From positions 8,072 to 72,071 of the forward strand of contig CAZKVV010000006.1 of the NCBI GenBank assembly GCA_964556485.1: DNA of 64,000 nucleotides. The letters are read 5' to 3'. Origin of the DNA: an uncultured Pseudomonadales bacterium (GTDB taxonomy: Bacteria > Patescibacteriota > Microgenomatia > UBA1400 > PJMF01). The position numbers and the translations under genes are program-made. The notes beneath the pieces are model-generated. The model saw only the letters and a program-made list of their open reading frames with translations. It made no database searches and had not been told where the DNA came from. Shown one piece after another: positions 1 to 64,000 of the stretch. Within the stretch, counting starts at the first letter, position 1; each line of letters starts with the position of its first letter.

Positions 1-493
1 TCCTTTAGTATCCGATCTTGATATGCTCTTAAATCACATTAACGCTGCTTCAAAAGAACAAACGTACATTTTAAAACAAGGGTATCAATTTTCAAAAGAA
101 GAAGAGAGAGATTATTTAGAAAATCTAATCAAACAGATTGAAGATAAAAAAAACTGTACTACTTTTGGCTTTTGACGAAGACAAATTAGTAGGTACTGCT
201 GATGTCAGAAGCGGAATAGGTGCAGAACAACATGTAGGAACTTTTGGCATTATTATAAAAAAGAATATAGAGATCAAAAAATTGGGACAGAGTTAATGAA
301 AAAAACTTTAGAAAAAGCAAAGGAGCATATTGATGGTCTCAAAATTATTTGTCTGAGTGTTTTTTCTGATAATAAGCGTGCCTTGCATGTATACGAAAAA
401 GCGGGTTTCAAAAAATATGGAGAATTACCTAATGGGGTTATAAGAAAAAATGAACTTAGCAATCATATTTATATGTATTTGAATGTGCAATAA
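1..493 (+). pseudogene. GNAT N-acetyltransferase, 5' end outside the window. Reading frame broken twice at poly-A runs (about 146-153 and 257-262); only the C-terminal 65 aa (296..493) is an intact ORF.
   Basis: Three-frame translation gives ...LIKQIEDKK / TVLLLAFDEDKLVGTADVRSGIGAEQHVGTFGIIIKK / EYRDQKIGTELMKKTLEKAKEH...ALHVYEKAGF. Joined, these form a canonical GNAT core (LVG...Q/R-x-x-G-x-G motif) split over 3 frames. Confidence 0.45.
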
Positions 494-600
494 AAAGTTC
501 CCACATAGTTCAATAGTGCCACCATCATGTGCTATACGCTATTCAAATGCGAGTGATATATTAAATAGAATAATTAATTAATTATCCGGAAAAAAACAAC

Positions 601-948
601 ATGCCATTTAGACCAGATCTTCTCCAAATAAGATTTGAAAATGGACTGCCTGGTGATCTCCTAAATTCACTTCGCAGCATTCTCAAAGAACTAGATATCT
701 TTAAATCTGATCATGCCCTAAAAAAATTTGTCAGTGATGAATGCCCATATTTATCTCCATGGAAAGATCGAATTGAAGAAGTTGATCAAGATTACGAAGA
801 TTCAAGTAGCGACAAAGCTGTAAAAGCAAGAATCAATCTCCTCATTGCTTTTTTGTACAACAAAACGCACGTTGATCATGGTAATGCGCTCATGCTATTT
901 TTACGCTATCTCGAAGAAAAAAAGGGGGTTGATTTTTCGAATTTATAA
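601..948 (+). CDS. hypothetical protein (115 aa)
   Basis: Intact ORF. No recognisable motif. Confidence 0.4.
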   Translation: MPFRPDLLQIRFENGLPGDLLNSLRSILKELDIFKSDHALKKFVSDECPYLSPWKDRIEEVDQDYEDSSSDKAVKARINLLIAFLYNKTHVDHGNALMLFLRYLEEKKGVDFSNL

Positions 949-1056
949 AATTCCTACTGCCTTCGGGATGAGACCTTTGTGGAACAGTCTAGGGCATCGG
1001 AAAGTATATACATCAATCTAGAATCGATAATTCTTCTCACCATTTTTGCCAATTAG

Positions 1057-2097
1057 TTGATATATTATATTGTATCAATGTTTGAAGAAACGCACCCATC
1101 AGTCCTCAGCAGAGAGGCAGTTGAATCAATAACTGTGAGGGCTGCAATTCCAGATGATTTAATGAACTTGATTGAGCAAGCAGGAACAAATCGAAATGAA
1201 GTGAAGGCTATCTACCTAGGACCCAAGCATTCACTTAATCCTTACCCAGGCAAACATTTTATAGGAGAAAATCCAAGATCGTCCCTAGAGTTTGATCACC
1301 AATTAGTATTGCAAACAATTTCTGATCTAAAAAAGACTGCAGAAGTATCAGCAATTCCAACTCTTTACACACTTGCTGGAAAACTTGAAAATATCAGTTT
1401 AAATGCACTGCCCGAAGGCTGGGAACAAATATCAAAAACAAGTGTCATAAAGCATGAAGAAACACACAGAAGCCAAAACGTAAAACATAATTATATAGAA
1501 ATATTTGAGGACTGTGCAACTCAATTAAAAAAACTAGCTTCTGTGCCAGACGAACAAGGCACACCAGAAATTAATAATGACTTCATTAGGCTGCACACTG
1601 AATACCAACAAACCTATGTCATAAGTGAAGTTCAAGCTCTCTTCAAAGGCTTAGAATTCATCTTTCAGGAAGACCAAACTACAAATACCACATTGGCATT
1701 TGCACTCTACTGGATGGGCAAAGTCGGAGCACTATTTGAGCAATACAAAGAGGGTGATAAATCAAATACAATCTTGGACGAAGTCTGTAAAAGAATTCAA
1801 GAAAAAAATATGCATTTTTATGATCTAAATAATATCATTAATCAACTTTCTAGAATACTTTTGCTTTGTGGAGATATAGAACTACTACAAAAAATTGAAT
1901 CCGGTGCGATCACACCAACTCAAGTAAAACAAATGACCATAGCGGGACTAAATGCTTTCATCGAGAACCCCAAAGTTTTTCTTTCTCGCAGAGATGTTGT
2001 TTCATTGGCACAAGACAAACATCTTATGATTCACCTCAATTTATTAGAAGGCGAGCTCAACAGACTGAATACGAGCATAGGTGCTGTTGTTGAATAA
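1057..2097 (+). CDS. hypothetical protein (346 aa)
   Basis: Long intact ORF. No recognisable motif. Confidence 0.5.
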   Translation: MIYYIVSMFEETHPSVLSREAVESITVRAAIPDDLMNLIEQAGTNRNEVKAIYLGPKHSLNPYPGKHFIGENPRSSLEFDHQLVLQTISDLKKTAEVSAIPTLYTLAGKLENISLNALPEGWEQISKTSVIKHEETHRSQNVKHNYIEIFEDCATQLKKLASVPDEQGTPEINNDFIRLHTEYQQTYVISEVQALFKGLEFIFQEDQTTNTTLAFALYWMGKVGALFEQYKEGDKSNTILDEVCKRIQEKNMHFYDLNNIINQLSRILLLCGDIELLQKIESGAITPTQVKQMTIAGLNAFIENPKVFLSRRDVVSLAQDKHLMIHLNLLEGELNRLNTSIGAVVE

Positions 2098-2167
2098 CAG
2101 CAATTTTTCAAAGGTACTACATCAGAAACCGCACATATTTAAAATCCATTTTAAGTCAGAAAAACTG

Positions 2168-3393
2168 ATGACTATGAATTACGACAGATTGCAACCAATT
2201 CGAAAAGAAGTTTACTCAGCAGAGCCAATTAAGGTTTATTATGTTATTCAAAGATTTCCAAATTTTGATGGCTATAGTGGTGGGGGGCAGAACGTCACCT
2301 TGAACGCTTAATTCAAGCAAGTCAGACAAAGTATGATGCGAGTTTTCAACCACAGCTGTATGTTGCAAACGGACAAAGTAAGCCAACTTCGCTAGAAATT
2401 CCAATTACTGCCGATCCAGATAGAACAAATCTTATTCCTGAACTCAAGGCAATTAATGCGCCTGATCAAATCTTACATCTTAGCGACAGTTATCTACTAT
2501 TGTATAACCCCCAGCTCTTTGCTGAAATAACTTCGTTTTGGAAGGGATCAATAGTCCAAAGAGTTACTTTAATTTCTAGAATACAAGAGCTCAGCCAGAA
2601 GTATGGCAACAATTTTCATAACTATATTGCACCAATAGCTACATTTATATCTCAATCTCCTGAAATGTCTGCAGAACTTATCGAGCTTGGAGTAGCGCCA
2701 GAAAAAATAACTGAGATTGAGAATGGTGTTGATACCGACCTTTTCCAACCGGTTGGCGCAGAAGAAAAACAAAAATTGAAATCAAAGTTGCTACCCACCG
2801 TCGATCCTGATGCAACAATTTTTATGTCAATTGCTCGTTTAACTGATCCCGTTAAAAAAATAGATGTGTTAATTCAAAAATGGCAAGAAACAATGAGTGG
2901 GCAAAATGCTCACTTAATTTTGGTTGGTGGTTATAGACAAGAAGAAACACTTCCTGGTTCAAAAGTTGTCGAGCTATTTGAGTCAGCAACTCTTTGGAAA
3001 AGCAACAAAAACGGGATACTCTTCACAGGAACACAACCGGCTGCAACAGTGAGCGAGTTACTCCAAGTTTCAGATGCATTCCTTGCACCAAGTATTCTTG
3101 AAGGTTTCTCGAATGTAGCTTTAGAAGCAATGTCCAGTGGTTTGCCCATACTCGCTAGAGATGGAGTAAGTGGCTATGGAAAGCTTATAAAAGATAAAAA
3201 AACTGGCATATACTTTAGAGATGACCTCGACTTAGCAGGCGGAATTCTAGAGCTGTATAACAACCCACTACTTCGTAAAAACATTGGTGCTGCTGCACGA
3301 AACCACATAGTTCAAAACTATTCTGTTGAGGCTATGATAGAAAAATACCGACAACTCTATAAAGATTTGATGCAATCAAATCAAAAACAGTAA
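2168..3393 (+). pseudogene. GT4-family glycosyltransferase interrupted by a 1-nt frameshift in a G6 tract (2282-2287). The track splits it into 2081..2311 and 2500..3393.
   Basis: N-terminal piece ...IKVYYVIQRFPNFDGYSGG then, in the +1 frame, GAERHLERLIQASQ... (classic GT4 N-terminal GG-x-E-R-H motif). The C-terminal domain carries LILVGG...EGFSNVALEAMSSGLPILA. One extra G would restore a single about 400-aa ORF. Confidence 0.55.
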
Positions 3394-3618
3394 TGTGAAA
3401 TCTATGCAGTTTTGTTTTAAATTTTATTAATTTCTATGGCATTCTGAGAGGAGAGATTTTAAAAAATATCATTTTTTTGAGTAATTGACAGTGTCACCAC
3501 TTCCATATTTGATAACTGTGATTTTTAACATGTGTGGAGCATATCACTTAAGCGTATTCTCAGAGTAGCTCCCACATAATCAAACAACTCTGCTCATGAA
3601 AATGACGCAAACATTCGC

Positions 3619-4695
3619 TTGGTTTTATGTATATACTCGTGGCATATGTCAGAACGTCGAAATCCATCTATAGATAGCAGTGTTAGGAGAATGCAATCAG
3701 ATCCTAGTACTGCAGAATATGAGATCAAATTTTTACTTGGAGTTGAAGCATACGAATATGGATCGACGTTAGAAACAAAGCGTCAACTTGTGCGAGCCCT
3801 TCAATCAATTGGAATCCCAGAAAGCATGCGTGACGAAGTGGAATTATTTATCCTCTATTTGAACAGATATGAGCGCTCTACAGGAATATTTGATAAAACG
3901 TGCATTACGTACGACAACGGATTCTTCATTGGCGGCATACCACTTTTTGATGCAGCCGGACGGTATGTTTTTCAGCCAGACTATAAAGGTGTAGTGGTTG
4001 CTCAATCAGGAAAACGATATGAAATCGCATGTTTCCCAAACTCTATTGAAATAAAAAACTACGGTAGAGTAGAGCAAATGTCTGGAAAACCAGGATACTT
4101 CAAGTTAAAAAAAGAAGAAGGATATGCTCAAGCAATTGTTGAAACAGAGTCTACTGACGGATCAAAAAGAGATCCCAATATCTACTTTGGTCGTCTACTT
4201 CAATATTTAACAGACACTTATCCATTTGCTATGGGGCCCATTACACTCTTTAAAGCAGACTGGAGGCGAGGAACAAATTTTGACGAATATCAAAAATATT
4301 CTACACTTTTGCAAGCACAAACAAAATCGATTCCAAACTCTCCAGAAGCAATGCAAGCCTCGCTTGAAGAATTATCTCCTTATCTTGCAGATACTCCATT
4401 CAGAAATACAGATCTAACAACCCATCTGGAAAAACTAAAAAACATAGAGTTAATCAGACGACAAAATAAAATAGCAGTTGGATGGGACTATGCTCTTGAT
4501 CAAGACACCCTCCGTCAAGAAGCGATGATTGAGTTATGTGCAGAAATTGCTGCATGGAAAACCGCAACGGGCAGGGCATTACATAAGAGGTTGGGTTTTT
4601 CTAGTGTACATACGCACCCTATATTATTATTTTCTAGAGATATACAAACGGCATTGGAAAGAGAAAAAAGAATACAATCATTACCTGCTTTGTAA
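3619..4695 (+). CDS. hypothetical protein (358 aa)
   Basis: Long intact ORF. No recognisable motif. Confidence 0.5.
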   Translation: MVLCIYSWHMSERRNPSIDSSVRRMQSDPSTAEYEIKFLLGVEAYEYGSTLETKRQLVRALQSIGIPESMRDEVELFILYLNRYERSTGIFDKTCITYDNGFFIGGIPLFDAAGRYVFQPDYKGVVVAQSGKRYEIACFPNSIEIKNYGRVEQMSGKPGYFKLKKEEGYAQAIVETESTDGSKRDPNIYFGRLLQYLTDTYPFAMGPITLFKADWRRGTNFDEYQKYSTLLQAQTKSIPNSPEAMQASLEELSPYLADTPFRNTDLTTHLEKLKNIELIRRQNKIAVGWDYALDQDTLRQEAMIELCAEIAAWKTATGRALHKRLGFSSVHTHPILLFSRDIQTALEREKRIQSLPAL

Positions 4696-4728
4696 AAAGT
4701 AAAATTACACATACTGCTCTGATATAAT

Positions 4729-5202
4729 TTGAATATGAACATCAACATTCGCCCAGCAGTTACAAGTGACTGGCAAACAATTCAAAAATTAAACAATGAG
4801 GTTTTTCAAAACGACAAGGAAAATGATCCAGATATTGATCTTGATTGGCCGTACTCTGAGAAGGGAATTGCCTATTATCAAAAACTGGCTCATGGTACCT
4901 ATGGACATTGTCTCATTGCTGAAAATGATGATACTCCCGTTGGGTATATCGCACTTTCTATAAAAAATTTTGGGTATAGAAAAAGCACCTATGTTGAAGT
5001 TGAAAACATAGGAGTCAGCACCGAATTTCGCTCGAAAGGAATTGGTAAAGTACTCATGGATGCTGCGTCAGAATGGGCTAGACAACAAGATGCGCAAAAA
5101 TTATACGTTGAAGCCTTTTGGGGAAACACCAAAGCAGTTAAGTATTATAAAAATAATGGCTTTGTTGAAATTGGTGTTCAGTTAGAAAAAGCTTTAACCT
5201 GA
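4729..5202 (+). CDS. GNAT family N-acetyltransferase
   Basis: 157-aa ORF with ...VGYIALS...VENIGVSTEFRSKGIGKVLMDAASEWA...NTKAVKYYKNNGF, a GNAT acetyl-CoA binding fold signature. Confidence 0.75.
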   Translation: MNMNINIRPAVTSDWQTIQKLNNEVFQNDKENDPDIDLDWPYSEKGIAYYQKLAHGTYGHCLIAENDDTPVGYIALSIKNFGYRKSTYVEVENIGVSTEFRSKGIGKVLMDAASEWARQQDAQKLYVEAFWGNTKAVKYYKNNGFVEIGVQLEKALT

Positions 5203-5745
5203 TATACTTTAGCCCATGACAATCGAGTCTGAGTGTCAAAGAATTGATAACGACAGATTCTGATGGAGTTGAGGGTGCTGTATTAAAAATAGGTGTAACA
5301 CTACACACAGAAAAAACTGAGAAATATGTAGGCGGGAAAATTGCAAAAGAATTAGCTCCACTAAACGATCTCCCAAAACATCTTTAACCGAAATAAAGAA
5401 AAGTATTCTCAGCTCAAAAAAAGAGGCTTTCCTGTAGTTCCCACACTTCGTGTAAATAGTGAAGAAAATACATTGCTAATGACTGACACAACTTTTCGGG
5501 AAGACTCATCTTATCGACACACATGCCCCGCTCTCAAAATCAAGATTGCAGATTTTAAATCTCAGTGAGCTGCATACACAAATGAGAACAATGGCCATCC
5601 AAGCATTTGGCGATGGCAATGGTGTGGTACTTGGATCAGATAGTTATTCACTTGTATACGACCCAGCTACTAAATTAGCTAAAATTATCCTAGAGGAACT
5701 TGTTTGTCAAAATGCCAATCATGCAATTAAAAACTAGTTAGTTAA

Positions 5746-8223
5746 CTACCCTCGATCATCTTCCCCAACTTCGCATTCTGATGCTGGCGCATCCTCAAAA
5801 ATTCTTTGAACGCCTTTTTCTGCTGCAAATACTGCGGCTTTAACATTAATGGCAAATCCTGATTGTCTTATATTGCTTCTCGAAACAGCTCTGTAAAAAT
5901 TTGTTAACTGTCTTCCCTCTACTGAATCAGTAAAGTCACCAACCTTCCAGCTATTCGCCTTAAACAGAGGGGGGAAATCTCTTTCTTTTTCAAAAAGTTC
6001 TACCATTGTTTCTCGATATGTTTCCCAAACTTGCGCCAACTGTCTATCAACGTCATCCACTTGGTGTGGATACTTTTCACAGCACAAGTAGGCAATCATT
6101 GCGGTTCCCAACCAACCAACTTGATTAAACAAGCGGGGAATGTCTTTTTTACTTGGGCTGAACCCTCTAAATTCAATTGTCCAGTATTCATCAGTGAACT
6201 GCCTACTTCTTAAAACTCTACGCCTACCAGTGTCACCGTAGTTAATAATTTGCTTGTGTTTCTTCTTTTTCCGCATAGTTTCTGAGTACTCTGCTTGAAA
6301 ACTTGTGTTGTATTTTCTAAAACCAACCCCAGTTGCCATTAAGCCAGCATTTAAGATGCTTGCTTCTCGCAACACATCGTCCGAAGATATGGAAAAGCCC
6401 CTGTCAAAATATTCCTCCCAACCAATTGTGATGTGCATTGGGCGGGAATCAGTTTCAAGATCATGAAAACCTGCTTGCGCCAAACCCCAAATCTCACGAG
6501 CATACAATCGATATGGTTGTTTAAAGTCACCACTAACATATGAAAGCGCATGTTCACCCAATGAATCATAAGTGTAATTATGTCCAATTGCTTGTGCTTG
6601 CCCCATGTGATGTTTGTAAGCATCTAACATGATGCTTGCTTTACGGGAAAGATCTTGCAAAAAGTAATCATATTTATACACAGCTAGCTTTTTATAACGC
6701 TGTTCCCCCTCTGTTTTTTCGATGAATGCGTTAAACTGTTCACGAAGGTTTCTTTCTCTGCTTACTGACTGCATCAATCGCAAATTCCAAATCTGATTGA
6801 GAATCTGCAAAAGCTCTCTATCAAGATAATCAAACTCAGACGAATTCATATAATCGAGGAAAGGCATCCTAACTTCTGCGGTATCAATTTGTGAAATGAG
6901 CTCACGAACATCATCTTCTACTCGTTTCTTTTCTTCATCAGAAATGGCTGACCGATCATCAATGTTGATGTACTTTTGCAGATTTTGTACCTTAAATGCT
7001 AGTCTTTTAACATTTGAAAGCACTTCCTGAGCATCCTTCCACTGAGCAAACCTCAGAAAATCATCATTAATTTCTTCGCTATGCGCCAAACTATCTCCAA
7101 ACAGATTTCTATCTAAATTTTCGTACCAGCTATACTGCAAACCCAATTCAAACGGTGGATTAATAATCTCCAATTCAGCTCCTAGTGTAACTTTTTTACC
7201 TTTAAATTTTTTTCTCGTTTCTGGTACTAACAAGCCTTTTCTTTTTTCAAGCTCAGCCTCCACAGCTGCATCAAGAATTGCTGCCATTTCTTCCTCACTA
7301 TAGTGTTCAGCAGCAGTTTTTGTTATTTCCGCTCGCTGCGAAAAAGATAAACTGGAAAAATCTATATTGTGTGAGCTGGCATAATGTTGTGCAAGTGGTT
7401 CTTTAAAGAGCCAAATACGCCACGCAATTGTTGCTGCAAGTCTGGAGTAGTCTTCATTGAGTGCTCGACTCAATTCAAGTTCTCTCCAACATAATGCCTC
7501 TCTGCCGGATCTATCCAATCCTAAAAAATTAGCTGAACTACCCAGCATTGTTTTTTTTGTAACCGTCGAATAGAGTCGTATCAACAAATACACCTTATGC
7601 CGCAACTTCGAAGCAATCTCATGATCTGATTGCGAAATTTTTTCCTCATCTAGCTTTTGAATATCTGGAACCAGAAAAAGCTTTCTTACAGCATCCCTCA
7701 GTGATTTTTTTGGCTCGACAACTTGGAGCGGCTCTTCTTTGCTAGGTGACTCAGTTAAGAAATCCAACCTATATGCTTTGATAATTTTTTTTTGCTCAGA
7801 TGGCGATAACTTACTGACAAGCAATCGATAAAACCATAAATAATCTTCTTCTTCGAGTACATAAAGAAGACCTTCAATATGTTTTAAGCTGTGCCCAGAG
7901 ATGCTGTCATCGCGGACTTCTGAAGATCTCACGTTGCCATAAAAAGATAAAGTTAGTAAAAAATCAATACCCGCTTTTATCTCATCAGACAACGGTGATC
8001 CTTTTTGATTTATTTCATCAGTAATCAAAGCATATATTCTCTGAAAAGACTCTTCAGAGTACATACTAAAATCTTCTTCACCAAAACCATAAAGTTCTAC
8101 ATATTCTTGAACCTCTCGTTTCAAAGGTGAATCTTGCAGAGATAAAATTGCTTCAAGTGGCTCACGCAACAAAAGTCTCGCTTCCTCAGTAGAGTAGTTG
8201 TGTACTATTTCAGAATGTACCAT
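5746..8223 (-). CDS. large hypothetical protein (825 aa). The central region has motifs compatible with a glutamine-synthetase-like carboxylate-amine ligase (amidoligase) domain.
   Basis: Intact 825-aa ORF. GAELEIINPPFELG (G-x-E-x-E strand) around residue 335 and WTIEFRGFSPS (E-F-R) around residue 690, spaced like GCS2/Amidoligase_2 proteins. The domain call is low-confidence. Confidence 0.55.
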   Translation of the reverse strand: MVHSEIVHNYSTEEARLLLREPLEAILSLQDSPLKREVQEYVELYGFGEEDFSMYSEESFQRIYALITDEINQKGSPLSDEIKAGIDFLLTLSFYGNVRSSEVRDDSISGHSLKHIEGLLYVLEEEDYLWFYRLLVSKLSPSEQKKIIKAYRLDFLTESPSKEEPLQVVEPKKSLRDAVRKLFLVPDIQKLDEEKISQSDHEIASKLRHKVYLLIRLYSTVTKKTMLGSSANFLGLDRSGREALCWRELELSRALNEDYSRLAATIAWRIWLFKEPLAQHYASSHNIDFSSLSFSQRAEITKTAAEHYSEEEMAAILDAAVEAELEKRKGLLVPETRKKFKGKKVTLGAELEIINPPFELGLQYSWYENLDRNLFGDSLAHSEEINDDFLRFAQWKDAQEVLSNVKRLAFKVQNLQKYINIDDRSAISDEEKKRVEDDVRELISQIDTAEVRMPFLDYMNSSEFDYLDRELLQILNQIWNLRLMQSVSRERNLREQFNAFIEKTEGEQRYKKLAVYKYDYFLQDLSRKASIMLDAYKHHMGQAQAIGHNYTYDSLGEHALSYVSGDFKQPYRLYAREIWGLAQAGFHDLETDSRPMHITIGWEEYFDRGFSISSDDVLREASILNAGLMATGVGFRKYNTSFQAEYSETMRKKKKHKQIINYGDTGRRRVLRSRQFTDEYWTIEFRGFSPSKKDIPRLFNQVGWLGTAMIAYLCCEKYPHQVDDVDRQLAQVWETYRETMVELFEKERDFPPLFKANSWKVGDFTDSVEGRQLTNFYRAVSRSNIRQSGFAINVKAAVFAAEKGVQRIFEDAPASECEVGEDDRG

Positions 8224-8306
8224 GCCATTACTATGTCATTTGCAAAACTAAAATGCAATACTCGAGAAAATACAAGTTTAATTACGTCTCATAGTAATTA
8301 GCTATT

Positions 8307-8342
8307 GACATAATGATCTATTTATACTATAGTATACTCTTG
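8307..8342 (+). promoter_or_regulatory. sigma70-like promoter TTGACA-N17-TATAGT
   Basis: ttgacaTAATGATCTATTTATACtatagt gives a near-consensus -35/-10 with 17-nt spacer, oriented toward the small ORF at 8576. Confidence 0.5.
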
Positions 8343-8447
8343 TTATTGAGACGAAGTGCTTTATTTCAGCTTTGAAATATGAACGCTTATCAAAAATAAC
8401 TGGCTCTTTTATAGACTCATCTTCATGACGCGCAACCTTTTGCATGT

Positions 8448-8498
8448 CAGTGGCACATTTTTGGGTATGTAATGAAATACCTAAAAATGTGCCACTGA
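8448..8498 (+). promoter_or_regulatory. 21-bp perfect hairpin in the 5' leader (one pair is a G-U wobble only on the + strand RNA)
   Basis: CAGTGGCACATTTTTGGGTAT-gtaatgaa-ATACCTAAAAATGTGCCACTG. It lies between the promoter at 8307 and the ORF at 8576. Confidence 0.5.
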
Positions 8499-8575
8499 TA
8501 ACTAAGCCGATTTTTCGGTTTGGGAAAGTGGCGAATTTTTTATCAATCTTTTTCAAAAAAAAGGATATATAGCAA

Positions 8576-8752
8576 ATGAACTTTGCAAAAAAATTTGAAA
8601 TAGCAATTGAAGCAGCCAAAAATATGATCGCCGCTGCCGAAGAACTAGAGGCAGCAAACGCAAACTTGGTCGCCGCCAAAGCCCGGGTAGCCGCCGCGGA
8701 AGCCGCCATCGAGCTGGCGGACGAAAAGATGAAGGGTTATCAAGGCGCCTAG
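8576..8752 (+). CDS. small alanine-rich helical protein (58 aa), missing from the ORF track (<60 aa)
   Basis: ATG preceded by AAGGA. MNFAKKFEIAIEAAKNMIAAAEELEAANANLVAAKARVAAAEAAIELADEKMKGYQGA. GC-rich GCC/GCG codons in an AT-rich genome. The minus-strand ORFs 8302..8709 and 8553..8822 are mirror artefacts. Confidence 0.5.
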   Translation: MNFAKKFEIAIEAAKNMIAAAEELEAANANLVAAKARVAAAEAAIELADEKMKGYQGA

Positions 8753-8780
8753 CGCCTAAGTAACCCGCTAAAAGAGCACC

Positions 8781-8812
8781 AAAAGGCCTCACTACAGGGA
8801 GGCTTTTCCTTT
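8781..8812. terminator. hairpin plus T-run between convergent genes (bidirectional terminator-like)
   Basis: AAAAGGCCTC-actacagg-GAGGCTTTTCCTTTT. The reverse strand also ends in a T-run after the hairpin. Confidence 0.4.
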
Positions 8813-8827
8813 TCCTAAGCATTTTTA

Positions 8828-9982
8828 TTATTTTAACTCAGCACTCCCACTAGCAATAGAAGCCTCAAAAAAGGCACGCACCTCACTCCAATTACCTTGG
8901 CCAGACTTTGGCATCAAGATGTACTGTTTATCAGCACTATACCCATGGGTGAGCACATTTTTTTCAGAAATAACCACTGTTTCTAATTGATATTCCGTTA
9001 ATCCTTCATGTGATGTGATAATCTCGGTTATTTTTCCTGGAGTCACATCTGTTTGCACGTATCGTATCAGTGACAATGCGGTAGGTAGCAGTTTTGCAAA
9101 AGCGATCGGAGAGGTAAGCTTTTTCTCAACAGCAGTCAACAGCGCTTGCTGTCTTTGTGACCTGCCAAAATCACCACCATGTTGCTCGGAATGACGAGAA
9201 CGAACAAACTTAAGCGCCGTCTGGGCATCCATCGTTTGCTTACCAGCATCAAAATGTAGTTGTTCGTATCTACATCCAAAAGCTTGCTCAAGTGTATATC
9301 CAGACAGTGTTGCAGTTAACGCAGCTATGTCTTCTTCAGATTTTTCACACGTTTCATTTTCCTTACCTTTAACCGGATAAAAAGCATCATCAAAAGTTAC
9401 GGGTACCTGAATTTCCAGAGGACTAAGCGAATCAAAGACTTTTTCAAATCCAGTAAAATCAACTGCCACAAAATGGTCAATCTCAAAACCAAGAATACTA
9501 CCCACTACAGACTTCGCTAACCGACCGCCTCCACCCGCACCCGTAAATTCAGCAACTTTTCCAAGATATTTTGCGTCGTCATTACCAATGGCGAATGCAG
9601 CATTAATTTTTGACCACTGTGTTTTATCTTGAGAAAGTGGTAACTCTACCCATAAATCACGGGGAATAGAAAACAAAGTTGCGGTTTTAGCTCTCGGTTG
9701 AATGTACGCCAACAACATGGTGTCAGTGAGACTACCTCCGGCATGTCCAGGCCCACCATAGCCAAGCAATAACACGGTGTATGGACGTAAGGGATCTGGC
9801 GGTGGAGTAGGGGAAGGCAACACTTCAGGTGTAACTTCCTGACTCACGCTACCTTTGAGACGCTGGGAATATTGCACATACGCAATTGTTACAACAGCGC
9901 TTCCAGCAACACCAAAGACAATTAATAGTAAAATGAACCACTGTTTTTTCTTGAGGTTACACTCAAAAGTCAAACGTTGCAT
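8828..9982 (-). CDS. LytR-CpsA-Psr (LCP) family cell-envelope phosphotransferase
   Basis: N-terminal TM helix. YTVLLLGYGGPGHAGGSLTDTMLLAYI...FSIPRDLWV matches the LCP core. Confidence 0.8.
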   Translation of the reverse strand: MQRLTFECNLKKKQWFILLLIVFGVAGSAVVTIAYVQYSQRLKGSVSQEVTPEVLPSPTPPPDPLRPYTVLLLGYGGPGHAGGSLTDTMLLAYIQPRAKTATLFSIPRDLWVELPLSQDKTQWSKINAAFAIGNDDAKYLGKVAEFTGAGGGGRLAKSVVGSILGFEIDHFVAVDFTGFEKVFDSLSPLEIQVPVTFDDAFYPVKGKENETCEKSEEDIAALTATLSGYTLEQAFGCRYEQLHFDAGKQTMDAQTALKFVRSRHSEQHGGDFGRSQRQQALLTAVEKKLTSPIAFAKLLPTALSLIRYVQTDVTPGKITEIITSHEGLTEYQLETVVISEKNVLTHGYSADKQYILMPKSGQGNWSEVRAFFEASIASGSAELK

Positions 9983-10022
9983 ACACTGTGCATACTACCA
10001 TGTTTTTATGAAAAGGAAAAAA

Positions 10023-10265
10023 CTATGCTTCTTCGATTAAGCGAAATTTGCCATGATGCTTTGTCTGATGTTGCTGCTGCAATAATTCAGAAAGCACATC
10101 GATTTTTTTTTGCATTCGAACTAATTCAGCTTCAAATGTCTCTTGAGATTGCTGTGGAGCAATAAGTGAAAGCGCCTTCACTCTGCTCATTCTTGCAGAC
10201 AGGAAATCTATGCGCGCTTGGATATGCTTGCAACAAACATGTGTGATCATTTTGGCACTTTCCAC
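10023..10265 (-). CDS. small hypothetical protein (80 aa), upstream of and co-oriented with the LCP gene
   Basis: ORF only. Coiled-coil-like Q-rich C-terminus. Confidence 0.35.
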   Translation of the reverse strand: MESAKMITHVCCKHIQARIDFLSARMSRVKALSLIAPQQSQETFEAELVRMQKKIDVLSELLQQQHQTKHHGKFRLIEEA

Positions 10266-10394
10266 AATATGTTGTGCTTTAATAACTTTAAGCTCACTAT
10301 AAAACAGACAAAGACTGATGTAAAGGGATAGATTCCCTCAGCAGCTTGCTGTCAGTGTGTCAAAATCGAAACTGCTATATACTAAAATCTGCGT

Positions 10395-11093
10395 ATGAAC
10401 GAGTATTCAATTTGTGAATCACAACCTTGGGTGTGTACATCACTTCCTAGACTCATTTTGCAGCATCATTCAAAAATTCTGCTGCTCTTTACCATGCTCT
10501 GCGCAATTACAGCCTTTCTCACCGTAATTGCCATTCCCTTTTTAAAAAAACAAAAAAGAAAACGTCATCCCGTTGTTGCCTTTTTCATCATTTTTTTCTT
10601 TTTGTTGTTAACCCCAGCAATTGTATTGCAGCTTGGCTTTGCCAACCAAAATATTAAAGTTACCTCAAACTTAGTAAAATGCATGACAATCAAGGCAGAG
10701 AATCAGTGTTTTGTGTTCGCTGCCATCACCGCAGTGGAGCAGACAGATACGACAACCAACTTTGATAATGCCTTTTCAATCTGCAATACCACGGCATTTC
10801 CAGAAAAATGCAAGGTGTCAGTCTGCGACGGATTGCATATAAAAGGAGAAGTTACGCCAGAGAAAACTGAACTTTTGAAGGCGGAGAAAATTACCTGTTG
10901 GGAAAAAGCAGCACCAGTGTGTCCAAACGGCGTGATTTTAGAAAACATACCTTGTGGCTGCTATTCAGCAGAACTTTCACGATACGCGGTGCATACTCAA
11001 TTTTGGCTCAAAGAATACTGGAATAAATACCGACAAATGGATCCCAAACCATTTTGCTGCGACGGAGAGAAGAGTAGTGGTTGGTGTAAATAA
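10395..11093 (+). CDS. membrane-anchored cysteine-rich hypothetical protein
   Basis: Predicted TM segments followed by an about 150-aa ectodomain with about 12 Cys (CxVC, CPNG, CGC, CC motifs). Confidence 0.5.
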   Translation: MNEYSICESQPWVCTSLPRLILQHHSKILLLFTMLCAITAFLTVIAIPFLKKQKRKRHPVVAFFIIFFFLLLTPAIVLQLGFANQNIKVTSNLVKCMTIKAENQCFVFAAITAVEQTDTTTNFDNAFSICNTTAFPEKCKVSVCDGLHIKGEVTPEKTELLKAEKITCWEKAAPVCPNGVILENIPCGCYSAELSRYAVHTQFWLKEYWNKYRQMDPKPFCCDGEKSSGWCK

Positions 11094-11121
11094 AAAAAAT
11101 GGGACGGCTCGCACCGTCCCA
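11092..11121 (-). terminator. rho-independent terminator for the minus-strand small membrane-protein gene
   Basis: On the minus strand: GGGACGG-tgcgag-CCGTCCC followed by TTTTTTTT. Confidence 0.55.
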
Positions 11122-11137
11122 CACAACAGAGGTTAAG

Positions 11138-11338
11138 TTACTTCTTATTTTTGAAAAATACTTGCGGCAATTGCCGCATGATATAGCCAATAGCACCACC
11201 AACAACCGCGCCAACCAGCGCAAAGGGTGCATATTGGCTCATCTGGGTAATTTCTACGTTCATCAGGTCCGGCCCCGCACCAGCTGCTGCTGCAGCGCAT
11301 GCAAGAGCCATGCCTAATACTACAAATAGTGTAGCCAC
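11138..11338 (-). CDS. small two-TM membrane protein (66 aa)
   Basis: GTG start 8 nt after GGAGGA. Hydrophobic MATLFVVLGMALACAAAAAG...VGAVVGGAIGYI. Confidence 0.45.
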   Translation of the reverse strand: MATLFVVLGMALACAAAAAGAGPDLMNVEITQMSQYAPFALVGAVVGGAIGYIMRQLPQVFFKNKK

Positions 11339-11522
11339 TTGTTCTTCCTCCGTTTAATGAACTAGCCCCATACAACCTGCTCAATTGGTGTGGTTGCGGA
11401 GACGGCGGCATTATATATCTTATATAAAAATTAATCAAGTTTGACTTGGATTGGCACCTCACAATAAAGCTAGGAAAAAGACGATCTCTTTGATATAATT
11501 ACGCCCTGTTGCAGTATAAAGT

Positions 11523-11596
11523 GGGTCAGTAGCTCAGTCGGTTAGAGCACCTGCCTCTTAAGCAGGGTGTCGTGGGTTCGAGTCCCACCTGACTCA
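11523..11596 (+). tRNA. tRNA-Lys (anticodon CTT)
   Basis: Cloverleaf with 7-bp acceptor (one G-U), anticodon stem CCTGC/GCAGG with loop CTCTTAA, and T-arm GGGTTCGAGTCCC. No encoded CCA. Confidence 0.85.
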
Positions 11597-11692
11597 CAAA
11601 TTATCGCTTCTCACTCCAAACTCCTGAGTGTAAAGCTCCCTCAATAGGTTTTGTGGCAAGTGTAAGTAAATATCAACATGATTTGAAATGAA

Positions 11693-12106
11693 CTAACCTT
11701 CTTTCTTCCTTCTTGCAATCACATCCGATTCATTTCTAGGTCGTGAATAGACAACTACTTGATGAATCAGTCTATGGATGAGATCAAACAACTCCTGACG
11801 ATCATTCAAAATTTTATCCGATGACTTACCATATTTTTTGGCGTAAAGCTTGAAATTTTCTTCATAACCTTTGGATAGTTCTGCCTGACTTAGTTGGTAA
11901 TCAATTTCTTTGATCTTCCCTATGCATTCTTGCTCTTTACTTTCCAAATCCTTCATTTTTGCCAACAACGTAGGAGTATCAAAAATTCCTTTCACATGCT
12001 GTTCTCCGAGGCTTTTGCGTCTGAGTGGAAGGGCATTAAGTAAGCCTTGGTAATGGTCTTTACTTGCCTCTAAATGCTTGGTATTCAATTTTGTAGATGC
12101 AAGCAT
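11693..12106 (-). CDS. hypothetical protein (137 aa)
   Basis: ORF only. Confidence 0.45.
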   Translation of the reverse strand: MLASTKLNTKHLEASKDHYQGLLNALPLRRKSLGEQHVKGIFDTPTLLAKMKDLESKEQECIGKIKEIDYQLSQAELSKGYEENFKLYAKKYGKSSDKILNDRQELFDLIHRLIHQVVVYSRPRNESDVIARRKKEG

Positions 12107-12243
12107 AAGCAGCTTTGGGGTTAGTTAGAAGCTGTCTGACAAACTCAATGACATATTCTTCTAATGGCTCTGCTGGGATTGGAACAACAGGACAAATAAT
12201 ACTGTGCCTTACTCACATTCAACTTTTGATATAATCATTTTAT

Positions 12244-13062
12244 ATGCCAGGAGAAGATAGCTTTGACGCCAGACCAATAATACCAACTCCTCAAGTTGAC
12301 TTTGACGCTCCAGATTTTCGTAACGCATCTGTTGGTAGAGTTCATACAGCATTAGGTGAGCAGCTCACAGGATTAAAGCAAGCTTTGCAAGGAAGAAATC
12401 CAGAACAAATACGAGATTCCATTACCAGAAGTGCTGATAGTATTGATCGTTCGGTCTTGGGAGCTACTGAACAAGAAGATATTGCTTCAACGCCCTATAC
12501 TGCGATAGTTCACGCTTTTGGGATGCCAATCTGGAATAAACCTACGGATACTGCAAGGTTAGAATCGGAAATGCTTACTGATTTAGCAACTCAATTTACA
12601 AGAGGAGAAATGGATGCGGAGAGATTTGCACAAGGAGTTTATTTTCTTCAAGTACTTCTACACAAATATAAAAATGGGAATGGTCGAACCGCGCGAGCAT
12701 TGAAGTTGTTAGTAGAGAAAGCAGGAAATGAAGACATCACTGTGAGTGATGATGATACAAGAGCTGTTCTAGGTATTGGCAGAGAAGGAGCAACTAAAAC
12801 CAGTGAAACTACTTACAGAATCAATTTTAATCCTGATTTTGAACGACTGGTACTTGGAGTTGCGTATTTTGGATTAGACAAAGGACTCGAGTCCGATGAG
12901 GTTACAGGAAAATTAAAACTTAATGGTGCGTTACCAGAACAAGGCTTGGATGCACTATCACAACGATTGGGAACTGCAAAACCAGAAATCAAAGAAGATT
13001 TTATTCGCTTTATGACTGTACGCTCTGACCTTGGTTGGTGTGATTTCACTGATACTAAATAG
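12244..13062 (+). CDS. Fic/Doc (Fido) family-like protein with a variant active-site motif
   Basis: HKYKNGNGRTARAL resembles H-x-F-x-(D/E)-G-N-G-R-x-x-R, with Asn in place of the acidic residue. Confidence 0.45.
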   Translation: MPGEDSFDARPIIPTPQVDFDAPDFRNASVGRVHTALGEQLTGLKQALQGRNPEQIRDSITRSADSIDRSVLGATEQEDIASTPYTAIVHAFGMPIWNKPTDTARLESEMLTDLATQFTRGEMDAERFAQGVYFLQVLLHKYKNGNGRTARALKLLVEKAGNEDITVSDDDTRAVLGIGREGATKTSETTYRINFNPDFERLVLGVAYFGLDKGLESDEVTGKLKLNGALPEQGLDALSQRLGTAKPEIKEDFIRFMTVRSDLGWCDFTDTK

Positions 13063-13762
13063 TTATACACTTCTCGTTTGAGTATGCAGCTTGTGAAGGA
13101 CTCCTTTATCCAGTGTTTCAGTTGAGCAAATGTTCACCTTGAGCGACTTTACTACCGATAATGGGTATTTGTCGAAGGTAATCTTCTTTGCCTGATACTT
13201 CAACAATGTGCCAGGAGTAAGCCATTTCTCGATCACTTCTACGACTGTTGGCAGTTGTTCCTGATTTTCGTCTTTGGTTTTCATTTAGTCCTATTCTACC
13301 AAGTTTTTTGTCCAGATCATAATGAGAGAACACTAAATGATACCTGTCATAATACTCGGCTGGAATGATATAGTCTGATTGTCGTTCTTGGTGATACTTT
13401 GTATCCCACAAGGTACAATTGGATTTATATATATTTGTCTTTTATGCGTCCCAACTTTCCATATGTTCATATGTTATAGTATGCCCATTATGAAGGAGCA
13501 ACCAGCATACAACTCAGCCGAAGCTCTAAGACATGCACTATCCATACAGGATCAATTAAAGCAAAAATAGGAACAATTTCTATATTCTCCATACACCTTC
13601 AGGAATATATGTCTTGCTCTGCATATACAATGCCAAGAGGATTAAAAAGAGCAATAGAGGAATGGGTTGGTTCTATGGCTATTGCCACCGATTCTTCCAC
13701 CTCAACAACATAATATCCAATGTTAAGTACACAATGTATAATTCATACTAATTTAAAAAAGT

Positions 13763-14113
13763 ATGGACGAAAAAGTAAAACAATATATCGACAAACAACC
13801 ATCACCTCAAAAAGAAATCATGGAGAAGGTGAGAGTAGTCATTCAACATTCCGCGCCACTTGCCGAAGAAGCAATGAGTTATGGTGTGCCCGCATTTAAG
13901 TTGCGTGGTCATCTCCTGGTAGCATATGCTGCTTTCAAACAACATATTGGCATATATCCTGAGCCTCAAACAATTGAAGTATTTGAAAAAGAATTGCAAA
14001 ACTATACAACTTCCAAAGGAGCCATACAGTTTCAAATAGATCAACCAATTCCCTATGATTTAATGGAAAAAATTGTTGCTTATAAATATGCAAATCTAGA
14101 AAAAACGTTTTAA
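13763..14113 (+). CDS. DUF1801 (YdhG-like) domain protein
   Basis: 116 aa. MSYGVPAFKLRGHLLVAYAAFKQHIGIYP is the family pattern. Confidence 0.55.
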   Translation: MDEKVKQYIDKQPSPQKEIMEKVRVVIQHSAPLAEEAMSYGVPAFKLRGHLLVAYAAFKQHIGIYPEPQTIEVFEKELQNYTTSKGAIQFQIDQPIPYDLMEKIVAYKYANLEKTF

Positions 14114-14496
14114 TCCCGTTGATTAAACATCAAAACATACCCAGAATTGTCTTCACAAGAAAACTCTGTTGTTGCGTAATCGGTTGCGTGCAATTGCTGA
14201 ATAATAGTCACCTTATCCTTGAGATCATTGTAAAGTTCATCAATGTTTTCAACTGTGAGATATAAAGCAATTGACCCACCAACTGGCATCGTTTTAAATT
14301 GGGGAATTTCCTCTGAAAATTGCTTTCTTTCATACAGCATTAATTCAACTGGACCATTTTGCAAAATAACAAAAAAAGGCTGTTGTTCTGGAACCGAAAC
14401 AATACAACTAAAACCTAAGAATTTAGTATAAAAGTTGAATGATGCATTCATGTCATCTACCATTAATTCAGTTGTCATTGCTTTTAGTTTTATCAT
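14110..14496 (-). CDS. VOC/glyoxalase-bleomycin-resistance family protein
   Basis: 128 aa. FYTKFLGF...VELMLYE...DNSGYVLMF is the VOC fold pattern. Confidence 0.65.
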   Translation of the reverse strand: MIKLKAMTTELMVDDMNASFNFYTKFLGFSCIVSVPEQQPFFVILQNGPVELMLYERKQFSEEIPQFKTMPVGGSIALYLTVENIDELYNDLKDKVTIIQQLHATDYATTEFSCEDNSGYVLMFNQRD

Positions 14497-14555
14497 TCAA
14501 CTAGTATGGCATTGGGAGTGGTATAAACAAATATATGATGGTAATTAAAATGATG

Positions 14556-14629
<74 letters not shown>

Positions 14630-14728
14630 AAGTAATTGGTAGCTAGGTTAGCATTATAGCAGCAGCACCAACCGAACAACAACCGAAATTCATCTGCAAA
14701 AAAGAAAAAGAGCGGTATAATCAAAGCT

Positions 14729-15418
14729 ATGAGCATGAGTTACTACCCCTTAATCGACAAAGCACTTCAATTCTTGAAGATAAAAGAGCAAGCGACAGAG
14801 CATGAACATGTGTTCACAAAGCCATTTATTACCATTGCTAGAGAACCAGGAAGTGGCGGTGCCCCAATTGCAAAAGCAGTGGCAACAAAACTCAATTATG
14901 AATTTGTTGATGAACAAATTATCGATGAAATTTCTAACTCAACCAAACGCCGTAAGGAAATTATCAAAGCTATCGATGAAAAGAGTAGAACTAAAATTGA
15001 AGATGTCGTTCACTCGCTATTAAACCTCGAGTATATCGACGACTCGGCATACGTCTCCGAGCTCGTCAAAGTCATTTTGGCATATGCATTTCAAGGCCGG
15101 TGCGTAATTTTGGGCAGAGGTGCTAATTTCATCACTCCATTTGCTAAAGGCTTGCATGTCAATATCACCGCACCTTACAAAGTTCGTGTTCAACGAGCCA
15201 TAGATTACGAAGGACACAACTTGAGTAGAGCCAAAGAAGTTATTGCCAAAATTGAAAAAGAACGTGAAGATTTTGTGAAACAGTACTTCAAAAAAGACAT
15301 CACTAAACCAAATGCCTATGATGTTACGCTCAACACAACATATATTAACTTCGACCAAGCTAGAGATCTGATTATTGAGGCGTTCTATCAGAAGTTTCCA
15401 CACTCGCTAAAAAGATAG
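14729..15418 (+). CDS. cytidylate kinase-like family P-loop protein
   Basis: PFITIAREPGSGGAPIAKAVATKLNYEFVDEQII is the Cytidylate_kin2-type N-terminus. Confidence 0.7.
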   Translation: MSMSYYPLIDKALQFLKIKEQATEHEHVFTKPFITIAREPGSGGAPIAKAVATKLNYEFVDEQIIDEISNSTKRRKEIIKAIDEKSRTKIEDVVHSLLNLEYIDDSAYVSELVKVILAYAFQGRCVILGRGANFITPFAKGLHVNITAPYKVRVQRAIDYEGHNLSRAKEVIAKIEKEREDFVKQYFKKDITKPNAYDVTLNTTYINFDQARDLIIEAFYQKFPHSLKR

Positions 15419-15433
15419 TACAATAGCACTCTT

Positions 15434-15517
15434 GCCAGAGTGCTGGAATGGTAGACAGGCTAGTTTCAGGAACTAGTGCTCTTCACGGGCGTAAGGGTTC
15501 AACTCCCTTCTCTGGCA
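15434..15517 (+). tRNA. tRNA-Leu (anticodon CAG)
   Basis: Long variable arm. Anticodon stem CTAGT/ACTAG with loop TTCAGGA. T-arm GGGTTCAACTCCC. Confidence 0.85.
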
Positions 15518-15614
15518 CAGTTGTAGTGTGAACTGGTGTAGTTTACGGCTTGCACTTCCGAAAAAGGGGAGAGTCATTTATAATACAAGCCTTGGTGGTT
15601 AAAATACACGCACA

Positions 15615-15695
15615 TGCCCAGGTGGTGAAATGGTATACACGTACGCTTGAGGTGCGTATGCCGAAAGGTGTGGAGGTTCAAGTCCTCTCCTGGGC
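15615..15695 (+). tRNA. tRNA-Leu (anticodon GAG)
   Basis: Long variable arm. Anticodon stem TACGC/GCGTA with loop TTGAGGT. T-arm GGTTCAAGTCC. Confidence 0.8.
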
Positions 15696-15746
15696 ACCGA
15701 ATTGTTTTGAATAAACAGCTGCTTCTCAAAACAACGTCGTAAAAAA

Positions 15747-15822
15747 GGAATGTTAGCTCAGTTGGTAGAGCATTCGGCTTACATCCGAAGGGTCAGGGGT
15801 TCGAGTCCCTTACATTCCACCA
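15747..15822 (+). tRNA. tRNA-Val (anticodon TAC), CCA encoded
   Basis: GGAATGTTAGCTCAGTTGGTAGAGCATTCGGCTTACATCCGAAGGGTCAGGGGTTCGAGTCCCTTACATTCCACCA. Track ORF 15750..16019 overlaps it and is spurious. Confidence 0.85.
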
Positions 15823-16087
15823 AAACATCCATTCCCATAAAGCAAATTGCCAATGTCCAAACCTCAACAAGTGAAAATGGTGATCAAAAGTTTAATGCCA
15901 TGAATATTGGGATGAGATGGATTCTAATTGAAACTACTGGTGGTAAAACGCACAAAGTTAAGCTTCGTCAGAAAGATGCAGAGGAAGTATCAGAAAAAAT
16001 TTTAGAACTTATAAATTAGATAGGGCCTGTGGCATAATATCACTATTAGAACACAGGCCCATCTCATTTACTGACCACTAAACAACT

Positions 16088-16225
16088 CTATTTCTTACGT
16101 CTTCGGTCAGGGGCCTGTGTTAAAGCACTAGCCGACACACTTTTGACATTCTTGCTCTTGCTTGTCCGCAATAGTTTCGAAGCTTTTTTTGCCACTGGCT
16201 TGCTTGTCTTTTCGTTTCTTGCCAT
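16088..16225 (-). CDS. small basic protein (45 aa) with a consensus Shine-Dalgarno. Missing from the ORF track.
   Basis: Minus strand AAAGGAGGATATA-ATG. MARNEKTSKPVAKKASKLLRTSKSKNVKSVSASALTQAPDRRRKK. The hairpin GGGCCTGTG...CACAGGCCC (16022-16062) follows it. Confidence 0.4.
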   Translation of the reverse strand: MARNEKTSKPVAKKASKLLRTSKSKNVKSVSASALTQAPDRRRKK

Positions 16226-16339
16226 TATATCCTCCTTTCTGCAATAAATTTATACTGATAAAATATATAGCATTAAATTGGTTTAAATTCAACAATATAA
16301 ATCAACTTTAGTAAACATATTGCAAATATTATATTTATA

Positions 16340-17539
16340 TTGTATAATTGGATCATGATCAAAAACTTTAAAGTCAAAAATTTCTATTCATTTAAAAATG
16401 AAGTTTCTATAAATTTCGATAGAGAAGATAAAGAAGACATTTATAAAAATATATTCTTTTTGTATGGACACAATGCATCGGGGAAAACTAATTTCTTAAA
16501 AGCCTTTTCTTTTTTATCCTGGTTTGCCACATCTTCTTGGAAAAGCCTTGAAGCAGATGAAGATATCCCTTTAGATACTTATAAATTTTGTAAAAATAAC
16601 GATGGAATTTCTTCATTTGAAATCGTTTTTTCGACTAAAAATGATAAAACGTATAAGTATTTAATTGAATTAACTGAAAAAAAAGTTATCCAAGAGAGAT
16701 TGTGGTTACAAAATGAAAAACAAAGGACAACTTTTTCAACTTTATTCAAAAGGGTCTGGGATTCAAAAAAAGAACAATATAATTCTGATTATAGAAACTT
16801 TTGGGTTTCGGAAAGTTCTCTTAATGAAATGATGCAAAATAGAAATAATTGTAGCGTTATTTCCGTATTAAATCATATTAAACAAAAGGAAACTCTTCCA
16901 ATAATTGATGCTTTATGGAGCATAGAAAGCAATGTAAACCTCATGGGTAAAAGAGCCTATGATCAATTAGAAGAAATCATTAAAGTATCCCAATTCTACA
17001 AAAGAAAAGAAGAGATACAAAAAAAAGTCATCAATCTAATAAAACATCTGGATATTGAATTAGATACTATGGAATGGGAACAGGTGTTTCATAAAGACGA
17101 TAAAGAAAAATTCATATATTTACCCAAGCTCAATCACAAGAACTCTAGTGGTGAAATCTATAATTTGCCATTCATGTATGAATCGAGTGGAACGAAAAAT
17201 CTTTACATCATACTTCAATGGATAGTTGCAGTACTTAACCAAGGTGGTATGGCCGTCTTAGATGAAATTGATGCTGATTTACATCCATTGGTAGTGAGAA
17301 AGCTATTGAAATATTTTACAAACCCCAAAAACAATCCTTTTGGTGCCCAGTTAATCGTCAGCACTCACAGCACTGAACTAATGAACATGCTTTCTAAGGA
17401 AAACATTTTCTTTGCAGAAAAGAATGAAGAGCTTGAAAGTTCTATCTTTTCGCTATCAGAGATTGGTGGAGTAAGAAATACAGAAGATTTTTCTAAAAAA
17501 TACCTTTCGGGGGCCTACGGTGGAATAATGAATGATTAG
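16340..17539 (+). CDS. AAA_21/ABC-type ATPase (OLD/AbiLi/PtuA/AriA-like)
   Basis: N-terminal FFLYGHNASGKTNFLKAF Walker A. C-terminal AVLDEIDADLHP (Walker B) and LIVSTHSTELM (H-loop). Very AT-rich. Confidence 0.8.
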   Translation: MYNWIMIKNFKVKNFYSFKNEVSINFDREDKEDIYKNIFFLYGHNASGKTNFLKAFSFLSWFATSSWKSLEADEDIPLDTYKFCKNNDGISSFEIVFSTKNDKTYKYLIELTEKKVIQERLWLQNEKQRTTFSTLFKRVWDSKKEQYNSDYRNFWVSESSLNEMMQNRNNCSVISVLNHIKQKETLPIIDALWSIESNVNLMGKRAYDQLEEIIKVSQFYKRKEEIQKKVINLIKHLDIELDTMEWEQVFHKDDKEKFIYLPKLNHKNSSGEIYNLPFMYESSGTKNLYIILQWIVAVLNQGGMAVLDEIDADLHPLVVRKLLKYFTNPKNNPFGAQLIVSTHSTELMNMLSKENIFFAEKNEELESSIFSLSEIGGVRNTEDFSKKYLSGAYGGIMND

Positions 17540-18047
17540 ACAAAAAAGAACCACTGTTTTTGTTTGTGTCGAAGGAGATAGCGAAGAGGCTTTTATAAAG
17601 TTTATTCGGAAAAAATACTCTAGGGGGAAAACTTATATAACGGTCGAAAATGCTTACGGAGGATCACCTGACGTCGTTGCTGAAATTGCAATAAAGAGCA
17701 TATCAAGATTGGATGTTTCTCATAAAATCGTTTGGTTTGATGACGACAAAGATCTTTCAAAAGAATGGGAAGAGCAACTAAAAAGCGATGGGTTTACAAT
17801 CTTGAGGTCCAACCCCTGTTTAGAAGGTGAATTATTCCAAATTCTGGGTGAGGAAAAAAAGTATCGTAGAAACCAAGCAAAAAGATGTAAAAAAGATTTC
17901 CAGAGAAAGTACCTAAATGAAAGAACTTGTTTAGAGATTGATGATTGTGAAAAGCTATTCGACAAGATATTTTTACCCGGTCATCTTGAATTTCCATCAG
18001 AAGTTATTACGCATTTGGTAAAAATTGCTTCAAAGGAAAAAATATGA
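17532..18047 (+). CDS. DUF4276/RloB-like (TOPRIM-like) protein
   Basis: 8-nt overlap with the ATPase gene (coupled). TTVFVCVEGDSEEAFIKFI (conserved E) and VWFDDDKD (DxD) fit the TOPRIM-like RloB/DUF4276 pattern. Confidence 0.6.
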   Translation: MIRQKRTTVFVCVEGDSEEAFIKFIRKKYSRGKTYITVENAYGGSPDVVAEIAIKSISRLDVSHKIVWFDDDKDLSKEWEEQLKSDGFTILRSNPCLEGELFQILGEEKKYRRNQAKRCKKDFQRKYLNERTCLEIDDCEKLFDKIFLPGHLEFPSEVITHLVKIASKEKI

Positions 18048-19222
18048 AATCAAATGAGATGGTAGACAAAATAGAAGCTCTTCAAGAACTTGTAAAAAAA
18101 TATTCACCTCTAATCAGGGATGATAACGATTTTTACTCACCTGATGCTTTTAATCTCAGAGAGAAAATTCAAAACTTGTATTATGAAATTGAGCCATATT
18201 TAGATGAGGCAATTGGTAAGCCAGTAGTAGAAGTTTACCAACAAAGAATGCCTGCCTTTGATACTGCTTTTTCAGAAATGAATCCTACAGCTTCTTTTTA
18301 TGCAATAAAATCAGTGCCTCAGTTACTAAGAAAAGCGGTAGCACACTACAGAAGAAAACCTGATGAGAAAACCGTTGAGTCAACAAAAATAGACTATACA
18401 GGCGAAACAGGACTATATATTAAAGAAGAGATCATTGATTTAATTTCAAAAAAAGAAAATGGATTTGACTACTCAAAATTGAAGGTCTTAATTGATGAAT
18501 TAAATAAAAGTCATCTCAATCACGATGTATACTCTTCACTTTCACTTATCAGGACCATACAAAACCATATTCCACCATTGTTTGGCTTTAACACTTTCGA
18601 AGAAGTGGCAAGTAATTATAGTTGGGGAACAACTGATAAAAAATATGTCCAAATCTTACTAGAAAGTAGAAATATCTCAGACGATACTCTGCATAGAAGA
18701 ATTAGCAATAAAAAAGATTTGGCAGACATGGGAGATATCCCGGCTAAAATCTGCTTAAACACCTTACTTCAAGAAGCATTGGTAAACGGGCTTACTTTCA
18801 ATCAATACATTGATGCTAAAAAAATGAAAAGCAAAGTCCAAAAAACAAATAAAAAACAAACTGATGATAAAAGGCCTTTACTGATTGCAACTCTAGGTTC
18901 TAGCTCTAGAGGGAACGGAACTTATCAAGCACATGTTTCCATTAAAAACTATGGTAAACAAGTGGCCTTCATTAAATCAGCTGAGTTTGGTGATGTTATC
19001 GTTAAAAAGAACAATCTGGCAATTGATGAAAAAGAATCAACTGAACTTCTTTTCCAATTACATAATTCTAATCTCAGAAATAATGATCTCAAGAACCCAA
19101 AATTTGTTATCAGCTATCAAGACATTGCTGGAAATAGTTATACAACCGCACATGAATTAAATACTGAGCTGGGAGATAACAAACTAATTATTGTTCGGAG
19201 TTTTGGGGAAGCAAAATACTAG
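18044..19222 (+). CDS. hypothetical protein (392 aa), third gene of the coupled operon
   Basis: ATGA overlap with the preceding gene. No recognisable motif. Confidence 0.6.
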   Translation: MKSNEMVDKIEALQELVKKYSPLIRDDNDFYSPDAFNLREKIQNLYYEIEPYLDEAIGKPVVEVYQQRMPAFDTAFSEMNPTASFYAIKSVPQLLRKAVAHYRRKPDEKTVESTKIDYTGETGLYIKEEIIDLISKKENGFDYSKLKVLIDELNKSHLNHDVYSSLSLIRTIQNHIPPLFGFNTFEEVASNYSWGTTDKKYVQILLESRNISDDTLHRRISNKKDLADMGDIPAKICLNTLLQEALVNGLTFNQYIDAKKMKSKVQKTNKKQTDDKRPLLIATLGSSSRGNGTYQAHVSIKNYGKQVAFIKSAEFGDVIVKKNNLAIDEKESTELLFQLHNSNLRNNDLKNPKFVISYQDIAGNSYTTAHELNTELGDNKLIIVRSFGEAKY

Positions 19223-19315
19223 TTCACTACTTCAACTCGTCAATCCCTTCACACCTTAAAACTAACTGTGCTTCCTGATGAACTGACAGTTCCTGACGCT
19301 TTATGCTGTCCCACA

Positions 19316-19367
19316 TAAAAAAATAGGAGGTGTGAAAGCAGAGCTGCAACACACCTCCTATAAAAAA
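19316..19367. terminator. bidirectional rho-independent terminator
   Basis: AAAAAAA-TAGGAGGTGTG-(16 nt)-CACACCTCCTA-TAAAAAA. 11-bp perfect stem with A/T runs on both sides. Confidence 0.6.
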
Positions 19368-19386
19368 TGTAGTTCAAAAAAATCTT

Positions 19387-20262
19387 CTATCTTCGAGTAA
19401 CTTCCCCAACTCCTGTGGAGCATATATTACCTTTGGGGTATTGTTCCAAAGCAATCATAGGTTCTTTTTGTGACATATTTGCATGTCCCAAAAAAATCCA
19501 TGAATTCTCTTCGATTGTCAAACCGTCACTGCAAATCAACGTGACCGGGCCACCACCCCCATGAGATTCTAGCGCGAGAACCGCTTGATACAAATCGGGG
19601 TAATCTTCTAAACCATCACCAAAAGAAACCTTGTTGAGAAATAAAATTTCCAGCGTAGCATCTGGCTCAGGTTGTGAAAGAAGGGGAGTTGATTCAATAG
19701 TGATTTTAGTTACACCTTCTAAACTGCGATCACTATTTTCTGGAATTAATACCTCATCGTTCATTTTCGACAGCGAACCATCGGTGAAAATAATGATTCC
19801 TTTTTGGCAGTCTGACATTTCTGTCCGTGCCAATTCTATGGATCCTGATCCCGAAATTGTCGGATTAAGAGTAGCATTGTCAAACTTAATCTGGTCTTCA
19901 AAACAATAAAAAATTACAATCTCAGGGTAATTTTTTACTTCTTTGAAATTTTTAACTTGATGGATTATTACACTATCCGGATTCTCAAAAAAACTTCTCA
20001 CAACGTCTTCATTGAAATTCATTGAATGAACTTCGACTATATCAAGATATGTCTTCCCCTCATTGATGCTGACTTGAGAAACAGGGGTAAAACTAAATCG
20101 ACAGGTAAATAACGTTGCAAGAAGTAGTAGAAAAATTGCCATAATTGCATGATTTTTGCGAAAAAGAATTGCTGCAATTATAATTAGCACTACTAGTAGT
20201 ACCAACATGAATCCTCTCCTTTTTTGAACTTTTAAAGAAACAGTCATCTGTTTGAATATCAA
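19387..20262 (-). CDS. membrane-anchored hypothetical protein (291 aa)
   Basis: N-terminal TM helices LVLLVVLIIIAAILF. No motif. Confidence 0.5.
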   Translation of the reverse strand: MIFKQMTVSLKVQKRRGFMLVLLVVLIIIAAILFRKNHAIMAIFLLLLATLFTCRFSFTPVSQVSINEGKTYLDIVEVHSMNFNEDVVRSFFENPDSVIIHQVKNFKEVKNYPEIVIFYCFEDQIKFDNATLNPTISGSGSIELARTEMSDCQKGIIIFTDGSLSKMNDEVLIPENSDRSLEGVTKITIESTPLLSQPEPDATLEILFLNKVSFGDGLEDYPDLYQAVLALESHGGGGPVTLICSDGLTIEENSWIFLGHANMSQKEPMIALEQYPKGNICSTGVGEVTRR

Positions 20263-20435
20263 CAGACAACATTATTGTTTTAATTGTATCACATTGTAAA
20301 AAAAAGCATATAATGTATAAGCCTATAACTTTACAAAATGGCACAACTGTGCTACAATTCTTATCTAGACTCCTCGAGATCTTTAATAACACTTTGCAGG
20401 GAGCAAATTATACATTTCTGCCCTATTAGAGGGGT

Positions 20436-20867
20436 TTGAAGTGTATAACATATCTCTCTGTTATTCAAAAAAAGGAGCGTGAAATTTTGACTAAGCTCAA
20501 ATTCATTGGTTTTCAACTTGCTTTACTTAGTATTTTTGGATTCGCATGTCTGTTGATGGTGACAAACACAGACACTCAAACGACCGTGCAAATTTCTATC
20601 GGAGATGAAATATTTGTTCCCGATGGATACGAGTTTGTTGATGCATCTGCCTATGGCCAATACGCAAACATCGCAACCTACTATTGTGAGGAAATCAGCA
20701 CGGGGCGCATATTTACATGCACCGACGGCCGAATAGGTAGTGAAATAGTTATACCTGAGGGTTACTATTTCATAGGCGCATCTGCCTATGGCCAATATTT
20801 CAATAATTTAGTCATTATTTGCGGAAAGGAAGACAGCAAGCAAGTCTTCATTTGCCAAGTACAATAA
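20436..20867 (+). CDS. small secreted/membrane protein with two tandem copies of an about 37-aa repeat
   Basis: FVPDGYEFVDASAYGQYANIATYYCEE then VIPEGYYFIGASAYGQYFNNLVIICGKE. Confidence 0.5.
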   Translation: MKCITYLSVIQKKEREILTKLKFIGFQLALLSIFGFACLLMVTNTDTQTTVQISIGDEIFVPDGYEFVDASAYGQYANIATYYCEEISTGRIFTCTDGRIGSEIVIPEGYYFIGASAYGQYFNNLVIICGKEDSKQVFICQVQ

Positions 20868-20897
20868 GCACTACGTCATTTTTTTGAATATCAGCAT

Positions 20898-20930
20898 AGA
20901 GCCTCAGCTAAACACTGAGGCTCTTTTTTG
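20898..20930 (+). terminator. rho-independent terminator
   Basis: AGAGCCTCAG-ctaaaca-CTGAGGCTCT-TTTTTG. Confidence 0.65.
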
Positions 20931-21090
20931 TTCAGTTTCACTGCTGGGAAACAAAATAGAAGATGGTATAATTTTAAATCTAATTTCTTTTACAAAAAAA
21001 ACACAAGCCAAGCTAGCCATGAGCGTAGCGAGGCAACAACTTTAGGTCTTTTTCCCCTTAACCCTCAGATTCGATAAATAAGGAAATCCC

Positions 21091-22065
21091 TTGTTTATCA
21101 CACACGAACTCTGGCCAGAATTTCGCTCTTACCTCACCATTGAAAAAAAGCTGAGTGATAAAGCTAGTTCAATGTATGCCCTCAAGTCGCGTTTCAACAA
21201 AGTTTCAGAACACTTCTCCACCGTTGACTTCAATCGGGCTAACTTCAATATTTTTATTTCTCAAATGAAATCCAAGAATCATGCTCCTTCTCACCTGAAC
21301 AACATGATTAAAATGGCAAAACACTTGGATAAATATTTCCAAATCAACCAACTCCAAGACTATGACTACTTCAGAGAGTCATTTACTCCCACCAAAGAAG
21401 TTTTAACACCCGAAGAGATTAAGAAACTGACAGAATTAGAAATGAGTTATAAATTTACTCGTTTCATGAACCAACGCCAGAAAGCGCTCATTTTCTTATT
21501 GGGTACAACTGGCTGCAGAATTGGTGAAGCGATAGATTTACAGTGGGATGATGTTTTTAGTGATCATGTGATTTTTAGGGAAACCAAAAATGGTGATTCC
21601 AGAGTGGTCCCCATCTCCTCAGAGTTATACCAATTATTTCTAGAATTACCTCGAAACAGACCAGAAGTTTTTTCCAGCTACCGTGGAAATAAGTTAGCAT
21701 CTCAAGAGATAAATGCCGACCTCCAGAAGAGGGCAAAATCGGCTGGGATTACTAAACACATCTATAACCACCTCTTTCGACACAGTTTTATTACCACCAT
21801 GCTCGAGCAAGGAGCTGATTCCTTAGATGTGGCAGTGATTGTTGGTCACAAAGACCCAAAAAATACCATGAGATACAAAAACTCATTGTTAAGCCACTAC
21901 CGAACAGTGATTCAAGTTCACCCACTTCTCAGAAAAACCATGACCTTTGAACAAATGACCATTAAAGTCAGAGATTTGATTTATAAGTCCATTAGTACGG
22001 AAAACTGTCATATTAGTATTCGGGAAGAAAACGGGCGGATGGTTGTGGAGTTGGCGAGAGGCTAA
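21091..22065 (+). CDS. tyrosine-type site-specific recombinase/integrase (TTG start)
   Basis: ALIFLLGTTGCRIGEAIDLQWDDV and NHLFRHSFITTMLEQGADSLDVAVIVGHKDPKNTMRYKN carry the R...H-x-x-R...Y catalytic signature. Confidence 0.85.
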   Translation: MFITHELWPEFRSYLTIEKKLSDKASSMYALKSRFNKVSEHFSTVDFNRANFNIFISQMKSKNHAPSHLNNMIKMAKHLDKYFQINQLQDYDYFRESFTPTKEVLTPEEIKKLTELEMSYKFTRFMNQRQKALIFLLGTTGCRIGEAIDLQWDDVFSDHVIFRETKNGDSRVVPISSELYQLFLELPRNRPEVFSSYRGNKLASQEINADLQKRAKSAGITKHIYNHLFRHSFITTMLEQGADSLDVAVIVGHKDPKNTMRYKNSLLSHYRTVIQVHPLLRKTMTFEQMTIKVRDLIYKSISTENCHISIREENGRMVVELARG

Positions 22066-22911
22066 TTAGTATAAAAATAAGCCAATGACTTGAAGAATAA
22101 ATGCAATCAAACTAAAGATCACTCCAATAGTACCCCATTTCCGCTGCTCCAGTCGATCTTTAACGGCAGGTAGTTTCAGATTTTCCACATCTGTATCACC
22201 ACCCCATCGCGAAACACCCAATTCAATAGCTTGCTTTTTTGAAATAAAAAGACCTTTTCCAAAGGCCAATCCACCAATTAATGAGAAGAAGGCAGACAGT
22301 GAAAACAATAATTTATCGTTCATTTCTAAATTCCCTATCACTGATGATACATCTGTTACTACTACAGTCCAGTTTATTTTTATAGGAGAAATTGAAAATA
22401 GTATGAATAGCAAACCAAGTGTCAAAAAACTAAAAAATATATTTGGGACCCAATCAATTTTAATTATTTTTAATATTGAGTATAAAAGGCCTTTTTTATC
22501 CATCAATCTTTTATATTCTTTAACTTGATCTTCAATGTGTTGTCTTTCGAAGGGTTCAATAACATCTTTATATTGAGACAAGTCAGATTCTAAATGCCAC
22601 TTACTCATTAGCCAATGAAAATGTTGCTTGCCCTGAAGAGAAGACCATAAATAAGCAACGCCAGAAAGTGTTGAGATTAAAAGAAAGAACTCTCCGATGA
22701 TAAATAAAGTATTAACTACTTTACCAGATGCTAATGCAATTGAAGAAGCGAAAACGGTGCCAGATAGAATAGTTAGATTTTTTAGTAGGTCAAAAAAATC
22801 ACCCTCAATTTCATCAAATTCTTTACTTTGTTTTTCGTGACTAGCAGAATTTGTTTTGTATCTTTGATCTTTTCTTTGTGATTGTAGGTTTTGTTCAAGG
22901 AGATCAGTCAT
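22066..22911 (-). CDS. multi-pass membrane hypothetical protein
   Basis: Several hydrophobic segments. No motif. Confidence 0.5.
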   Translation of the reverse strand: MTDLLEQNLQSQRKDQRYKTNSASHEKQSKEFDEIEGDFFDLLKNLTILSGTVFASSIALASGKVVNTLFIIGEFFLLISTLSGVAYLWSSLQGKQHFHWLMSKWHLESDLSQYKDVIEPFERQHIEDQVKEYKRLMDKKGLLYSILKIIKIDWVPNIFFSFLTLGLLFILFSISPIKINWTVVVTDVSSVIGNLEMNDKLLFSLSAFFSLIGGLAFGKGLFISKKQAIELGVSRWGGDTDVENLKLPAVKDRLEQRKWGTIGVIFSLIAFILQVIGLFLY

Positions 22912-23087
22912 GGTTGAAAACTATGTTTGAAAAAAGGCCTTTTTTGATGTATTTATATATAGTTCCTTGTACACTACTTGTACACTTATTAAATCTTTCC
23001 TAGATTCTCCGATAAGCCCTTTTCCAGGCTAAAACTCCAGAAAAGACATTATTCTAACTATCTTCTAGGGCAGTACTTGTACACTTT

Positions 23088-24572
23088 CTAGGAGTGATTC
23101 TTCAGTTTTTCAGAACCTAGAGTACTGGTCACATATTGTTGTTTTCTACTATTAGGGATGTCCGGCATTGTGTAGTCAAGGTAGCCAGCTTCCAGTAATG
23201 GCATAACATGCCTTCTAAAGTTTTCATAATGGTTTGTTAAACCCAATTTTTTAAGAATATTCTTCCTTGATTGTGGCTTTTGGCAAAGCTTAAGTACGCT
23301 TGTTTTATGTTCGTCTAAAGTGATTTGAACAAAGCCAGGATGAATTGGTAGATATGTTAAAAAGTAAGTATTATTTTCATCAGTTTCGAAAGAAGGATTA
23401 GGAGAGCCATTAGCCTTCATACTAGTTCTAATTTTGGGGATACCAGTCCCTCGACCTTCAGTAAGTCGAAGCTCTTTAAGAAAATCACCAATTCTACGAT
23501 TTCGATAGTCTCGAGCAATGATTCTGTTTTGTTTTAACATTTTGCTGTCGAGAGGAGGCAACGGACCAGGGAAACTAAGAATTTCAATCTTATCTAAACG
23601 AATGTTTACCTCGATTCCACTTTGGTGTTCATAACTTTTATGGTACACAGCATTTGCAAGTGCCTCCTCAATGGCTTCATAGGGATAATTTAAATAACGA
23701 GCTGCCTTGGCTTGACCGGACAATTTCCTAACCTTTTCCTTAATCACATTTACTTGCATGTAGTGAAGCACATCTTTTAACTGCGTATGCAGAGGTCCAT
23801 TAAATTTCTTTTCCGAGAAGTTATCACCCACCTCATCCTGGTAAGTTACAACTTGTATTTCTGCACCTCTAAAAAAATTCTCAGGATGCTCGTTAAACAT
23901 TAATAGTCCAACATTGACTGGTTTTAAATATTCAGTTGAACCTCGAGCAATATTCATTTTTCTGGCAATCTCTTCAACGGACAATACGGTTGTGTGTTTA
24001 TATAAATCACTACCCACTTCTTTTAAATAAGCCTGGATAAGAGATAAATCTAAATCAGCAACCTCAGCACTATGGTTAACCCGATCATCAAAGGGAACTT
24101 TTTTGGCTTGCTCTAGTAATTTTTGCTCATCTTGACCTTTGGCTTGTACAGTTTTAGAGCCCTTTCGTATCCAATACACCTTTTGACCTTTTTGTCCTAA
24201 AGAGAACGGAGCTTTATAAGGTCGGTTATCTCCACCTGGTACCCAAATTACTAGAATGTGCTTCTTTTGAAAGACAAACGGTTCAACTACGGGTGTGTAG
24301 TTCGGCTCAAGTAAGTAGGAAAGTTCAATAAGTTTTTTCTGAAAGGGATCGAGTTGGTTTTTCTGTAAACCTACTGGTGGTAATTCAGGTTCTCCATCAA
24401 CTTCTTTAATACCTAAAATTATATAACCACCCCCCCAGTTATTAACGTCATTAGCAAAAGCACAAATTGAATGAACTATCTCCTCAGGGTTAAAACCTTC
24501 TTTAAATTCAATTCTTTCAGATTCGACTGTTTCTTTACTGATCAGCTGGTTAATGTTGATTGGAAGTCCCAT
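23088..24572 (-). CDS. AlbA_2 (Schlafen-like) DNA-binding domain plus C-terminal HATPase-like ATP-binding protein
   Basis: N-terminal ESERIEFKEGFNPEEIVHSICAFANDVNNWGGGYIILGI is typical of the divergent AAA_4/AlbA_2 putative DNA-binding domain. Confidence 0.7.
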   Translation of the reverse strand: MGLPININQLISKETVESERIEFKEGFNPEEIVHSICAFANDVNNWGGGYIILGIKEVDGEPELPPVGLQKNQLDPFQKKLIELSYLLEPNYTPVVEPFVFQKKHILVIWVPGGDNRPYKAPFSLGQKGQKVYWIRKGSKTVQAKGQDEQKLLEQAKKVPFDDRVNHSAEVADLDLSLIQAYLKEVGSDLYKHTTVLSVEEIARKMNIARGSTEYLKPVNVGLLMFNEHPENFFRGAEIQVVTYQDEVGDNFSEKKFNGPLHTQLKDVLHYMQVNVIKEKVRKLSGQAKAARYLNYPYEAIEEALANAVYHKSYEHQSGIEVNIRLDKIEILSFPGPLPPLDSKMLKQNRIIARDYRNRRIGDFLKELRLTEGRGTGIPKIRTSMKANGSPNPSFETDENNTYFLTYLPIHPGFVQITLDEHKTSVLKLCQKPQSRKNILKKLGLTNHYENFRRHVMPLLEAGYLDYTMPDIPNSRKQQYVTSTLGSEKLKNHS

Positions 24573-25214
24573 TAGCTTACGATTATAAACCCAAAATACA
24601 GATTTTAATTTGCCATTTTATGATGAAAACTTGACAAGCAAATAGGCCTGTAATTTATAATTGTTCTGTAGGCATTTTGTTTGCAACAATCTACATTATA
24701 TTACCTCAGATTAGATTCCCAATTACATTGCTTGGTAACAAGCTAGCGTTGTCAGAGTTAGAGACTGACAGCCGAAGTGGTCGAAGGTTTGGAAAAAAAA
24801 TCGCGAAGGCGTACTGTGCTGGACACATATGTAGAACAACCTACCACTCGGGGGTGCAACTCCCCTTAAAGGCCATTGAGATACGATGGAAAGAATAGTC
24901 ACTTAAAGGAGTGGGAAATCTGAGGGGCATCTTGATTACAAAAGCTGTGATCAAGGTAAAAACCCATACTCCGCCTCATCATCCAGAAATGGGTGTAAGC
25001 TTTTTTGCAAGGTTGTGTTTGTCTACAAGATAAGTGAGGGCTCGGTTTTTGTACTATGACCACCTCCACCCTGGAAGGGAGTACCAGCTAGGTATAGATA
25101 GTAAGCTAAAAAGTACTGGGGAAAAACAGAGAAATACTTTGATCGTGATGAGCCACCTACCAATGGGGGTAGGGGGGGCAATCACACCTAAGCTGTTTTG
25201 CAGCGCAAGAAGAT

Positions 25215-27524
25215 TCAACCTAATGGGGGAGTATTCTGGCTCATGGATCTAACTAGTTTTTCCAGAGAACCTAAACCCTCTTGTTTTTTTTGTAAAAATT
25301 TCTCGATGTCTTTTATCTTTTCACCGTTTATTTCTAGAATTTCTGTTAAGCCAGAACTATTTTTTCTTGACAGGAAACCCAACATTTTTTCGTCAGAAAC
25401 AAGATAGATCTGACCTGACGTATAGCTTTCCTCGGAGGCATATTTGTAAGCTTTCAAATTACATTTTTCAATTTCAAGGCAATTCCCTTCAACAACACCA
25501 TTTACATCAAACTTTGAATCATCTATTTCTTCAGTGACAAGAACACCGTTTTTAACCGTAATCTTAATGGTATATTTTGAGTTTATTTCCCAAAACCCAT
25601 CCCACTCAAAACTACAGCTATTGGTAAGCGCGTCAATGAATGCGAGATGATACCTATTAATTTGTGCACCCACTTCCTGAAACTTTTTCTCGCTAGCTTC
25701 TTCTTCTTTAACTTTTCTACTAACACTCCCTAAGATTTCATCAACTCTCTCGTCATACCCATTCTTATTTTCCCTAATAATTGACCTTAATATTCCCAAG
25801 GCTTTATCTTTAAGACCAATTTCCAAATACTTGCTAGCAATGTTACTTCCAGCTAGTGTATTGCCAAGTTCATATGATTTTTCATACATTTCCATTCCTT
25901 TTATTGGCATAGAAAAGGGTGCATTAGAAAATAACACTCCTAGATTATTTTTAACATCTTGATTCTCGGAGTTATTTTTTAAAGCTACTTTATAGTGGTA
26001 AAGAGAAAGTTCTTCTTGACCAATTTCAGAATATTGATAGCCACAATCAAATCTGTTACTTCCATCGGGATCTAAGTTTACTGAAGCCTCTAGAAATTGT
26101 AATCCTCTTTTTGAGTTTCTAGTTTCCAGGTAATACTTTCCTAGCATTCGAAACATATCAGCTCTTTTGAGTTTACTATCAGGTTCATTCAAAAGTTCTT
26201 TTAGCCTTTTATCAAAGTCATGAGCATTAGCACATTTACATTCTTTACAAATTCTTGAAAAATGAAGCAAGTATGAAAGCCGGATATTTGGATCCTTTTC
26301 ATTTTGAAGTGCCAAAAGTATGTAATTGTGAGCCTGTTCAAAGGAGCTATTTTTGAAAAAATACTTAGATAAATATAAGAAAACAAAAGAGTGTTTAGAA
26401 TCTTTTTCTTTGCTAAGTAACTCATTGGGATGAAACACATAAGTGTAAACCACATCTAGTGCAACTTGCGTTTTTTTGTTTTTATATTTTTCTTTAATCT
26501 CGTTTACTAGACCTTCAGCTATATTTTTTTGATCTTTGTTTTTTAAGTCATCCAGCGCTATTTCTAATAAAATTAGATGGACTGAAAGATCTTCTTTAAA
26601 ATCTTCTATGAATTTTGCTCTGTCTTTTCCAATAGTAATATCGGTAATCCAGCCAGAGTCTATCTTCTTTGTTACAAATCTATAATTATTCGTACTCATT
26701 TGGTGCAAAATGTCATCAACGGCACCAATCACTTCGTCGACACTGTTAAATCTATCTTCAGGTTCCTCTGTAACCATACGTTCAATTAAGTTTTTCTGAA
26801 TCAAGGGTAAATATGTACTATTTCCCTCGAATAAACTATTTAAATCTCCAACTTCTTCTCTAAATGTTTTGCTTTTACCCGTGATCATAAACAGCAAAAT
26901 TTTACCTAAGGAATAAATATCAGACTTTATAGATGCCTTTGAGGGATCTTTGAATTGTTCTGGCGAAATAAAATATACTGGCCCAACTATTTCACCTTCA
27001 TCAGTAATATTTTTTTTATCTTCGTTATCTTTAATAAGACTTATACCAAAATCAGACACTATCACTTCATTTTGTGTTGGGAAGAGAAGAATGTTCTCGG
27101 GTTTTAGGTCTCTATGGATGATTTTTTGTGAGTGGGCACTATCCACACCAATAAGAATTTCCTTGAACAAAAGCAACGATTTTTCTAGATCAAAAATGAA
27201 AAAATCATTATCTTTAAGACTTCCGTAAGGAGCATAATCTGTAACATAGAAAATATCACTGACCGTATCATTCACTACATCCAAATTGTGATCGTAAATT
27301 TTAATAATATTTTTATTGCCATTAAGTTTTATAATTGCCTCTATCTCATTTCTGGCTCTCTCAAATTTTTTTTGTTGAAATTTTTTGATTTTGAATAATT
27401 TTAATGCATAATTCTTATCGTCTTCTAAGGAAACAACCTTAAATACTGTGCCTTGCCCACCAGAGTTTATTTGGTTAAGTACTTTCCATTTTCCTTTATA
27501 TATTTTGGGGTTATTTTTTGGCAT
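25215..27524 (-). CDS. Hanks-type Ser/Thr protein kinase with a long C-terminal extension (TPR-like plus unknown)
   Basis: GGQGTVFKV (G-loop), ALK (VAIK-like), HRDLKPENILL, DFGIS. Confidence 0.8.
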   Translation of the reverse strand: MPKNNPKIYKGKWKVLNQINSGGQGTVFKVVSLEDDKNYALKLFKIKKFQQKKFERARNEIEAIIKLNGNKNIIKIYDHNLDVVNDTVSDIFYVTDYAPYGSLKDNDFFIFDLEKSLLLFKEILIGVDSAHSQKIIHRDLKPENILLFPTQNEVIVSDFGISLIKDNEDKKNITDEGEIVGPVYFISPEQFKDPSKASIKSDIYSLGKILLFMITGKSKTFREEVGDLNSLFEGNSTYLPLIQKNLIERMVTEEPEDRFNSVDEVIGAVDDILHQMSTNNYRFVTKKIDSGWITDITIGKDRAKFIEDFKEDLSVHLILLEIALDDLKNKDQKNIAEGLVNEIKEKYKNKKTQVALDVVYTYVFHPNELLSKEKDSKHSFVFLYLSKYFFKNSSFEQAHNYILLALQNEKDPNIRLSYLLHFSRICKECKCANAHDFDKRLKELLNEPDSKLKRADMFRMLGKYYLETRNSKRGLQFLEASVNLDPDGSNRFDCGYQYSEIGQEELSLYHYKVALKNNSENQDVKNNLGVLFSNAPFSMPIKGMEMYEKSYELGNTLAGSNIASKYLEIGLKDKALGILRSIIRENKNGYDERVDEILGSVSRKVKEEEASEKKFQEVGAQINRYHLAFIDALTNSCSFEWDGFWEINSKYTIKITVKNGVLVTEEIDDSKFDVNGVVEGNCLEIEKCNLKAYKYASEESYTSGQIYLVSDEKMLGFLSRKNSSGLTEILEINGEKIKDIEKFLQKKQEGLGSLEKLVRSMSQNTPPLG

Positions 27525-27664
27525 TTTGAGGATTTTTTCTAACGGGTTTATAAATTAATGAAAACAACTCTAGAAAGTTTGTCGCTCGTGTGCTTGCCTC
27601 ATTGTCACTTAACTCTTCACCAAACTCTTTTCTAAAAATCTCTCTAAATTCATCAATGGCTTTT

Positions 27665-28234
27665 TTACTTAGTTGCATATTTTTCAATTGTTTCTAGTAA
27701 GAAAGGGAATTGTGCATATTTCTCACCTGCTGTACCAATACTGAAGTGCTGTTGACCTTCTTTTACTAGCAGTTCACCATCTAATTCTTCTGAAAGGTAC
27801 TGCGCATGATCTAATGGGCAGTAAGGATCATTATCAGAATGTATGAATATAAACTTCCTAGCTTTAGTTTTAATGTTTGCAAAGTCAAAAGGTTGTAAAA
27901 AAAGCTCCTTGAGAGCATCCCATTTCAAGTCGTTTCTAAATGAACCAACTAGATAGCAGACATCAACCCTTTTTCCCATTGGTAAAGCCTCTAACAAGCC
28001 CAAAATGGCAACTGCACCAGAAGAATGACCTATTAGTATAGTCACTTCATCAAAATAGAAATCGTTGTTAGAGAAAAGGAACTGATTGTATCTTTGAATG
28101 TTTGGTTTGTCGGCTTGCGGAAGATCTGGCGTCCAGACTTTGTAATTACGCTGTTCTAACTCTTTCTGCAACCAGGGAAACCAATTTGCCGTATGATTTC
28201 CACCTGTTCCATGAAGAATGAGAGCTTTTTTCAT
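27665..28234 (-). CDS. RBBP9/YdeN-family alpha/beta serine hydrolase
   Basis: ALILHGTGGN...LIGHSSGAVAIL (GxSxG)...FIHSDNDPYCP. Confidence 0.65.
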   Translation of the reverse strand: MKKALILHGTGGNHTANWFPWLQKELEQRNYKVWTPDLPQADKPNIQRYNQFLFSNNDFYFDEVTILIGHSSGAVAILGLLEALPMGKRVDVCYLVGSFRNDLKWDALKELFLQPFDFANIKTKARKFIFIHSDNDPYCPLDHAQYLSEELDGELLVKEGQQHFSIGTAGEKYAQFPFLLETIEKYATK

Positions 28235-28290
28235 TAAAAATGATTATAACTCAAGAAGATGCCTTCAGATAGCTGACTTATATTGATATG

Positions 28291-28551
28291 TTAGTCTTTC
28301 ATTACTTTCGTAAAGAATCCCAAAGGTCCTCTGACTTTCCCATCTCTAACAGTCTGCCTATAGAAGGTGAAAATAGGGAATTTGTACCAACCAACATGGT
28401 AGAAAGCACGTTGTTTAAGTCTTGATGTTTTGGTCCAGCGCTCAACTTGATTTATGCCAAGGCTTCGCTTCACTGATTTCTTTACCATGGTAATGCCTAC
28501 TATGGTTTTGAGTGATGGTTTCCGGTAGCGAAGTAACTTCACTTGTTCCAA
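28291..28551 (-). CDS. small basic hypothetical protein (86 aa)
   Basis: ORF only. Weak support. Confidence 0.25.
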   Translation of the reverse strand: MEQVKLLRYRKPSLKTIVGITMVKKSVKRSLGINQVERWTKTSRLKQRAFYHVGWYKFPIFTFYRQTVRDGKVRGPLGFFTKVMKD

Positions 28552-29030
28552 CTTTCACAATTGTCTCTAGCTTCAATCATCTCTTGAGGAAATATGCCAC
28601 TATCTAAATACACTCCAGTAATTGCTTCAAATTCTTTATAACCAAATCTATTTTCAAACCAGCCAATGTAACACATACAGTAAGCTGTGGATGAGTTTTT
28701 CTCACAGCCTTTCATAAAAGTGTCTACCGCATCTTCTGGGTAATCAGGCAAAGAAAAATCAACCCTAGGATCAATGGATTTGTATGCTTCTTCAATGTCT
28801 TTTGCCGGATCTGAGCTAGGCTTTGGGGAGGGTGTAGTTTTTTGTTTCGTAGGAGCTTTAATTGGTGTTGTAGTTGCCACTGGCTTAACAACCTGTTTTT
28901 GTTTTGGGACTCTACCTGCCATTAAAATCTTGTTCTCTGTCCACATTGAACCAACAAACCAACCAGCTAGAAAGATTGAGGTAAAAAGCAGTAAATAAGG
29001 TTTTTTCATGTTGTTGTTTGATGACAGCAA
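28539..29030 (-). CDS. secreted/membrane-anchored hypothetical protein with Pro/Thr/Lys-rich linker
   Basis: Signal/TM MKKPYLLLFTSIFLAGWFVGS, low-complexity linker, Cys-containing C-terminal domain. Confidence 0.5.
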   Translation of the reverse strand: MLSSNNNMKKPYLLLFTSIFLAGWFVGSMWTENKILMAGRVPKQKQVVKPVATTTPIKAPTKQKTTPSPKPSSDPAKDIEEAYKSIDPRVDFSLPDYPEDAVDTFMKGCEKNSSTAYCMCYIGWFENRFGYKEFEAITGVYLDSGIFPQEMIEARDNCESWNK

Positions 29031-29136
29031 TTTTATGTGGGTATTTCTTCAAGAGATGGGACTGATAGTAGCATTAAAACATCTTAGCTACAAGGAGTAG
29101 CTGTATCAAAGGTGGGACTGTCAGTAGTCTGTATGC

Positions 29137-29367
29137 ATGGGAAAAGAATTGGAAGTTAAATCTAAATTTCATGTCGCTTTCGGAAAGCATCTTCAGGCTG
29201 TTAGAAGCCGAGTTGGTATCACACAAGAAAAATTAGCTGAACTTGTGGACATAGATCGTTCATATATTGGTTTTATTGAAAGAGGTGAGAGGAACATTAC
29301 ACTAGACAAGATTTATAAATTGTCTAAAGCTCTCAAGGTAAAACCAAAAGATCTTTTTGATTTCTGA
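29137..29367 (+). CDS. XRE-family helix-turn-helix transcriptional regulator
   Basis: FGKHLQAVRSRVGITQEKLAELVDIDRSYIGFIERGERNITLDKIYKLSKAL. Confidence 0.8.
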   Translation: MGKELEVKSKFHVAFGKHLQAVRSRVGITQEKLAELVDIDRSYIGFIERGERNITLDKIYKLSKALKVKPKDLFDF

Positions 29368-29463
29368 GTACCCGAGCCCTCCATTGAAAAGTACCTTTTC
29401 AGTTCTGTTTTTAATGTCCTGAAGGCACCTTGCCATAAAAAGAAATTTTCAAAAAAAGTCGAG

Positions 29464-30054
29464 TTAGCTCTCATCTGACAGCAAGTTATCAAGATATTTT
29501 TTTCTAGCTAGGGTTTTGCCTCTGCGATATTTCAACTTGGCATTTTTACTTGTCTTGATATAAGAGTAAGTTTTTTTACCGCTATTTCTAATTGCCACAA
29601 ACCCTGCAAGCTTTAAAAGTCTTCTGTATGATTCATCACTTTTGAAGAGTACAGAAAACTCATTTTCAATTAGTTTTTTAAGATGATTGACTGTCCAATA
29701 TTTAAATATGAACTTGATTTTAGTTTGTGGTCTAGAAGTTTGCAGTTTTTCAATAATGAAGTTAACTTGTTCTTCAGTTAACATCATTCTATTACCAGGT
29801 TTAACCTTATTAATTAAGCCTGCAATTCCATGCTTCTTATAAAGTGCTATCCAATGGTAAATAGTCCTTCTGTGGTATTTTTTACCAAGTATTTCACTGT
29901 TGTTTTCAAAGTAATTAATGCTTCTTCCTTTGGCTAACAACCAAATAGCCTTCATTCGTGCTTTTTGGCTTTTATTTCCACGAAGATGACCAACTCTTAA
30001 GTACTCCATTTGATTATGTTTTTCTTCAGGTGTGCAATTTCCAAATAGGTCCAT
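29464..30054 (-). mobile_element. IS630/Tc1-family transposase N-terminal DNA-binding (HTH) fragment. DDE catalytic domain absent.
   Basis: RMKAIWLLAKGRSINY...YHWIALYKKHGIAGLINKVKPGNRMMLTEEQ...KYWTVNHLKKLIENEFSVLFKSDESYRRLLKLAGF matches the IS630 transposase N-terminus. The ORF ends after about 196 aa. Confidence 0.55.
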
Positions 30055-30115
30055 TCTTATATTCTCGCAAAAAATAGGTTGTTGACAATACCCTCAAATT
30101 ATTGGGCTTGATAGC

Positions 30116-31174
30116 ATGCTTTTCTTTCTTGTCATAAGATACCAACCGTATCGAGACAAAATGAGAAAAAGCAATAAAAAAATACTAGCTGAAACAAGTT
30201 GGGAAGACTTCATGAAATACCTTGTTGGCAATAAAAATCATTCAGCAAATCCAAGTGCAATCTCAGCTGAAAAAAGTCGCTTTCAAATCATTGTGAAGTG
30301 GTTTGAAAATAAAAAGTGGACAGCTGAAAACTTTGAAGCTCTTTTGTGGTCATATCGTGAAGCGGGAAGAAGCCAAGGCACTTTAAACAAGTTGATTTCT
30401 ATGGGCAAATTGCTAGGTGAGTATCTAAATGACGATGTTGCAAAGCATTTGAAATGTAAGGTGGAAAAACTCAAAAGAATTGAGGATGTTGTTAGGTCTG
30501 AAGAAATTAAAGCTTTAGCGAACTTGTATGTCAACTACTCTACAGATGTCGATTTTATTAATTTGAGACAAAAGGCATTAATACTCTTTATGAGCACAAC
30601 AGGTGCGAGGATTGGAGAAGCAACAAAGCTTAAGTGGCAAAATTTGAAACATGAACCCGAAAAGAAGTTTGAGTTGCTAGACACAAAAAATGGTACTGAC
30701 AGATGGGCATACCTAAGTGATGAGGTTTTTGATCTCATTAATAAATTACCAAGACGAAGTGATTATATTTTTTGCTCAATTCATGGCAAACCACTCAGGA
30801 GTCAAGAAATAAATAAAGACTTAAAAAGACGGGCGTCTCAACTCAATATTAAGAAAGAGATTCATACCCATGTTTTAAGACATAGCTATGCAACTGAAAT
30901 GTTAGAGTGTGGTGTTAGTGAAACAGATGTTTGTGTCCTTGGCGGTTGGAAAGATCCCAAAATGTTACTGCGGTACAAAAACAGTGATCATGACTATTAT
31001 TCAATGACTGCCAAGTACCATCCATTAGTTAGACATGAACTTAATTGGGAGAAACAAGCTGAAACCTGTACTAGGTTAGTTAAAAAGTTCTTTTATCTTC
31101 TTGGGCCAGCAATTTCAACTGAAGTAACTCAGGACGAGTTTGTGGTGAAAGTCAAACGGAATGCTGGTTTTTAA
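30116..31174 (+). CDS. tyrosine-type recombinase/integrase, paralogous to 21091..22065 (real start possibly at 30161)
   Basis: ALILFMSTTGARIGEATKLKWQNL and HVLRHSYATEMLECGVSETDVCVLGGWKDPKMLLRYKN. Confidence 0.85.
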   Translation: MLFFLVIRYQPYRDKMRKSNKKILAETSWEDFMKYLVGNKNHSANPSAISAEKSRFQIIVKWFENKKWTAENFEALLWSYREAGRSQGTLNKLISMGKLLGEYLNDDVAKHLKCKVEKLKRIEDVVRSEEIKALANLYVNYSTDVDFINLRQKALILFMSTTGARIGEATKLKWQNLKHEPEKKFELLDTKNGTDRWAYLSDEVFDLINKLPRRSDYIFCSIHGKPLRSQEINKDLKRRASQLNIKKEIHTHVLRHSYATEMLECGVSETDVCVLGGWKDPKMLLRYKNSDHDYYSMTAKYHPLVRHELNWEKQAETCTRLVKKFFYLLGPAISTEVTQDEFVVKVKRNAGF

Positions 31175-31253
31175 CTGATATTTCTGCTATAAATCCTCAT
31201 TAACCAAGCCTGGATGTAATCCTAAACCTATAACTTGGATTAGGCAAGGAAAT

Positions 31254-31568
31254 ATGACACAAAAGAGTTGGATTCTTTTTTTTGCAGTTATCGTGATTTC
31301 AGGTTCTCTAATCTACCGATCAGGACATTATCAAGGCAAGCCATTACTACAGTGGGTAGCAGATTATATAACCATAAAGGGTCAATATGAGGCGTTGTTA
31401 AACCAACAAGCTCAACGCCAATCATGTCTAAATAAAGTAAATAAGGATCTCAAGCCAGTATTAGACGAACTGAAAGCAAATCCTAATCAAGTCAAGTCAA
31501 ATGATTTAACACTCGTTGCATTAACCGCATGGGCAATGAAAGACCGCTGTTTAGAGTTATACCCTTAG
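31254..31568 (+). CDS. membrane-anchored hypothetical protein (104 aa)
   Basis: N-terminal TM WILFFAVIVISGSLIY. Confidence 0.45.
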   Translation: MTQKSWILFFAVIVISGSLIYRSGHYQGKPLLQWVADYITIKGQYEALLNQQAQRQSCLNKVNKDLKPVLDELKANPNQVKSNDLTLVALTAWAMKDRCLELYP

Positions 31569-31697
31569 TTTAAGGTGTGCATTTTGCCCCAACCCCTGTT
31601 TTCCTGCTCCTAAAACCTCGATTTTTGGGTATAATAGTGATCTAATATTTTTATGTCGCATCTAGGTTTCTAGAGGAAACACAGTTCTGACCTACAA

Positions 31698-31773
31698 GCC
31701 AAGCTAGCCAAGGTGGTCACGGCGCATGTCTGAAAAACATGAGATTGAAGTTCGACTCTTCAGCTTGGCACCA
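31698..31773 (+). tRNA. tRNA-Phe (anticodon GAA), CCA encoded
   Basis: GCCAAGC-TA-...CATGT-CTGAAAA-ACATG-...TGAAG-TTCGACT-CTTCA-GCTTGGC-A-CCA. Perfect 7-bp acceptor, U8, U33, A37. Track ORF 31726..31929 overlaps it and is spurious. Confidence 0.75.
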
Positions 31774-31968
31774 CCACAAAAAAACTACTTTCCCAAAGCC
31801 TGGGAAACCATTGTTTTAACAAAATCAATAAAACCCTTTAAAGCTACTCCAAACCATTTAAATGCAAACTTAGTGCCTTCTTCTGCTACTCTGCCTGTTG
31901 CGCGATTAATCTCTTGCCTCGAAAAATAAGTTTGATTCATAGGAATTATTGTACAGCTCACAAGTCGC

Positions 31969-31998
31969 CTTCACAAGGCGGGGGTCGGCATGTATAAT
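31969..31998 (+). promoter_or_regulatory. sigma70-like promoter TTCACA-N17-TATAAT upstream of tRNA-Gly
   Basis: ttcacaAGGCGGGGGTCGGCATGtataat, about 20 nt before the tRNA 5' end. Confidence 0.5.
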
Positions 31999-32018
31999 AC
32001 CCCTGTTGGAAGCAACGT

Positions 32019-32095
32019 GCGAGAATAGCTCAGTTGGCTAGAGCGCCTCCTTGCCAAGGAGGAGGTCGCGGGTTCGAATCCCGTTTCTCGCTCCA
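32019..32095 (+). tRNA. tRNA-Gly (anticodon GCC), CCA encoded
   Basis: GCGAGAATAGCTCAGTTGGCTAGAGCGCCTCCTTGCCAAGGAGGAGGTCGCGGGTTCGAATCCCGTTTCTCGCTCCA. Track ORFs 31971..32156 and 32034..32270 are spurious. Confidence 0.85.
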
Positions 32096-32115
32096 TATTT
32101 TTATCAATTCTTTTT

Positions 32116-32937
32116 CTACTCTTCCCACTGTTTTGCAGCTTCAGAATAGGTTTCATTGGAGGTCACGTCGTACCAAAAACCTTGGAAAACAAATGCGCTT
32201 AGCTCACGCTTACTGGATAACAAGGGAAAAATATCCTTCTCTAACAGCAGTGGTGACACATTTGGAATAAGTCCAAACAACTCGGACTTAACCACATACA
32301 TTCCAGTATTAATGATACTAATACCTTTATCTTCACTACTTGGTAAAAACTGAATGATTTTGTTGCCTTCCAATACTACTTGGCCATATTCTGTGGCACC
32401 CATTGCAGGTTTAACCACCATCGTTGCTATGGTATTTTCATTTAAATGAAAAGAGATCAACGCTTCTAAGTCTAAATCACACAACACATCGCCGTGCATG
32501 ACCAAAAACGCCTCTGAATCAATATATTTATCTACATTTTTAAGTGCTCCAGCAGTTCCAAGTGGAGTTTTTTCATGTGAGTACACCATTTGCAAGCCCA
32601 CTTGAGATCCATCTCCAAACACTTTTTGAATTGCCACACCTTCTTCACCGGCACAAATAATAACCTTGGCAATGCCTACTTCGCGCAAGCGCTCCAGCAT
32701 AATTGCCAAAACATACCTATCACCGATCTTTTTAAGGGTAGGATTGTCGTTCACATGTTTTGCACCTCCAGCAAGAATAACAGCGGTATCAATACTTGGT
32801 GAAAAACTACTTTCCAGAAGGTTCTCAATAGCGTGAGAACGGTTGCGAATCTGGATCCCATCAATGTAGTGATCAACTTTTTTGAGAACCGATTCTGATA
32901 ACGTGATAGTAAGTCGTTGTTTTCCCATTTTAGTACT
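32116..32937 (-). CDS. sugar-phosphate nucleotidyltransferase (mannose-1-P guanylyltransferase-like) with N-terminal ribbon-helix-helix (CopG-like) segment
   Basis: [41 protein letters not shown] (RHH) followed by [18 protein letters not shown]...LGTAGAL...GMYVV (NTP_transferase). The track ORF starts further upstream at 33102. Confidence 0.7.
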
Positions 32938-33976
32938 CGATAATTTCAATTGTTGCTGATAGCAAATGAGCCGTTCCAAATCTGGATTCCAGGGCTTTTT
33001 TATATGACACATACTGCTTAGTGGGCTTACCATCTTGATCCAAAAAACTAAACCCAGCGAAAGGACCAGGTGCTCCTTGCAGAATAAATGGAGTAACTGC
33101 AACTACTTGAGGATGACTCCAGATATTATCCACAGCATACTGATAGTAGGAATCAAACCATTTACTCAAACTTGCTGATGCTTCCCAGCCTGTTTCAGTA
33201 ATATACACCTGAAAATCCTTATTAGTTTTTTGCTTGGCATATGCCAATTCATACTCAAAACCACGAAGTGAATTTCTTGCTGTTCTGGTGGGCGCTGAAC
33301 TAAAACCAGGATTTGGATACGAGTGTGAGTTCCATGCATCTGCGAGCATAAAAACCTCGGAATTATGCGCGTGCATTGCCTCAAGATAGGCAAATGCCTC
33401 CTTGGTACTGCGACCATTTGGTGCAGCTAAATCCATAGCAGCAGGCAAAACTACAAAATTAGCATTTTCAGTGTGCGCCCAGTTTGCCGCAAAAATAAAA
33501 ACATCTGCATATTCTACTGGATCAATCTTTCCACCCCATTCTTTAGCGTGGTTAACCTCGTTATAGATAATAATAGTGCGCTGTTGGGTTGGCCATTCTA
33601 GGTGCGAAAGCACTTCAATTTGATCAACAATGGTACGTTTTGAAGGAACTTGCCATGCTCCATCTTCGAATTTGGTCACTAATCGAACAATTGGAATAAT
33701 GCGTCGCTCTCGAGCTATATCAAAAAATTCTTGCCACTGGGTAGTTTTTTGGACATCCTCAAGAGTAAATGGAATAGTTACGTAAGTCCAAGTGTTATCT
33801 TGGTTAAAACTAGCAGTGAGTTCACTTGCCTTGAGAAGCTCCTCCGTACTCAAAATATGAATGCCAGCTGGAATCGTCTCTGCAGCAAACAAAGGAGTCG
33901 CTGACATCATCAAAAAGAAAAGAACTAGTAGGGCCATTCTCATTTGTTTGAGCATTTGTATGTTATAGGATAACAT
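32930..33976 (-). CDS. secreted TIM-barrel glycoside hydrolase (GH5/cellulase-superfamily-like)
   Basis: Signal peptide MRMALLVLFFLMMSATPLFAAE. IIYNEVNH (acid/base NE-V) and YITETGW (nucleophile E) motifs. Confidence 0.6.
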   Translation of the reverse strand: MLSYNIQMLKQMRMALLVLFFLMMSATPLFAAETIPAGIHILSTEELLKASELTASFNQDNTWTYVTIPFTLEDVQKTTQWQEFFDIARERRIIPIVRLVTKFEDGAWQVPSKRTIVDQIEVLSHLEWPTQQRTIIIYNEVNHAKEWGGKIDPVEYADVFIFAANWAHTENANFVVLPAAMDLAAPNGRSTKEAFAYLEAMHAHNSEVFMLADAWNSHSYPNPGFSSAPTRTARNSLRGFEYELAYAKQKTNKDFQVYITETGWEASASLSKWFDSYYQYAVDNIWSHPQVVAVTPFILQGAPGPFAGFSFLDQDGKPTKQYVSYKKALESRFGTAHLLSATIEIIEY

Positions 33977-34033
33977 GAATAAGTGATATTTTCAAGGCAA
34001 GGTTGTGGAAAACTTGCTGTTATACTATAGCTC

Positions 34034-34732
34034 ATGAAAGCACTCTTTTATGCTTTTTCTTGGTTGTTTTTAGCTGCTGGCAGTGTGCTAATAAGTGTCG
34101 CCGGCTATGAATTGTACCGCACCCATCCAGAGTTTTTCAACTTCAACCCAGGGTTTAATGGTACGAGAATTTTGCACAGTTCTCTCGACGAACCAGAAGC
34201 TTATGAAGATAACCAAGAATTTAAAACCTATCTCGAAGCTGGAGATGCAAGACCACTTATCATCGCCAACTTTTTAGAACGATATAACTCGCCAATGAAG
34301 CCATATGATTACTATGGTGTGAAATTGGTTGAGATTGCAGATCGCTACGATATAGATTTCCGCCTCCTACCAGCCATTGCCATGCAAGAAAGCAATCTTT
34401 GCAAACGCATTCCAGAAGGCTCGTATAACTGTCTTGGATTTGGCATTCATGAACGAGGAACCTTGCAGTTTGAAACTTATGAAGCAAACTTTGACAGAGC
34501 GGGCAGAGAACTCAAGGCAAACTACATTAACCAGGGAAGAGTCACTCCTGAGCTCATCATGAAAAAATATACCCCAAGCAGTAACGGCTCTTGGGCCGCT
34601 TCTGTAAACCAATGGATGTCTGAAATGCGCTATGACGATCGCATCTTAGGCCAAGAACACAAAAATAATAATGCAAATCTACTCGAGTTTACATCTGAAT
34701 CAGCTTCTCCAGCCGCAGTCACGGCGCAATAA
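34034..34732 (+). CDS. membrane-anchored protein with possible lysozyme-like (SLT-type) domain
   Basis: N-terminal TM. LLPAIAMQESNLC resembles the lytic transglycosylase E-S motif. Confidence 0.4.
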   Translation: MKALFYAFSWLFLAAGSVLISVAGYELYRTHPEFFNFNPGFNGTRILHSSLDEPEAYEDNQEFKTYLEAGDARPLIIANFLERYNSPMKPYDYYGVKLVEIADRYDIDFRLLPAIAMQESNLCKRIPEGSYNCLGFGIHERGTLQFETYEANFDRAGRELKANYINQGRVTPELIMKKYTPSSNGSWAASVNQWMSEMRYDDRILGQEHKNNNANLLEFTSESASPAAVTAQ

Positions 34733-34820
34733 ACAAATGAATCTTGATTTTCTACCAAAAAAAGTGATTTTCCGTCTATTGTATGGTTGAATGACGTGTT
34801 ATGATGCATTTTTACCCATA

Positions 34821-34849
34821 TTGACAATCTTATAATAATTTGCTACAAT
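34821..34849 (+). promoter_or_regulatory. sigma70-like promoter TTGACA-N17-TACAAT
   Basis: ttgacaATCTTATAATAATTTGCtacaat. No protein-coding gene lies downstream on this strand before a convergent gene. Confidence 0.45.
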
Positions 34850-34855
34850 ACGAGC

Positions 34856-34931
34856 ACCTCAGAAGGTTGATCCTCACCGGGATTTACGTTCTGAGACATA
34901 AGCACCTCAGACATTCGTCTGGGGTTTTTTT
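34856..34931 (+). ncRNA. candidate about 76-nt small RNA delimited by the promoter at 34821 and an intrinsic terminator
   Basis: Internal hairpin CCTCAGAA...TTCTGAGG. Terminal CCTCAGAC-attc-GTCTGGGG followed by TTTTTTT. The 10-mer GCACCTCAGA occurs twice. Confidence 0.3.
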
Positions 34932-34950
34932 GTAGGCTTAGATCTTTCGG

Positions 34951-35961
34951 TTAGAATTCTGAGCCATGCACTTCTCGATATGATTTTCTTGAATCGAGGT
35001 CACCTGTTTGCTGCGGAAGGATTGCCGGCAACTCTGCAACGAATTTCTGTAGCTGAAAAAACAATCTTCTCTCTTCATCATCTCTTTTTTTTAAAGGTCT
35101 CATTGCTGCCCACACACTTGTTGGTAGTGTAATTCTGGTTACACCGTTATCAAATGCCTCTATCAAATCAGTTCTACATTTTTCATCCACTGGTGAGTAC
35201 CAATGTCCCTTTAAAAATGTTTGACCGTTACTTGTAGTAAATGTTTCCACACAAAGTCCAGTTATTTTCCCCCTAAATTTTACTGCAAGATGCTCATTAA
35301 CCATTAGTAAGGCTGAATCTGCAAGTGATCGTTCAAAATGTGTCTCAGATGATCCGCACAGATACCAAGCATTATTACTGGGTCTTAGTTCAATTTCGAG
35401 ATCGGTAAGTTGTGGTTGCAGTTTTTGCATGATGTTTGATGGCAAATTGTTAAGTTTTACCGCAGTTAAAATAATACCTATCTGGAAACGATGTGTCTTT
35501 GGATCATCTAATAAAAAATCAAGCAGTGTTAAAACAAATTCATTATTTAACTGCTCAGCCACTCGCTCAAGCTCAAAACCATACGAAAAGCATAAATCGC
35601 TTTCTAAATCATCGGATGCATGATTCATAAACAAAAAATTTAACAGAATTAATAATTCCTGGTTATTTTTTGCAAAGTTTAAAAAAGATGTGTACATTTT
35701 GATTTTTTGCTCATGAGAAAATGTTCTGAGAACAAGCTGCAATTGTCGATACCCATTGAGCGTTTCGGCAGCTTTAGACTCTAGATAAACGTGATCTAAA
35801 TCGTTAGTCACACCTTGAAACGCTTGATCTAGCATGTTTGCCACTACCCGTAGACGACCATATCTTGCTTCATCAGAAGCAGCAACTGCTTCTTCGTAAG
35901 TCATATCAATAAAGCGTGGTTGATGGTCTATAGGGGAAATTTCGCCGTGTTCTAGTGTCAT
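34951..35961 (-). CDS. hypothetical protein (336 aa)
   Basis: Intact ORF. No motif. Confidence 0.5.
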   Translation of the reverse strand: MTLEHGEISPIDHQPRFIDMTYEEAVAASDEARYGRLRVVANMLDQAFQGVTNDLDHVYLESKAAETLNGYRQLQLVLRTFSHEQKIKMYTSFLNFAKNNQELLILLNFLFMNHASDDLESDLCFSYGFELERVAEQLNNEFVLTLLDFLLDDPKTHRFQIGIILTAVKLNNLPSNIMQKLQPQLTDLEIELRPSNNAWYLCGSSETHFERSLADSALLMVNEHLAVKFRGKITGLCVETFTTSNGQTFLKGHWYSPVDEKCRTDLIEAFDNGVTRITLPTSVWAAMRPLKKRDDEERRLFFQLQKFVAELPAILPQQTGDLDSRKSYREVHGSEF

Positions 35962-36026
35962 AGCACCTACCTACTTTAATAATACTGCAGATGTTGGGGA
36001 GAAATAGAAACAAAAAGTACTAAGGT

Positions 36027-36107
36027 GCCGAAGAGAGGACTTGAACCTCCAAGGATTGCTCCACACGGTTCTAAGCCGTGCGCGTATACCAATTCCGCCA
36101 CTTCGGC
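36027..36107 (-). tRNA. tRNA-Leu (anticodon TAG)
   Basis: Reverse complement GCCGAAGTGGCGGAATTGGTATACGCGCACGGCTTAGAACCGTGTGGAGCAATCCTTGGAGGTTCAAGTCCTCTCTTCGGCA. Long variable arm. Anticodon loop CTTAGAA. Confidence 0.8.
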
Positions 36108-36187
36108 GCGCAAGTAGCTCTGGTATTGTACACCAAGGGGTTACAAATAACATGCCTTACTGGCAACTCTGATCAGGGTTTGTTATA

Positions 36188-36685
36188 GTGCATGCATATC
36201 ATTCCAACATGTCTGAATTCATCACAGAACTCCCAGAACAGCCTACTGAACCAATACAACCGATTCCGCAGGTTGTCTCATATCAAAATCCCCAACCACC
36301 CATACGAGACATGAAGCTTGTCAAAGCGCGTGTGTTGTACTGGTTACATAAAGTTGTTTCAGTTCTACTTATCCTGCACGGTATTATGGAAACCTGGGAG
36401 ATTGTGCAGTTTTTAGCTGTCGAATATCCAGAACTAAACCACTTATTAGAAATAAAGCAATTAACAGAAGTAGAACTTTCTTTCTTTGCAGTAACGGTTA
36501 TTCTGGCTGCAGTGGAAACCAGCATTTCATTTTTCTTGGCACACCGAATGCATCACATGTCAGAAGAAGCCGACCTCACTTTTGATTTCTTGATTTCAAC
36601 CCTGTTTCTTGTAGTCGCACCTCCAATCTCCAAATGGATTGCCCTGCAAGACTTCAGCTTTATCACCAGCTTACTGATAAAATAA
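36188..36685 (+). CDS. membrane hypothetical protein (165 aa)
   Basis: Three predicted TM segments. Confidence 0.45.
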   Translation: MHAYHSNMSEFITELPEQPTEPIQPIPQVVSYQNPQPPIRDMKLVKARVLYWLHKVVSVLLILHGIMETWEIVQFLAVEYPELNHLLEIKQLTEVELSFFAVTVILAAVETSISFFLAHRMHHMSEEADLTFDFLISTLFLVVAPPISKWIALQDFSFITSLLIK

Positions 36686-36693
36686 ATGACTGC

Positions 36694-37389
36694 ATGACAG
36701 CTCCAACGTACATACACAAAAAAAGTTCTCGAACCAACTCAATCAAAATTGCCCTAAACACTTCGGGCAAAGTAGTGGTAACCACACCTCATTTCATGCC
36801 TAAGTTTTTAATCGACCGTTTTGTGACTACCAACATGAACTGGATTGAAATTCAACAACGTGCATTCGAACTTAAAAAAAAACAAGCGGGTTCAACAAAT
36901 GATGTACACCTTTTTGGTAAAGTGTACACAAGAAAAGACTCATTTAGCACTTCGCTGCCCATCGGCATCAGCATTAGTGGTTCAAACTTACTCTTTAATC
37001 CCAGCAGTTCGCCACACTTGACTTCTTCAGAAAAAATAGAAGCAGAATACCGTCGCACCAAACTGAGATTTCTTAAGCACACCGCCAGTCAATATATTAT
37101 TCCCCGAACCCAGCAGCTTGCGCAGACCATGAAAACTACTTTTGGCAAAATTACGCTCCGGGAGCAAAAAACGAGGTGGGGCAGTTGTAGTTCGACAGGC
37201 AATCTCAACTTCAACTGGAATCTGGTGCAGTATGAACCAGCCATCATCGATTATGTGATCATTCATGAACTGGCACATCGAACCCACATGGACCATTCTC
37301 AAGCATTTTGGAATCTTGTTGCCAAGTATGATCCAGCGTATAAAGAACACCAGGGTTGGTTAAAAAGAAATGGCCTCTCAGTTTCGTAA
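36694..37389 (+). CDS. DUF45/YgjP-like (M48/SprT-like) zinc metallopeptidase
   Basis: C-terminal YVIIHELAHRTHMDHSQAFWNLV (HExxH...H). Confidence 0.65.
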   Translation: MTAPTYIHKKSSRTNSIKIALNTSGKVVVTTPHFMPKFLIDRFVTTNMNWIEIQQRAFELKKKQAGSTNDVHLFGKVYTRKDSFSTSLPIGISISGSNLLFNPSSSPHLTSSEKIEAEYRRTKLRFLKHTASQYIIPRTQQLAQTMKTTFGKITLREQKTRWGSCSSTGNLNFNWNLVQYEPAIIDYVIIHELAHRTHMDHSQAFWNLVAKYDPAYKEHQGWLKRNGLSVS

Positions 37390-37415
37390 CAGTCATTTCA
37401 ATAGTCATAAAAACT

Positions 37416-38096
37416 ATGTACATACTTCATGGAGATAACACCATAGCTTCGCGTGAAAAACGCGTATCTCTTGTTGCCGAAATGAAAGCGCAAGGCTACA
37501 AGGTTATAACGCTTGATGCCGCCAAACTATCCCGAGCTGAACTAGAATCCACCCTTAACTCTCAAGATTTATTTGGCGCTTCGCAATGTGTTTGTATTGA
37601 CGGATTGCATTCACTCCAAACTTCAGCACGAAAAAAAGAACTACTCACACTGCTATCTCAGCACACCAATGAGCCACTCATTGTATGGGAAAAAAGAGCA
37701 TTAACAAAAACCATGCTCAACATGTTTGCTGGAGCAACCATTTTAGAGTTTAAAGCCAGCAATACACTGTTTACTTGGCTAGAAAGTCTTGGCACCACCA
37801 CACCAAAGGCAAAAAAACTCGAGTTGCTCCATCAAGCAATTGCCTCTGACGGGGAATACTTGTGTTTTTTGATGCTCATTAGACAACTGCGAATGCTCCT
37901 TACCGTCCTCGAGCGCGGCGTCGTTGCTGGTCCGCCATTCATGGTCGCAAAAATAAAAAAGCAAGCTGAGTCTTTTACTACGCCACAACTATTAGAGCTC
38001 TATGAAAAACTTGCTTTACTAGACGAGCAAAGTAAAACTTCAAAAACGCTCCTACCACTGGCAGCTGAACTTGATCTTTTAACTATAAAGTTGTAG
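37416..38096 (+). CDS. holA: DNA polymerase III delta subunit-like (short form)
   Basis: MYILHGDNTIASREKRVSLV... N-terminus and overall helical clamp-loader-like composition. Weak similarity call. Confidence 0.45.
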   Translation: MYILHGDNTIASREKRVSLVAEMKAQGYKVITLDAAKLSRAELESTLNSQDLFGASQCVCIDGLHSLQTSARKKELLTLLSQHTNEPLIVWEKRALTKTMLNMFAGATILEFKASNTLFTWLESLGTTTPKAKKLELLHQAIASDGEYLCFLMLIRQLRMLLTVLERGVVAGPPFMVAKIKKQAESFTTPQLLELYEKLALLDEQSKTSKTLLPLAAELDLLTIKL

Positions 38097-38164
38097 ATTA
38101 TCATCATACTTTGTCATACAAAAGACTATGCTACTTTAGAACTGCAAAAAAAGAGGAGGATTGC

Positions 38165-39586
38165 ATGTATCAACTCGTTTCTAAGATAAATCCTAAAATT
38201 TTTAGAGGTTATGATCTTCGCGGTGTTGCAGATGTAGATTTGAGCGAAGATGTCTACTACACCCTCGGCAGAGCCTATGCAACCTTTTTGCATGAGCGAA
38301 GAATTCAAGAGGCGACAGTTGGTAGAGACAATCGTCTTACCGGTGAATCGTATGCAAAAGCATTGATCCAAGGGCTCAATGCTGGTGGTATCAACACTAT
38401 CGACATGGGACTATCACTGAGTCAAATTGTGTATTTTTCTTCCTACCATTTCAAAACCAAGGGAAGCGTCATGATTACCGCTTCTCACAATCCAAAAGAA
38501 TACAACGGACTCAAACTGGGCGTTGGCTACTCTGATACCATGATCACCGAAGAAATTCAGTACCTGAGAAAATTATGTGACCGTGGTCAATTTGTTGAAG
38601 GCAAAGGCACCAACAGACAAGAAGACGTATTCCCTGCCTACAAAGCGGATATCCTCAAGCATTTTTCGCTTGCAAAAAAATGGAAAGTAGTTATAGACAC
38701 TTGCAATACTACTTCAGGAAAATTTTATCCCGAACTACTACGTGCAGCAGGATGTGAAGTGATCGAGCAAAATACAACATTAGATGGTAGTTTCCCGCTA
38801 GGCGTTCCAGATCCAACTGAAGTAGAAGTGCTCGACCGACTCGCAGAAGGTGTCAAAAAAGCCAGTGCAGACATTGGGTTTGCCTATGACACTGATGGCG
38901 ATCGCATGGCCGTTGTAGATGATAACGGACAAACGCTGTGGATGGATTCAATAGTCGCCTTGTTTGCACAAGATGTGCTCGATTTCATGCCTGGCTCAAA
39001 AATTGTCTACAACACACTGTGTTCAAGACAAGTTACAGAAGCTGTCGAAAAAGCAGGCGGCGAACCAGTGATGTGGATGACTGGACATTCCTTTATTAAA
39101 GCGAAACTTAAGGAAGTGAGAGCGCCTTTTGGTGGTGAACTTTCTGGTCACATCTTCTTCATGGATAATTTTTACGGCCATGATGACGGTGCTTACGCAA
39201 GTTTGCGACTTCTCCAATATCTTGAAAGAAAAGGTCAGTCCTTGTCTCAAGCAGCAGCCCAGTTAGCACACTACGTCAGTAGCCCCGAAATCAAGTTTGG
39301 TCTTGCCGATGATATTAAGTTTGAGTTCATCAATACCAAAATTAGAGCAGAATTCAAAGCCCTCTGGCCAGATGCAAAATACATCGATATAGATGGCATC
39401 CGCATGGATACGGCAGAGAAAATGGCGATCATGAGAGCCTCCCAAAATGGCCCATACATCACAGTTAAGTTCGAAGGAAAAACCCAAGAACAATATGACG
39501 CGGTCAAAAAGCAACTCAAAGATATTTTAAGTAAATATCCAGAAATTAACTGGTCGGAAGGTGTAAATACACACGCTCTTGATTAG
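38165..39586 (+). CDS. phosphomannomutase/phosphoglucomutase
   Basis: GAGGAGG RBS. ITASHNPKEYNGLKL is the phosphoserine motif. GYDLRGV N-terminus. Confidence 0.85.
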   Translation: MYQLVSKINPKIFRGYDLRGVADVDLSEDVYYTLGRAYATFLHERRIQEATVGRDNRLTGESYAKALIQGLNAGGINTIDMGLSLSQIVYFSSYHFKTKGSVMITASHNPKEYNGLKLGVGYSDTMITEEIQYLRKLCDRGQFVEGKGTNRQEDVFPAYKADILKHFSLAKKWKVVIDTCNTTSGKFYPELLRAAGCEVIEQNTTLDGSFPLGVPDPTEVEVLDRLAEGVKKASADIGFAYDTDGDRMAVVDDNGQTLWMDSIVALFAQDVLDFMPGSKIVYNTLCSRQVTEAVEKAGGEPVMWMTGHSFIKAKLKEVRAPFGGELSGHIFFMDNFYGHDDGAYASLRLLQYLERKGQSLSQAAAQLAHYVSSPEIKFGLADDIKFEFINTKIRAEFKALWPDAKYIDIDGIRMDTAEKMAIMRASQNGPYITVKFEGKTQEQYDAVKKQLKDILSKYPEINWSEGVNTHALD

Positions 39587-39596
39587 AAACACTACC

Positions 39597-40370
39597 ATGA
39601 ACGCAGAAGCCGAACACATTCTGGCTGTGGGACTGGAGGCAGTCACCAGGGCAGAGAAAATAATTCTTGCACACTACAAAACAGGACTGCAATCTACACA
39701 AAAGCAGGATGGTTCGCCCGTAACTATTGCGGACCAAAAAGCTGAAGAAACAATTCGCAGCGTGGTTGGCGCAGCGTTCCCGACCCATGGTTTTATTGGT
39801 GAAGAATTTGCAACTGACAACCAAAAAGCAGTGTATCAGTGGATAATCGACCCGATCGATGGCACTAAAAACTTCATGCGCGGCGTGCCGTTCTTCACGA
39901 CTGAACTGGCAGTTTTTAAAAATGGCGTACCGTATATGGGCATCTCAAATATTCCCACACTCGGTCTTACTGTCACAGCTGTTCAAGGACATGGCGCCCG
40001 AGTTTCCAGAAGAAGAGTATCTGTTTCTACAACCGCTCGGCTTGAGGATGCCTACATTATTGTTGGCGGCTTAAAACACTTTAACAATCTCAAACATATT
40101 GAACAACTGCTCAAACTAACTTCAGATGTAATGTCTCTCAAAAGCCTAGGTGAAGCCTGGAGTTATCATTTGTTGGCTCAAGGTAATTGTGATGCTGTTA
40201 TCGAAGCGCAAACAAAAATCTGGGACATTGCAGCTCAATCTATGATTATTCCTGAGGCGGGTGGCATTGTCACAGATATCGCTGGAAAACCTATCGATCT
40301 GAATTCTACCAGCATGCTTGCAAGCACGCCAATACTCCACAAAGAATTACTGGTATACTTTGCTCAATAA
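39597..40370 (+). CDS. inositol monophosphatase family protein (SuhB/IMPase-like)
   Basis: WIIDPIDGTKNFMRGVPFF (DPIDGT motif) and GEEF upstream motif. Confidence 0.8.
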   Translation: MNAEAEHILAVGLEAVTRAEKIILAHYKTGLQSTQKQDGSPVTIADQKAEETIRSVVGAAFPTHGFIGEEFATDNQKAVYQWIIDPIDGTKNFMRGVPFFTTELAVFKNGVPYMGISNIPTLGLTVTAVQGHGARVSRRRVSVSTTARLEDAYIIVGGLKHFNNLKHIEQLLKLTSDVMSLKSLGEAWSYHLLAQGNCDAVIEAQTKIWDIAAQSMIIPEAGGIVTDIAGKPIDLNSTSMLASTPILHKELLVYFAQ

Positions 40371-40373
40371 TCT

Positions 40374-41618
40374 ATGCGAAAACCAACAGTCATCCTCATT
40401 GCAGGCGGCCAAAATAGTCGCTTTTTTCCCATAAACACAACCACTCACAAAGGATTTTTACCTTTATTGGGAAAACCATTGGTGGTCCGTACTATCGAGG
40501 ATCTTCACGAACAGGGGTTTTGGGATATTGTGTTAGTGGTTTCACCAAATGATTTTCAAGAACGAGGAATTGAGGTTGAACTTAGCAACTATCAACTTGC
40601 AGTTCAACCAAAAATAGTAGTACAGGAATCTGCCAAAGGTCAGGGAGATGCAGTGCTTTGCGCCAGAGAGCACCTAACTAATGACTGCATCTTATTGTCA
40701 CCTTACTACACATCTGCAGGTGTGCTCGCCGAAAAAGTATGGCAAGCAAAGCAATCTGGGGATAGTGACTGTGTATTCATGGGCACAAAAACAGAAAACA
40801 CCTCTCTGTACGGCATGCTTGCCTTCGACCCTCAAAACCACAACCGCGTAGTTGGAGTAGTAGAAAAACCAGAAGACAACCCACCATCAAACTTCAGAAT
40901 TAATAGTGTTTACTATCTCACCAAAGAGTTTGTAGAAGTGCTCGCCCAAACACCTATTAGTGAATATTCACTCGAAGAAGCGCTTAGTACCTATGCAGTT
41001 GCGCATAACTGCAGCTGGGTAGAGAACACCGACACCTTAGCATCTATCAAATATGCTTGGCATTTATTCGACTGCCTTTCCGTACTGTTTGAAACAGCAC
41101 AAAACTACATTAGCAAATCTGCAACTATCAGCTCCACCGCACTCATCGATTCTAAACAGGGGCCGGTAATTATTGATGATGGTGCAACTATCGGCGATTT
41201 TGTAAAAATCGTTGGACCTTGCTATGTAGGTAAACAAGCACTGATTGGTGATTATTCATTTGTGAGAGGTAGTACTGTTGAAGCAGATGCCACCATCGGC
41301 GCATACACAGAATTGGTGCGTTCAATCGTGCTTCCTCATGTTAGCATGCACTCCTGCTATATTGCCGATTCAATCATTGGCTACAACGTAAAAATTGGCG
41401 CAGGTCTTATTACCGCTAACAAACGATTTGATAGAAAAGAAATTCAAACACAAATTAAAGGCAAAATGGTAGATACTGCCAGAAAAAATCTTGGCACCAT
41501 CATTGGCAGTGACACTGCAACTGGAATTGGCGTCAAAACCATGCCTGGTATTTTAATTGGCTCAAAACAAGTTATTAAACCTGGAGAAATAGTTACAAGA
41601 AATATTCCACACGCGTAG
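40374..41618 (+). CDS. NDP-sugar pyrophosphorylase with C-terminal left-handed beta-helix (hexapeptide) domain
   Basis: VILIAGGQNSRFFP...KGFLPLLGKPLV N-terminus. Hexapeptide repeats in the C-terminal third. Confidence 0.7.
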   Translation: MRKPTVILIAGGQNSRFFPINTTTHKGFLPLLGKPLVVRTIEDLHEQGFWDIVLVVSPNDFQERGIEVELSNYQLAVQPKIVVQESAKGQGDAVLCAREHLTNDCILLSPYYTSAGVLAEKVWQAKQSGDSDCVFMGTKTENTSLYGMLAFDPQNHNRVVGVVEKPEDNPPSNFRINSVYYLTKEFVEVLAQTPISEYSLEEALSTYAVAHNCSWVENTDTLASIKYAWHLFDCLSVLFETAQNYISKSATISSTALIDSKQGPVIIDDGATIGDFVKIVGPCYVGKQALIGDYSFVRGSTVEADATIGAYTELVRSIVLPHVSMHSCYIADSIIGYNVKIGAGLITANKRFDRKEIQTQIKGKMVDTARKNLGTIIGSDTATGIGVKTMPGILIGSKQVIKPGEIVTRNIPHA

Positions 41619-41640
41619 TGTGACTTAGTAGAGGAGAGAA

Positions 41641-42735
41641 ATGTCAATGTCAGTCGCTAGTATTGATTCAAGAGAAAAAATAGCCAAAATCGATGTGTCA
41701 AACATGCTTGGGTCAATAGAAGCACTGGGCAAACAAATCGAACATGCCTGGAAAGATACGCGAGGAATAGAATTCACGCCAACAGCGGAAATTCGCAATG
41801 TAGTTGTCGCTGGTATGGGAGGCTCAGCATTGGGCGCTGATGTCATTTTGCACCTTTTTAAGGAGCAACTAACCGTTCCACTCTATGTAAATCGCACCTA
41901 TTCCTTACCTAACTACGTGGATGAACACACCCTTGTATTGCTGTCTAGCTATTCAGGTACAACCGAAGAAGTTTTAACCGTTGCAAAAATTGCTCAAGAA
42001 AAAAATGCACAAATAATGGTGATTGCATCGGGAGGAGACTTGGTTGAACTCGCAACTCAAAAAAACTATCCCCTCTACATCATTGATCCAATCCATAACC
42101 CCTCAGACCAACCAAGAATGGCAATTGGTTACTCGGTATTTGGCACTATTGCGTTACTCGCCAAAGCCGGAATTATTTCACTCACTGATGCAGATGTAGC
42201 TGCAGTTGTTGAAGTGATTAATCAAAAAGTTGTTGAATGCACTGTTGAGGTGCCAAGCGAAGCGAATCCTGCAAAAACCCTTGCATTCCTTACTATTGAC
42301 CGCTTACCTTTTTTTGTAGTAGGTGATTTCCTTGAGGGTGCAGCACATGTAGTCGCCAACCAGCACAATGAAAATGCAAAAGCATTTGCAAACTTCACTG
42401 TTGTTCCTGAGATGAATCATCACCTCATGGAAGGACTGCACTTTCCACTCAGTAATACATCAACCCATCTGTTTGTCTTTGTGCAATCAGTGCTCTACGA
42501 TCCTAAGATAAGTATTCGTATTAAACTAACTCAACAGATTGTCGAAGAAAACACGATTGAGACCACAGCAATTCCACTACAGTCATCAAGCAAACTCACG
42601 CAAGTTTTTGAACTGATTACGGTGTTTAGTTTTGCCGGATTTTATCTCAGCATGCTCGAGGGAATTGACCCAAGTCCAATTCCAACTGTAGATTCATTTA
42701 AAGAGATGCTCTCACGAGAAGCTCAAGACTACTAA
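41641..42735 (+). CDS. bifunctional phosphoglucose/phosphomannose isomerase (SIS domain, archaeal-type PGI/PMI)
   Basis: VVVAGMGGSALGADV...LLSSYSGTTEEVL are SIS motifs. Confidence 0.75.
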   Translation: MSMSVASIDSREKIAKIDVSNMLGSIEALGKQIEHAWKDTRGIEFTPTAEIRNVVVAGMGGSALGADVILHLFKEQLTVPLYVNRTYSLPNYVDEHTLVLLSSYSGTTEEVLTVAKIAQEKNAQIMVIASGGDLVELATQKNYPLYIIDPIHNPSDQPRMAIGYSVFGTIALLAKAGIISLTDADVAAVVEVINQKVVECTVEVPSEANPAKTLAFLTIDRLPFFVVGDFLEGAAHVVANQHNENAKAFANFTVVPEMNHHLMEGLHFPLSNTSTHLFVFVQSVLYDPKISIRIKLTQQIVEENTIETTAIPLQSSSKLTQVFELITVFSFAGFYLSMLEGIDPSPIPTVDSFKEMLSREAQDY

Positions 42736-42753
42736 ACTCTCCTAAAATACTAT

Positions 42754-44559
42754 ATGATGGTGGAGATGTCACAGCGAAGTGTTCTTCTGCCCGGAGATTT
42801 CGTTAAAACCAAGCAACAAGACCTGGGTGTGTTTGTTCTGTCGAGAATAAAGCTTGAGAAACTGCATGTTCAGTCACCAAAAATCGCCTGCATTCCGCAT
42901 TCTACACTCAAGCTCATTGCTGATGCGAACAACCTTTCACCCAAACTTTCAGCACTGCTCCGTGATATTAGTTTTTCTGACCCGGTCTCGCTCACCAAAA
43001 TAACCAAAACCATCACCCAACTCATTACTAAAGCCACGATTCCTCAGAGTATTACTCAAGAGCTGGTCCAAAACTATCACTCATACTTCAAGTCAAAAAC
43101 AATGCGTGTTTTTCCTGGCGACAGTGTCACTGGATCTCAGCAAACCCCATTCACCAAGATAAAAGGTGATGCAACAGTATTGCAGTCCTTTCTTGCCTGC
43201 TGGGCATACACTGTACAAAAAAGAGTATTACACACCAGAACGAGATTCCCCCACATCGCCTTGCACTCATTTCCCATGATTCTTGAGGAAGAACTAGATT
43301 CCCAAGCGAGTGGAGAAGTGTATACCAGAAACCCAGAAACGGGCAATAAAACCTCAGTGCTGATTACTACAACTGGAAAAAGCAGTTATGAGGTAGACAT
43401 TAGAACTTGGAATATCATAAAAAGGCATATCAGCCCTTCAGAAAATAACAAACAGCACATCCTCAGTGAAACACTGCTCAAAAGTATTGCCAGAATGGCA
43501 AATACCATAAAAAAACAGCATTTAAGTCATCAAAAAATTACTTGGGTTGCTGCGCAAAATCAATTGTACTGTGTAGCTGTTGAAGAATACACCCATCTGC
43601 AAGAACCAAGTGATACTCGACAAAAATCGATAACCAAACTCTATATTTCTGCTGGAAATCCACAGCAAATTCACCACAATGAAGAAACTGTTATAGATGG
43701 TGTTGGTCTGCTTAAAAGTGAGTTCACCTATCTTAAATATGGCACCCACCCATATGCGCTACTAAAAGGTCATGGAAAAGAACTGCTTTTTTCTAGCCTT
43801 CTTGATGCACTCACAATGTATTCTGATAGCGTGCATGGCAAACAAGTAATCCTTCGTTCACATGATCTCACCAGCACAGACTTGGCTCGGCTAGAGCATT
43901 CAACTACGTATGAATCGGTCGAAGCTAATCCCTTTATCGGTCATCGCGGCAGTCTACGAACAATCATGCAACCAGAACTTTTTAACCTTGAACTAGAGGT
44001 TCTTAAGGCATTTGTAAAGAAAAGTAGTGGGCATGTCGGCTTCATGCTGCCTTTTGCACGAACTCCGAGTGAGTTGCAACAACTCATTCGCATGTTAGAA
44101 GAAACCAATCTACGCTCACATACCAATTTTAGTGTTTGGTGGCAAATTGATACTCCAGAAAACGTACTTAATTGTGCGGCCTATCCATTGACAAAAATTG
44201 ATGGCATTAGTGTAAACATTTCCACAATCCAAAGCTTACTCTACGGTATTGATCCCACCAATCCTGCGGTGGCTGAAAGATATGCCACTGACACCTCAGT
44301 ACTGACAACCTTGCTCGCCACTTTGATGAAACAGTGCCGTTCATTAGAAGAAACACACGGGATCGCACACTCCATTCCAATCATTGCTCAATTCGAGCAG
44401 TATGACCCCCGACTTGTCCAAGCCTTAGTGCAACAAGGAATTGATGGCATTACCGTAAAGCCCAATGTTGCTCCATTGGCAAAAGCGTGTATCATTGATA
44501 TAGAAGAACAACCATTACTCGAGAAAACTACCACTAAATCAAACGCGATAGTACTATAG
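42754..44559 (+). CDS. PEP-utilising enzyme family protein (PEP synthase/PPDK-like N-terminal domain plus C-terminal PEP-utilizers TIM barrel). No recognisable central phosphohistidine swivel domain.
   Basis: GEVYTRNPETGNKTSVLI (PPDK_N-like) and IDGVGLLKSEFTYL...GFMLPFARTPSELQ (TIM barrel). No GG-x-TSHAAI motif. Only about 35 aa lie between the two domains. Confidence 0.65.
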   Translation: MMVEMSQRSVLLPGDFVKTKQQDLGVFVLSRIKLEKLHVQSPKIACIPHSTLKLIADANNLSPKLSALLRDISFSDPVSLTKITKTITQLITKATIPQSITQELVQNYHSYFKSKTMRVFPGDSVTGSQQTPFTKIKGDATVLQSFLACWAYTVQKRVLHTRTRFPHIALHSFPMILEEELDSQASGEVYTRNPETGNKTSVLITTTGKSSYEVDIRTWNIIKRHISPSENNKQHILSETLLKSIARMANTIKKQHLSHQKITWVAAQNQLYCVAVEEYTHLQEPSDTRQKSITKLYISAGNPQQIHHNEETVIDGVGLLKSEFTYLKYGTHPYALLKGHGKELLFSSLLDALTMYSDSVHGKQVILRSHDLTSTDLARLEHSTTYESVEANPFIGHRGSLRTIMQPELFNLELEVLKAFVKKSSGHVGFMLPFARTPSELQQLIRMLEETNLRSHTNFSVWWQIDTPENVLNCAAYPLTKIDGISVNISTIQSLLYGIDPTNPAVAERYATDTSVLTTLLATLMKQCRSLEETHGIAHSIPIIAQFEQYDPRLVQALVQQGIDGITVKPNVAPLAKACIIDIEEQPLLEKTTTKSNAIVL

Positions 44560-44572
44560 GAAACACGATCAC

Positions 44573-45883
44573 ATGCCCGCCATTCAAGGACTCTACGCCC
44601 GAGAAATATTAGATTCTAGAGCTATTCCAACAGTGGAGTGCACACTTTGGTTGGACAATGGTGCCATTGTTGCTACCAGTGTGCCTACCGGCACTTCAAT
44701 TGGTAAATACGAGGCAAAAGAATTACGCGACGGAGACTCCACACACATGGTTGGGAAGGGAGTGCTCCAAGCAGTTAACTACCTAAACACCACTATTTCC
44801 CAAGCGCTCATTGGTAAAGACCCTACCAAACAATTCGAACTTGATCAAATGTTGGTAGATCTTGATGGTACGGATAACAAATCGAAACTTGGTTCTAATG
44901 CTATCCTCGCAGCCTCACAGGCAATACTTAAAGCTGGCGCCCTCAGTCTCAATGTACCGCTGTACTACTATGTACAACAAAAATACCAACTCACCAAAGA
45001 CTTAATTATACCTAGCTGCATCTACACCATGATTAACGGTGGAGAACACGGAGCAGATAACTTGGACATTCAAGAATTCGAGATTATCCCAGCTAGTCAC
45101 ATTAATTTTGAAACATCTCTCAATATGGCAGTGACGCTCTATCATAAGATAGAGGAAGTCTTGCAAATGAAGGGAGCAATCCATTCAACTGGAATTGTGG
45201 GCGGGTTCACACCCAACTTATACAGCAATACAGACGTGTTTGAAATCTTAGTTGAAACGATTAAAGCGAGTCCCTACACCTTTGCGCAAGACATTTTCTT
45301 TGGCATTGATGCCTCGGCTGCACAGTTTTATTCTAATGGAAAATATAGTCTCAAAGACCGCCAACAAGCATATTCACCTGCTGAACTTCTCGAATACTAT
45401 AAAAAACTGCGCGACCTATATCATGTTTTTTACATTGAAGATCCATATCAGGAAGATGATAAAGAAGCCTGGACAAAAATTACCAATGAAATTGGTGATA
45501 CCACGAAGATCGTGGGAGACAGTTTGCTAGTCACCAACAAAGATAAAACAGCTGCAGCTATTAGCGAAAAAACCTGTAACTCAGTGTTAATCAAACCAAA
45601 CGAGACTGGCACAATCAGTGAAACAATCGAAGTTATTCGATTGGCAAAAGAAGCAAACTGGCAAGTTATCGTTTCTCATCGCAGTGGTGAAACCAATGAC
45701 GATTTCATTGCAGACTTTGCGGTTGGCGTCGGAGCCGATTACACCAAATTTGGTCCACCAAATAGAGGTGAACGTGTCGCTAAATATAATCGTCTGTTGC
45801 AAATTAACCAAGAAATACTGCATAGTCAACAAGGTGGGGCAGTACAGCAGCCAGAAGCAACTTCTCCAGACCTTACTACATAA
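44573..45883 (+). CDS. eno: enolase
   Basis: AREILDSRAIPTVECTLWLDNGAIV N-terminus and SHRSGETNDDFIADFAVGVGA active-site region. Confidence 0.95.
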   Translation: MPAIQGLYAREILDSRAIPTVECTLWLDNGAIVATSVPTGTSIGKYEAKELRDGDSTHMVGKGVLQAVNYLNTTISQALIGKDPTKQFELDQMLVDLDGTDNKSKLGSNAILAASQAILKAGALSLNVPLYYYVQQKYQLTKDLIIPSCIYTMINGGEHGADNLDIQEFEIIPASHINFETSLNMAVTLYHKIEEVLQMKGAIHSTGIVGGFTPNLYSNTDVFEILVETIKASPYTFAQDIFFGIDASAAQFYSNGKYSLKDRQQAYSPAELLEYYKKLRDLYHVFYIEDPYQEDDKEAWTKITNEIGDTTKIVGDSLLVTNKDKTAAAISEKTCNSVLIKPNETGTISETIEVIRLAKEANWQVIVSHRSGETNDDFIADFAVGVGADYTKFGPPNRGERVAKYNRLLQINQEILHSQQGGAVQQPEATSPDLTT

Positions 45884-45913
45884 ATACTGTATACTCACAA
45901 GAAGAGTATCCGT

Positions 45914-47611
45914 ATGACTGACACTCAATCAAAACCGCAACCAATTATCAGTGGCATGCCATTTAATGCCACGTACCAAAAACGCGACTACGCTGGTCCC
46001 AAACCAGTCGTACTCCTTATTCTCGACGGCTGGGGCATTGGTCCAAACAATGCCGGCAATGCCATTCTGCGAGCTAACACGCCAAATATGGATAGGTATT
46101 GGCTCTCCTTTCCACACACTCAAATCACTGCAAGTGGAGAAGCCGTAGGCTTACCAAGAGGTGAGGATGGAAATACTGAAACTGGACATCTTAACATCGG
46201 TGCAGGACATATCGTCTACCAAGATCTACCTCGTATAAATATGGCTATTGCCGATGGATCATTCAACAATACCAGCGCCTTTATAAACGCTGTCAATCAT
46301 GCTCGACGATATAACTCCAATCTGCATATCATGGGCCTCATTGGTGCAGGTGGCGTGCACTCAAATATTGAGCACTTATACGCACTTCTAAACTTCTGCA
46401 AACAACAACAAGTGCAAAATGTGTTTATCCACGGGTTCACTGATGGTCGTGATTCACCACCAACATCTGGCGTCAACTATGTTCAGCAAATTATTGACAC
46501 CTGTGAAACACTGGGCGTAGGCCATTTAGCTTCACTCATGGGTCGTTTCTATGCGATGGACCGTGATAAACGCTGGGATCGTATCGAAAAAGCATACAAT
46601 GCATTAACTATCGGAAATGGCACCGTTGTGTCCGATCCAGTTGCATTCCTGCAAGAACAGTACGCCAACGGCATCACCGATGAATTTATCGAACCAACCA
46701 ATATTAGTGATTCGCAAGGCAATGTTCCAGTCGTAGGTGAAAACGATGCAGCCATCTTTTTTAACTATCGTATCGACCGTCCACGCGAGCTCACCAGAGC
46801 GTTCGTGATGCCCGATTTCGAGCAGGGAATAACAGCAGAAGCCTTTGACCCATACACAGAAAAATACGAAAAAACAAACATCCAGAAGCAACACCATGTC
46901 GAAACCTTTGTCAGACAAAAAAAGGTAAACAATTTATACTTTGTGACTATGACAAAGTATGAAGAAAACTTACCTACCGATATCGCATTTCCTCCTCAAA
47001 ACATCAAAAATCCACTCTGTCGCGTTATTTCAATGAATGGACTGAGTCAACTGAGAATGTCTGAAACCGAAAAGGAACGGTTCGTAACGTTTTACATGAA
47101 CGGCCAACAGGAAACTATCTATCCAGGTGAGGATCGAGTCATTATTCCATCAAAAGGTGTGAAATCGTATGACCTTGCCCCAGAAATGAGCACTCCTGAA
47201 ATTGCTGAAGAGATGATTGCGCGGATTAATCAGCAAAAATATGACGTAATTATTGCAAATATTTGTAATGGCGATATGGTTGGTCATACCGGCAATCTCG
47301 ACGCAACTATAAAAGCATGTGAAATTTTGGATGAACACGTCGGTAAAATTGTGAATGCCGTCTATCAACTAGGTGGAGTAGTCATGATCACTGCAGACCA
47401 TGGAAATGCGGAAGAACTGATCAATAATCAAACTGGTGAGATCGACACTGAGCACTCAATTTATCCAGTACCGCTACTTGTCATCGGCCAACAATTTGCA
47501 AATCGTCCCATTATGCTGCCAACAGGCATTCTTGCTGATATTGCTCCAACCATGCTCAAAATTCTAGGCTTGCCAAAACCAGACAGTATGACTGGTAGAG
47601 CTCTCATTTAA
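45914..47611 (+). CDS. gpmI: 2,3-bisphosphoglycerate-independent phosphoglycerate mutase
   Basis: 565 aa. VVLLILDGWG N-terminus and ITADHGNAEEL C-terminal metal-binding motif. Confidence 0.95.
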   Translation: MTDTQSKPQPIISGMPFNATYQKRDYAGPKPVVLLILDGWGIGPNNAGNAILRANTPNMDRYWLSFPHTQITASGEAVGLPRGEDGNTETGHLNIGAGHIVYQDLPRINMAIADGSFNNTSAFINAVNHARRYNSNLHIMGLIGAGGVHSNIEHLYALLNFCKQQQVQNVFIHGFTDGRDSPPTSGVNYVQQIIDTCETLGVGHLASLMGRFYAMDRDKRWDRIEKAYNALTIGNGTVVSDPVAFLQEQYANGITDEFIEPTNISDSQGNVPVVGENDAAIFFNYRIDRPRELTRAFVMPDFEQGITAEAFDPYTEKYEKTNIQKQHHVETFVRQKKVNNLYFVTMTKYEENLPTDIAFPPQNIKNPLCRVISMNGLSQLRMSETEKERFVTFYMNGQQETIYPGEDRVIIPSKGVKSYDLAPEMSTPEIAEEMIARINQQKYDVIIANICNGDMVGHTGNLDATIKACEILDEHVGKIVNAVYQLGGVVMITADHGNAEELINNQTGEIDTEHSIYPVPLLVIGQQFANRPIMLPTGILADIAPTMLKILGLPKPDSMTGRALI

Positions 47612-47744
47612 TTCTCATCTGATATATTTTGATTCTAAAAGATGCGCTTGCCAGTTAGGCTTATCTTCGGTTATTGTGAATATAGTTCGGGAAACATACG
47701 CCCGTAATAAAAGAATCAAACTAATTCATACAAAGGAGAAAGCC

Positions 47745-48365
47745 ATGGCAGTCACACTTTACAAAAGGCAGCGGCAAATTGTTGATTTTATTGGTCAATA
47801 TATCCAAAAAAATGGCTATTCGCCTACGTTGAAAGAAATTGCAGATTCAATTCAGGTATCTTCACTTGCTACAGTTCATGAACACTTACAAGCCTTGGAA
47901 CGCAAAAAAGTCATTAAAAAACATGAGGGTGCGGTGAGGGGTATCGAGTTGGTAGACAGAACCTTTGTCAAGCTTGCCGACACTGTCGATTTGCCACTAT
48001 TAGGTTTTATCCAAGCTGGTTCTCCCATAGAGCCATATCCAGACGACACTGCTACATTCAAGGTTTCACCAGAAATGATTAGTGGCAAAAAACGATCCTA
48101 TGTTCTGCAAGTTAAGGGAACTTCAATGATCGAGGATCATATTCAAGAGGATGACTATGTGGTAGTTGAGGAAACAAGCTCAGTTAATGACGGCGACATT
48201 GTGGTCGCACTGCTCGATAATGGTCTTGCCACGCTCAAGCGCTACTACAAAGAGGTAACTCGCATTCGTCTTGAGCCAGCAAACTCGTCAATGAGCCCAA
48301 TTTATGCCACCAATGTGCAAATCCAGGGAAGAGTAGTGGGTCTTATTCGAAAATTCAGGTACTAA
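47745..48365 (+). CDS. lexA: LexA repressor (S24 peptidase)
   Basis: AAGGAG RBS. N-terminal wHTH (TLKEIADSIQVSSLATVHEHLQALERKKVI). A-G cleavage region (IQAGSPIEP). GTSM Ser and LKR Lys catalytic dyad. Confidence 0.85.
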   Translation: MAVTLYKRQRQIVDFIGQYIQKNGYSPTLKEIADSIQVSSLATVHEHLQALERKKVIKKHEGAVRGIELVDRTFVKLADTVDLPLLGFIQAGSPIEPYPDDTATFKVSPEMISGKKRSYVLQVKGTSMIEDHIQEDDYVVVEETSSVNDGDIVVALLDNGLATLKRYYKEVTRIRLEPANSSMSPIYATNVQIQGRVVGLIRKFRY

Positions 48366-48378
48366 TCAAAGCGGATAG

Positions 48379-48939
48379 CTACTTGGAGACATCGAATAAA
48401 GCCTCATCATGACCTTCATGAAAGTTTACAAAACTTCTCAACACGTAGAGATAGTCGGATAACCTATTGACATACTGCAACACGATCTCCGGAATGTGTT
48501 GCTGTTGAGAGATGGCTACAATAGCTCGCTCTGCTCTACGACACACTGTTCTGGCAATATCAAGACGGGCGGCAGACTCAGTCCCACCTGGATACACAAA
48601 CTTCTGAGTCCAGTTTTGTTGCATACTTCGTTGTAAAGCTAATGAATTTCTTTCCAAAGTATCTAACTCACCAGTAGCTAACTTCACCGTTTTGGCGTCT
48701 GCGCGTGCTAACAGAGCACTGAGTAAATATATATTTTTTTGAATATTTCGAACTGCAACACACTGTTCGGGAAGCTCTTTTGGCAAAGTCACTAGTGCAA
48801 ACCCCAACCAAGAGTTAAGTTCATCTAAGTCGCCAAGCACTTCAAAAATTGGAGCAGACTTTGGCAGTCGGACCCCATCAATTAGCCCTGATAATCCTGA
48901 GTCGCCGCCTTTTGTAGAAATGGATGTCAGCTTTGCCAT
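48379..48939 (-). CDS. ATP:cob(I)alamin adenosyltransferase (PduO/MMAB type)
   Basis: TKGGDSGLSGLIDGVRLPKSAPIFEVLGDLDELNSWLG is the PduO-type ATR N-terminal signature. An alternative start at 48957 is possible. Confidence 0.8.
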   Translation of the reverse strand: MAKLTSISTKGGDSGLSGLIDGVRLPKSAPIFEVLGDLDELNSWLGFALVTLPKELPEQCVAVRNIQKNIYLLSALLARADAKTVKLATGELDTLERNSLALQRSMQQNWTQKFVYPGGTESAARLDIARTVCRRAERAIVAISQQQHIPEIVLQYVNRLSDYLYVLRSFVNFHEGHDEALFDVSK

Positions 48940-49682
48940 TTGCCGCCTTTCTGCCATGGAGCATTCTTTAATAATGGAGCAAACACATCATCATCGACAT
49001 CGATAGCATAAGCATCAATTTCTGCTTGGGTCGGTGGAGAATCTTGAAAAGTAATTGCCGTAATGTCTGTGACTAAACAAAGAGGAGTGGATTCTGCAAC
49101 TTCTCCCATTTCTAACACTGCTGCAGCTGCTATACCCTGTGAAATAGCCATTTGAGTCATTTTTATTTCACGGCCATACAAATCATTTTCACCAATTCTG
49201 TTGAAAAGTGGTTCAAAACCACAATGGGAAAGCGCCCTACCAACCACTCCCCAAAGTAACGGCATTGAGACGCTGTCAGTAATTACGACGCCAACTTCTT
49301 TGACGTTGTACTGTTCACGTAAAAAATGCCAAATCTTTTGCGCGCTAGCATAGGCATTTTCTGGCAACAATAATAATCCGCTTTCAACATTAGATTCATC
49401 CACACCTGCATTTACACTTAACATATTGCCACTGATGGTCAGAATGGTGCTCATTTTTGAAACTGAAGGAGGCGTGTACTGTTGGGCTTGGCTAAAAATA
49501 ATGGCTTCTTTTTCTGCTCGGGTTCGAGGTTCTGCAACAGCAGCATTTTCCCATAACGAAACCACCTTAGAAGTAACTACTAACACAGATCGTTCCTCCA
49601 ATGTTGGAATTGCTTCAGCTATGACAGCCAGTAAATCGCATCCTGTTGTTAGTCGAGGGGTTTTGATGGCGTTACAATTCAT
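48927..49682 (-). CDS. CofE-like coenzyme F420-0:L-glutamate ligase family protein
   Basis: LLAVIAEAIPTLEERSVLVVTSKVVS...VITDSVSMPLLWGVVGRAL matches the CofE/F420_ligase domain. The track ORF starts at 49727. Confidence 0.7.
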   Translation of the reverse strand: MNCNAIKTPRLTTGCDLLAVIAEAIPTLEERSVLVVTSKVVSLWENAAVAEPRTRAEKEAIIFSQAQQYTPPSVSKMSTILTISGNMLSVNAGVDESNVESGLLLLPENAYASAQKIWHFLREQYNVKEVGVVITDSVSMPLLWGVVGRALSHCGFEPLFNRIGENDLYGREIKMTQMAISQGIAAAAVLEMGEVAESTPLCLVTDITAITFQDSPPTQAEIDAYAIDVDDDVFAPLLKNAPWQKGGKWQS

Positions 49683-49751
49683 TGCTACCTTCACATAGAG
49701 TCTAAATTTTAGAGTCAAAATGATCATACCATATCAGGTATAATACACTCC

Positions 49752-52004
49752 ATGCGGTTCAAACTTAGATCACCCTATCAACCAGCTGGAGACCAACCAA
49801 ACGCAATAGCTGCGCTGGTAGATGGTATTGAACACAACAAACGACATCAGACATTGCTCGGGGTAACTGGCTCTGGAAAAACCTACACTATGGCAAGTGT
49901 AATCCAGAAAGTGCAAAAACCAACCCTCATCGTTGCTCACAATAAAACCCTTGCAGCACAGCTCTACCAAGAGTTTAGAGATTTTTTTCCTGAAAATGCC
50001 GTCAGCTACTTTGTGTCTTACTACGATTACTATCAACCTGAAGCGTATATTCCCTCCACCGATACCTACATCGAAAAAGAGTCAACGATTAACGACGAAA
50101 TTGACAAACTTCGATTAGCTTCCACTACTAATTTATTGACGAGACCAGATTCAATTGTCATCGCCTCAGTTTCTTGCATCTATAACTTGGGTTCGCCTGT
50201 TGAGTACGGTAGATATTTGCTGCGTATTGCTGAAGGCGAAATCATTTCTAAAGAAACGATTCTCCTTCAGCTTGCAAACTTGCAGTATGACCGGACCACC
50301 ACCGATTTTAAACGCGGCACCTTTAGACTCCGAGGAGATAGCATCCAAATTTGGCCTGCATATGAAGAGAAGGCCTTGCGAATCGACATGTTTGAAAACA
50401 CCATAGAGACACTGACTTGGATTGATCCAATTTCTGGTCAAGCACTACCAATCAATGGTGATGCAACGAATAGAAAAAAAGAAGTTATCATTTATCCAGC
50501 TAAGCACTATGTCGTTAATCCACAGAATCAAGAAGAAGGCATTGCACAAATAAAAGCTGACCTACAACAACAACTTGCGCACTTCCGCTCAAAAGGCAAA
50601 AATATTGAAGCATATCGAATAGAACAAAAAGTGAACTATGATCTCGAGATGCTCAGAGAGTTTGGCTTTGTAAATGGTATTGAAAACTACTCACGCTATT
50701 TCGATGGCAGATTACCAGGATCAGCTCCCTTTACGCTCATCGATTACTTCAATGAAACCAACAATGTCTTTGGGACAGGCGATTTTTTAACAATTGTTGA
50801 TGAAAGTCACATCACGCTTCCACAGATTAGAGGCATGCATAATGGCGATAGAGCTCGCAAAGAAACCTTGATTGAGTATGGTTTCCGATTACCAAGTGCA
50901 CTCGATAATCGGCCGCTTACCTTTGAAGAGTTCTTGGGTCAAACCAAAACCATGCTCTATGTATCCGCAACCCCAGAGAAATTAGAGCTATCACTTTCTG
51001 GTAATGAGCCTGTTGAACAACTTATCAGACCAACTGGCTTGGTTGATCCAAACATAGAACTACGACCCACTGAGAATCAAATCGAGGATCTGGTGATTGA
51101 GATCATCACTCGTAAAGAAAGAGGACAGCGGACACTCGTTACCACACTCACCAAAAAAATGGCTGAGGCACTAACCGAGTATCTAAATAACACCCACAAA
51201 ATTGACAGTTTAGTTGCAAGCTGGCAAAAGCGTCAAAAGCAAACCATTGCCCAGGAAGACAATGAGCTGCTCATTTGGCAACAAGCTGAATTACCAATTG
51301 CGCAGATGAGTATTGGTCCAATCGATCCAAAGTTCTATCACCACTTAGGACAAAATAACTATAAGCCAGCAAAAATAGAGTATCCAAAGGTTGCCTACCT
51401 GCACTCAGACATTGAAACACTTGAGCGCTCCGACATTCTAGATGACCTGAGACGCGGTGTGTATGACGTTGTAGTAGGTATTAACTTACTGCGTGAAGGC
51501 TTAGACTTACCAGAAGTCACGCTTGTAGCAATTCTCGATGCAGACAAAGAGGGATTTCTCAGATCTCGCACATCGCTTATTCAAACCATGGGTAGAGCTG
51601 CAAGACATATTGAGGGGCATGTGATTCTGTATGCAGACCGACTAACTGGCTCAATGCAAGTTGCCATTGAAGAAACACTACGACGACGAAACACTCAAAT
51701 TGAACATAACACCAAAGAGGGTATTACGCCTCAAACCATTATTAAACCAATTCGTGAGCGAATGCTCAAAAAGAAACAAGAAGAAGAGCTTGCTGCAAAG
51801 AAAAAGAAAAAATCGGGACTGGTTGTGCAACTCAACAAAACCGAACAAATAGATCTACAAAAAGTGGTGGTACAAGATCTGACTCCCTATGACAAACGCT
51901 CACTAAGCACAAAGCTAAAACGCCGCATGAATCAAGCAGCTAAGGACATGGACTTTGAATTGGCAGCGATCCTCAGAGATACTATCAAAGAGCTGCAGAC
52001 TTAA
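49752..52004 (+). CDS. uvrB: excinuclease ABC subunit B, carrying an about 70-aa insertion relative to typical UvrB
   Basis: YQPAGDQPNAI...GVTGSGKT Walker A, helicase motifs, and C-terminal UVR motif DFELAAILRDTIKELQ. 750 aa. Confidence 0.95.
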   Translation: MRFKLRSPYQPAGDQPNAIAALVDGIEHNKRHQTLLGVTGSGKTYTMASVIQKVQKPTLIVAHNKTLAAQLYQEFRDFFPENAVSYFVSYYDYYQPEAYIPSTDTYIEKESTINDEIDKLRLASTTNLLTRPDSIVIASVSCIYNLGSPVEYGRYLLRIAEGEIISKETILLQLANLQYDRTTTDFKRGTFRLRGDSIQIWPAYEEKALRIDMFENTIETLTWIDPISGQALPINGDATNRKKEVIIYPAKHYVVNPQNQEEGIAQIKADLQQQLAHFRSKGKNIEAYRIEQKVNYDLEMLREFGFVNGIENYSRYFDGRLPGSAPFTLIDYFNETNNVFGTGDFLTIVDESHITLPQIRGMHNGDRARKETLIEYGFRLPSALDNRPLTFEEFLGQTKTMLYVSATPEKLELSLSGNEPVEQLIRPTGLVDPNIELRPTENQIEDLVIEIITRKERGQRTLVTTLTKKMAEALTEYLNNTHKIDSLVASWQKRQKQTIAQEDNELLIWQQAELPIAQMSIGPIDPKFYHHLGQNNYKPAKIEYPKVAYLHSDIETLERSDILDDLRRGVYDVVVGINLLREGLDLPEVTLVAILDADKEGFLRSRTSLIQTMGRAARHIEGHVILYADRLTGSMQVAIEETLRRRNTQIEHNTKEGITPQTIIKPIRERMLKKKQEEELAAKKKKKSGLVVQLNKTEQIDLQKVVVQDLTPYDKRSLSTKLKRRMNQAAKDMDFELAAILRDTIKELQT

Positions 52005-52551
52005 GATGTTGTGATAACCGATTCTTGAGTGAACCTGCTAGTACTTTTTGAACAATCGGGTTAAAATCTGTAGTTGGAAAATAATCTTTTACTCTAGTTA
52101 GAGCATAGAGTACATGAGCTTGATTATACATATCTAGCTGAGCTTCTTCCATTGCCTCAAACATTGTCAGCACAACCACACCAACATAGCCTTGTTCTTT
52201 GACTATTTGTGTATCTTTGAATTTTTCCAAATTCTCTGCGATTTTTCTTGCCAAACTTTCGCGCAAAATTTCAGTTTTTCCTTTACCAATCAATTTATTT
52301 TCAACAAATAGTGCATTAATCAAATCATCAATTTTTTGTTTCACTTCTGGAGTAAGTTGTTCTGCTATCTCTCCAGATGGCGGCAATGCAGATGCCTCAA
52401 CTTTTGCATCTGCTGGCTTCAAACCTCTGTCATTTAAAAACCTCAACATTCCATTTTGTTGTTCTTCTTGCATATCAATAGTATTGCACGGGTATTTAAA
52501 AAAAACACCACAGTAGGTCAATGGCCCCTTTGACCCTGCCACCATCGGCAT
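51985..52551 (-). CDS. hypothetical protein (188 aa; start uncertain), convergent with uvrB
   Basis: ORF only. Overlaps the uvrB 3' end by 20 nt. Confidence 0.4.
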   Translation of the reverse strand: MPMVAGSKGPLTYCGVFFKYPCNTIDMQEEQQNGMLRFLNDRGLKPADAKVEASALPPSGEIAEQLTPEVKQKIDDLINALFVENKLIGKGKTEILRESLARKIAENLEKFKDTQIVKEQGYVGVVVLTMFEAMEEAQLDMYNQAHVLYALTRVKDYFPTTDFNPIVQKVLAGSLKNRLSQHLKSAAL

Positions 52552-52600
52552 TTGTTCGGTATAATAGATACTCGTTTAGAACACTTCAAACTAAACAAAA

Positions 52601-55573
52601 ATGCCTATGGAACAAATAATCCGCATTAGTGGTGCCCGAGAACACAACCTAAAAAATATCTCGCTTGAGATACCAAAAAATAAGCTGGTGGTTTTTACTG
52701 GCATATCTGGTAGTGGCAAAAGCTCACTCGCCTTTGATACTCTCTATGCTGAGGGACAACGTAGGTATGTGGAGAGTTTAAGCTCGTACGCCCGCCAGTT
52801 TTTAGGCGTCATGCAGAAACCAGATGTGGATCACATCGAAGGTCTTTCACCAGCAATTTCAATCGATCAAAAAACAACTTCCCATAACCCTCGATCAACA
52901 GTAGGCACCATCACCGAAATCTATGACTACCTAAGATTGCTGTTTGCTCGAGTTGGTCATCCCCACTGTCCAAACTGTGGCAAAGAAGTTGCCACTCAGA
53001 GTGTCGATCAAATTGTTTCGCAAATTCATACTCTCATCGAAAAAAGCGCTGCGTCACAGCCTGTCCGGTTTATGTTGTTATCCCCAGTAGTTCGAGATAA
53101 AAAAGGTGAATTCACTGGTCTCTTTGAAACCCTGCAACAAAAAGGATACCGACGCGCTCGCATTGATGGCACCATCTACACTTTTGATGAAGAGCTCAAT
53201 TTACTCAAAAATAATAAGCACTCCGTTGCTGTGGTCATTGACCGTGGTGTAATTAGTAAGCAACAATTAAAAGATCCCGAAGAGTACCGCAACTTGCGAA
53301 GAAGAATTGCTCAAGCTGTAGAAGAATCCTTGCAACTAGCAGATGGATTAGTGCTATTTAGCATCATCACCGATGCATCGCTCGACTTTCCAGAAAAACC
53401 AAAATCATTTTCCGACAGACTCTTTAGTGAAAAAAGAGCTTGCAGTGATTGTGGCATTTCTATTCCAGAACTCGAACCTCGTCTGTTCTCATTTAACTCA
53501 CCACATGGTGCGTGTCCTGACTGTAATGGTCTTGGAACCCTCCTCAAAATCGATATTACCAAGATTATTGCGCCATCGCTGACGTTAAGTGAAGGAGCCG
53601 TCATTCCGTTCGCCCGTATGCTTAGTAGTGACACTTGGTGGTCTAGACTCGTAAAAGCAGTGGTCGATGCAAATGATCAAGACTTTAGAAAAGTTGCATG
53701 GGATAAGTTGCCAGAAAAACTGCAACATGAACTCCTCTACGGGAGTGATGTGGTGTACAAAGTTGAAGGAGAAAATCGTTTTGGCAGACAAACCGTAATT
53801 CATGAACAGTATGAGGGATTCATAACCAACTTAGAGCGCCGATATCAAGAAACTGACAGCGACTACATTCGTAAAGAAATTCAGGCATACATGCTCAAGC
53901 AAACATGTCCACTTTGCAAAGGCACAAGGCTGAAAGAAGAAGCTCTGAGTGTGCATATCGATGGCAAGACTATTGCTCATGCTACCAACATGCCAATTGA
54001 ATTGTGTTTATCATGGATTAACTCGCTGAGCGAAAAAAAGATTCTCAACGAGAAAGAACAGTTTATTGGAGCCTCAATTCTAAAAGAAATTAGCGCTCGA
54101 CTTCATTTTCTAAAATCAGTTGGACTCAACTATCTTAACTTAAGTAGAGAAGCATCAACACTTGCAGGTGGAGAGGCTCAACGTATTCGCTTGGCTTCAC
54201 AAATTGGAACAGGCCTGACTGGAGTGTTATATATTTTGGATGAACCAACCATTGGTCTTCACCAAAGGGACAACCATCGTCTTATTGAAACCCTCAAAAA
54301 TCTGCAAGAAAAGGGAAATACCGTGATTGTGGTCGAACATGATCGAGACATCATGCTCGCTGCAGACTATATTTTCGACTTTGGACCAAAAGCTGGCAAA
54401 CTGGGTGGAAACATTGTTGCAGAAGGCACACCTGAGCAACTACTTGCCAACAAAAAATCATTGACAGGCGCATACCTCTCACGCAAAAAAGATGTAAAAC
54501 GAAAAAGTCTGTATGCAAAAAAAGAACGCACCATCGTTTCTGACGACGCTCTCATTGTCAAAACAGCCATTAACTCGAGTATTCAAGTAAGAGGTGCTAG
54601 TCACCACAACTTAAAAAATGTAGATGTTGATTTTCCTTTAGGCAAATTTGTGTGTATTTCTGGCATTTCAGGATCTGGCAAATCGACACTGCTTCATGAC
54701 ACTCTCTATGCTCATCTTCTACAACACCTGGGAAGATTATATGACTCGAGCCCTGGCGCAATTACTTCAATTATGATTCCAGATGTGGTTAAACGCGTAA
54801 CTATGATCGATCAGAGCCCAATTGGCAAAACTCCTCGATCAAATCCTGCAACGTATACTAAAATTTTTGACTATATTCGAAAAGTGTTTGCAAACACCAA
54901 AGATTCACTGCTCCACGGTTTTGACCAAGGTCGATTTAGTTTTAATGTAAAGGGTGGTCGCTGTGAAGCATGTCTGGGTGATGGTCAACTTAAAATTGAG
55001 ATGCAGTTTTTGCCAGACGTCTATGTAACTTGCGATGTCTGCAAAGGCGCTCGCTATAACGAGGAAACCCTCGAAGTTAAATACAAAGATAAAAATATTT
55101 CCGATGTACTGCACATGAGTGTGGATGAAGCTGTGGAATTTTTTGGCGCACAAAGCACAATCCGCAAAAAACTCAAAACACTGCAGGCAGTCGGGCTCGG
55201 CTATGTTGAACTCGGTCAACCTGCGCCAACACTAAGTGGTGGAGAGGCTCAAAGAGTAAAACTTGCCAAAGAACTTTCAACCAAAACCAACGAACACGTC
55301 GTCTATTTACTCGACGAACCAACCACTGGTTTACACTTTGAAGATGTACAGAAGCTCCTTGAGGTGCTGGATCAACTGGTTGAACAAAATAACACGGTCA
55401 TTACCATCGAACATAATCTTGATGTCATCAAAAATGCTGATTGGGTGATCGATCTTGGTCCTGAGGGGGGGGAGTATGGAGGTCAAATTATTGCTGAAGG
55501 TTCTCCTAAAGCTCTGGCCAATAATCCTGATTCTGCAACCGGACAGTATCTCAAGGTTGAGTTCAACTCCTAA
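52601..55573 (+). CDS. uvrA: excinuclease ABC subunit A
   Basis: 990 aa. Two ABC ATPase modules (GISGSGKSSLAFDTLYAEGQRRY..., CISGISGSGKSTL...) and zinc-finger Cys clusters. Confidence 0.95.
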   Translation: MPMEQIIRISGAREHNLKNISLEIPKNKLVVFTGISGSGKSSLAFDTLYAEGQRRYVESLSSYARQFLGVMQKPDVDHIEGLSPAISIDQKTTSHNPRSTVGTITEIYDYLRLLFARVGHPHCPNCGKEVATQSVDQIVSQIHTLIEKSAASQPVRFMLLSPVVRDKKGEFTGLFETLQQKGYRRARIDGTIYTFDEELNLLKNNKHSVAVVIDRGVISKQQLKDPEEYRNLRRRIAQAVEESLQLADGLVLFSIITDASLDFPEKPKSFSDRLFSEKRACSDCGISIPELEPRLFSFNSPHGACPDCNGLGTLLKIDITKIIAPSLTLSEGAVIPFARMLSSDTWWSRLVKAVVDANDQDFRKVAWDKLPEKLQHELLYGSDVVYKVEGENRFGRQTVIHEQYEGFITNLERRYQETDSDYIRKEIQAYMLKQTCPLCKGTRLKEEALSVHIDGKTIAHATNMPIELCLSWINSLSEKKILNEKEQFIGASILKEISARLHFLKSVGLNYLNLSREASTLAGGEAQRIRLASQIGTGLTGVLYILDEPTIGLHQRDNHRLIETLKNLQEKGNTVIVVEHDRDIMLAADYIFDFGPKAGKLGGNIVAEGTPEQLLANKKSLTGAYLSRKKDVKRKSLYAKKERTIVSDDALIVKTAINSSIQVRGASHHNLKNVDVDFPLGKFVCISGISGSGKSTLLHDTLYAHLLQHLGRLYDSSPGAITSIMIPDVVKRVTMIDQSPIGKTPRSNPATYTKIFDYIRKVFANTKDSLLHGFDQGRFSFNVKGGRCEACLGDGQLKIEMQFLPDVYVTCDVCKGARYNEETLEVKYKDKNISDVLHMSVDEAVEFFGAQSTIRKKLKTLQAVGLGYVELGQPAPTLSGGEAQRVKLAKELSTKTNEHVVYLLDEPTTGLHFEDVQKLLEVLDQLVEQNNTVITIEHNLDVIKNADWVIDLGPEGGEYGGQIIAEGSPKALANNPDSATGQYLKVEFNS

Positions 55574-55608
55574 AAATAACCGCTCACGAGTGCGTTACAA
55601 TAACAACT

Positions 55609-57492
55609 ATGACCGTTTTTAAAAAAAAGCTGTTTGCTGCTGTACTGGCCCTATTCTGTTTCATATCTGTGCAAACCGCAGCTACTGCCCAGGAGAGTAC
55701 AGACACCTTTGATACTACGCTTGATTCAAGCTATACCATCGATGCAGTTGGCATAACTAAAGTTAAGCATCGGTTTAAAATTACCAATAAAACACCAACC
55801 ATTTTTCTCACTCAGTACGCACTTAAAACCAATTATCCAGAGTTGCAAAATATCTTGGTTCGCTACCAAGAAGAAATTATTATTCCCAGTGTCACTCAAG
55901 ATGGTAGTGGCACCACTATTTCACTCGCTTTTCCCGACCAGCTCGTTGGAGAAGGCAAAACCAGAGACTTCACTGTTGAATACACCAACCGCGACATTGC
56001 CTCGATTGGCGGCAAAGTATTAGAGTTACATATTCCCAAACTACCAGAGGCAGCAACCTACAATTCCCATACTACCTCTATTGAAATACCGCTAAGTTAT
56101 GGCAATCCTACTCGAATTGAACCAATTCCTTCAAATACAAATGACTCACAAGGTGTACTCAAAATTGAGTATCACGACCTCAAAGGCGAATCAATCTCAG
56201 CAATATTTGGTCAAGAACAGATCTATAACTTAAGCCTGAGATATCAACTTGAAAATCCAACCAGCGGCACTGCACTTGCCCAAATTGCGCTACCACCTGA
56301 CACAACTTTTCAGCGCATGTTTTATCACTCCATCGATCCACTTCCCACAAACCTCAAAACAGATGCTGATGGCAATTGGATCGCTACCTACATGCTCAAA
56401 GCAACCTCTCGACTAGATGTCAATGTCAGCGCAGTTAGCAAAGTTGCACTGCAGCCCGATCTGTTTGTGCCAACAACTGCTCCGCTCAAAGAGCATACCA
56501 ACAGAGATGCCTTTTGGGAAACAAATGATGCCATCATTCAAGATCTCATCCGCCAACATAATAATCCAAAAGCGATGTATGACTATGTTATCAAAACACT
56601 CCAATATAAAGTTGAACCAATTACTGAAGCCACCGAAAGACTCGGCGCTGTTGAAGCATTCGAAAACCCAGATCAAGCAGTTTGCCAAGAATTCACCGAT
56701 GCCTTTATCACCCTTGCCAGAGCTGGCGGCACACCTGCTCGCCGAAATACGGGCTATGGCTATTCAGAAAATGAAGTACTCAAACCACTCAGTCTCGAGG
56801 CAGACGTGCTGCATGCCTGGCCAGAGTATTGGGATCAAGAAAAGGGCTACTGGGTTCCCATCGATCCCACTTGGGGTAACACAACTGGCGGAATTGATTA
56901 CTTTACCAGCTTTGATCTAAGCCATATTGTGTTTGCAATTAATGGCAAATCAAGTAAAACACCATACCCAGCGGGTAGTTATGCGGTTAGTGAAGACCCA
57001 TCCAAAAAAGATGTTGATGTTACTTTTGCAAACGATTTTCCTGTAACAACACCCGCTTTCACAGTAGAACTAACACCCAAGCGAATACTTGGCATTGCTC
57101 TGCCTGGTATGTACACAGCTGAGATTATAAATACCACTGGTGCAGCCTGGTATAATCTAGACCTTGCCTTTGGTCACACCGATACCACTATAAAAGTAAT
57201 GGATGATACGCCCATTTCCATCGCAGCATTACTTCCGTATCAAACAAAAGAAATAACTATCACTGCATTTACCAGTGCGCTACAATTGCCTAAGCAAGCT
57301 GAAATAACACCACAAATTACCATTGTGGGTCAAAATACACAATCATATGCACTCCCAGTCCAAACCATTATCACCGGACCAAGTGTCGTCCAAAACCTCA
57401 CCCAAAGAACTGTTCTCATTAGCTTGGGTGTCGGTGCTATCATCTTTACCCTCGTCACCGGGAGTGTATTGGTTCTTAGACAACGAAAATAA
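55609..57492 (+). CDS. transglutaminase-like domain protein with signal peptide and C-terminal TM anchor
   Basis: AVCQEFTDAFITLARAGGTPAR (Cys), VLHAWPEYW (His) and WVPIDPT (Asp) form an apparently intact transglutaminase-like Cys-His-Asp core. Confidence 0.7.
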   Translation: MTVFKKKLFAAVLALFCFISVQTAATAQESTDTFDTTLDSSYTIDAVGITKVKHRFKITNKTPTIFLTQYALKTNYPELQNILVRYQEEIIIPSVTQDGSGTTISLAFPDQLVGEGKTRDFTVEYTNRDIASIGGKVLELHIPKLPEAATYNSHTTSIEIPLSYGNPTRIEPIPSNTNDSQGVLKIEYHDLKGESISAIFGQEQIYNLSLRYQLENPTSGTALAQIALPPDTTFQRMFYHSIDPLPTNLKTDADGNWIATYMLKATSRLDVNVSAVSKVALQPDLFVPTTAPLKEHTNRDAFWETNDAIIQDLIRQHNNPKAMYDYVIKTLQYKVEPITEATERLGAVEAFENPDQAVCQEFTDAFITLARAGGTPARRNTGYGYSENEVLKPLSLEADVLHAWPEYWDQEKGYWVPIDPTWGNTTGGIDYFTSFDLSHIVFAINGKSSKTPYPAGSYAVSEDPSKKDVDVTFANDFPVTTPAFTVELTPKRILGIALPGMYTAEIINTTGAAWYNLDLAFGHTDTTIKVMDDTPISIAALLPYQTKEITITAFTSALQLPKQAEITPQITIVGQNTQSYALPVQTIITGPSVVQNLTQRTVLISLGVGAIIFTLVTGSVLVLRQRK

Positions 57493-58759
57493 TGTTCTCT
57501 ACGTTGGCAAAGCCAAAAACTTAAAAAATAGAGTCAGTTCCTACTCACACTACAATCAGCTCAGTTATCGCATTAAACAATTGGTGTCGACTGCCACTGT
57601 CGTTAAATTTAGAATCCTTGAAAGTGAGCTAGAAGCATTATTAGTAGAAGCAGAACTCATTGGTAGATACCAACCGCATTTTAATATTCTGCTCAAAGAT
57701 GACAAAAGCCCACTCTATATTCACATTACCAATGAAACATTCCCCAGAGTAACAAAAATACGAAAAAAAGAATTACTCACCCAACAACTCAAGGGGGCAA
57801 CCTTGGGACCATTTCCAAGCTCCTATAAAGTTAATGAAGTGCTTAAGATTGCTCGAGCCATTTTTCCCTGGTGCAATAATCCACAACAAGAATATTCCGC
57901 AAAAAAAGCTAAAGCATGCTTTTTCTACCACTTAGACCTTTGCCCAGGGGCATGTGTGGGGCAAATCACTAAGGAAGAATACGCCATCTCTATTCATAAT
58001 CTCACTGATTTCTTAAAAGGGAGAAAAAAAGAAGTGTTGCAGTCTATTACAGTGGCCATGACTATAGCAGTAGGACAAGAAAACTTCGAAGCAGCTGCGC
58101 ACTATCGAGACCAGATCCAACTAATCAAAGATGTAACTGGTCAATCGTACAAACTCAAGCCTGATCTAACTTTGCCAGCATTGCGAGAAAGTATTGCTGA
58201 AGATGGCAGAGCAGGCCTGGTGAAATTATTAACAACCTATTCTTTTATTCCCACAGGATATGAACTATCCAGAATTGAGGGATATGACGTTAGTAACACG
58301 CAAGGAACATTGGCTAGTGTGGCAATGGTCACCTTCATAAATGGCAGATCGGATGTCAGTGAATACAAGTTGTTTAATATCAAAACACTTAATACTCCAA
58401 ATGACTATCACATGTTGCAAGAAGCCCTAGCACGTAGACAAAATCATCCTGAATGGGGCAGGCCCAGCCTTGTGGTCGTAGATGGTGGAAAAGGTCAGGT
58501 AAGAGCAGCATTATCAACTTGGACATGGGACATTCCGGTTATTGGAATTGCCAAACATCCGGATAGACTCATTATTCCAATCCTCAAGCAACCACCTCGA
58601 GAAAAACCAGCAAACATTATCTATCATATCGCTGAATTGCACTCAAATGACCCAACTTTACAATTGGTACAACAAATCAGAGACGAATCGCACCGTTTCT
58701 CCAAAAAACAGCATAGTGGTAGAAGAGTTAAAAAATTACTGAATGGCTCTGAAGCTTAA
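57428..58759 (+). CDS. uvrC: excinuclease ABC subunit C, short form without C-terminal (HhH)2 domain. GTG start. Overlaps the preceding gene by 65 nt.
   Basis: GIY-YIG PGVYWFLDNENNVLYVGKAKNLKNRVSSY. UVR motif FEAAAHYRDQIQ. RNase H-like endonuclease region VVDGGKGQV. The track start at 57323 would put about 50 extra residues before GIY-YIG. Confidence 0.85.
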   Translation: MSVLSSLPSSPGVYWFLDNENNVLYVGKAKNLKNRVSSYSHYNQLSYRIKQLVSTATVVKFRILESELEALLVEAELIGRYQPHFNILLKDDKSPLYIHITNETFPRVTKIRKKELLTQQLKGATLGPFPSSYKVNEVLKIARAIFPWCNNPQQEYSAKKAKACFFYHLDLCPGACVGQITKEEYAISIHNLTDFLKGRKKEVLQSITVAMTIAVGQENFEAAAHYRDQIQLIKDVTGQSYKLKPDLTLPALRESIAEDGRAGLVKLLTTYSFIPTGYELSRIEGYDVSNTQGTLASVAMVTFINGRSDVSEYKLFNIKTLNTPNDYHMLQEALARRQNHPEWGRPSLVVVDGGKGQVRAALSTWTWDIPVIGIAKHPDRLIIPILKQPPREKPANIIYHIAELHSNDPTLQLVQQIRDESHRFSKKQHSGRRVKKLLNGSEA

Positions 58760-58782
58760 CAAAAGAGAATAGTATATACTCT

Positions 58783-59157
58783 ATGGTACGTATGTTTATT
58801 ATCAAACCAATTCTACGCACTGGTCTCGTTTTAGGATTACTCACACTTTTGCCTGCTGTTTCATTTAGTAGCTGGCTCTCTCTACTCTTTGCCGCAGTCG
58901 TTTTTGAAATCCTTTTCTCTGTGGTCAGACCTATCTTAAAACTGCTTTTTTTACCGATCAATATCGTTACTCTGGGACTCTTTTCTGCGCTCATTAACAT
59001 TTTTTTGCTCTGGTTGGTAACCTATATCGTACCCGGCTTCGTTATTGGCAACCTCAGTATTTTCGGACTTGAGCTCAATCAATTCTTCACATTAGTTGTC
59101 ATTGGCATGTTCATCAGTCTGTTTCAATCTTTCGTTGGTATCTTCATAAAAAAGTAG
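58783..59157 (+). CDS. phage-holin-family (DUF360/YvlD-like) small membrane protein
   Basis: 124 aa with 4 TM segments. Composition typical of the Phage_holin_4-like family. Confidence 0.6.
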   Translation: MVRMFIIKPILRTGLVLGLLTLLPAVSFSSWLSLLFAAVVFEILFSVVRPILKLLFLPINIVTLGLFSALINIFLLWLVTYIVPGFVIGNLSIFGLELNQFFTLVVIGMFISLFQSFVGIFIKK

Positions 59158-59196
59158 TTTTTTGTACTTAGCGCTAACTACAGGTATAATACAGAC

Positions 59197-60159
59197 ATGT
59201 TTACAAAACTTAGTACTGTAATCCTCACATTTAGTATTCTTACATCAGTCTTTACTACATCAATACTTGCACAGTCAGAACCAACCGTCACCCTTCCAAA
59301 CGCTACTATTGAAATAGTTGAAATAACCGCAATACCTGCAACAGACAGCGCTGACGCCACAGCCGCAGCAACACTCGCCACACCTTCAGCTGAGGTAAAG
59401 AAAGAAATTCAAGAAAAAATTGACCGCGACATTACTGAAACTGTAGGTTTACAAACCAACCGGTTGCTAGCTTACATGAGAGAAAATCCACCTACACCAA
59501 TGAGTTGGAATAATTTTATCCAACATGCAATGCGCACAGCAGTAGAAGCTGGTGTGCAACCAAACGTGCTCATCTTGTTACTGCTGTTTCCATTAGTAGT
59601 AACAATTATTGCCGCTTCAAGACACATTGTTGGGCTGCGCGGATTTGGAATCTACATTCCTGCTGTGCTTTCAATTGGTTTCGCTTCAACTGGGGTGCTC
59701 GAAGGTCTGTTGCTTTTCATAACCATCGCTGTTGCAGCCGTTTTGGCAAAAAAGATGGTTAAAAAAGCAAACTTACCATACTTGCCAAGAACAGCGCTCA
59801 TGCTCTGGGTGGTTTCTTTAGGCATCTTTGCCATCATGCTTGTTGCACCACTTATCAATCTCGTTACTGTCATGAGTATCAGTATCTTTCCGATTCTTAT
59901 CTTAGTGCTTCTAGCTGAGAACTTTTTAGATGCCCAGGCAAGAACAAAACAATCTGAGGCGCTAATGCTCACTACCGAGACTCTGGCTCTTGCGGTCATT
60001 TCGAGTTTCTTTTTAGAGTGGGAGCCCCTACAGCTCTTTGCAATCTCAGAACCAGAGTTACTTATTATTGTAGTCGCGCTTCTTAATATTCTTATTGGTA
60101 AATTTATTGGCCTAAGACTCAGCGAACGACTCCGTTTTAGATCAATCATTGAGGAATAA
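59197..60159 (+). CDS. 7-TM membrane protein of the type normally fused to an inactive transglutaminase (7TM partner of RimK-like ATP-grasp systems)
   Basis: Signal peptide, about 100-aa extracytoplasmic region, then 7 hydrophobic helices. Immediately upstream of the ATP-grasp gene. Confidence 0.55.
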   Translation: MFTKLSTVILTFSILTSVFTTSILAQSEPTVTLPNATIEIVEITAIPATDSADATAAATLATPSAEVKKEIQEKIDRDITETVGLQTNRLLAYMRENPPTPMSWNNFIQHAMRTAVEAGVQPNVLILLLLFPLVVTIIAASRHIVGLRGFGIYIPAVLSIGFASTGVLEGLLLFITIAVAAVLAKKMVKKANLPYLPRTALMLWVVSLGIFAIMLVAPLINLVTVMSISIFPILILVLLAENFLDAQARTKQSEALMLTTETLALAVISSFFLEWEPLQLFAISEPELLIIVVALLNILIGKFIGLRLSERLRFRSIIEE

Positions 60160-60162
60160 CTC

Positions 60163-61446
60163 ATGGCAATTAAACCGTCGCATATTCTCGGCATGAATGC
60201 TCGGTATAAATATACCAAGCTCAATTCGGCTTTAGCAAAAAGTTATGGCTTCTCTAAACTCAAAACTAAAGAGTTGCTAAGTACCCACAACATTCCAACA
60301 GCTCAAGTCTACCACGTTTTTTCATTACTCCATGACTTAGAAACAGTACAGTGGGAAACCATTCCCATTCCTTTTGTCGTGAAACCAGTGAGTGGCAGTG
60401 CCGGCAAGGGCATTCTAGTCATCACTAAAATGCATATCGAAGAGAGAGCTTGGGAAACGTCTGATGGTGACCACATTACTGAGGACGATCTCACACTGCA
60501 CGTTCGAAACATACTTGATGGAGAGTTTAGTACTTGGGGTTCTTCACACAAAGCAATTGTTGAAGAAATGATTCCACCGCATCCAGCTCTGGCAAAATAC
60601 TCATATAAAGGCACCCCTGACATTCGTGTGGTCGTGTTCAACTCTGTTCCAATTATGGCAATGGCTCGTATTCCGACAAAAGAATCACATGGTCGTGCCA
60701 ATTTAGATCAAGGTGCGTTTGCACTTGGCATCGACCTTGCTACAGGCATCACAACGTATGGATTAATGGGAAAGGGCAAGCATATTACCCATGTTCCTGG
60801 CAGCACCAAAAAAGTAAATGGCATTATGATTCCACACTGGAACAAAATCCTCAAGATCGCAGTCGATGCAGCAAATGTTGCAGGATACGTCTACATGGGA
60901 GCTGACATTTTTATTCATCCAGATAAGGGACCAATGATTGTGGAACTCAATGGATTTCCAGGACTTTCAATTCAATTGGCAAATCATGCAGGTCTGAAAC
61001 GAAGATTGGAACGCCTTGAAGGATTGGACGTTCGCGACGCTGCCCATGGCGTTAAAATTGCACAAGCACTGTTTGCCGAGAACTTCTCTGACAAACTAAA
61101 AGCTGAAGGAGGAGTGCAGATAATCTCTACCACCCCAACTGTCACTGTTCATGGAGAAAAAAATCAAAGACAAACAGTGGATGCACTGGTTAATACAGGC
61201 AGAACGCGATCAGCAATGAGTAAAGCATTAGCAGAAGAACTTGGCTTACTCGATCTGGATGACCTACTTTGGCAACAAAAAGAATCCTTAGAAGGAAAAG
61301 TTCCTGTGGTTGAAGTATCAATAACAATCAAAGGACAAAAGTTTAAAACCGCTATGGTTGTAAGTAAACGCCTTGATTCAGTTAAACATAAGATTGAGTT
61401 AGGTCGAAAAGACACCCAAGGCTTCTTGATTGGGGATGTTGAGTAA
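60163..61446 (+). CDS. alpha-L-glutamate ligase-related (RimK-like) ATP-grasp protein with C-terminal retropepsin-like (Asp to Asn) extension
   Basis: ILGMNARYKY...VVKPVSGSAGKGILVI...MIVELNGFPGL is the ATP-grasp pattern. C-terminal ALVNTGRTRSAMS resembles a D-T/S-G-A aspartyl-protease motif with N in place of D. Confidence 0.75.
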   Translation: MAIKPSHILGMNARYKYTKLNSALAKSYGFSKLKTKELLSTHNIPTAQVYHVFSLLHDLETVQWETIPIPFVVKPVSGSAGKGILVITKMHIEERAWETSDGDHITEDDLTLHVRNILDGEFSTWGSSHKAIVEEMIPPHPALAKYSYKGTPDIRVVVFNSVPIMAMARIPTKESHGRANLDQGAFALGIDLATGITTYGLMGKGKHITHVPGSTKKVNGIMIPHWNKILKIAVDAANVAGYVYMGADIFIHPDKGPMIVELNGFPGLSIQLANHAGLKRRLERLEGLDVRDAAHGVKIAQALFAENFSDKLKAEGGVQIISTTPTVTVHGEKNQRQTVDALVNTGRTRSAMSKALAEELGLLDLDDLLWQQKESLEGKVPVVEVSITIKGQKFKTAMVVSKRLDSVKHKIELGRKDTQGFLIGDVE

Positions 61447-62411
61447 TGAGTTTTCTGCAATCACTAACACCCATTAACTTACTGTCAGAAAAAGAACACT
61501 TTTTTGCTGATCAAACCTACGATCCTCATTTTTTATATAATGAAGAGTTTCTCCCCAAGAAACTGCTCGAACATGGCCTACCAAAACCAAACTACTTAGA
61601 ACTTGCTCACGAAATCATCAAAAAAACATATTTCGGCCGAAATGAAGAAGACCTCTACCACAACGAAGGCAGAAACTTGACTAAAGAAGAGGTCGATCAA
61701 AAAGTCAAAGCATTTTTGGCGCTGCATGGTATTGAAGATCGATACCAAGTTGTCTGGTCATCCTCATACATGTCACGAACCACTATCACTAGTGACACCA
61801 TTAAACTTCGCTTGCCGGTTGAGTTCAGAATAGAAGGATTGCTTGGCATGCTCTATCACGAAGTGGGAACACACGCGCTCAGACGAATTAACTACGAACA
61901 ACAACCGTGGTTTAAAAAGAAAAAAAGATATGGCTTTACTGACTACCTCAAAACCGAAGAGGGTATTGCTACCTTGCATGCACTGGTTCCTCATAGCTTA
62001 AAATCTGCCTATGTATCAGCACTCAGATATGTAGCGGTCGATATTGCTCAAAAAAGCAGCTTTGCGGAAACTTGGGCAGCACTTACGCCTTTCATTCAAG
62101 ATACTGAGCGTCGCTGGGCGGTTGTATTACGCCAGAAAAGAGGTATCAGTGACACCTCTCAGCCAGGAGGATATACAAAAGATTTGGTGTACTTTGAGGG
62201 TATGGTTGACGTCTGGAAATGGTTGCATCAGAGACAATATTCGCTCCATGATATTTACTATGGAAAAATTGCACTGCAAGATGTCACTCAAGCAGTTGCA
62301 CTCAATCCCAATTTCGAACCACTGCTTCCTTCTTTTTACACCCATGACTACGACAACTACGCAAAAAAAATGGAAGAAATCGGCACCTTTAACCTACTAG
62401 ACCAAGTTTAA
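61446..62411 (+). CDS. DUF1704 (QEGLA-motif) zinc carboxypeptidase-like protein
   Basis: YHEVGTHALRR (HExxH) and KTEEGIATLHA (QEGLA-like). ATGA overlap with the ATP-grasp gene. Confidence 0.65.
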   Translation: MSFLQSLTPINLLSEKEHFFADQTYDPHFLYNEEFLPKKLLEHGLPKPNYLELAHEIIKKTYFGRNEEDLYHNEGRNLTKEEVDQKVKAFLALHGIEDRYQVVWSSSYMSRTTITSDTIKLRLPVEFRIEGLLGMLYHEVGTHALRRINYEQQPWFKKKKRYGFTDYLKTEEGIATLHALVPHSLKSAYVSALRYVAVDIAQKSSFAETWAALTPFIQDTERRWAVVLRQKRGISDTSQPGGYTKDLVYFEGMVDVWKWLHQRQYSLHDIYYGKIALQDVTQAVALNPNFEPLLPSFYTHDYDNYAKKMEEIGTFNLLDQV

Positions 62412-62413
62412 TC

Positions 62414-63187
62414 ATGATTATTCCGGTGTATAAACCACTCGGCGCATCAAGCCATGCTTTGGCAAAAAAAGTGGGTGAAATTGTTGGTGAAAAAGCCACG
62501 CACACAGGTACACTCGACCCCATGGCAGATGGCGTCCTAGTTGTACTTACTGGCGAAGATCGGTTCCAAAAGGGAGTACTAAATGAACAAAAAATGTATT
62601 CTTTTTCATTTGCAGTTGGTCTTACTACCGACTCACTTGATGTACTTGGAGAAATCACTTCTGTAGCTGACGCTGAATATACCCAAGATGGCATTACCAA
62701 TCAGATCACTGAAATACTGCCTACATTTGTAGGTTCGCAACACCAAACACAACCATTATTTTCTGCACAAAGAGTTCAGGGCAGTTCTGCATTTGAACTA
62801 GCAAAAGCAAACCAAGATTTTTCACCTCGAATTAATGAAATTTACATATCTTCACTAGATTTTATTAAAATCACTACACTTGCTGTTACTGATTTTTTTG
62901 CTCAAGCTGCAAGAGGTAGGGCGGTGGTAACTGGCAACTTTCGACAAGAAGAAATCGAGGCAGATTGGGCAAAACACACAGCTACATTTTTACAAAACGG
63001 CGTTACACAACTAGTTATATGCACCTGCAGCACCACGGTGAGTAAAAAAACCTACATTCGCTCACTGGTAAGAGATATTGGTGTTGCACTATCTGCTCCC
63101 ACTGTTACGACTGCAATAACCAGAACCAAAAATGGTGAGTTTTCACTTACCCAAGCAAAGTGTTGGTATAATACTCATCTTGCATGA
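62414..63187 (+). CDS. truB: tRNA pseudouridine(55) synthase
   Basis: HTGTLDPMADGVLVVLTGE is the TruB catalytic Asp motif. Confidence 0.8.
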   Translation: MIIPVYKPLGASSHALAKKVGEIVGEKATHTGTLDPMADGVLVVLTGEDRFQKGVLNEQKMYSFSFAVGLTTDSLDVLGEITSVADAEYTQDGITNQITEILPTFVGSQHQTQPLFSAQRVQGSSAFELAKANQDFSPRINEIYISSLDFIKITTLAVTDFFAQAARGRAVVTGNFRQEEIEADWAKHTATFLQNGVTQLVICTCSTTVSKKTYIRSLVRDIGVALSAPTVTTAITRTKNGEFSLTQAKCWYNTHLA

Positions 63188-64000
63188 AAACCAACACCGA
63201 TCCATCTAACACACCACAAAAGAAAGCTAAGGTTGCTCTTGGAATGTCTGGTGGGGTCGATTCATCACTTTCTGCACACTTACTCATCGAACAAGGCTAC
63301 GAAGTAACCGGAGTGTTTCTAGAGTGCTGGAGAGCGCCTGGGTGTAGGTCGGAAGAAGACAGAAAAGACGCTTTAGCAGTTGCTCTTGAGTTGGGCATTC
63401 CCTTTACCGTTTTAGATTTTAAAGATGCGTATAAACAAAAAGTGGTCGAGTCATTCTATGCAGAATATGCTGCTGGAAGTACCCCAAATCCAGATGTACT
63501 CTGTAACAAAGAAATTAAGTTTGGCCTTTTTTATGACTGGGCACTCACAGAAGGATTTGATTTTGTAGCAACAGGCCACTATGCCAAAATTACTGGCCAA
63601 GATGCCACCACAAAACTGGTGATACCAGCCGACACTCACAAGGACCAAACCTATTTCTTGTATTTGCTTAAACAAACTCACCTTCAACACACACTATTTC
63701 CTTTAGGTGATCTTACAAAAACAGCAGTGAGAGCCGAGGCAAAAAATCGACAGATCACAGTCGCTGATAAAAAAGACTCTGTTGGCATCTGTTTTATTGG
63801 AGATATCAACGTTCACAACTTCCTTAAAGAACGTCTAGGAGAAAACCCTGGAGAAGTTGTTGATACCAAAGGTAACGTCATTGGCAATCACAAAGGACTG
63901 TGGTTCTATACCATCGGCCAAAGAACCGGCTTTCATGTCGATCACAAATCGGTACTTCATCAGCAAGATGGTTCAAAAATCACTAAAGAAAATATTCCTC
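63184..64000 (+). CDS. mnmA: tRNA 2-thiouridine synthase MnmA (3' end beyond the window)
   Basis: VALGMSGGVDSSLSA (PP-loop), NPDVLCNKEIKF, ATGHYA. No stop before the window end. Confidence 0.85.
   Translation, partial: MKTNTDPSNTPQKKAKVALGMSGGVDSSLSAHLLIEQGYEVTGVFLECWRAPGCRSEEDRKDALAVALELGIPFTVLDFKDAYKQKVVESFYAEYAAGSTPNPDVLCNKEIKFGLFYDWALTEGFDFVATGHYAKITGQDATTKLVIPADTHKDQTYFLYLLKQTHLQHTLFPLGDLTKTAVRAEAKNRQITVADKKDSVGICFIGDINVHNFLKERLGENPGEVVDTKGNVIGNHKGLWFYTIGQRTGFHVDHKSVLHQQDGSKITKENIP

What the first reader, a model, noticed from the sequence alone, without database searches (positions are those of the whole stretch)
16340..19222. Translationally coupled three-gene operon: ABC-type ATPase, RloB/DUF4276 TOPRIM-like protein and an unknown 392-aa protein, in an AT-rich island next to a tRNA cluster
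Gene 1 has an AAA_21-type Walker A (GHNASGKTN), a Walker B (LDEIDADLHP) and an H-loop. Gene 2 (171 aa) starts VFVCVEGDSEE and carries a DDD motif, which is the DUF4276/RloB TOPRIM-like pattern. The genes overlap by 8 and 4 nt (ATGA), so they are co-translated. GC content is far below the flanks. The block sits right after tRNA-Leu/Leu/Val, is bracketed by strong terminators, and a tyrosine integrase lies 2 kb downstream.

An ATPase plus TOPRIM pair is the core of OLD, AbiL, PARIS and Gabija-type anti-phage modules. I do not recognise the third protein, which has no detectable motif. The three-component arrangement may therefore be an undescribed variant, with the third gene as a candidate effector or sensor. 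This is the most likely candidate for a new system in the window.
Basis: partly seen in the sequence, partly recalled or inferred. Interest (0 to 1): 0.85.

Follow-up and report, generated by a model that had tools for sequence, protein, structure and literature searches.

The report
AbiL defence pair plus HEPN-like gene
The first two genes are an ordinary member of the known AbiL/RloAB anti-phage pair (ABC ATPase plus TOPRIM nuclease), and the "unknown" third gene carries a widespread, unannotated, probably HEPN-type RNase domain that is joined to this pair only in this one lineage.

Summary
The three overlapping ORFs, their motifs, the low GC, the tRNA cluster and the nearby integrase are all real.

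**Genes 1 and 2** are not new. Gene 1 matches PADLOC AbiLi (3.5e-70) and Pfam AAA_21. Gene 2 belongs to the RloB/AbiLii TOPRIM family: 20 of 26 family members hit RloB and 23 of 26 hit AbiLii. About 75 of 80 related loci show the same ATPase-then-small-ORF layout.

**Linkage is lineage-specific.** Gene 3 follows an AbiL pair only here and in orthologous metagenome fragments (L002; L162 is a fragment identical in gene 2). It is absent from 80 AbiL-like loci. No AbiL pair neighbours any of 76 domain loci, 3 plasmid loci or 3 solo full-length homologues.

Most likely this is AbiL plus an autonomous HEPN-like gene captured into one transcript. A true three-component system is not excluded. Interest is moderate.

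The parts
15434..15822 (+). tRNA-Leu(CAG), tRNA-Leu(GAG) and tRNA-Val(TAC) cluster immediately upstream of the low-GC block
   Evidence: ARAGORN and Rfam tRNA matches. No repeat of the tRNA-Val 3' end occurs elsewhere in the window.
16018..16064 (+). Strong hairpin upstream of the operon, after a small ORF and followed by a weak U tail
   Evidence: Fold energy -24.3 kcal/mol, z -5.5. The terminator scan does not call it.
16320..16348 (+). Promoter-like TTGCAA-17-TATAAT. The -10 hexamer ends 6 nt before the ATG of gene 1.
   Evidence: Consensus scan, 10 of 12 matches, and the sequence itself. This is a consensus match only.
16355..17539 (+). Gene 1: AbiLi/RloA-like ABC-type (AAA_21) ATPase, 394 aa from the ATG at 16355. 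The mechanical ORF starts at the TTG at 16340.
   Evidence: PADLOC AbiLi 3.5e-70; Pfam AAA_21 4.7e-27; 439 homologues; Walker A, Walker B and H-loop in the translation.
17532..18047 (+). Gene 2: RloB/AbiLii-type TOPRIM protein, 171 aa, overlapping gene 1 by 8 nt
   Evidence: On its own: RloB E=0.0034 and AbiLii 1.8e-6. 30 downstream ORFs in AbiL-like loci hit it at E<1e-5. 20 of 26 family members hit RloB and 23 of 26 hit AbiLii. E14, G15, D70 and P95 are invariant; D72 and E98 are nearly invariant.
18044..19222 (+). Gene 3: 392-aa three-module protein, overlapping gene 2 by 4 nt (ATGA)
   Evidence: ORF. Only 3 full-length relatives turn up in the word-indexed search. The profile search finds 1,573 hits, mostly to the central domain.
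18044..18355 (+). Gene 3 N-terminal helical module (aa 1-104)
   Evidence: AF2 helices with pLDDT about 50-74. Shared with only some relatives, such as P0125, P0127, P0131 and P0145.
18386..18808 (+). Gene 3 central all-alpha domain (aa 115-255), HEPN-like. Conserved residues: R170, D/N174, H175, PP, R/K209, D213, D214, H217, R218.
18881..19219 (+). Gene 3 C-terminal beta-sandwich (aa 280-392)
19323..19361 (-). Strong hairpin with a U-tract on the minus strand: the terminator of the convergent gene at 19387-20262. It may also stall + strand transcription from the operon.
   Evidence: -29.9 kcal/mol on the minus strand and -24.7 on the plus strand; sequence.
21091..22065 (+). Tyrosine recombinase/integrase, 1.9 kb downstream of gene 3
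   Evidence: Pfam Phage_integrase 5e-28.

Best explanation
Genes 1 and 2 form an AbiL/RloAB-type anti-phage module. Gene 1 is an ABC-type (AAA_21, Rad50/SMC-like) ATPase. By analogy with PARIS AriA, it probably senses a phage cue and holds or releases its partner. Gene 2 is a small RloB-type TOPRIM nuclease and is the effector.

Gene 3 is a separate, self-contained protein. It has an N-terminal helical module, a central HEPN-like domain predicted to be a metal-independent RNase (catalytic His217 at the end of helix 3, assisted by R/K209, D213/D214 and a second invariant His175), and a C-terminal beta-sandwich that may bind a ligand or partner.

Gene 3's relatives work as stand-alone genes. In this lineage the gene was captured at the 3' end of the AbiL operon, so two defence or toxin modules are expressed from one transcript. 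The block sits in a low-GC, integrase-bearing variable region next to tRNA genes.

Shown here: the family memberships of genes 1 and 2, the existence, breadth and fold confidence of the gene 3 domain, and the lack of linkage between gene 3 and AbiL pairs elsewhere. Inferred: sensing by the ATPase, nuclease activity of genes 2 and 3, the anti-phage role, and the functional independence of gene 3.
For: **Genes 1 and 2 are AbiL-type.**
- Gene 1 hits PADLOC AbiLi at 3.5e-70 and Pfam AAA_21 at 4.7e-27.
- The gene 2 family hits RloB in 20 of 26 members and AbiLii in 23 of 26, and has a conserved E / DxD / E TOPRIM signature.
- About 75 of 80 related loci have an ATPase followed directly by a small ORF, mostly 170-215 aa.
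- The literature treats AbiL as a two-component ABC ATPase + TOPRIM/OLD system grouped with PARIS and RloAB (PMC13064643).

**Gene 3 carries a HEPN-like domain.**
- The domain family has 1,573 hits.
- The AF2 model has pLDDT 91.8.
[quoted passage not shown] A second invariant His lies at the helix 2/insert junction. These match the HEPN description and the AF0298/AbiV variant in PMC3710099.

**Gene 3 is independent of the pair elsewhere.**
- It is absent from 80 AbiL-like loci on both strands.
- No AbiL gene lies near 76 domain loci or in the 3 plasmid contexts examined.
- The full-length homologues P0003, P0125 and P0127 are solo genes with 200-350 nt of non-coding DNA upstream.
- The nearest gene 1 relatives are two-gene units.
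- AbiL-like pairs are often tightly coupled to unrelated defence genes.
Against: - The ATGA overlap and a Shine-Dalgarno-like AAGGA in front of gene 3 are conserved in the orthologous locus L002 at dS about 1, and all three genes have dN/dS of 0.09-0.14. Gene 3 has therefore been co-maintained with the pair for a long time, which would also fit a functional three-gene unit.
- The HEPN assignment is not secure. Foldseek gives no significant PDB hit: the best E is 1.6, and HEPN entries reach only TM about 0.4.
- No HEPN family HMM matches.
- The basic residue to His spacing is x7, outside Rx4-6H.
- The window protein has N where 139 of 150 relatives have D174.
- No experiment shows defence activity for any of the three genes.
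- Gene 2 on its own scores below Pfam's RloB cut-off (18 bits against 31.5).
Confidence: 0.55

Rival explanations
1. This is a true three-component variant of AbiL. The ABC ATPase senses infection and controls two nucleases, the RloB TOPRIM protein acting on DNA or tRNA and the HEPN-like protein acting on RNA. Alternatively, gene 3 acts as the sensor or adaptor through its beta-sandwich.
For: - The genes overlap by 8 nt and 4 nt, and gene 3 has a Shine-Dalgarno-like sequence in front of it.
- The arrangement and junctions are conserved in L002, with purifying selection on all three genes at dS of 0.8-1.3.
- ABC ATPase + HEPN is an established pairing in PrrC and RloC. HEPN and TOPRIM share N-terminal partner domains in defence proteins (PMC3710099).
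Against: - There is only one evolutionary instance. L002 shares its downstream flank with the window, so it is the same locus.
- No gene 3 relative lies next to any of 80 AbiL-like pairs, and no AbiL pair lies next to about 80 domain-family genes.
- Full-length homologues are autonomous solo genes.
- Tight coupling of this pair to unrelated defence genes is common.
Confidence: 0.22
2. Gene 3 is not a nuclease. Its central domain is a non-catalytic helical bundle, acting as a regulator, adaptor or metal- or ligand-binding module that uses the conserved His and Asp residues. The resemblance to HEPN is the generic similarity of four-helix bundles.
For: - Foldseek finds no significant match.
- No HEPN HMM hits.
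- The R-H spacing is non-canonical.
- Conserved H175, H217, D174, D213 and D214 could equally form a metal site.
Against: [quoted passage not shown]
- The scattered weak PADLOC and Pfam hits are to HEPN-type entries: PrrC, DUF4145 and PD-Lambda-5_A.
Confidence: 0.15
3. The block is not primarily anti-phage. It is an addiction or stabilisation cassette (toxin-antitoxin-like) of an integrated mobile element, with nuclease toxins restrained by the ATPase.
For: - The block has low GC and lies next to tRNAs, and an integrase is 1.9 kb away.
- PARIS behaves as a type II toxin-antitoxin-like pair according to PMC13064643.
- The domain family occurs on plasmids near zeta toxin, recombinases and transposases.
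Against: - No att repeat or clear element boundary was found.
- The domain is absent from 50,697 phage records.
- The founding AbiL and PARIS systems have phage-resistance phenotypes (PMC13064643).
- Toxin-antitoxin and abortive-infection roles are not mutually exclusive.
Confidence: 0.08

Closest known systems
AbiL (AbiLi/AbiLii) of Lactococcus lactis plasmid pND861; PADLOC 'AbiL'
   Same: Genes 1 and 2 share its two-gene core: an ABC/AAA_21 ATPase followed by a small RloB-type TOPRIM protein, co-oriented and coupled. Gene 1's best PADLOC model is AbiLi (234.6 bits), and gene 2's only PADLOC hits are AbiLii.
   Different: A third gene is translationally coupled at the 3' end. Identity to other family members is only 30-40%. 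Gene 2 on its own is below Pfam's RloB cut-off. Activity is untested.
RloA/RloB (restriction-linked ORFs) of Campylobacter type I R-M loci
   Same: It is the same ATPase + RloB protein pair. Relatives of the window pair are embedded in type I R-M operons in several genomes (HsdR in L037, HsdM in L078, HSDR_N in L018).
   Different: The window has no R-M genes next to the pair. A HEPN-like gene follows instead.
PARIS (AriA/AriB)
   Same: It follows the same ABC ATPase sensor plus TOPRIM nuclease effector logic. Gene 1 hits AriA models at 3.4e-29. This is the best mechanistic analogy (PMC13064643).
   Different: AriB is a DUF4435/OLD-type TOPRIM, and gene 2 shows no match to it. The AbiLi model scores far better than AriA for gene 1.
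PrrC / RloC anticodon nucleases (ABC ATPase fused to HEPN)
   Same: An ABC-type ATPase is combined with a HEPN-type RNase in a defence context (PMC3710099). Three domain-family members give weak PADLOC PrrC hits (best 0.0073).
   Different: Here the ATPase and the HEPN-like domain are separate proteins with a TOPRIM gene between them. Gene 3 relatives occur without any ATPase. There is no significant sequence match.
HEPN-T / AF0298-type and AbiV-type HEPN domains
   Different: The gene 3 domain also keeps the canonical-position His (H217). It has an R/K-x7-H spacing and a distinctive DHxPP and DDxLHR signature. It matches no HEPN HMM.

Membership tests
AbiL (PADLOC/DefenseFinder-type two-gene system) | AbiLi-type ABC/AAA_21 ATPase with intact Walker A, Walker B and H-loop | tested here: met
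   PADLOC AbiLi 3.5e-70; Pfam AAA_21 96 bits against a cut-off of 27; motifs visible in the translation.
AbiL (PADLOC/DefenseFinder-type two-gene system) | AbiLii/RloB-type TOPRIM partner | tested here: met
   The window protein alone is weak: AbiLii 1.8e-6 and RloB 18 bits, below the 31.5 cut-off. Its family, taken from 24 homologous loci, hits RloB in 20 of 26 members and AbiLii in 23 of 26. The E, DxD and E positions are conserved.
AbiL (PADLOC/DefenseFinder-type two-gene system) | ATPase gene immediately followed by the TOPRIM gene on the same strand | tested here: met
   8-nt overlap. About 75 of 80 relatives have the same layout.
AbiL (PADLOC/DefenseFinder-type two-gene system) | Phage-resistance (abortive infection) phenotype | not testable with these tools
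   This needs plaque assays.
PARIS (AriA/AriB) | AriB-type DUF4435/OLD TOPRIM effector | tested here: not met
   Gene 2 has no DUF4435 or AriB hit at E<=1 in Pfam or PADLOC. Only 1 of 26 family members touches OLD-like_TOPRIM, at 0.0062.
Gabija / class 1 OLD | ATPase and TOPRIM in one polypeptide (GajA/OLD), plus a GajB helicase for Gabija | tested here: not met
   The ATPase and TOPRIM are separate genes, and no helicase gene is adjacent. GajA models hit only weakly.
HEPN superfamily (gene 3 central domain) | [quoted passage not shown] | tested here: inconclusive
HEPN superfamily (gene 3 central domain) | Rx4-6H motif at the end of helix 3 | tested here: inconclusive
   H217 is invariant (149 of 150) at the end of predicted helix 3, and R/K209 is conserved (143 of 150), but the spacing is x7 (definition from PMC3710099). 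The exact R-x4-H (R170...H175) lies at the end of helix 2, not at the canonical position.
HEPN superfamily (gene 3 central domain) | Sequence-profile match to a described HEPN family | tested here: not met
   Pfam, NCBIfam, PADLOC and a PDB-sequence profile search give nothing significant or recurrent.
HEPN superfamily (gene 3 central domain) | Metal-independent RNase activity dependent on the motif His | not testable with these tools
   This needs biochemistry.
tRNA-integrated genomic island | Integrase, atypical composition and a direct repeat of the tRNA 3' end marking the far boundary | tested here: inconclusive
   The integrase is present and GC is the lowest in the window. No repeat of the tRNA-Val 3' end exists at up to 3 mismatches, and no convincing att pair was found.

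The most novel reading that the evidence does not exclude
The operon is a working three-part system in which an AbiL-type ABC ATPase governs two different nucleases, a TOPRIM protein and a member of a large, so far unannotated HEPN-like family. That family has at least 1,573 clusters at 50% identity and is absent from Pfam, NCBIfam and PADLOC. It would itself be a new, widespread single-gene toxin or defence domain that can be plugged into other systems.
Probability: 0.2. Interest if true: 0.65.

Novelty: new variant of a known kind. Interest (0 to 1): 0.4.

Why it matters
The core of the finding is a known defence system, so it does not open a new category. Two points remain useful.

1. The mechanism of AbiL/RloAB is still untested (PMC13064643). 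A natural operon that couples the pair to a second predicted nuclease gives a simple construct set for asking whether the ATPase can control more than one effector: genes 1-2, gene 3 alone, and genes 1-2-3.

2. The central domain of gene 3 defines a large family with an invariant His/Asp/Arg constellation and a confident predicted fold. No library searched here describes it. If it is an active HEPN-type RNase, it adds a common toxin module to the defence and mobile-element repertoire and would allow annotation of more than a thousand 'hypothetical' protein clusters.

Tried and rejected
- **Gene 2 as DUF4276.** Rejected: only 1 of 26 family members hits it weakly, while RloB and AbiLii dominate.
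- **R170-x4-H175 as the canonical HEPN motif.** Rejected after mapping: it lies at the end of predicted helix 2, and the canonical site is the end of helix 3.
- **AlbA_2/HATPase_c_4 as a recurrent partner of gene 3.** It lies next to the solo homologue in L001 and 3.9 kb away in the window. Rejected: the two proteins are only 23% identical, and no other domain locus or AbiL locus has one nearby.
- **att-site search for island boundaries.** Nothing found.
- **afdb50 fold library.** Unavailable.
- **The search for related loci with the 39-sequence domain alignment.** It failed for lack of a conserved block. A smaller alignment worked.
- **DNA similarity of the operon to plasmids.** No match. The domain protein has no match in phages.
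- **Recurrent neighbours of the domain family.** Only one emerged: an unannotated ORF of about 160 aa upstream of the ~240-aa form. No MNT-type antitoxin was seen.
- **Source names or organism for the window proteins.** None are on record.
Full report
**1. The observation**

They overlap by 8 nt (ATGATTAG) and 4 nt (ATGA). The quoted motifs are all in the translations: Walker A GHNASGKTN, Walker B LDEIDADLHP, the STHS H-loop, VFVCVEGDSEE and DDD.

The operon has a GC content of 0.323, against 0.395 for the window. For windows of equal size the sd is 0.029. The operon lies in the lowest-GC stretch of the window: only 3 of 612 equal-size windows are lower, and all of them overlap it. Upstream lie tRNA-Leu(CAG), tRNA-Leu(GAG) and tRNA-Val(TAC) at 15434-15822. 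A tyrosine integrase lies at 21091-22065 (Phage_integrase 5e-28).

Three details need correcting:
- The TTG at 16340 lies inside a promoter-like TTGCAA-17-TATAAT (16320-16348). The real start is most likely the ATG at 16355, giving 394 aa. This matches the public gene call P0005 and the family consensus N-terminus.
- Strong hairpins flank the operon: 16018-16064 at -24.3 kcal/mol and 19323-19361 at -24.7 kcal/mol, both with z about -5. The consensus scan calls no + strand terminator there. The downstream hairpin has its U-tract on the minus strand, so it terminates the convergent gene at 19387-20262.
- No repeat of the tRNA-Val 3' end marks an island boundary.

**2. Genes 1 and 2 are a member of the known AbiL/RloAB family**

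Gene 1 matches Pfam AAA_21 at 4.7e-27. Its best PADLOC model is AbiLi at 3.5e-70 (234.6 bits), well ahead of AriA at 3.4e-29 and the PtuA, HEC-01A, mad3 and GajA models. It has 439 homologues at E<=1e-10, mostly 30-40% identical.

Gene 2 is weak on its own. It scores RloB at E=0.0034 (18 bits against a cut-off of 31.5), DUF3226 at 0.0029 and PADLOC AbiLii at 1.8e-6. The word-indexed search found only the protein itself.

I therefore fetched 80 genomic loci that encode gene 1 relatives and analysed them with scripts.
- About 75 of the 80 have a small ORF, mostly 170-215 aa, starting between -29 and +12 nt of the ATPase stop.
- Thirty of these ORFs hit gene 2 at E<1e-5 with phmmer.
- In a 26-sequence alignment of this family, E14, G15, D70 and P95 are invariant. 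G43, D72, E98 and K120 are nearly invariant. This is a TOPRIM-type E...DxD...E pattern.
- Twenty of the 26 members hit Pfam RloB (best 3e-19), and 23 of 26 hit PADLOC AbiLii (best 5e-20).

Genes 1 and 2 are therefore an AbiL-type pair. A 2026 review describes AbiL as a two-component ABC (Rad50/SMC-like) ATPase plus TOPRIM/OLD nuclease system. It groups AbiL with PARIS and Campylobacter RloAB and notes that the mechanism is still untested (PMC13064643).

**3. Gene 3 has a conserved domain**

Full-length relatives are rare. The word-indexed search of 5.8 billion proteins gave three: the protein itself, P0002 (84% identity) and P0003 (37% identity).

A profile of these three, scored against every one of 1.84 billion cluster representatives, found 1,573 proteins at E<=0.001, 881 at E<=1e-10 and 65 at E<=1e-30. 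Only a handful align end to end (P0125, P0127, P0129). Most match only residues ~120-247. In those proteins the segment can be N-terminal, central, C-terminal or the whole protein, in proteins of 110-580 aa.

The three modules of gene 3 combine differently in different relatives. They are the N-terminal helices (aa 1-104), the central domain, and the C-terminal beta-sandwich (aa 280-392).

The central domain matches nothing in the libraries searched:
- Pfam: ten diverse full-length proteins gave nothing at E<=0.01, and 39 domain segments gave nothing recurrent at E<=5.
- NCBIfam: nothing.
- A profile search of PDB sequences: nothing at E<=10.
- PADLOC: only scattered weak hits, to PD-Lambda-5_A in 4 members (best 0.0017) and PrrC in 3 members (best 0.0073).

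**4. What the domain looks like**

The domain alone, modelled with a 39-sequence alignment, gave a confident all-alpha model with pLDDT 91.8 and pTM 0.85.

- AF0298 2hsb (8.1)
- the Roquin ROQ/HEPN region (7.7)
- TT1696 (7.7)
- YutE (7.4)
- HepN toxin SO_3166 (7.4)
- AbiA (7.3)
- sacsin HEPN (6.9)
- HEPN toxins 8xdj and 7ae2
- ST0689, Csx1, RnlA and LsoA

Foldseek against the PDB found nothing significant. Its best E was 1.6, and AF0298 and SO_3166 appeared only at TM about 0.4. The fold assignment is therefore supported but not secure.

The defining paper states three things about HEPN (PMC3710099). The Rx4-6H motif sits at the end of helix 3. [quoted passage not shown] AF0298- and AbiV-type families have an alternative conserved His N-terminal to the motif.

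Mapping conservation from 150 family members onto the predicted helices gives the following:

| Element | Conserved residues (count of 150) |
|---|---|
| Helix 1 | E152 (135), N154 (139) |
| End of helix 2 | R/K170 (150), D174 (139; N in the window protein), H175 (148), then PP |
| End of helix 3 | R/K209 (143), D213 (128), D214 (133), H217 (149), R218 (119) |
| Helix 4 | N239, L242, E244 |

The canonical catalytic position thus holds an invariant His. Its basic partner is 8 residues upstream (x7), just outside the x4-6 range. A second invariant His sits where the AF0298/AbiV variant has one.

I read this as a divergent HEPN-like domain and probably an RNase, with roughly 60% confidence.

**5. 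Is gene 3 functionally tied to the AbiL pair?**

Several results argue against a tie:
- None of the 80 AbiL-like loci (+/-6 kb) has a gene 3 or central-domain homologue on either strand.
- None of 76 metagenome loci that carry the domain has an AbiLi-like or RloB-like ORF. Their neighbours are heterogeneous.
- The full-length homologues P0003 (L001), P0125 (L083) and P0127 (L084, L085) are solo genes with 200-350 nt of non-coding DNA upstream.
- Fifteen plasmid records, 12 of them from Streptomyces, carry the domain in proteins annotated 'hypothetical'. In the three neighbourhoods examined the gene is solo and lies among regulators, recombinases and toxins. No phage record has it.
- The closest gene 1 relatives (about 40% identity) are two-gene units.
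- Where other AbiL-like pairs do have a tightly coupled third gene, it is something else each time. Examples are type I HsdR, HsdM, HSDR_N, a DNA methylase, Fic, a Ser/Thr kinase, a KAP NTPase, DUF2971 and AlbA_2. This pair is habitually embedded in other defence operons, which is the original 'restriction-linked ORF' situation. An ATGA overlap is therefore weak evidence of a single machine.

Some results argue for a tie:
- The metagenome contig L002 carries the same three genes at 75%, 84% and 84% amino-acid identity, with identical junction architecture.
- Between the window and L002, dN/dS is 0.14, 0.11 and 0.09 at dS of 0.8-1.3.
- However, L002 also shares the downstream flank with the window. 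It is the orthologous locus of a relative, not an independent assembly of the three genes. L162 is a fragment identical to the window in gene 2.

There is thus one evolutionary instance of the three-gene arrangement, and it has been stably maintained.

**6. Most likely mechanism**

Genes 1 and 2 act as an AbiL/PARIS-like sensor-effector pair, with the ABC ATPase restraining or activating the TOPRIM nuclease. This is inferred from family membership and the PARIS analogy, and it is untested.

Gene 3 is an autonomous HEPN-like protein, probably an RNase that acts as a dimer. Its flanking modules probably handle regulation or sensing. In this lineage it has been appended to the operon, so both modules are co-expressed.

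I put about 0.55 on this reading and about 0.2 on a truly integrated three-component system. The rest goes to a non-catalytic gene 3 or to an addiction-cassette role.

**7. Novelty and verdict**

The ATPase-TOPRIM core is already known and named. The three-gene layout with a HEPN-like gene is an undescribed variant, but it is lineage-specific and of unproven functional unity.

The most useful by-product is the large central-domain family, which is confidently folded and absent from the libraries searched.

Noticed in passing
window 16320-16357: The promoter-like -10 hexamer (TATAAT, 16343-16348) ends 6 nt before the ATG of gene 1 at 16355, and there is no good Shine-Dalgarno sequence. The gene 1 mRNA may be leaderless. 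The TTG start at 16340 would lie inside the promoter.
   Followed up: no
window 16025-16120: The 9-mer GGGCCTGTG (16025 and 16112) and its complement CACAGGCCC (16056) occur three times in 100 nt between the tRNA cluster and the operon. They could form alternative hairpins. Only the first pair was folded (-24.3 kcal/mol).
   Followed up: partly
window 20436-20867 (repeat at 20606-20662 and 20741-20797): This small ORF (143 aa) contains an internal 57-nt direct repeat (77% identity) that encodes a duplicated 'E-I-x-x-P-[DE]-G-Y-x-F-x-x-A-S-A-Y-G-Q-Y' motif. Its only Pfam hit is sub-threshold, to Phage_tail_terminator_4 (2e-4).
   Followed up: no
window 12244-13062: This 272-aa ORF has a Fic-like core motif (HKYKNGNGRTAR, compare HxFx[DE]GNGRxxR) but no Pfam match at E<=0.001.
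   Followed up: no
window 22066-28700: More defence-like or variable genes lie downstream. There is a 281-aa ORF with no Pfam match (22066-22911, minus strand) and an SLFN_AlbA_2 + HATPase_c_4 + Fic-like_C protein (23088-24572, minus strand). A 769-aa Ser/Thr kinase (25215-27524, minus strand) lies in the second-lowest GC patch of the window (about 0.33, 25.0-28.7 kb). The variable region may extend from about 15.8 kb to about 28 kb.
   Followed up: partly
L014, L018, L022, L037, L039, L050, L075, L078, L079 (downstream of the AbiL-like pair): In other genomes AbiL/RloAB-like pairs are tightly coupled (gap of -4 to +34 nt) to varied third genes: DUF2971, HSDR_N, a DNA methylase, a full type I HsdR, Fic, a Ser/Thr kinase, a KAP NTPase, HsdM and AlbA_2. 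A systematic survey of these 'third genes' might show whether the pair acts as a general add-on to other defence systems.
   Followed up: partly
L117 4201-4689, L120, L128 931-1422, L129 4187-4678 (partial copies in L111 and L113): The ~240-aa form of the gene 3 domain family is repeatedly preceded by a conserved ORF of about 160 aa that overlaps it by 4-14 nt and has no Pfam match. This is a candidate partner or antitoxin for that subfamily.
   Followed up: partly
window 18563-18565 (gene 3 residue 174): The window protein and its orthologue in L002 have Asn at a position where 139 of 150 family members have Asp, next to the invariant His175. The more distant solo homologue P0003 keeps Asp. 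This could reflect altered or attenuated activity in the AbiL-linked copies.
   Followed up: no
L164 (Methylobacter sp. YRD-M1 plasmid NZ_CP091425.1, 60139-62227): A domain-family gene sits directly after a DUF3644 protein. PMC3710099 says DUF3644 overlaps the EC042_2821 HEPN family. The pair lies near hxsBC radical-SAM maturases and an AAA ATPase + helicase pair, which may be a defence-island context.
   Followed up: no

What the first reader, a model, noticed from the sequence alone, without database searches (positions are those of the whole stretch)
22066..31174. Second integrase-bounded accessory block
AT-rich cargo sits between two paralogous tyrosine integrases (21091..22065 and 30116..31174). 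It contains:
- a 769-aa kinase with a canonical catalytic core (GGQGTVFKV, HRDLKPENILL, DFGIS) and an about 450-aa C-terminal region of unknown function;
- an AlbA_2/Schlafen-like DNA-binding ATPase;
- an RBBP9/YdeN hydrolase;
- an XRE repressor;
- a truncated IS630 transposase.

Kinase plus DNA-binding ATPase combinations under XRE control are recurrent in phage-defence and abortive-infection islands. The presence of Hanks kinases in a reduced genome is itself notable.
Basis: partly seen in the sequence, partly recalled or inferred. Interest (0 to 1): 0.6.

Follow-up and report, generated by a model that had tools for sequence, protein, structure and literature searches.

The report
Mobile defence-gene island at tRNA-Phe
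The block is the cargo of a 10.7-kb mobile element inserted at the start of a tRNA-Phe gene in a small-genome (Patescibacteria/CPR) bacterium; it carries separate candidate anti-phage genes (a Schlafen-type RNase-ATPase and a rare, uncharacterised protein kinase), not one multi-gene system, so it is ordinary in kind.

Summary

**Accessory status is now shown directly.** In seven related Microgenomates loci, tRNA-Val and tRNA-Phe lie 3-954 nt apart. Here they are 15,875 nt apart.

**The unit is not bounded by the integrases.** An exact 17-bp direct repeat sits at 21003-21019 and at 31694-31710, the latter overlapping the 5' end of tRNA-Phe. It delimits a 10.7-kb integrative element that holds both integrases. 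A separate 5.2-kb segment to the left carries an AbiL-like system.

**The AlbA_2 ATPase** is a prokaryotic Schlafen-GHKL-wHTH protein ("Schlatpase") with intact nuclease and ATPase motifs. This family was recently tied to phage defence.

**The kinase** is a catalytically intact Hanks kinase followed by helical/TPR repeats, a long helix and a family-specific beta domain.
- The family is rare: 8 clusters at 50% identity among 1.84 billion representatives.
- It always occurs as a solo gene.
- Its GC is lower than its flanks in all 8 contexts.
- At least 3 of the 7 other contexts are mobile elements.

**No conserved link joins the kinase, the Schlafen protein and the hydrolase.** An XRE homologue lies near the kinase in 2 of the 7 other contexts, but with no fixed arrangement. 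The "kinase + ATPase under XRE" system is not supported.

Verdict: a typical tRNA-targeted defence island. The kinase's function is untested.

The parts
15747..15822 (+). tRNA-Val(TAC), left edge of the 15.9-kb island; last core feature before the insertion
   Evidence: ARAGORN and Rfam. In relatives it lies 3-954 nt from tRNA-Phe.
15823..21002 (.). Segment A: a 5.2-kb accessory segment with no integrase and GC 0.34. It holds the AbiL-like operon and three unknown genes.
   Evidence: It has no counterpart between tRNA-Val and tRNA-Phe in relatives. GC.
16340..19222 (+). AbiL-like operon: AbiLi-like AAA_21 ATPase (16340-17539), AbiLii/RloB-like protein (17532-18047) and a 392-aa unknown (18044-19222), with overlapping gene ends
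   Evidence: PADLOC gives AbiLi E 3.5e-70 and AbiLii E 1.8e-6. Pfam gives AAA_21, and RloB/DUF3226 weakly. A homologous pair (32%/31% identity) occurs in Patescibacteria loci L044/L045.
21003..21019 (+). attL: the 17-bp core ACAAGCCAAGCTAGCCA, a partial copy of the tRNA-Phe 5' end, 72 nt upstream of Int1
   Evidence: Exact repeat found. 0 of 100 shuffles gave 3 or more matches at up to 3 mismatches.
21091..22065 (+). Int1, tyrosine recombinase (324 aa)
   Evidence: Pfam Phage_integrase E 5e-28. Xer-like, but below every NCBIfam cut-off. The R, HxxR and Y motifs are visible in the alignment.
22066..22911 (-). 281-aa protein with about 4 hydrophobic segments, no family match
   Evidence: No Pfam, PADLOC, NCBIfam or PHROG hit. 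Hydrophobicity.
22964..23084 (-). Three GTGTACAAG(T/G)A boxes in the 3' flank of the Schlafen gene, conserved with locus L043
   Evidence: The downstream genes are unrelated.
23088..24572 (-). Prokaryotic Schlafen-GHKL ATPase-wHTH protein ('Schlatpase', 494 aa). Motifs: ESERIEFK 17-24, CAFAN 37-41, EALANAVYH 303-311, GRGTG 373-377.
   Evidence: Pfam SLFN_AlbA_2, HATPase_c_4 and Fic-like_C. Motifs. More than 6,700 homologues at 53-79% identity. Literature.
24573..25214 (.). 642-nt ORF-poor gap with locally raised GC (0.45-0.47) and reversed GC skew; unexplained
25215..27524 (-). 769-aa Hanks Ser/Thr kinase (residues 1-278), then helical/TPR repeats (291-585), a long helix (592-633), a beta domain (643-737) and a C-terminal helix
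   Evidence: Pfam; family alignment A1; AF2 models; TPR assignment; fold search.
27511..27687 (-). 58-aa ORF that overlaps both the hydrolase stop and the kinase start; no homologue found
   Evidence: No family hit. This exact sequence is not in the protein collection.
27665..28234 (-). YdeN/RBBP9-type serine hydrolase (189 aa; GHSSG nucleophile motif)
   Evidence: Pfam Ser_hydrolase E 1e-14. A 64%-identical chromosomal homologue sits among NUDIX/HD genes in relative L058.
28539..29030 (-). 163-aa protein with a Pro/Thr/Lys-rich linker, no family match; first gene of the minus-strand array divergent from XRE
29058..29127 (+). Two C-box-like palindromes, GGGACTGATAGTAG and GGGACTGTCAGTAG, upstream of XRE
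   Evidence: Expected 0.12 matches; 0 of 100 shuffles gave 3 or more.
29137..29367 (+). XRE-family HTH protein (76 aa), closest to restriction-modification controller (C) proteins
   Evidence: Pfam HTH_3. PADLOC Control_protein E 5.7e-22.
29464..30054 (-). IS630 transposase remnant: N-terminal HTH part only, DDE domain missing
   Evidence: NCBIfam transpos_IS630 matches profile positions 2-120 of 299, at 53.9 bits, below the cut-off of 100. Pfam HTH_32/HTH_29.
30116..31174 (+). Int2, tyrosine recombinase (352 aa), 35% identical to Int1
31254..31568 (+). 104-aa protein with one N-terminal hydrophobic segment; last gene inside the element
31694..31710 (+). attR: the same 17-bp core, made of 4 nt plus the first 13 nt of tRNA-Phe
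   Evidence: The same 17-mer stands as an unoccupied site in relative L051.
31698..31773 (+). tRNA-Phe(GAA), the integration target and right edge of the island

Best explanation
**What it is**

The block is most of a 10.7-kb integrative element (window 21003-31710). A tyrosine recombinase inserted it into the 5' end of tRNA-Phe(GAA), inside a conserved tRNA array of a Microgenomates (Patescibacteria/CPR) genome. Recombination within a 17-bp core left one core copy next to Int1 (attL). The other copy forms the start of the intact tRNA-Phe (attR).

Together with an older, integrase-less 5.2-kb segment carrying an AbiL-like abortive-infection operon, the element forms a 15.9-kb island between tRNA-Val and tRNA-Phe.

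**Cargo**

The cargo is a patchwork of independent modules, not one operon-encoded system.

1. A Schlafen-GHKL-wHTH protein. By analogy with characterised Schlafen proteins, it would oligomerise on ATP binding and cleave tRNA when triggered, stopping translation in infected cells. This is inferred.
2. A solo, horizontally mobile Hanks kinase. Its TPR array and variable C-terminal beta domain would act as the sensing part. The kinase would phosphorylate host or phage proteins, in the manner of Stk2 or PD-T4-6. This is inferred and carries the lowest confidence.
3. A captured YdeN-type hydrolase.
4. A controller-type XRE repressor. It probably autoregulates through two palindromic boxes. Its original downstream partner appears to have been lost next to an IS630 remnant. 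This is inferred.

**Shown versus inferred**

Shown: gene content, domain and motif integrity, the repeats, the empty site in relatives, and the lack of conserved linkage. Inferred: the recombination event and all biochemical activities.

**Confidence by part**

The overall figure of 0.7 combines about 0.85 for the integrative element and island, about 0.6 for a defence role of the Schlafen protein, and about 0.35-0.4 for a defence role of the kinase.
For: **Island**
- In relatives L051, L064, L070, L080, L088, L110 and L111 the order is CMK-like gene, tRNA-Leu, tRNA-Leu, tRNA-Val, tRNA-Phe (then tRNA-Gly in most). The Val-Phe gaps are 85, 52, 954, 3, 26, 63 and 39 nt. In the window the gap is 15,875 nt.
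- None of the island genes occurs in those loci, apart from an unlinked hydrolase homologue.
- GC is 0.353 for the island and 0.42 for the core.

**Element borders**
- The exact 17-mer stands at 21003 and at 31694. The first copy is 72 nt before Int1. The second spans the tRNA-Phe start.
- L051 carries the same 17-mer as an unoccupied site.
- The contig of the closest relative, L046, ends 1 nt beyond the tRNA-Phe 5' end.

**Independence of the cargo**
- Kinase contexts differ in every case: L001, L002, L008, L011, L013, L014, L015. Schlafen contexts differ too: L043, L044, L129.

**Schlafen protein**
- Domains and intact motifs.
- It hits the SLFN-GHKL part of a pAgo profile.
- Family-level defence evidence comes from PMC13056530 and bioRxiv 10.64898/2026.05.29.728809.

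**Kinase**
- The catalytic residues K42, E60, D139, N144 and DFG are invariant in 22 sequences.
- Only 8 clusters match the C-terminal profile over most or all of its length.
- Its GC is below that of its flanks in all 7 other contexts, for example 0.309 against 0.466 in L001.
- It is cargo of a serine-recombinase + Rep_1 mini-element in L011/L012, and of other mobile-element contexts in L014 and L015.
- The beta domain is the most variable globular region: 29% mean pairwise identity, against 54% for the kinase domain.

**XRE**
- Control_protein E 5.7e-22, with two palindromic boxes upstream.
Against: **Element**
- No excised circle or empty site from the same population was seen.
- Insertion at the 5' end of a tRNA gene is less usual than at the 3' end.
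- Two integrases in one element are unexplained, and no third att copy separates them.
- The origin of segment A is unknown.

**Schlafen protein**
- Schlafen-HisKinase fusions were among the seven systems tested in E. coli by Taboada et al. Only the DUF262 and Ig-like fusions protected. Defence by this exact architecture is therefore unproven.

**Kinase**
- The PADLOC hits (mad6 1e-43, PD-T4-6 2e-42) cover only the kinase domain. They are no better than a phage kinase PHROG (1.7e-45) and not far above PknB (3e-34), so they are not specific.
- Ten neighbours of kinase homologues have no PADLOC hit.
- Two homologues sit among housekeeping genes. One of these keeps the same context on many metagenome contigs.
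- STK-TPR is also a housekeeping architecture, as in PknG.
Confidence: 0.7

Rival explanations
1. One reading: the kinase, the AlbA_2 ATPase and the hydrolase form one multi-gene defence or abortive-infection system, controlled by the XRE repressor.
For: All of these genes are on the minus strand, downstream of a promoter region divergent from XRE. The hydrolase, the 58-aa ORF and the kinase overlap end to end. XRE homologues at 45-50% identity lie within a few genes of kinase homologues in L008 and L014, and near a Schlafen homologue in L043.
Against: No kinase homologue has a Schlafen or hydrolase neighbour in 7 other contexts, and no Schlafen homologue has a kinase neighbour in 4 contexts. 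The position and orientation of XRE differ in each case. A 642-nt gap holding a promoter-like site separates the kinase from the Schlafen gene. The hydrolase has a 64%-identical chromosomal homologue in an unrelated operon.
Confidence: 0.07
2. The kinase is an ordinary signalling kinase, a PknG-like STK with a TPR scaffold. It regulates host physiology and merely happens to lie on an island here.
For: STK with a C-terminal TPR is found in five bacterial STK families, including housekeeping PknG. Homologues P0002 and P0010 sit between housekeeping genes: Obg/YceG, and GreA/SerRS/SecA. P0010 keeps that context on more than 20 contigs from several samples. No known defence genes lie next to the homologues.
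Against: The gene has lower GC than its flanks in all 8 contexts. It has no conserved neighbour, phosphatase or substrate gene. It is carried by mobile elements in L011/L012, L014, L015 and the window. The family is very rare and patchy: 8 clusters at 50% identity.
Confidence: 0.25
3. The block is a decayed prophage, with the integrases and XRE as remnants of lysogeny control.
For: An integrase next to an att site, an XRE repressor in a divergent arrangement, and a tRNA target.
Against: No block protein matches any PHROG family, except the kinase against a kinase PHROG. There are no capsid, tail, terminase or replication genes. Searches with the integrases and the kinase family found no relatives of the integrases and no full-length kinase homologue in IMG/VR viral contigs.
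Confidence: 0.05
4. The 17-bp repeat is coincidental or a local duplication. The two recombinases are Xer-like chromosomal enzymes, and the block accumulated by other means.
For: Both integrases score best against Xer-type models, though below the cut-offs. No excision product was observed.
Against: An exact 17-mer is expected about 1e-5 times in 64 kb. The shuffle test gave a mean of 0.11 matches even when 3 mismatches were allowed. One copy is 72 nt from an integrase start, and the other is exactly the conserved tRNA-Phe 5' end that stands unoccupied in relatives.
Confidence: 0.08

Closest known systems
tRNA-targeted genomic islands and integrative elements with tyrosine recombinases (defence islands at tRNA hotspots)
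   Same: An integrase next to an att core that duplicates part of a tRNA gene. Low GC. Accessory and defence cargo. An empty site in relatives. An IS remnant.
   Different: The core overlaps the 5' end of the tRNA, not the 3' end. There are two paralogous integrases inside one pair of repeats. No conjugation, mobilisation, replication or phage genes were detected. The host is a CPR bacterium.
Prokaryotic Schlafen proteins with a GHKL ATPase ('Schlatpase'; pSlfn-HisKinase-HTH class; PMC13056530 and bioRxiv 10.64898/2026.05.29.728809)
   Same: SLFN_AlbA_2 domain with the Ex4ExK motif and the Schlafen box. A PF13749 GHKL domain with N-box and glycine box. A C-terminal wHTH. It lies within 10 kb of a known defence system. 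It is a solo gene.
   Different: No Argonaute, NACHT, Ig-like or DUF262 sensor is present. Defence by this plain architecture has not been demonstrated. The trigger is unknown.
Single-gene defence kinases PD-T4-6 (E. coli) and Stk2 (Staphylococcus)
   Same: A cytoplasmic Hanks kinase with no membrane segment. A solo, horizontally mobile gene. The kinase domain matches PD-T4-6 profiles end to end (E 2e-42).
   Different: It carries an extra roughly 480-aa C-terminal part (helical/TPR repeats, a long helix and a beta domain) that is absent from those profiles. The similarity is no higher than to phage-encoded or housekeeping kinases. No phenotype is known.
PknG-type Ser/Thr kinases with a C-terminal TPR scaffold
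   Same: A soluble kinase followed by TPR repeats.
   Different: No rubredoxin domain. No conserved substrate or operon partner. Carried on mobile elements. It has an additional family-specific beta domain.
AbiL (AbiLi/AbiLii) abortive-infection system of lactococcal plasmids (segment A, outside the finding's coordinates)
   Same: An AAA_21 ATPase (AbiLi profile, E 3.5e-70) followed by an overlapping small RloB/Toprim-like gene (AbiLii, E 1.8e-6).
   Different: A third overlapping 392-aa gene of unknown family. The AbiLii match is weak.
Controller (C) proteins of restriction-modification systems
   Same: A 76-aa HTH_3 protein. Its best defence-library match is Control_protein (E 5.7e-22). Two GACT-N3-AGT palindromes lie just upstream.
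   Different: No restriction or methylase gene follows. An IS630 remnant lies downstream instead.

Membership tests
Tyrosine-recombinase integrative element / genomic island | Encodes a tyrosine recombinase with the catalytic R...HxxR...Y residues | tested here: met
   Pfam Phage_integrase E 5e-28 and 8e-28. Int1 shows TGCRIGEA / HLFRHS / MRY and Int2 shows TGARIGEA / HVLRHS / LRY in the alignment.
Tyrosine-recombinase integrative element / genomic island | Flanked by direct repeats (attL/attR) that duplicate part of the target | tested here: met
   Exact 17-mer at 21003-21019 and 31694-31710.
Tyrosine-recombinase integrative element / genomic island | Unoccupied target site in related genomes | tested here: met
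   tRNA-Val and tRNA-Phe lie 3-954 nt apart in 7 relatives, and the 17-mer is intact in L051. The relatives are distant, at 46-59% protein identity.
Tyrosine-recombinase integrative element / genomic island | Excision to a circular form, or attP/attB junctions | not testable with these tools
   This needs the raw reads of the source sample, or an experiment.
Prokaryotic Schlafen / Schlatpase | SLFN_AlbA_2 domain with the Ex4(E/D)xK nuclease motif and the Schlafen box | tested here: met
   PF04326 E 2e-18. ESERIEFK at 17-24 and CAFAN at 37-41.
Prokaryotic Schlafen / Schlatpase | Fused GHKL ATPase (PF13749) with ATP-binding motifs | tested here: met
   PF13749 E 5e-13. EALANAVYH at 303 and GRGTG at 373.
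Prokaryotic Schlafen / Schlatpase | Located near known defence genes (within 10 kb) | tested here: met
   The AbiL-like pair ends 5.0 kb away.
Prokaryotic Schlafen / Schlatpase | tRNA cleavage and protection against phage | not testable with these tools
   Biochemical and phage assays are needed. The HisKinase fusions tested in E. coli did not protect.
PD-T4-6 / Stk2-type defence kinase | Match to the family's profile HMMs | tested here: inconclusive
   PD-T4-6 E 2e-42 and mad6 E 1e-43, but on residues 4-289 only. The scores are similar to phage kinase phrog_2361 at 1.7e-45 and comparable to PknB at 3e-34.
PD-T4-6 / Stk2-type defence kinase | Acts as a single gene without a conserved partner | tested here: met
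   No shared neighbour across 8 contexts. This shows solo occurrence, not function.
PD-T4-6 / Stk2-type defence kinase | Confers phage resistance that depends on kinase activity | not testable with these tools
   An experiment is needed.
Hanks-type Ser/Thr kinase | Gly-rich loop, VAIK lysine, alpha-C glutamate, HRD, catalytic Asn, DFG and an APE-like motif | tested here: met
   GGQG 22-25, K42, E60, HRD 137-139, N144, DFG 158-160 and PEQ 188-190 are invariant or nearly invariant in 22 sequences. The fold matches PknB with TM 0.8 on the target.
AbiL | AbiLi ATPase plus an adjacent AbiLii | tested here: met
   AbiLi E 3.5e-70; AbiLii E 1.8e-6, which is weak. The genes overlap by 8 nt.
Restriction-modification controller (C) protein | Small HTH_3 protein with C-box palindromes upstream | tested here: inconclusive
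   Control_protein E 5.7e-22. Two GACT-N3-AGT palindromes are present. Binding was not tested.
Restriction-modification controller (C) protein | Precedes a restriction endonuclease or methyltransferase gene | tested here: not met
   The only thing downstream is an IS630 remnant on the opposite strand.
IS630 insertion sequence | Full transposase with a DDE domain | tested here: not met
   Only profile positions 2-120 of 299 are matched, at 53.9 bits against a cut-off of 100. It is a remnant.

The most novel reading that the evidence does not exclude
The rare STK-TPR-beta-domain protein is a new kind of single-protein immune sensor. Its variable C-terminal beta domain and TPR array would recognise a phage (or rival mobile-element) component. 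The kinase would be the effector. The gene would move between phyla as a one-gene cassette, including into reduced CPR genomes that carry few other defences.
Probability: 0.3. Interest if true: 0.6.

Novelty: new member of a known kind. Interest (0 to 1): 0.35.

Why it matters
It gives a cleanly delimited integrative element in a Patescibacteria/CPR genome, with att core, target tRNA and an empty site in relatives. These organisms cannot be cultured easily, and their mobile elements and defences are known mostly from statistics. It shows that a conserved tRNA array is a hotspot where defence cargo is stacked: an AbiL-like operon, a Schlafen-GHKL protein and a kinase. It also singles out a small, horizontally mobile kinase family with a defined architecture that could be tested in a heterologous host. 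If the kinase proved to be a phage sensor, it would add a kinase effector coupled to a TPR/beta-domain sensor to the list of single-gene systems. If not, the locus remains an ordinary island.

Tried and rejected
- **Exact-sequence look-up** of the window's kinase and Schlafen proteins on contigs found nothing on record. The source record could not be read or named.
- **Genome-contig scan** with the flanking NTP-transferase gave only a 1.6-kb fragment and one distant hit. The synteny test was later done through another flank protein and a metagenome scan.
- **att sites by generic repeat finding** failed at seed 10. The repeat was found only by a targeted 16-mer comparison.
- **The 642-nt gap** yielded nothing:
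  - no Rfam family, even at E 10;
  - modest fold z-scores of -1.7, -2.0 and -2.4;
  - no second copy in the window or the loci;
  - no match in plasmids or phages;
  - no exact 24-mer in metagenomes;
  - no remnant of the DUF2779 gene that neighbours Schlafen homologues elsewhere.
- **A sensor module shared with other effectors.** The profile of the kinase C-terminus hit 12,153 proteins. Beyond the 8 family clusters, all ten proteins sampled were generic TPR proteins; one also carries a RelA_SpoT domain. No evidence of domain swapping was found.
- **Prophage reading** rejected.
- **A third att copy** upstream of Int2, which would imply tandem elements, was not found.
- **Promoter and terminator scans** were at chance level.

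Full report
**1. Observation**

The ORF list and the Pfam, NCBIfam and PADLOC scans confirm every item in the finding.

| Feature | Coordinates | Evidence |
|---|---|---|
| Int1, tyrosine recombinase | 21091-22065 (+) | Phage_integrase |
| Int2, tyrosine recombinase | 30116-31174 (+) | Phage_integrase |
| 494-aa AlbA_2 protein | 23088-24572 (-) | SLFN_AlbA_2 + HATPase_c_4 + wHTH |
| 769-aa Hanks kinase | 25215-27524 (-) | Pkinase |
| YdeN/RBBP9-type hydrolase | 27665-28234 (-) | Ser_hydrolase |
| 76-aa XRE protein | 29137-29367 (+) | HTH_3 |
| 196-aa IS630 remnant | 29464-30054 (-) | N-terminal third of the IS630 transposase profile only |

- The two recombinases are 35% identical (E 2e-58).
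- GC is 0.359 for the block and 0.42 for the housekeeping DNA to the right. That DNA encodes PGM, PPDK, iPGM and UvrABC.

**2. Where the unit really begins and ends**

tRNA scans place tRNA-Val at 15747-15822, tRNA-Phe at 31698-31773 and tRNA-Gly at 32019-32095.

The flanking 348-aa protein (32930-33976) is conserved at 46-74% identity. Its homologues are labelled Pacebacteria, Woesebacteria or 'Patescibacteria group'. The host is therefore very probably a Microgenomates (CPR) bacterium. This is an inference from names given by other sources.

I fetched 80 related metagenome loci with this protein and mapped tRNAs and window proteins onto them.
- In seven relatives (L051, L064, L070, L080, L088, L110, L111) tRNA-Val and tRNA-Phe are neighbours inside the same array: CMK-like gene, tRNA-Leu, tRNA-Leu, tRNA-Val, tRNA-Phe, followed by tRNA-Gly in most.
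- Their Val-Phe gaps are 85, 52, 954, 3, 26, 63 and 39 nt.
- In the window the gap is 15,875 nt, and none of the island genes occurs in those loci.

The DNA is accessory.

A targeted comparison of junction regions then found an exact 17-mer, ACAAGCCAAGCTAGCCA.
- One copy is at 21003-21019, 72 nt upstream of Int1.
- The other is at 31694-31710, made of 4 nt plus the first 13 nt of tRNA-Phe.
- Even with three mismatches allowed, the window is expected to hold 0.11 matches.
- Relative L051 carries the identical 17-mer as an unoccupied site, and the tRNA-Phe 5' end is conserved in all relatives.
- The contig of the closest relative (L046, 74-86% protein identity) stops one base beyond the 5' end of tRNA-Phe. 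That fits strain-variable DNA at this point but is not proof.

I therefore read 21003-31710 as one 10.7-kb integrative element with both integrases inside it.
- No third core copy precedes Int2. Whether the two integrases reflect a fused tandem pair or a two-recombinase element is open.
- The 5.2 kb between tRNA-Val and attL (segment A) is a separate accessory stretch without an integrase.
- Segment A contains an operon that PADLOC identifies as AbiLi (E 3.5e-70) plus AbiLii (E 1.8e-6), followed by an overlapping 392-aa unknown.

**3. The AlbA_2 'ATPase'**

This protein has more than 6,700 homologues. The best 120 are 53-79% identical and nearly all full length, and they come from Patescibacteria, Bacteroidota and other phyla.

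Two recent papers define the family.
- Prokaryotic Schlafen nucleases carry an Ex4(E/D)xK motif, and their most common fusions are to a histidine-kinase-like ATPase with or without an HTH. 69.6% lie within 10 kb of a defence gene. Two of seven tested systems protected E. coli, and those two were not the HisKinase fusions (PMC13056530).
- The SLFN + GHKL 'Schlatpase' supradomain makes up 58.6% of 103,533 prokaryotic SLFN proteins. [quoted passage not shown]

The window protein has ESERIEFK (17-24), CAFAN (37-41), the GHKL N-box EALANAVYH (303) and GRGTG (373). Its PADLOC hit is to the SLFN-GHKL part of a pAgo profile. It meets every sequence criterion of the family. Its activity and trigger are inferred.

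Its homologues occur in other mobile contexts.
- L043 has Prim-Pol/AAA_25, XRE, NUDIX and GIY-YIG genes.
- L044/L045 have Fic, an IS3 transposase, an AbiL-like pair homologous to the one in the window, and DUF2779.
- A conjugative Prosthecochloris plasmid carries a homologue next to DUF2779.

None of these contexts has a kinase.

**4. The kinase**

A database search found 23 full-length or nearly full-length relatives at 36-49% identity. The score then drops sharply, from 326 to 159 bits, to generic kinases. One relative is labelled Candidatus Collierbacteria.

The alignment shows all catalytic residues invariant.

AlphaFold models (pLDDT 80 for the whole protein and 86 for the C-terminus) give this architecture:

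| Residues | Part |
|---|---|
| 1-278 | kinase |
| 291-585 | helical repeats |
| 592-633 | one long helix |
| 643-737 | nine-strand beta domain |
| 740-763 | terminal helix |

- Residues of about 455-590 are canonical TPRs: E 1e-29 to designed consensus TPR proteins, with NCBIfam PilW/Tgl hits.
- The beta domain has only weak resemblance to up-and-down barrels (TbpB, avidin, lipocalin; best E 0.02). I treat its fold as unassigned.
- A profile of residues 290-769 matched over most or all of its length only 8 clusters (7 full-length proteins and one fragment) among 1.84 billion representatives. The ten of the remaining hits that I sampled are generic TPR proteins.
- No full-length member occurs on plasmids or viral contigs.

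Genomic contexts:

| Locus | Neighbours |
|---|---|
| L001 | Obg, YceG |
| L002 | GreA, SerRS, SecA |
| L008 | small unknown genes and an XRE |
| L011/L012 | serine recombinase and Rep_1 |
| L013 | LexA-like, UmuC |
| L014 | XRE, Replic_Relax, IS1595, topoisomerase |
| L015 | DUF3987 |

- There is no shared neighbour, and ten unknown neighbours have no PADLOC hit.
- In all seven other contexts, and in the window, the kinase gene has lower GC than its surroundings. Examples are 0.309 against 0.466, 0.327 against 0.42, and 0.228 against 0.33. Even the 'housekeeping' cases therefore look like single-gene insertions.
- Mean pairwise identity falls from 54% in the kinase domain to 29% in the beta domain.

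I conclude that this is a solo, horizontally mobile gene. That fits a conflict (defence-type) role, but the evidence is circumstantial. The PADLOC matches (mad6, PD-T4-6) cover only the kinase domain and are matched by a phage kinase PHROG. STK-TPR also occurs in housekeeping kinases.

**5. The other cargo**

- The hydrolase has a 64%-identical homologue in relative L058, inside a chromosomal NUDIX/HD-type gene run. It looks like a captured ordinary gene.
- A 58-aa ORF overlaps both the hydrolase stop and the kinase start. It has no homologue in any kinase context. This tight spacing is the only local hint of co-expression.
- The XRE protein matches R-M controller proteins best. It is preceded by two palindromic boxes, GGGACTGATAGTAG and GGGACTGTCAGTAG. 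No restriction or methylase gene follows; the IS630 remnant does. I infer an orphaned or re-used regulator.
- XRE homologues at 45-50% identity lie near kinase homologues in L008 and L014 and near a Schlafen homologue in L043. Their distance and orientation vary.

**6. Verdict**

- 'Accessory' is strongly supported, and the borders are now defined.
- 'Defence island' is supported by the AbiL-like operon and by Schlafen family membership.
- 'Kinase + ATPase under XRE control' is not supported.

The locus is a new member of a known kind: a tRNA-targeted integrative defence island. Within it is an uncharacterised kinase family that is worth one heterologous test. The unexplained items are the 642-nt GC-rich gap, the presence of two integrases, the origin of segment A, and the conserved boxes behind the Schlafen gene.

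Noticed in passing
window 24573-25214: A 642-nt ORF-poor gap lies between the kinase and Schlafen genes. GC is 0.45-0.47 against about 0.33 next door, and the GC skew is reversed. The plus strand at 24725-25010 folds into five or six clean hairpins and ends in a terminator-like hairpin at 24980-25005 (z -2.4). It has no Rfam hit, no second copy and no match anywhere searched.
   Followed up: partly
window 22964-23084; L043 9489-9634: Three GTGTACAAG(T/G)A boxes sit just after the Schlafen stop codon. They are conserved with the 79%-identical homologue's locus, while the spacer and the downstream genes differ. They may be an operator or module border, perhaps for the protein's own wHTH.
   Followed up: partly
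window 16340-19222; L044/L045 2874-4639: An AbiL-like ATPase and small-protein pair, with a third overlapping 392-aa unknown gene. A homologous pair (32%/31% identity) lies 3.4 kb from a Schlafen homologue in another Patescibacteria MAG. There the third gene (404 aa) is not detectably similar.
   Followed up: partly
window 29058-29127: Two 14-nt palindromic boxes (GGGACTG-NN-AGTAG), 56 nt apart, immediately upstream of the XRE start. They resemble the C-boxes of restriction-modification controller proteins, yet no R-M genes follow.
   Followed up: partly
L046 3675-9189 (closest relative): The relative has different insertions in the same tRNA neighbourhood. About 3.3 kb (MFS and unknown genes) lies between the NTP-transferase gene and tRNA-Gly, and a 570-aa gene lies between tRNA-Gly and tRNA-Phe. 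Its contig ends 1 nt beyond the tRNA-Phe 5' end. The whole array behaves as an insertion hotspot.
   Followed up: partly
L069 versus L070: These two loci have identical gene positions up to the flank protein. L070 then continues with the tRNA array about 1.7 kb downstream. L069 has no tRNA within 10 kb and instead has a distant integrase homologue (26% to Int1). This looks like strain-level insertion at another point of the same region.
   Followed up: no
L011 7572-12235 / L012 (4,976-bp contig): A kinase family member sits directly after a serine recombinase and a Rep_1 rolling-circle replication gene, in a non-CPR genome (GC 0.32). The 5-kb contig is identical to that stretch. This is a candidate three-gene mini-element with the kinase as sole cargo. 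No terminal overlap was found.
   Followed up: partly
window 20606-20797 (ORF 20436-20867): The 143-aa protein contains an internal duplication (57-nt repeat, 77% identical), giving two copies of an EI-x-(V/I)P-x-GY-x-F-x-x-ASAYGQY motif. It matches no family.
   Followed up: no
L009, L048 (assembly GCA_964570775.1) and protein P0394: Records titled 'uncultured Pseudomonadales bacterium' carry genes 72-89% identical to this window's core genes, with Patescibacteria-type synteny. The taxonomic label of that MAG is probably wrong.
   Followed up: no
window 34951-35961 versus L048 2014-2410: The 336-aa gene with no family match is absent at the syntenic position in the closest relative, where about 400 nt stand in place of 1,077 nt. 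It is another small indel-type accessory gene next to tRNA-Leu(TAG).
   Followed up: no
window 32116-33102: The NTP-transferase ORF has an N-terminal ribbon-helix-helix-like stretch (weak HicB/CopG-type match), and its longest reading overlaps the upstream gene by 170 nt. The true start is probably the ATG at 32868.
   Followed up: no

Follow-up and report, generated by a model that had tools for sequence, protein, structure and literature searches.

A complete gene at positions 42754..44559 (+) of the window, by which we mean the whole 64-kb stretch of DNA that was analysed, encodes a 601-residue protein that derives from phosphoenolpyruvate (PEP) synthase (PpsA) and lacks the phosphohistidine swivel domain of that enzyme. 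Judged by its sequence, the protein almost certainly makes PEP no longer, because the phosphate-carrying domain as well as key catalytic residues of both other domains have been lost. With a probability of roughly 0.55, we regard it as a pseudoenzyme whose retained role is not that of a dikinase; it would bind a metabolite independently of Mg and serve as a sensor, regulator or partner. A literature search on PEP synthase pseudoenzymes, and on Patescibacteria together with the catalytic histidine, returned no prior description of such a pseudoenzyme.

The assignment of this swivel-less protein, referred to as type A, draws on the ORF list, Pfam, AlphaFold and Foldseek, and the reading frame is exactly the one given in the original prediction. 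Pfam places PPDK_N (PF01326) at residues 31–206 with an E-value of 5e-15, above the gathering score, the match covering only profile positions 13–202 of 328. PEP-utilizers_C (PF02896) follows at residues 284–582 (E 2.5e-25). The AlphaFold model has a mean pLDDT of 85.6, and its best Foldseek matches are the PEP synthases 2ols, 9dae and 8a8e. Pfam, alignment and Foldseek together delimit an N-terminal ATP-grasp-like domain at about residues 1–281 (42754..43596, +), which in the alignment reaches beyond the Pfam match to the motifs KITW (261–264) and AVEE (275–278). This domain resembles the ATP-grasp domain of Rph (5hv6) with a target-normalised TM-score of 0.70, and the family profile matches 5hv6 with an E-value of 3.5e-23; Foldseek likewise matches it to the N-domains of PpsA. 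The PEP-utilizers_C TIM barrel occupies about residues 292–590 (43627..44523, +; Pfam, Foldseek, model and site table), and its target-normalised TM-scores against the PEP-binding domains of PpsA are 0.88 (8a8e_A) and 0.82 (9dae_A). With the PPDK_N fold, the PEP-utilizers_C fold and the genomic position of ppsA all found, the protein is a member of the PpsA/PPDK homologous superfamily. It stays well below the NCBIfam equivalog cut-offs, scoring 185 bits against the 598 required for NF005057 and 174 against 740 for TIGR01418. An assembly or frameshift artefact was ruled out, because the identical swivel-less architecture recurs across many independent assemblies.

Neither the GGxTSHAAI-type phospho-carrier motif nor the PF00391 swivel that a PEP synthase requires is found in the protein. 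Pfam did not detect PF00391 even at E ≤ 10. A custom swivel HMM, built from 26 canonical relatives and run with filters off, gave 188 bits on canonical PpsA, 50–70 bits where relatives have a degenerate swivel, and no match in the 601-residue protein. Applied to 612 six-frame segments of the 64-kb window, the same HMM reached an E-value of 2.4 at best, and tblastn with seven swivel domains against the window found no match. From AVEE, which stands for QSRP, to LLKSEF (319–324), which stands for LLRAEF, the protein has 40 residues versus 175–182 in canonical PpsA, and therefore ~140 residues are missing; against canonical PpsA this appears as a clean gap of ~148 alignment columns at the swivel position. 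The junction lies at about residues 279–294 (YTHLQEPSDTRQKSIT; 43588..43635, +), where alignment, pLDDT and HMM place the loss of the ~140-residue domain with its linkers. In the AlphaFold model the linker at ~282–288 has low pLDDT, and the first barrel strand begins at residue 295. The absence of a swivel and of its motif had been proposed from the sequence, together with a spacing of ~35 residues between the domains; the former holds under the HMM-boundary check suggested at the time, which uncovered no hidden swivel, and the latter is roughly right.

The two domains that remain have lost the residues of dikinase chemistry as well. Every one of the lost residues is kept in all 26 canonical relatives of the same alignment. 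In the ATP-grasp domain none of the nucleotide and Mg motifs required of a PEP synthase (GGKGANLGE, RSSATAED, DIEW and QxRP) is intact. According to the motif table and map, GGKGANLGE has become GVFVLSRIK (residues 25–33; 42826..42852, +), in which only G25 is kept. The relic of RSSATAED is FPGDSVT (residues 120–126; 43111..43131, +), after which ~7 residues of canonical PpsA are absent (alignment and motif map). Alignment, motif table and map show DIEW replaced by KITW (43534..43545, +) with loss of the Glu, and AVEE occupies the place of QxRP. The YTRNPETG core is kept. Thus the degenerate PPDK_N region of the original prediction, without a GGK motif and with this core, is as described. Across the degenerate clade, the N-terminal domain contains no conserved polar site.

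The barrel had been reported simply as present, which is correct for the fold; its catalytic set is also gone. A PEP synthase requires a barrel set made up of Glu in MxExP, Asp in GSNDLT, Arg in DRDN and Cys in CGQ. All 26 canonical sequences have these residues without exception; here they are replaced or lost. The equivalences of these positions to Enzyme I (EI)-numbered residues are ones we take to hold from knowledge of the family and from column invariance in the 26 canonical sequences. In QIDTPEN (residues 464–470; 44143..44163, +; motif and site tables), the Mg-ligand Glu of M-x-E-x-P (MVEIP) is replaced by Asp, and across the clade this position is occupied by Asn, Ser, Asp, Thr or Ala. 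GSNDLT is reduced to NISTIQ (residues 488–493; 44215..44232, +; alignment and motif table), with loss of both the Asn and the Mg-ligand Asp, and the Lys of DFKTNE is replaced by Thr. DRDN has become DPTN (residues 500–503; 44251..44262, +; site table), where the PEP-binding Arg has given way to a derived and conserved Pro: position 501 is Pro in 72 of the 81 degenerate representatives and Arg in all 26 canonical proteins. Finally, the alignment and site table show IAQ in place of CGQ (residues 544–546; 44383..44391, +), so that the catalytic Cys, whose role in PpsA has been described (bioRxiv 10.1101/2022.08.11.503304), is lost.

Parts of the substrate pocket persist. The NPxLGxRG loop is kept as NPFIGHRG (residues 392–399; 43927..43950, +), and G396, R398 and G399 are invariant in two of the alignments, R398 being the equivalent of the substrate-binding Arg. 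Basic residues are kept in much of the degenerate clade, namely R436 (80/81), R398 (69/81), R368 (65/81) and R or K at 321 (53/81). New residues have also become established. Y510 is found in 79, Y477 in 72 and T467 in 71 of the 81 representatives, and N302 and the P501 mentioned above also belong to this derived set on the barrel face; canonical proteins carry Val, Ile or Leu at position 467 and Ser at 469. Charged newcomers are less uniform: E469 occurs in 56/81 (69%), Lys or Arg at 569 in 53/81 (65%) and E548 in 43%. Strand positions in the model and homology place both the kept and the derived residues at the C-terminal ends of the barrel strands or a few residues away, on what is the active-site face in such barrels. 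The derived conserved ones are mostly Thr, Pro and Tyr, and none of the new residues is an invariant Lys, His or Cys or part of an invariant acidic pair; such a set fits a binding site or a closed site better than new catalysis. A Schiff base of the class I aldolase type at K569, considered in view of an NCBIfam match with an E-value of 0.09, was ruled out as no Lys is invariant.

The gene lies in a block whose members, all on the + strand, were identified by Pfam in the order originally predicted: PGM/PMM (38111–39586), an IMPase-family phosphatase (39579–40370), an NDP-sugar pyrophosphorylase with an LbH domain (40374–41618), a PGI/PMI-type SIS isomerase (41641–42735), the 601-residue protein, enolase (44573–45883) and the cofactor-independent phosphoglycerate mutase gpmI (45914–47611). 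It is separated by 18 nt from the upstream PGI/PMI gene and, from its stop codon, by 13 nt from enolase, and it apparently shares a transcript with eno and gpmI. A promoter and terminator scan of 36.0–48.6 kb gave counts no higher than in shuffled sequence. The upstream gene order is kept in seven related loci (L001–L004, L014, L016 and L017), and enolase follows immediately 3' in every related locus with an identifiable downstream gene. In two loci of Ca. Amesbacteria (L005 and L006), a canonical PpsA with all its motifs fills the slot between PMM/PGI and eno–gpmI, and in L001–L004, L007–L017 and the window this pgi-[ppsA]-eno-gpmI slot is taken by degenerate forms. The gene is a positional ortholog and in-place descendant of the ppsA of Microgenomates/Patescibacteria. 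Its position in the glycolytic block, which the original prediction had read as a sign of a metabolic role, was inherited from canonical ppsA and is not in itself evidence for a new one. Among the 37 larger ORFs of the 64-kb window, Pfam found no pyruvate kinase, PPDK or second ppsA.

The degenerate family is a large radiation within Patescibacteria. Among 175 sequences there are at least 98 fully degenerate representatives at 50% identity, of which 51 have no swivel and 47 a swivel that lacks its His, and partly degenerate forms such as P0095 and P0101 are present as well. A second round of word-indexed protein searching, with the family profile as query, yielded no new members. Relatives are named 'hypothetical protein' by NCBI, and some are named 'PEP synthase/pyruvate phosphate dikinase' by IMG. 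The degenerate relatives that still bear a swivel (type B, e.g. P0008 and L011–L013; ~700–740 aa) go under 'pyruvate, water dikinase' in IMG. They share clade and synteny with the 601-residue protein, have lost the same catalytic motifs and show NTPEN, DPxN and Y510 as derived barrel residues. They differ in having a swivel recognisable to the swivel HMM at the 50–70 bits given above, in whose phospho-His column His occurs in 0 of 30 representatives, and in evolving more slowly. A shifted carrier His nine residues downstream in these swivels was ruled out, as it is found in only 17 of 30. Type B proteins look like the evolutionary stage before deletion of the swivel. In a crude neighbour-joining tree based on Poisson distance, swivel-bearing and swivel-less members are interleaved, and Fitch parsimony on this tree requires at least 12 changes between presence and absence, although the count of deletions is indicative only. 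This suggests that the swivel was deleted repeatedly, several times independently.

Relaxation of constraint accompanies the degeneration. Relative to the adjacent enolase, dN is 1.0x for canonical PpsA, 1.5–2x for type B and 3–6x for type A, the window's clade, which also evolves 2–3 times faster than PGI. Where computable, dN/dS is ~0.07–0.15, values which are rough because dS is saturated (above ~1.1 in every pair). The ATP-grasp and barrel domains evolve at similar rates and are equally constrained, and every locus examined, as well as dozens of clusters at 50% identity, has an intact, full-length ORF. The gene is under relaxed but purifying selection. A pseudoenzyme is marked by loss of the residues of the parent activity and by maintenance under purifying selection, and both are seen here, the latter by the rough dN/dS.

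Of the known systems, PpsA itself (EC 2.7.9.2; e.g. P0014 of Ca. Amesbacteria) is the best match of the protein in sequence and structure (2ols, 8a8e and 9dae), and shares with it the ATP-grasp and PEP-utilizers_C folds, the pgi–eno slot, the NPxLGxRG loop and the G-x-G-L-L-(R/K)-S-E motif. Unlike PpsA, the 601-residue protein has no swivel; its nucleotide-site motifs, Mg ligands, DRDN Arg and catalytic Cys have been exchanged for other residues, and measured against enolase it evolves 3–6 times faster than the canonical enzyme. PPDK and PTS Enzyme I belong to the same superfamily of PEP-binding TIM barrels, but are far weaker matches than PpsA, with target-normalised TM-scores of ~0.7 in Foldseek for the C-domains of EI. 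A swivelling phospho-His is the defining chemistry of the PPDK/Enzyme I family, and both PPDK and EI depend strictly on the His domain and on the Mg/Cys site, each of which is missing here. Rph and the prodiginine ligases PigC, RedH and HapC are PpsA-family proteins remodelled by domain exchange, and their ATP-grasp domains are similar to that of the 601-residue protein. They keep the catalytic residues of the ATP-grasp domain and the His swivel while the barrel has been dropped or replaced; the 601-residue protein is the opposite case, with the barrel kept, the swivel dropped and the ATP site lost.

Based on these observations, the course of events may be pictured as follows. The lineage of the gene would first have lost residues of the ATP site and the His that carries the phosphate, and in the pyruvate/PEP site the Mg ligands and the Cys that donates the proton. 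The swivel, by then useless, would have been deleted later, leaving a two-domain pseudoenzyme that consists of an ATP-grasp shell and a TIM barrel. K321, R368 and R398, which hold the anionic groups of the substrate in active relatives, have been kept together with R436, and N302, T467, E469, Y477, P501, Y510 and K569 have been added on the remodelled face. Most probably, the barrel mouth would bind a small phospho- or carboxylate metabolite (PEP, pyruvate or a phosphoglycerate-like compound) without catalysis and without Mg. The protein could then serve as a sensor, regulator or partner of the enolase and phosphoglycerate mutase with which it is apparently co-transcribed, and would not interconvert pyruvate and PEP. 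We infer ligand binding and the regulatory or partner role from the kept Arg and Lys residues and from gene adjacency, of which the latter is weak evidence for partnership because it was inherited from the ancestral ppsA–eno arrangement. The earlier expectation that canonical dikinase function is impossible, and the role hence non-canonical, is borne out by the loss of the swivel and of the catalytic motifs.

A pseudoenzyme is not the only way to read a remodelled barrel. The new charged residues on the active-site face, E469, E548 and K/R569, could equally well form a new catalytic site. The main rival reading, possible if clearly less probable, is a neofunctionalised enzyme, in which these residues, Y477, Y510 and the kept Arg residues near the C-terminal ends of the barrel strands make up a new and probably metal-independent site for another glycolytic or sugar-phosphate reaction. 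Purifying selection over the whole protein, retention of the gene in streamlined genomes with at least 98 divergent representatives and the apparent co-transcription with eno and gpmI speak for such an enzyme. However, none of its new charged residues is invariant, which would be unusual for catalytic residues, and without a conserved polar site in the N-terminal domain nucleotide-linked phosphotransfer is unlikely. The rates of 3–6 times that of enolase and 2–3 times that of PGI are high for a central metabolic enzyme, and neither Pfam nor NCBIfam finds significant similarity to another enzyme family. In its boldest form, this reading holds that the protein converts PEP to pyruvate independently of a swivel and so makes up for the pyruvate kinase that many CPR genomes lack. 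Jaffe et al. 2020 (PMC7304191) report pyruvate kinase in only ~1/3 of CPR genomes and expressly allow for divergent substitute enzymes. A new family whose metal-independent barrel site needs no phospho-histidine carrier to act on PEP or an adjacent glycolytic intermediate, and possibly supplies the missing last glycolytic step, is nevertheless improbable.

The two remaining explanations fare worse. A decaying but still open ppsA pseudogene without function, perhaps kept only to space the genes of the pgi–eno operon or to couple their translation, would account for the much faster evolution than that of neighbouring genes, for the patchy and repeated loss of motifs and domains across lineages and for the 'hypothetical protein' label given to relatives. 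It is very improbable, as the ORFs are intact and full-length despite saturated synonymous sites, both domains are equally constrained at the rough dN/dS given above, derived residues are conserved and the AlphaFold model is confident. At such divergence a neutral sequence of 1.8 kb would be expected to gather many stops and frameshifts, and CPR genomes are strongly streamlined. Slightly more remote still is a split dikinase, i.e. PpsA chemistry carried out with a separately encoded PF00391 carrier protein, a partner that the original prediction had put forward. Split dikinases are known, such as the multi-subunit phenylphosphate synthase, and this enzyme and HpeI, a stand-alone ATP-grasp protein deposited as 'phosphoenolpyruvate synthase' with a solved structure (9goj), show that dikinase domains can reside on separate proteins; moreover, the genome search covered 64 kb only. 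The separate parts of split dikinases, however, are not known to have lost their catalytic residues. In the 601-residue protein, other residues stand in place of those for nucleotide and Mg in the ATP-grasp domain, and the barrel has likewise exchanged its Mg ligands, its Arg and its Cys. This loss in both remaining domains is a strong argument against the proposal. The carrier His is likewise missing from all 30 swivel-bearing sister proteins, so that phospho-His transfer was apparently abandoned while the swivel was still present, and neither the 64-kb window nor any annotated gene in the related loci examined contains a swivel-like sequence. Action with a separate His-domain protein is thus not upheld, and a pseudoenzyme with a binding function is the reading we prefer.

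The finding bears on how the metabolism of these bacteria is reconstructed. Where pyruvate kinase is absent, reconstructions of CPR/Patescibacteria often turn to PEP synthase to complete lower glycolysis or gluconeogenesis (PMC7304191). Members labelled 'PEP synthase/pyruvate phosphate dikinase' by IMG have lost every dikinase catalytic motif checked, and in such lineages the step between pyruvate and PEP is probably absent or done by something else. If a swivel-independent activity of the kind weighed above were true, the enzyme could supply the last glycolytic step in CPR genomes without pyruvate kinase. The family further offers what appears to be a natural time series, from canonical through partly degenerate to dead with a His-less swivel and finally to forms with the swivel deleted, in which all stages share one genomic slot and the evolutionary rate climbs along the series. 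With regard to the preferred pseudoenzyme, the persistence of a dead 600-residue protein with a conserved, remodelled pocket in highly streamlined genomes points to a function tied to lower glycolysis.

The 601-residue product of the open reading frame at 42754-44559 on the plus strand, whose coordinates in the original prediction were exact, is in our firm assessment a dikinase-dead ortholog of PEP synthase (PpsA). Pfam identifies a partial PPDK_N match (residues 31-206, profile positions 13-202 of 328, E 5e-15) and a PEP-utilizers_C match close to full length (residues 284-582, E 2.5e-25), and no match to PF00391, the mobile phosphohistidine (swivel) domain, even at E<=10. At 185 and 174 bits, the protein falls well below the cut-offs (598 and 740) of the two NCBIfam PEP synthase equivalog models. 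The absence of the swivel, proposed originally, withstood a custom HMM trained on the swivels of 26 canonical relatives: with every filter switched off, this HMM gave no match on the protein, but 188 bits for a canonical PpsA and 50-70 bits for relatives with a degenerate swivel. Across the 64-kb window, the best match of this HMM to 612 six-frame segments was only E 2.4, and tblastn with swivel domains as queries was negative. From AVEE (275-278, equivalent to QSRP) to LLKSEF (319-324, equivalent to LLRAEF) there are 40 residues, compared with 175-182 in canonical proteins; judged from this spacing, ~140 residues, the entire swivel with its linkers, are cleanly absent. The AlphaFold model (mean pLDDT 85.6, pTM 0.53) bears out this layout, with two well-folded domains and a short low-confidence linker at 282-288. 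Foldseek paired the C-terminal half with the PEP-binding barrels of PpsA (8a8e and 9dae, with target-normalised TM-scores of 0.88 and 0.82) and the N-terminal half with ATP-grasp domains from PpsA and Rph.

Beyond the swivel, the remaining two domains are, by motif comparison, catalytically gutted too, which had escaped the original prediction. In an alignment with canonical PpsA of related CPR bacteria, GGKGANLGE is replaced by GVFVLSRIK, RSSATAED by FPGDSVT, DIEW by KITW and QSRP by AVEE; the Lys of DFKTNE becomes Thr, and MVEIP, GSNDLT, DRDN and CGQ read QIDTP, NISTIQ, DPTN and IAQ, respectively. None of these motif columns varies among the 26 canonical sequences aligned. We take the lost ATP-grasp positions to be the nucleotide/Mg site of PPDK/PpsA, and the lost barrel positions presumably correspond to K340, E431, N454/D455, R465 and C502 of PTS Enzyme I. 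For PpsA, both the swivel mechanism and the part that the barrel Cys plays in catalysis have been described (bioRxiv 10.1101/2022.08.11.503304). What is kept is the fold scaffold together with the basic residues K321 (the Arg of LLRAEF), R368 (the Arg of YRATD), R398 (within the NPxLGxRG loop) and R436. The equivalents of these residues in active relatives bind anionic groups of the substrate.

The protein belongs to a large family: 717 matches at E<=1e-30 were obtained when 1.84 billion 50%-identity representatives were searched with a profile. Motif classification covered the best 150 of the 717 plus 28 proteins from a search for relatives, giving 175 distinct sequences: 26 fully canonical, 51 fully degenerate without a swivel (type A, ~590-645 aa, the kind found in the window), 47 fully degenerate with a swivel-like domain (type B, ~700-740 aa) and 51 fragments or partial degenerates. 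Members with a named source belong to Ca. Pacebacteria and the 'Patescibacteria group'. None of 30 type B representatives has a His in the phospho-carrier column; a His nine residues downstream, present in 17, is not a credible substitute carrier because of this partial conservation. A crude tree built by neighbour joining gathers the fully degenerate sequences into a single long-branched cluster, within which both types interleave, and parsimony on this tree requires the presence of the swivel to change 12 times or more, which suggests that an already dead swivel was deleted repeatedly, after the loss of catalysis. Two of the partial degenerates, P0101 and P0095, lack the swivel and keep the ATP-grasp motifs. 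The same combination, with GGKGANLGE, RSSATAED, DIEW and QxRP intact, occurs in the homologs P0109, P0111 and P0168 and at 6001-7986 of the related locus L015; these genes occupy the same slot upstream of eno, and some retain the barrel Cys also. These homologs could have arisen by independent deletions of the swivel, or could belong to a separate class that may still be partly active.

The gene order proposed originally was confirmed as PGM/PMM, IMPase family, NDP-sugar pyrophosphorylase, PGI, the ppsA-like gene, enolase and iPGM, with lexA following and gaps of only 18 nt and 13 nt flanking the ppsA-like gene. The nearest full-length relatives of its product are canonical PpsA of Microgenomates, e.g. 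Ca. Amesbacteria. At two related loci (L005 and L006), canonical PpsA is preceded by a PMM/PGI fusion gene and followed by eno-gpmI, and degenerate proteins fill the same slot at the other fetched loci (L001-L004, L007-L017), with identities from 67% down to ~30%. Because canonical and degenerate proteins share one slot, the gene is, on positional grounds, an ortholog of ppsA rather than a paralog drawn into the cluster. The glycolytic neighbourhood is inherited. Further, synteny with L001 and L003 extends over 36634-52004 (ygjP-like, holA-like, the sugar/glycolysis block, lexA, cobalamin adenosyltransferase-like, F420-ligase-like, uvrB and uvrA) although the PpsA-like proteins are only 30-40% identical, so that gene adjacency alone is weak evidence of functional coupling here. 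The fusion gene (L005 5637-8000, L006 1884-4262), immediately upstream of ppsA, joins PGM/PMM to a PGI SIS domain in a single ~790-aa protein; in the clade of the window the two are separate, with the IMPase-family and NDP-sugar pyrophosphorylase genes between them. L006, of Ca. Amesbacteria type, also carries two convergent enolase-family genes, 6565-7830 (+) and 7807-8844 (-), whose 3' ends overlap by ~24 nt and of which the second is shorter (345 aa).

Elsewhere in the window, 16000-31500 is low in GC (0.32-0.37 versus 0.41-0.43 over most of the remainder) and resembles a mobile or defence island inserted into the genome. It encodes an AAA_21/AbiEii-like ATPase (16340-17539), two tyrosine recombinases (Phage_integrase; 21091-22065 and 30116-31174) and, on the minus strand, a Schlafen/AlbA_2 + HATPase_c_4 + Fic-like_C protein (23088-24572) and a 769-aa Ser/Thr protein kinase (25215-27524). 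At 55609-62411 lies a cassette that encodes a Transglut_core protein (55609-57492), a membrane protein of 7TM_transglut type (59197-60159), an ATP-grasp protein associated with sugar transfer (ATPgrasp_ST, 60163-61446) and a metallopeptidase resembling MATCAP (61446-62411). This arrangement presumably resembles the 7TM-transglutaminase/ATP-grasp peptide-modification neighbourhood known from comparative genomics. Large open reading frames of up to 825 aa without a Pfam match at E<=1e-5 lie at 5746-8223 (-), 1057-2097 (+), 3619-4695 (+), 18044-19222 (+), 32930-33976 (-) and 34951-35961 (-); such proteins are typical of CPR 'dark' proteins.

Evolutionary rates were compared with those of neighbouring genes over identical genome pairs. 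Between the window and L007 the protein is 67% identical, versus 92% for enolase and 83% for PGI; with L001 the values are 40%, 83% and 70%. Relative to enolase, dN is 1.0x for canonical PpsA (L005-L006), 1.5-2x for type B and 3-6x for type A. For the ppsA-like gene, dN/dS where computable is mostly 0.07-0.15, and 0.33 in the most divergent pair, values that are rough because synonymous sites are saturated (dS > ~1.1 in every computable pair). At every locus examined the reading frame is intact, and rates are similar in the N- and C-terminal domains. Collectively, these observations establish relaxed but clear purifying selection and rule out a neutral pseudogene. A functionless relic is very unlikely on this evidence, the more so in streamlined genomes.

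Conserved residues that depart from the canonical state were counted across 51 type A and 30 type B representatives, 81 in all and every one fully degenerate. T467 (71/81; canonical V/I/L), Y477 (72/81; mostly Phe), P501 (72/81; invariant Arg) and Y510 (79/81; mostly Phe) are the most widespread, followed by E469 (56/81; Ser), K/R569 (53/81; Asn/Ser), N302 (50/81; mostly Glu) and E548 (35/81; Pro). In the AlphaFold model, these positions and the kept K321, E323, R368, R398 and R436 map to the C-terminal end of a barrel strand or to within a few residues of one, the region that houses the active site in this kind of barrel, and they would cluster into one pocket. No derived polar position is conserved clade-wide in the N-terminal domain.

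Both folds, sequence profiles and positional orthology place the protein in the PpsA/PPDK homologous superfamily, whereas it falls short of PEP synthase in swivel and His, ATP-site motifs, barrel catalytic set and equivalog cut-offs; it very probably lacks canonical PEP synthase chemistry. The original prediction had allowed for a separately encoded His-domain partner. Such a split dikinase is very unlikely: both partner active sites are destroyed, the swivel-bearing sisters have themselves lost the phospho-carrier His, and the 64-kb window holds no swivel-like sequence. Our preferred reading, to which we give a probability of about 0.55, is a pseudoenzyme that would bind a phospho- or carboxylate metabolite, Mg-independently, at the remodelled barrel mouth, and would have a sensing, regulatory or partner role in lower glycolysis. 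It is preferred because the anion-binding basic residues persist while all residues that perform chemistry are gone, because the derived residues are mostly Thr, Pro and Tyr instead of an invariant catalytic set, and because the protein evolves fast for a core enzyme. The main rival, a new enzyme using E469, E548 and K569, is rather unlikely, and its boldest form, a swivel-independent PEP-converting activity replacing pyruvate kinase, is conceivable but unsupported and seems improbable.

Rph and PigC/RedH/HapC keep the ATP-grasp chemistry and His swivel and have the barrel replaced; in the protein described here the remodelling went the other way. A literature search found no prior description of a catalytically dead or swivel-less PpsA lineage. 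Family members are labelled 'hypothetical protein' by NCBI, and the catalytically dead P0008, P0184 and P0085 appear in IMG/JGI as 'pyruvate, water dikinase' or 'phosphoenolpyruvate synthase/pyruvate phosphate dikinase'. This is probably a systematic over-annotation of dead members, one that affects metabolic reconstructions of CPR bacteria.
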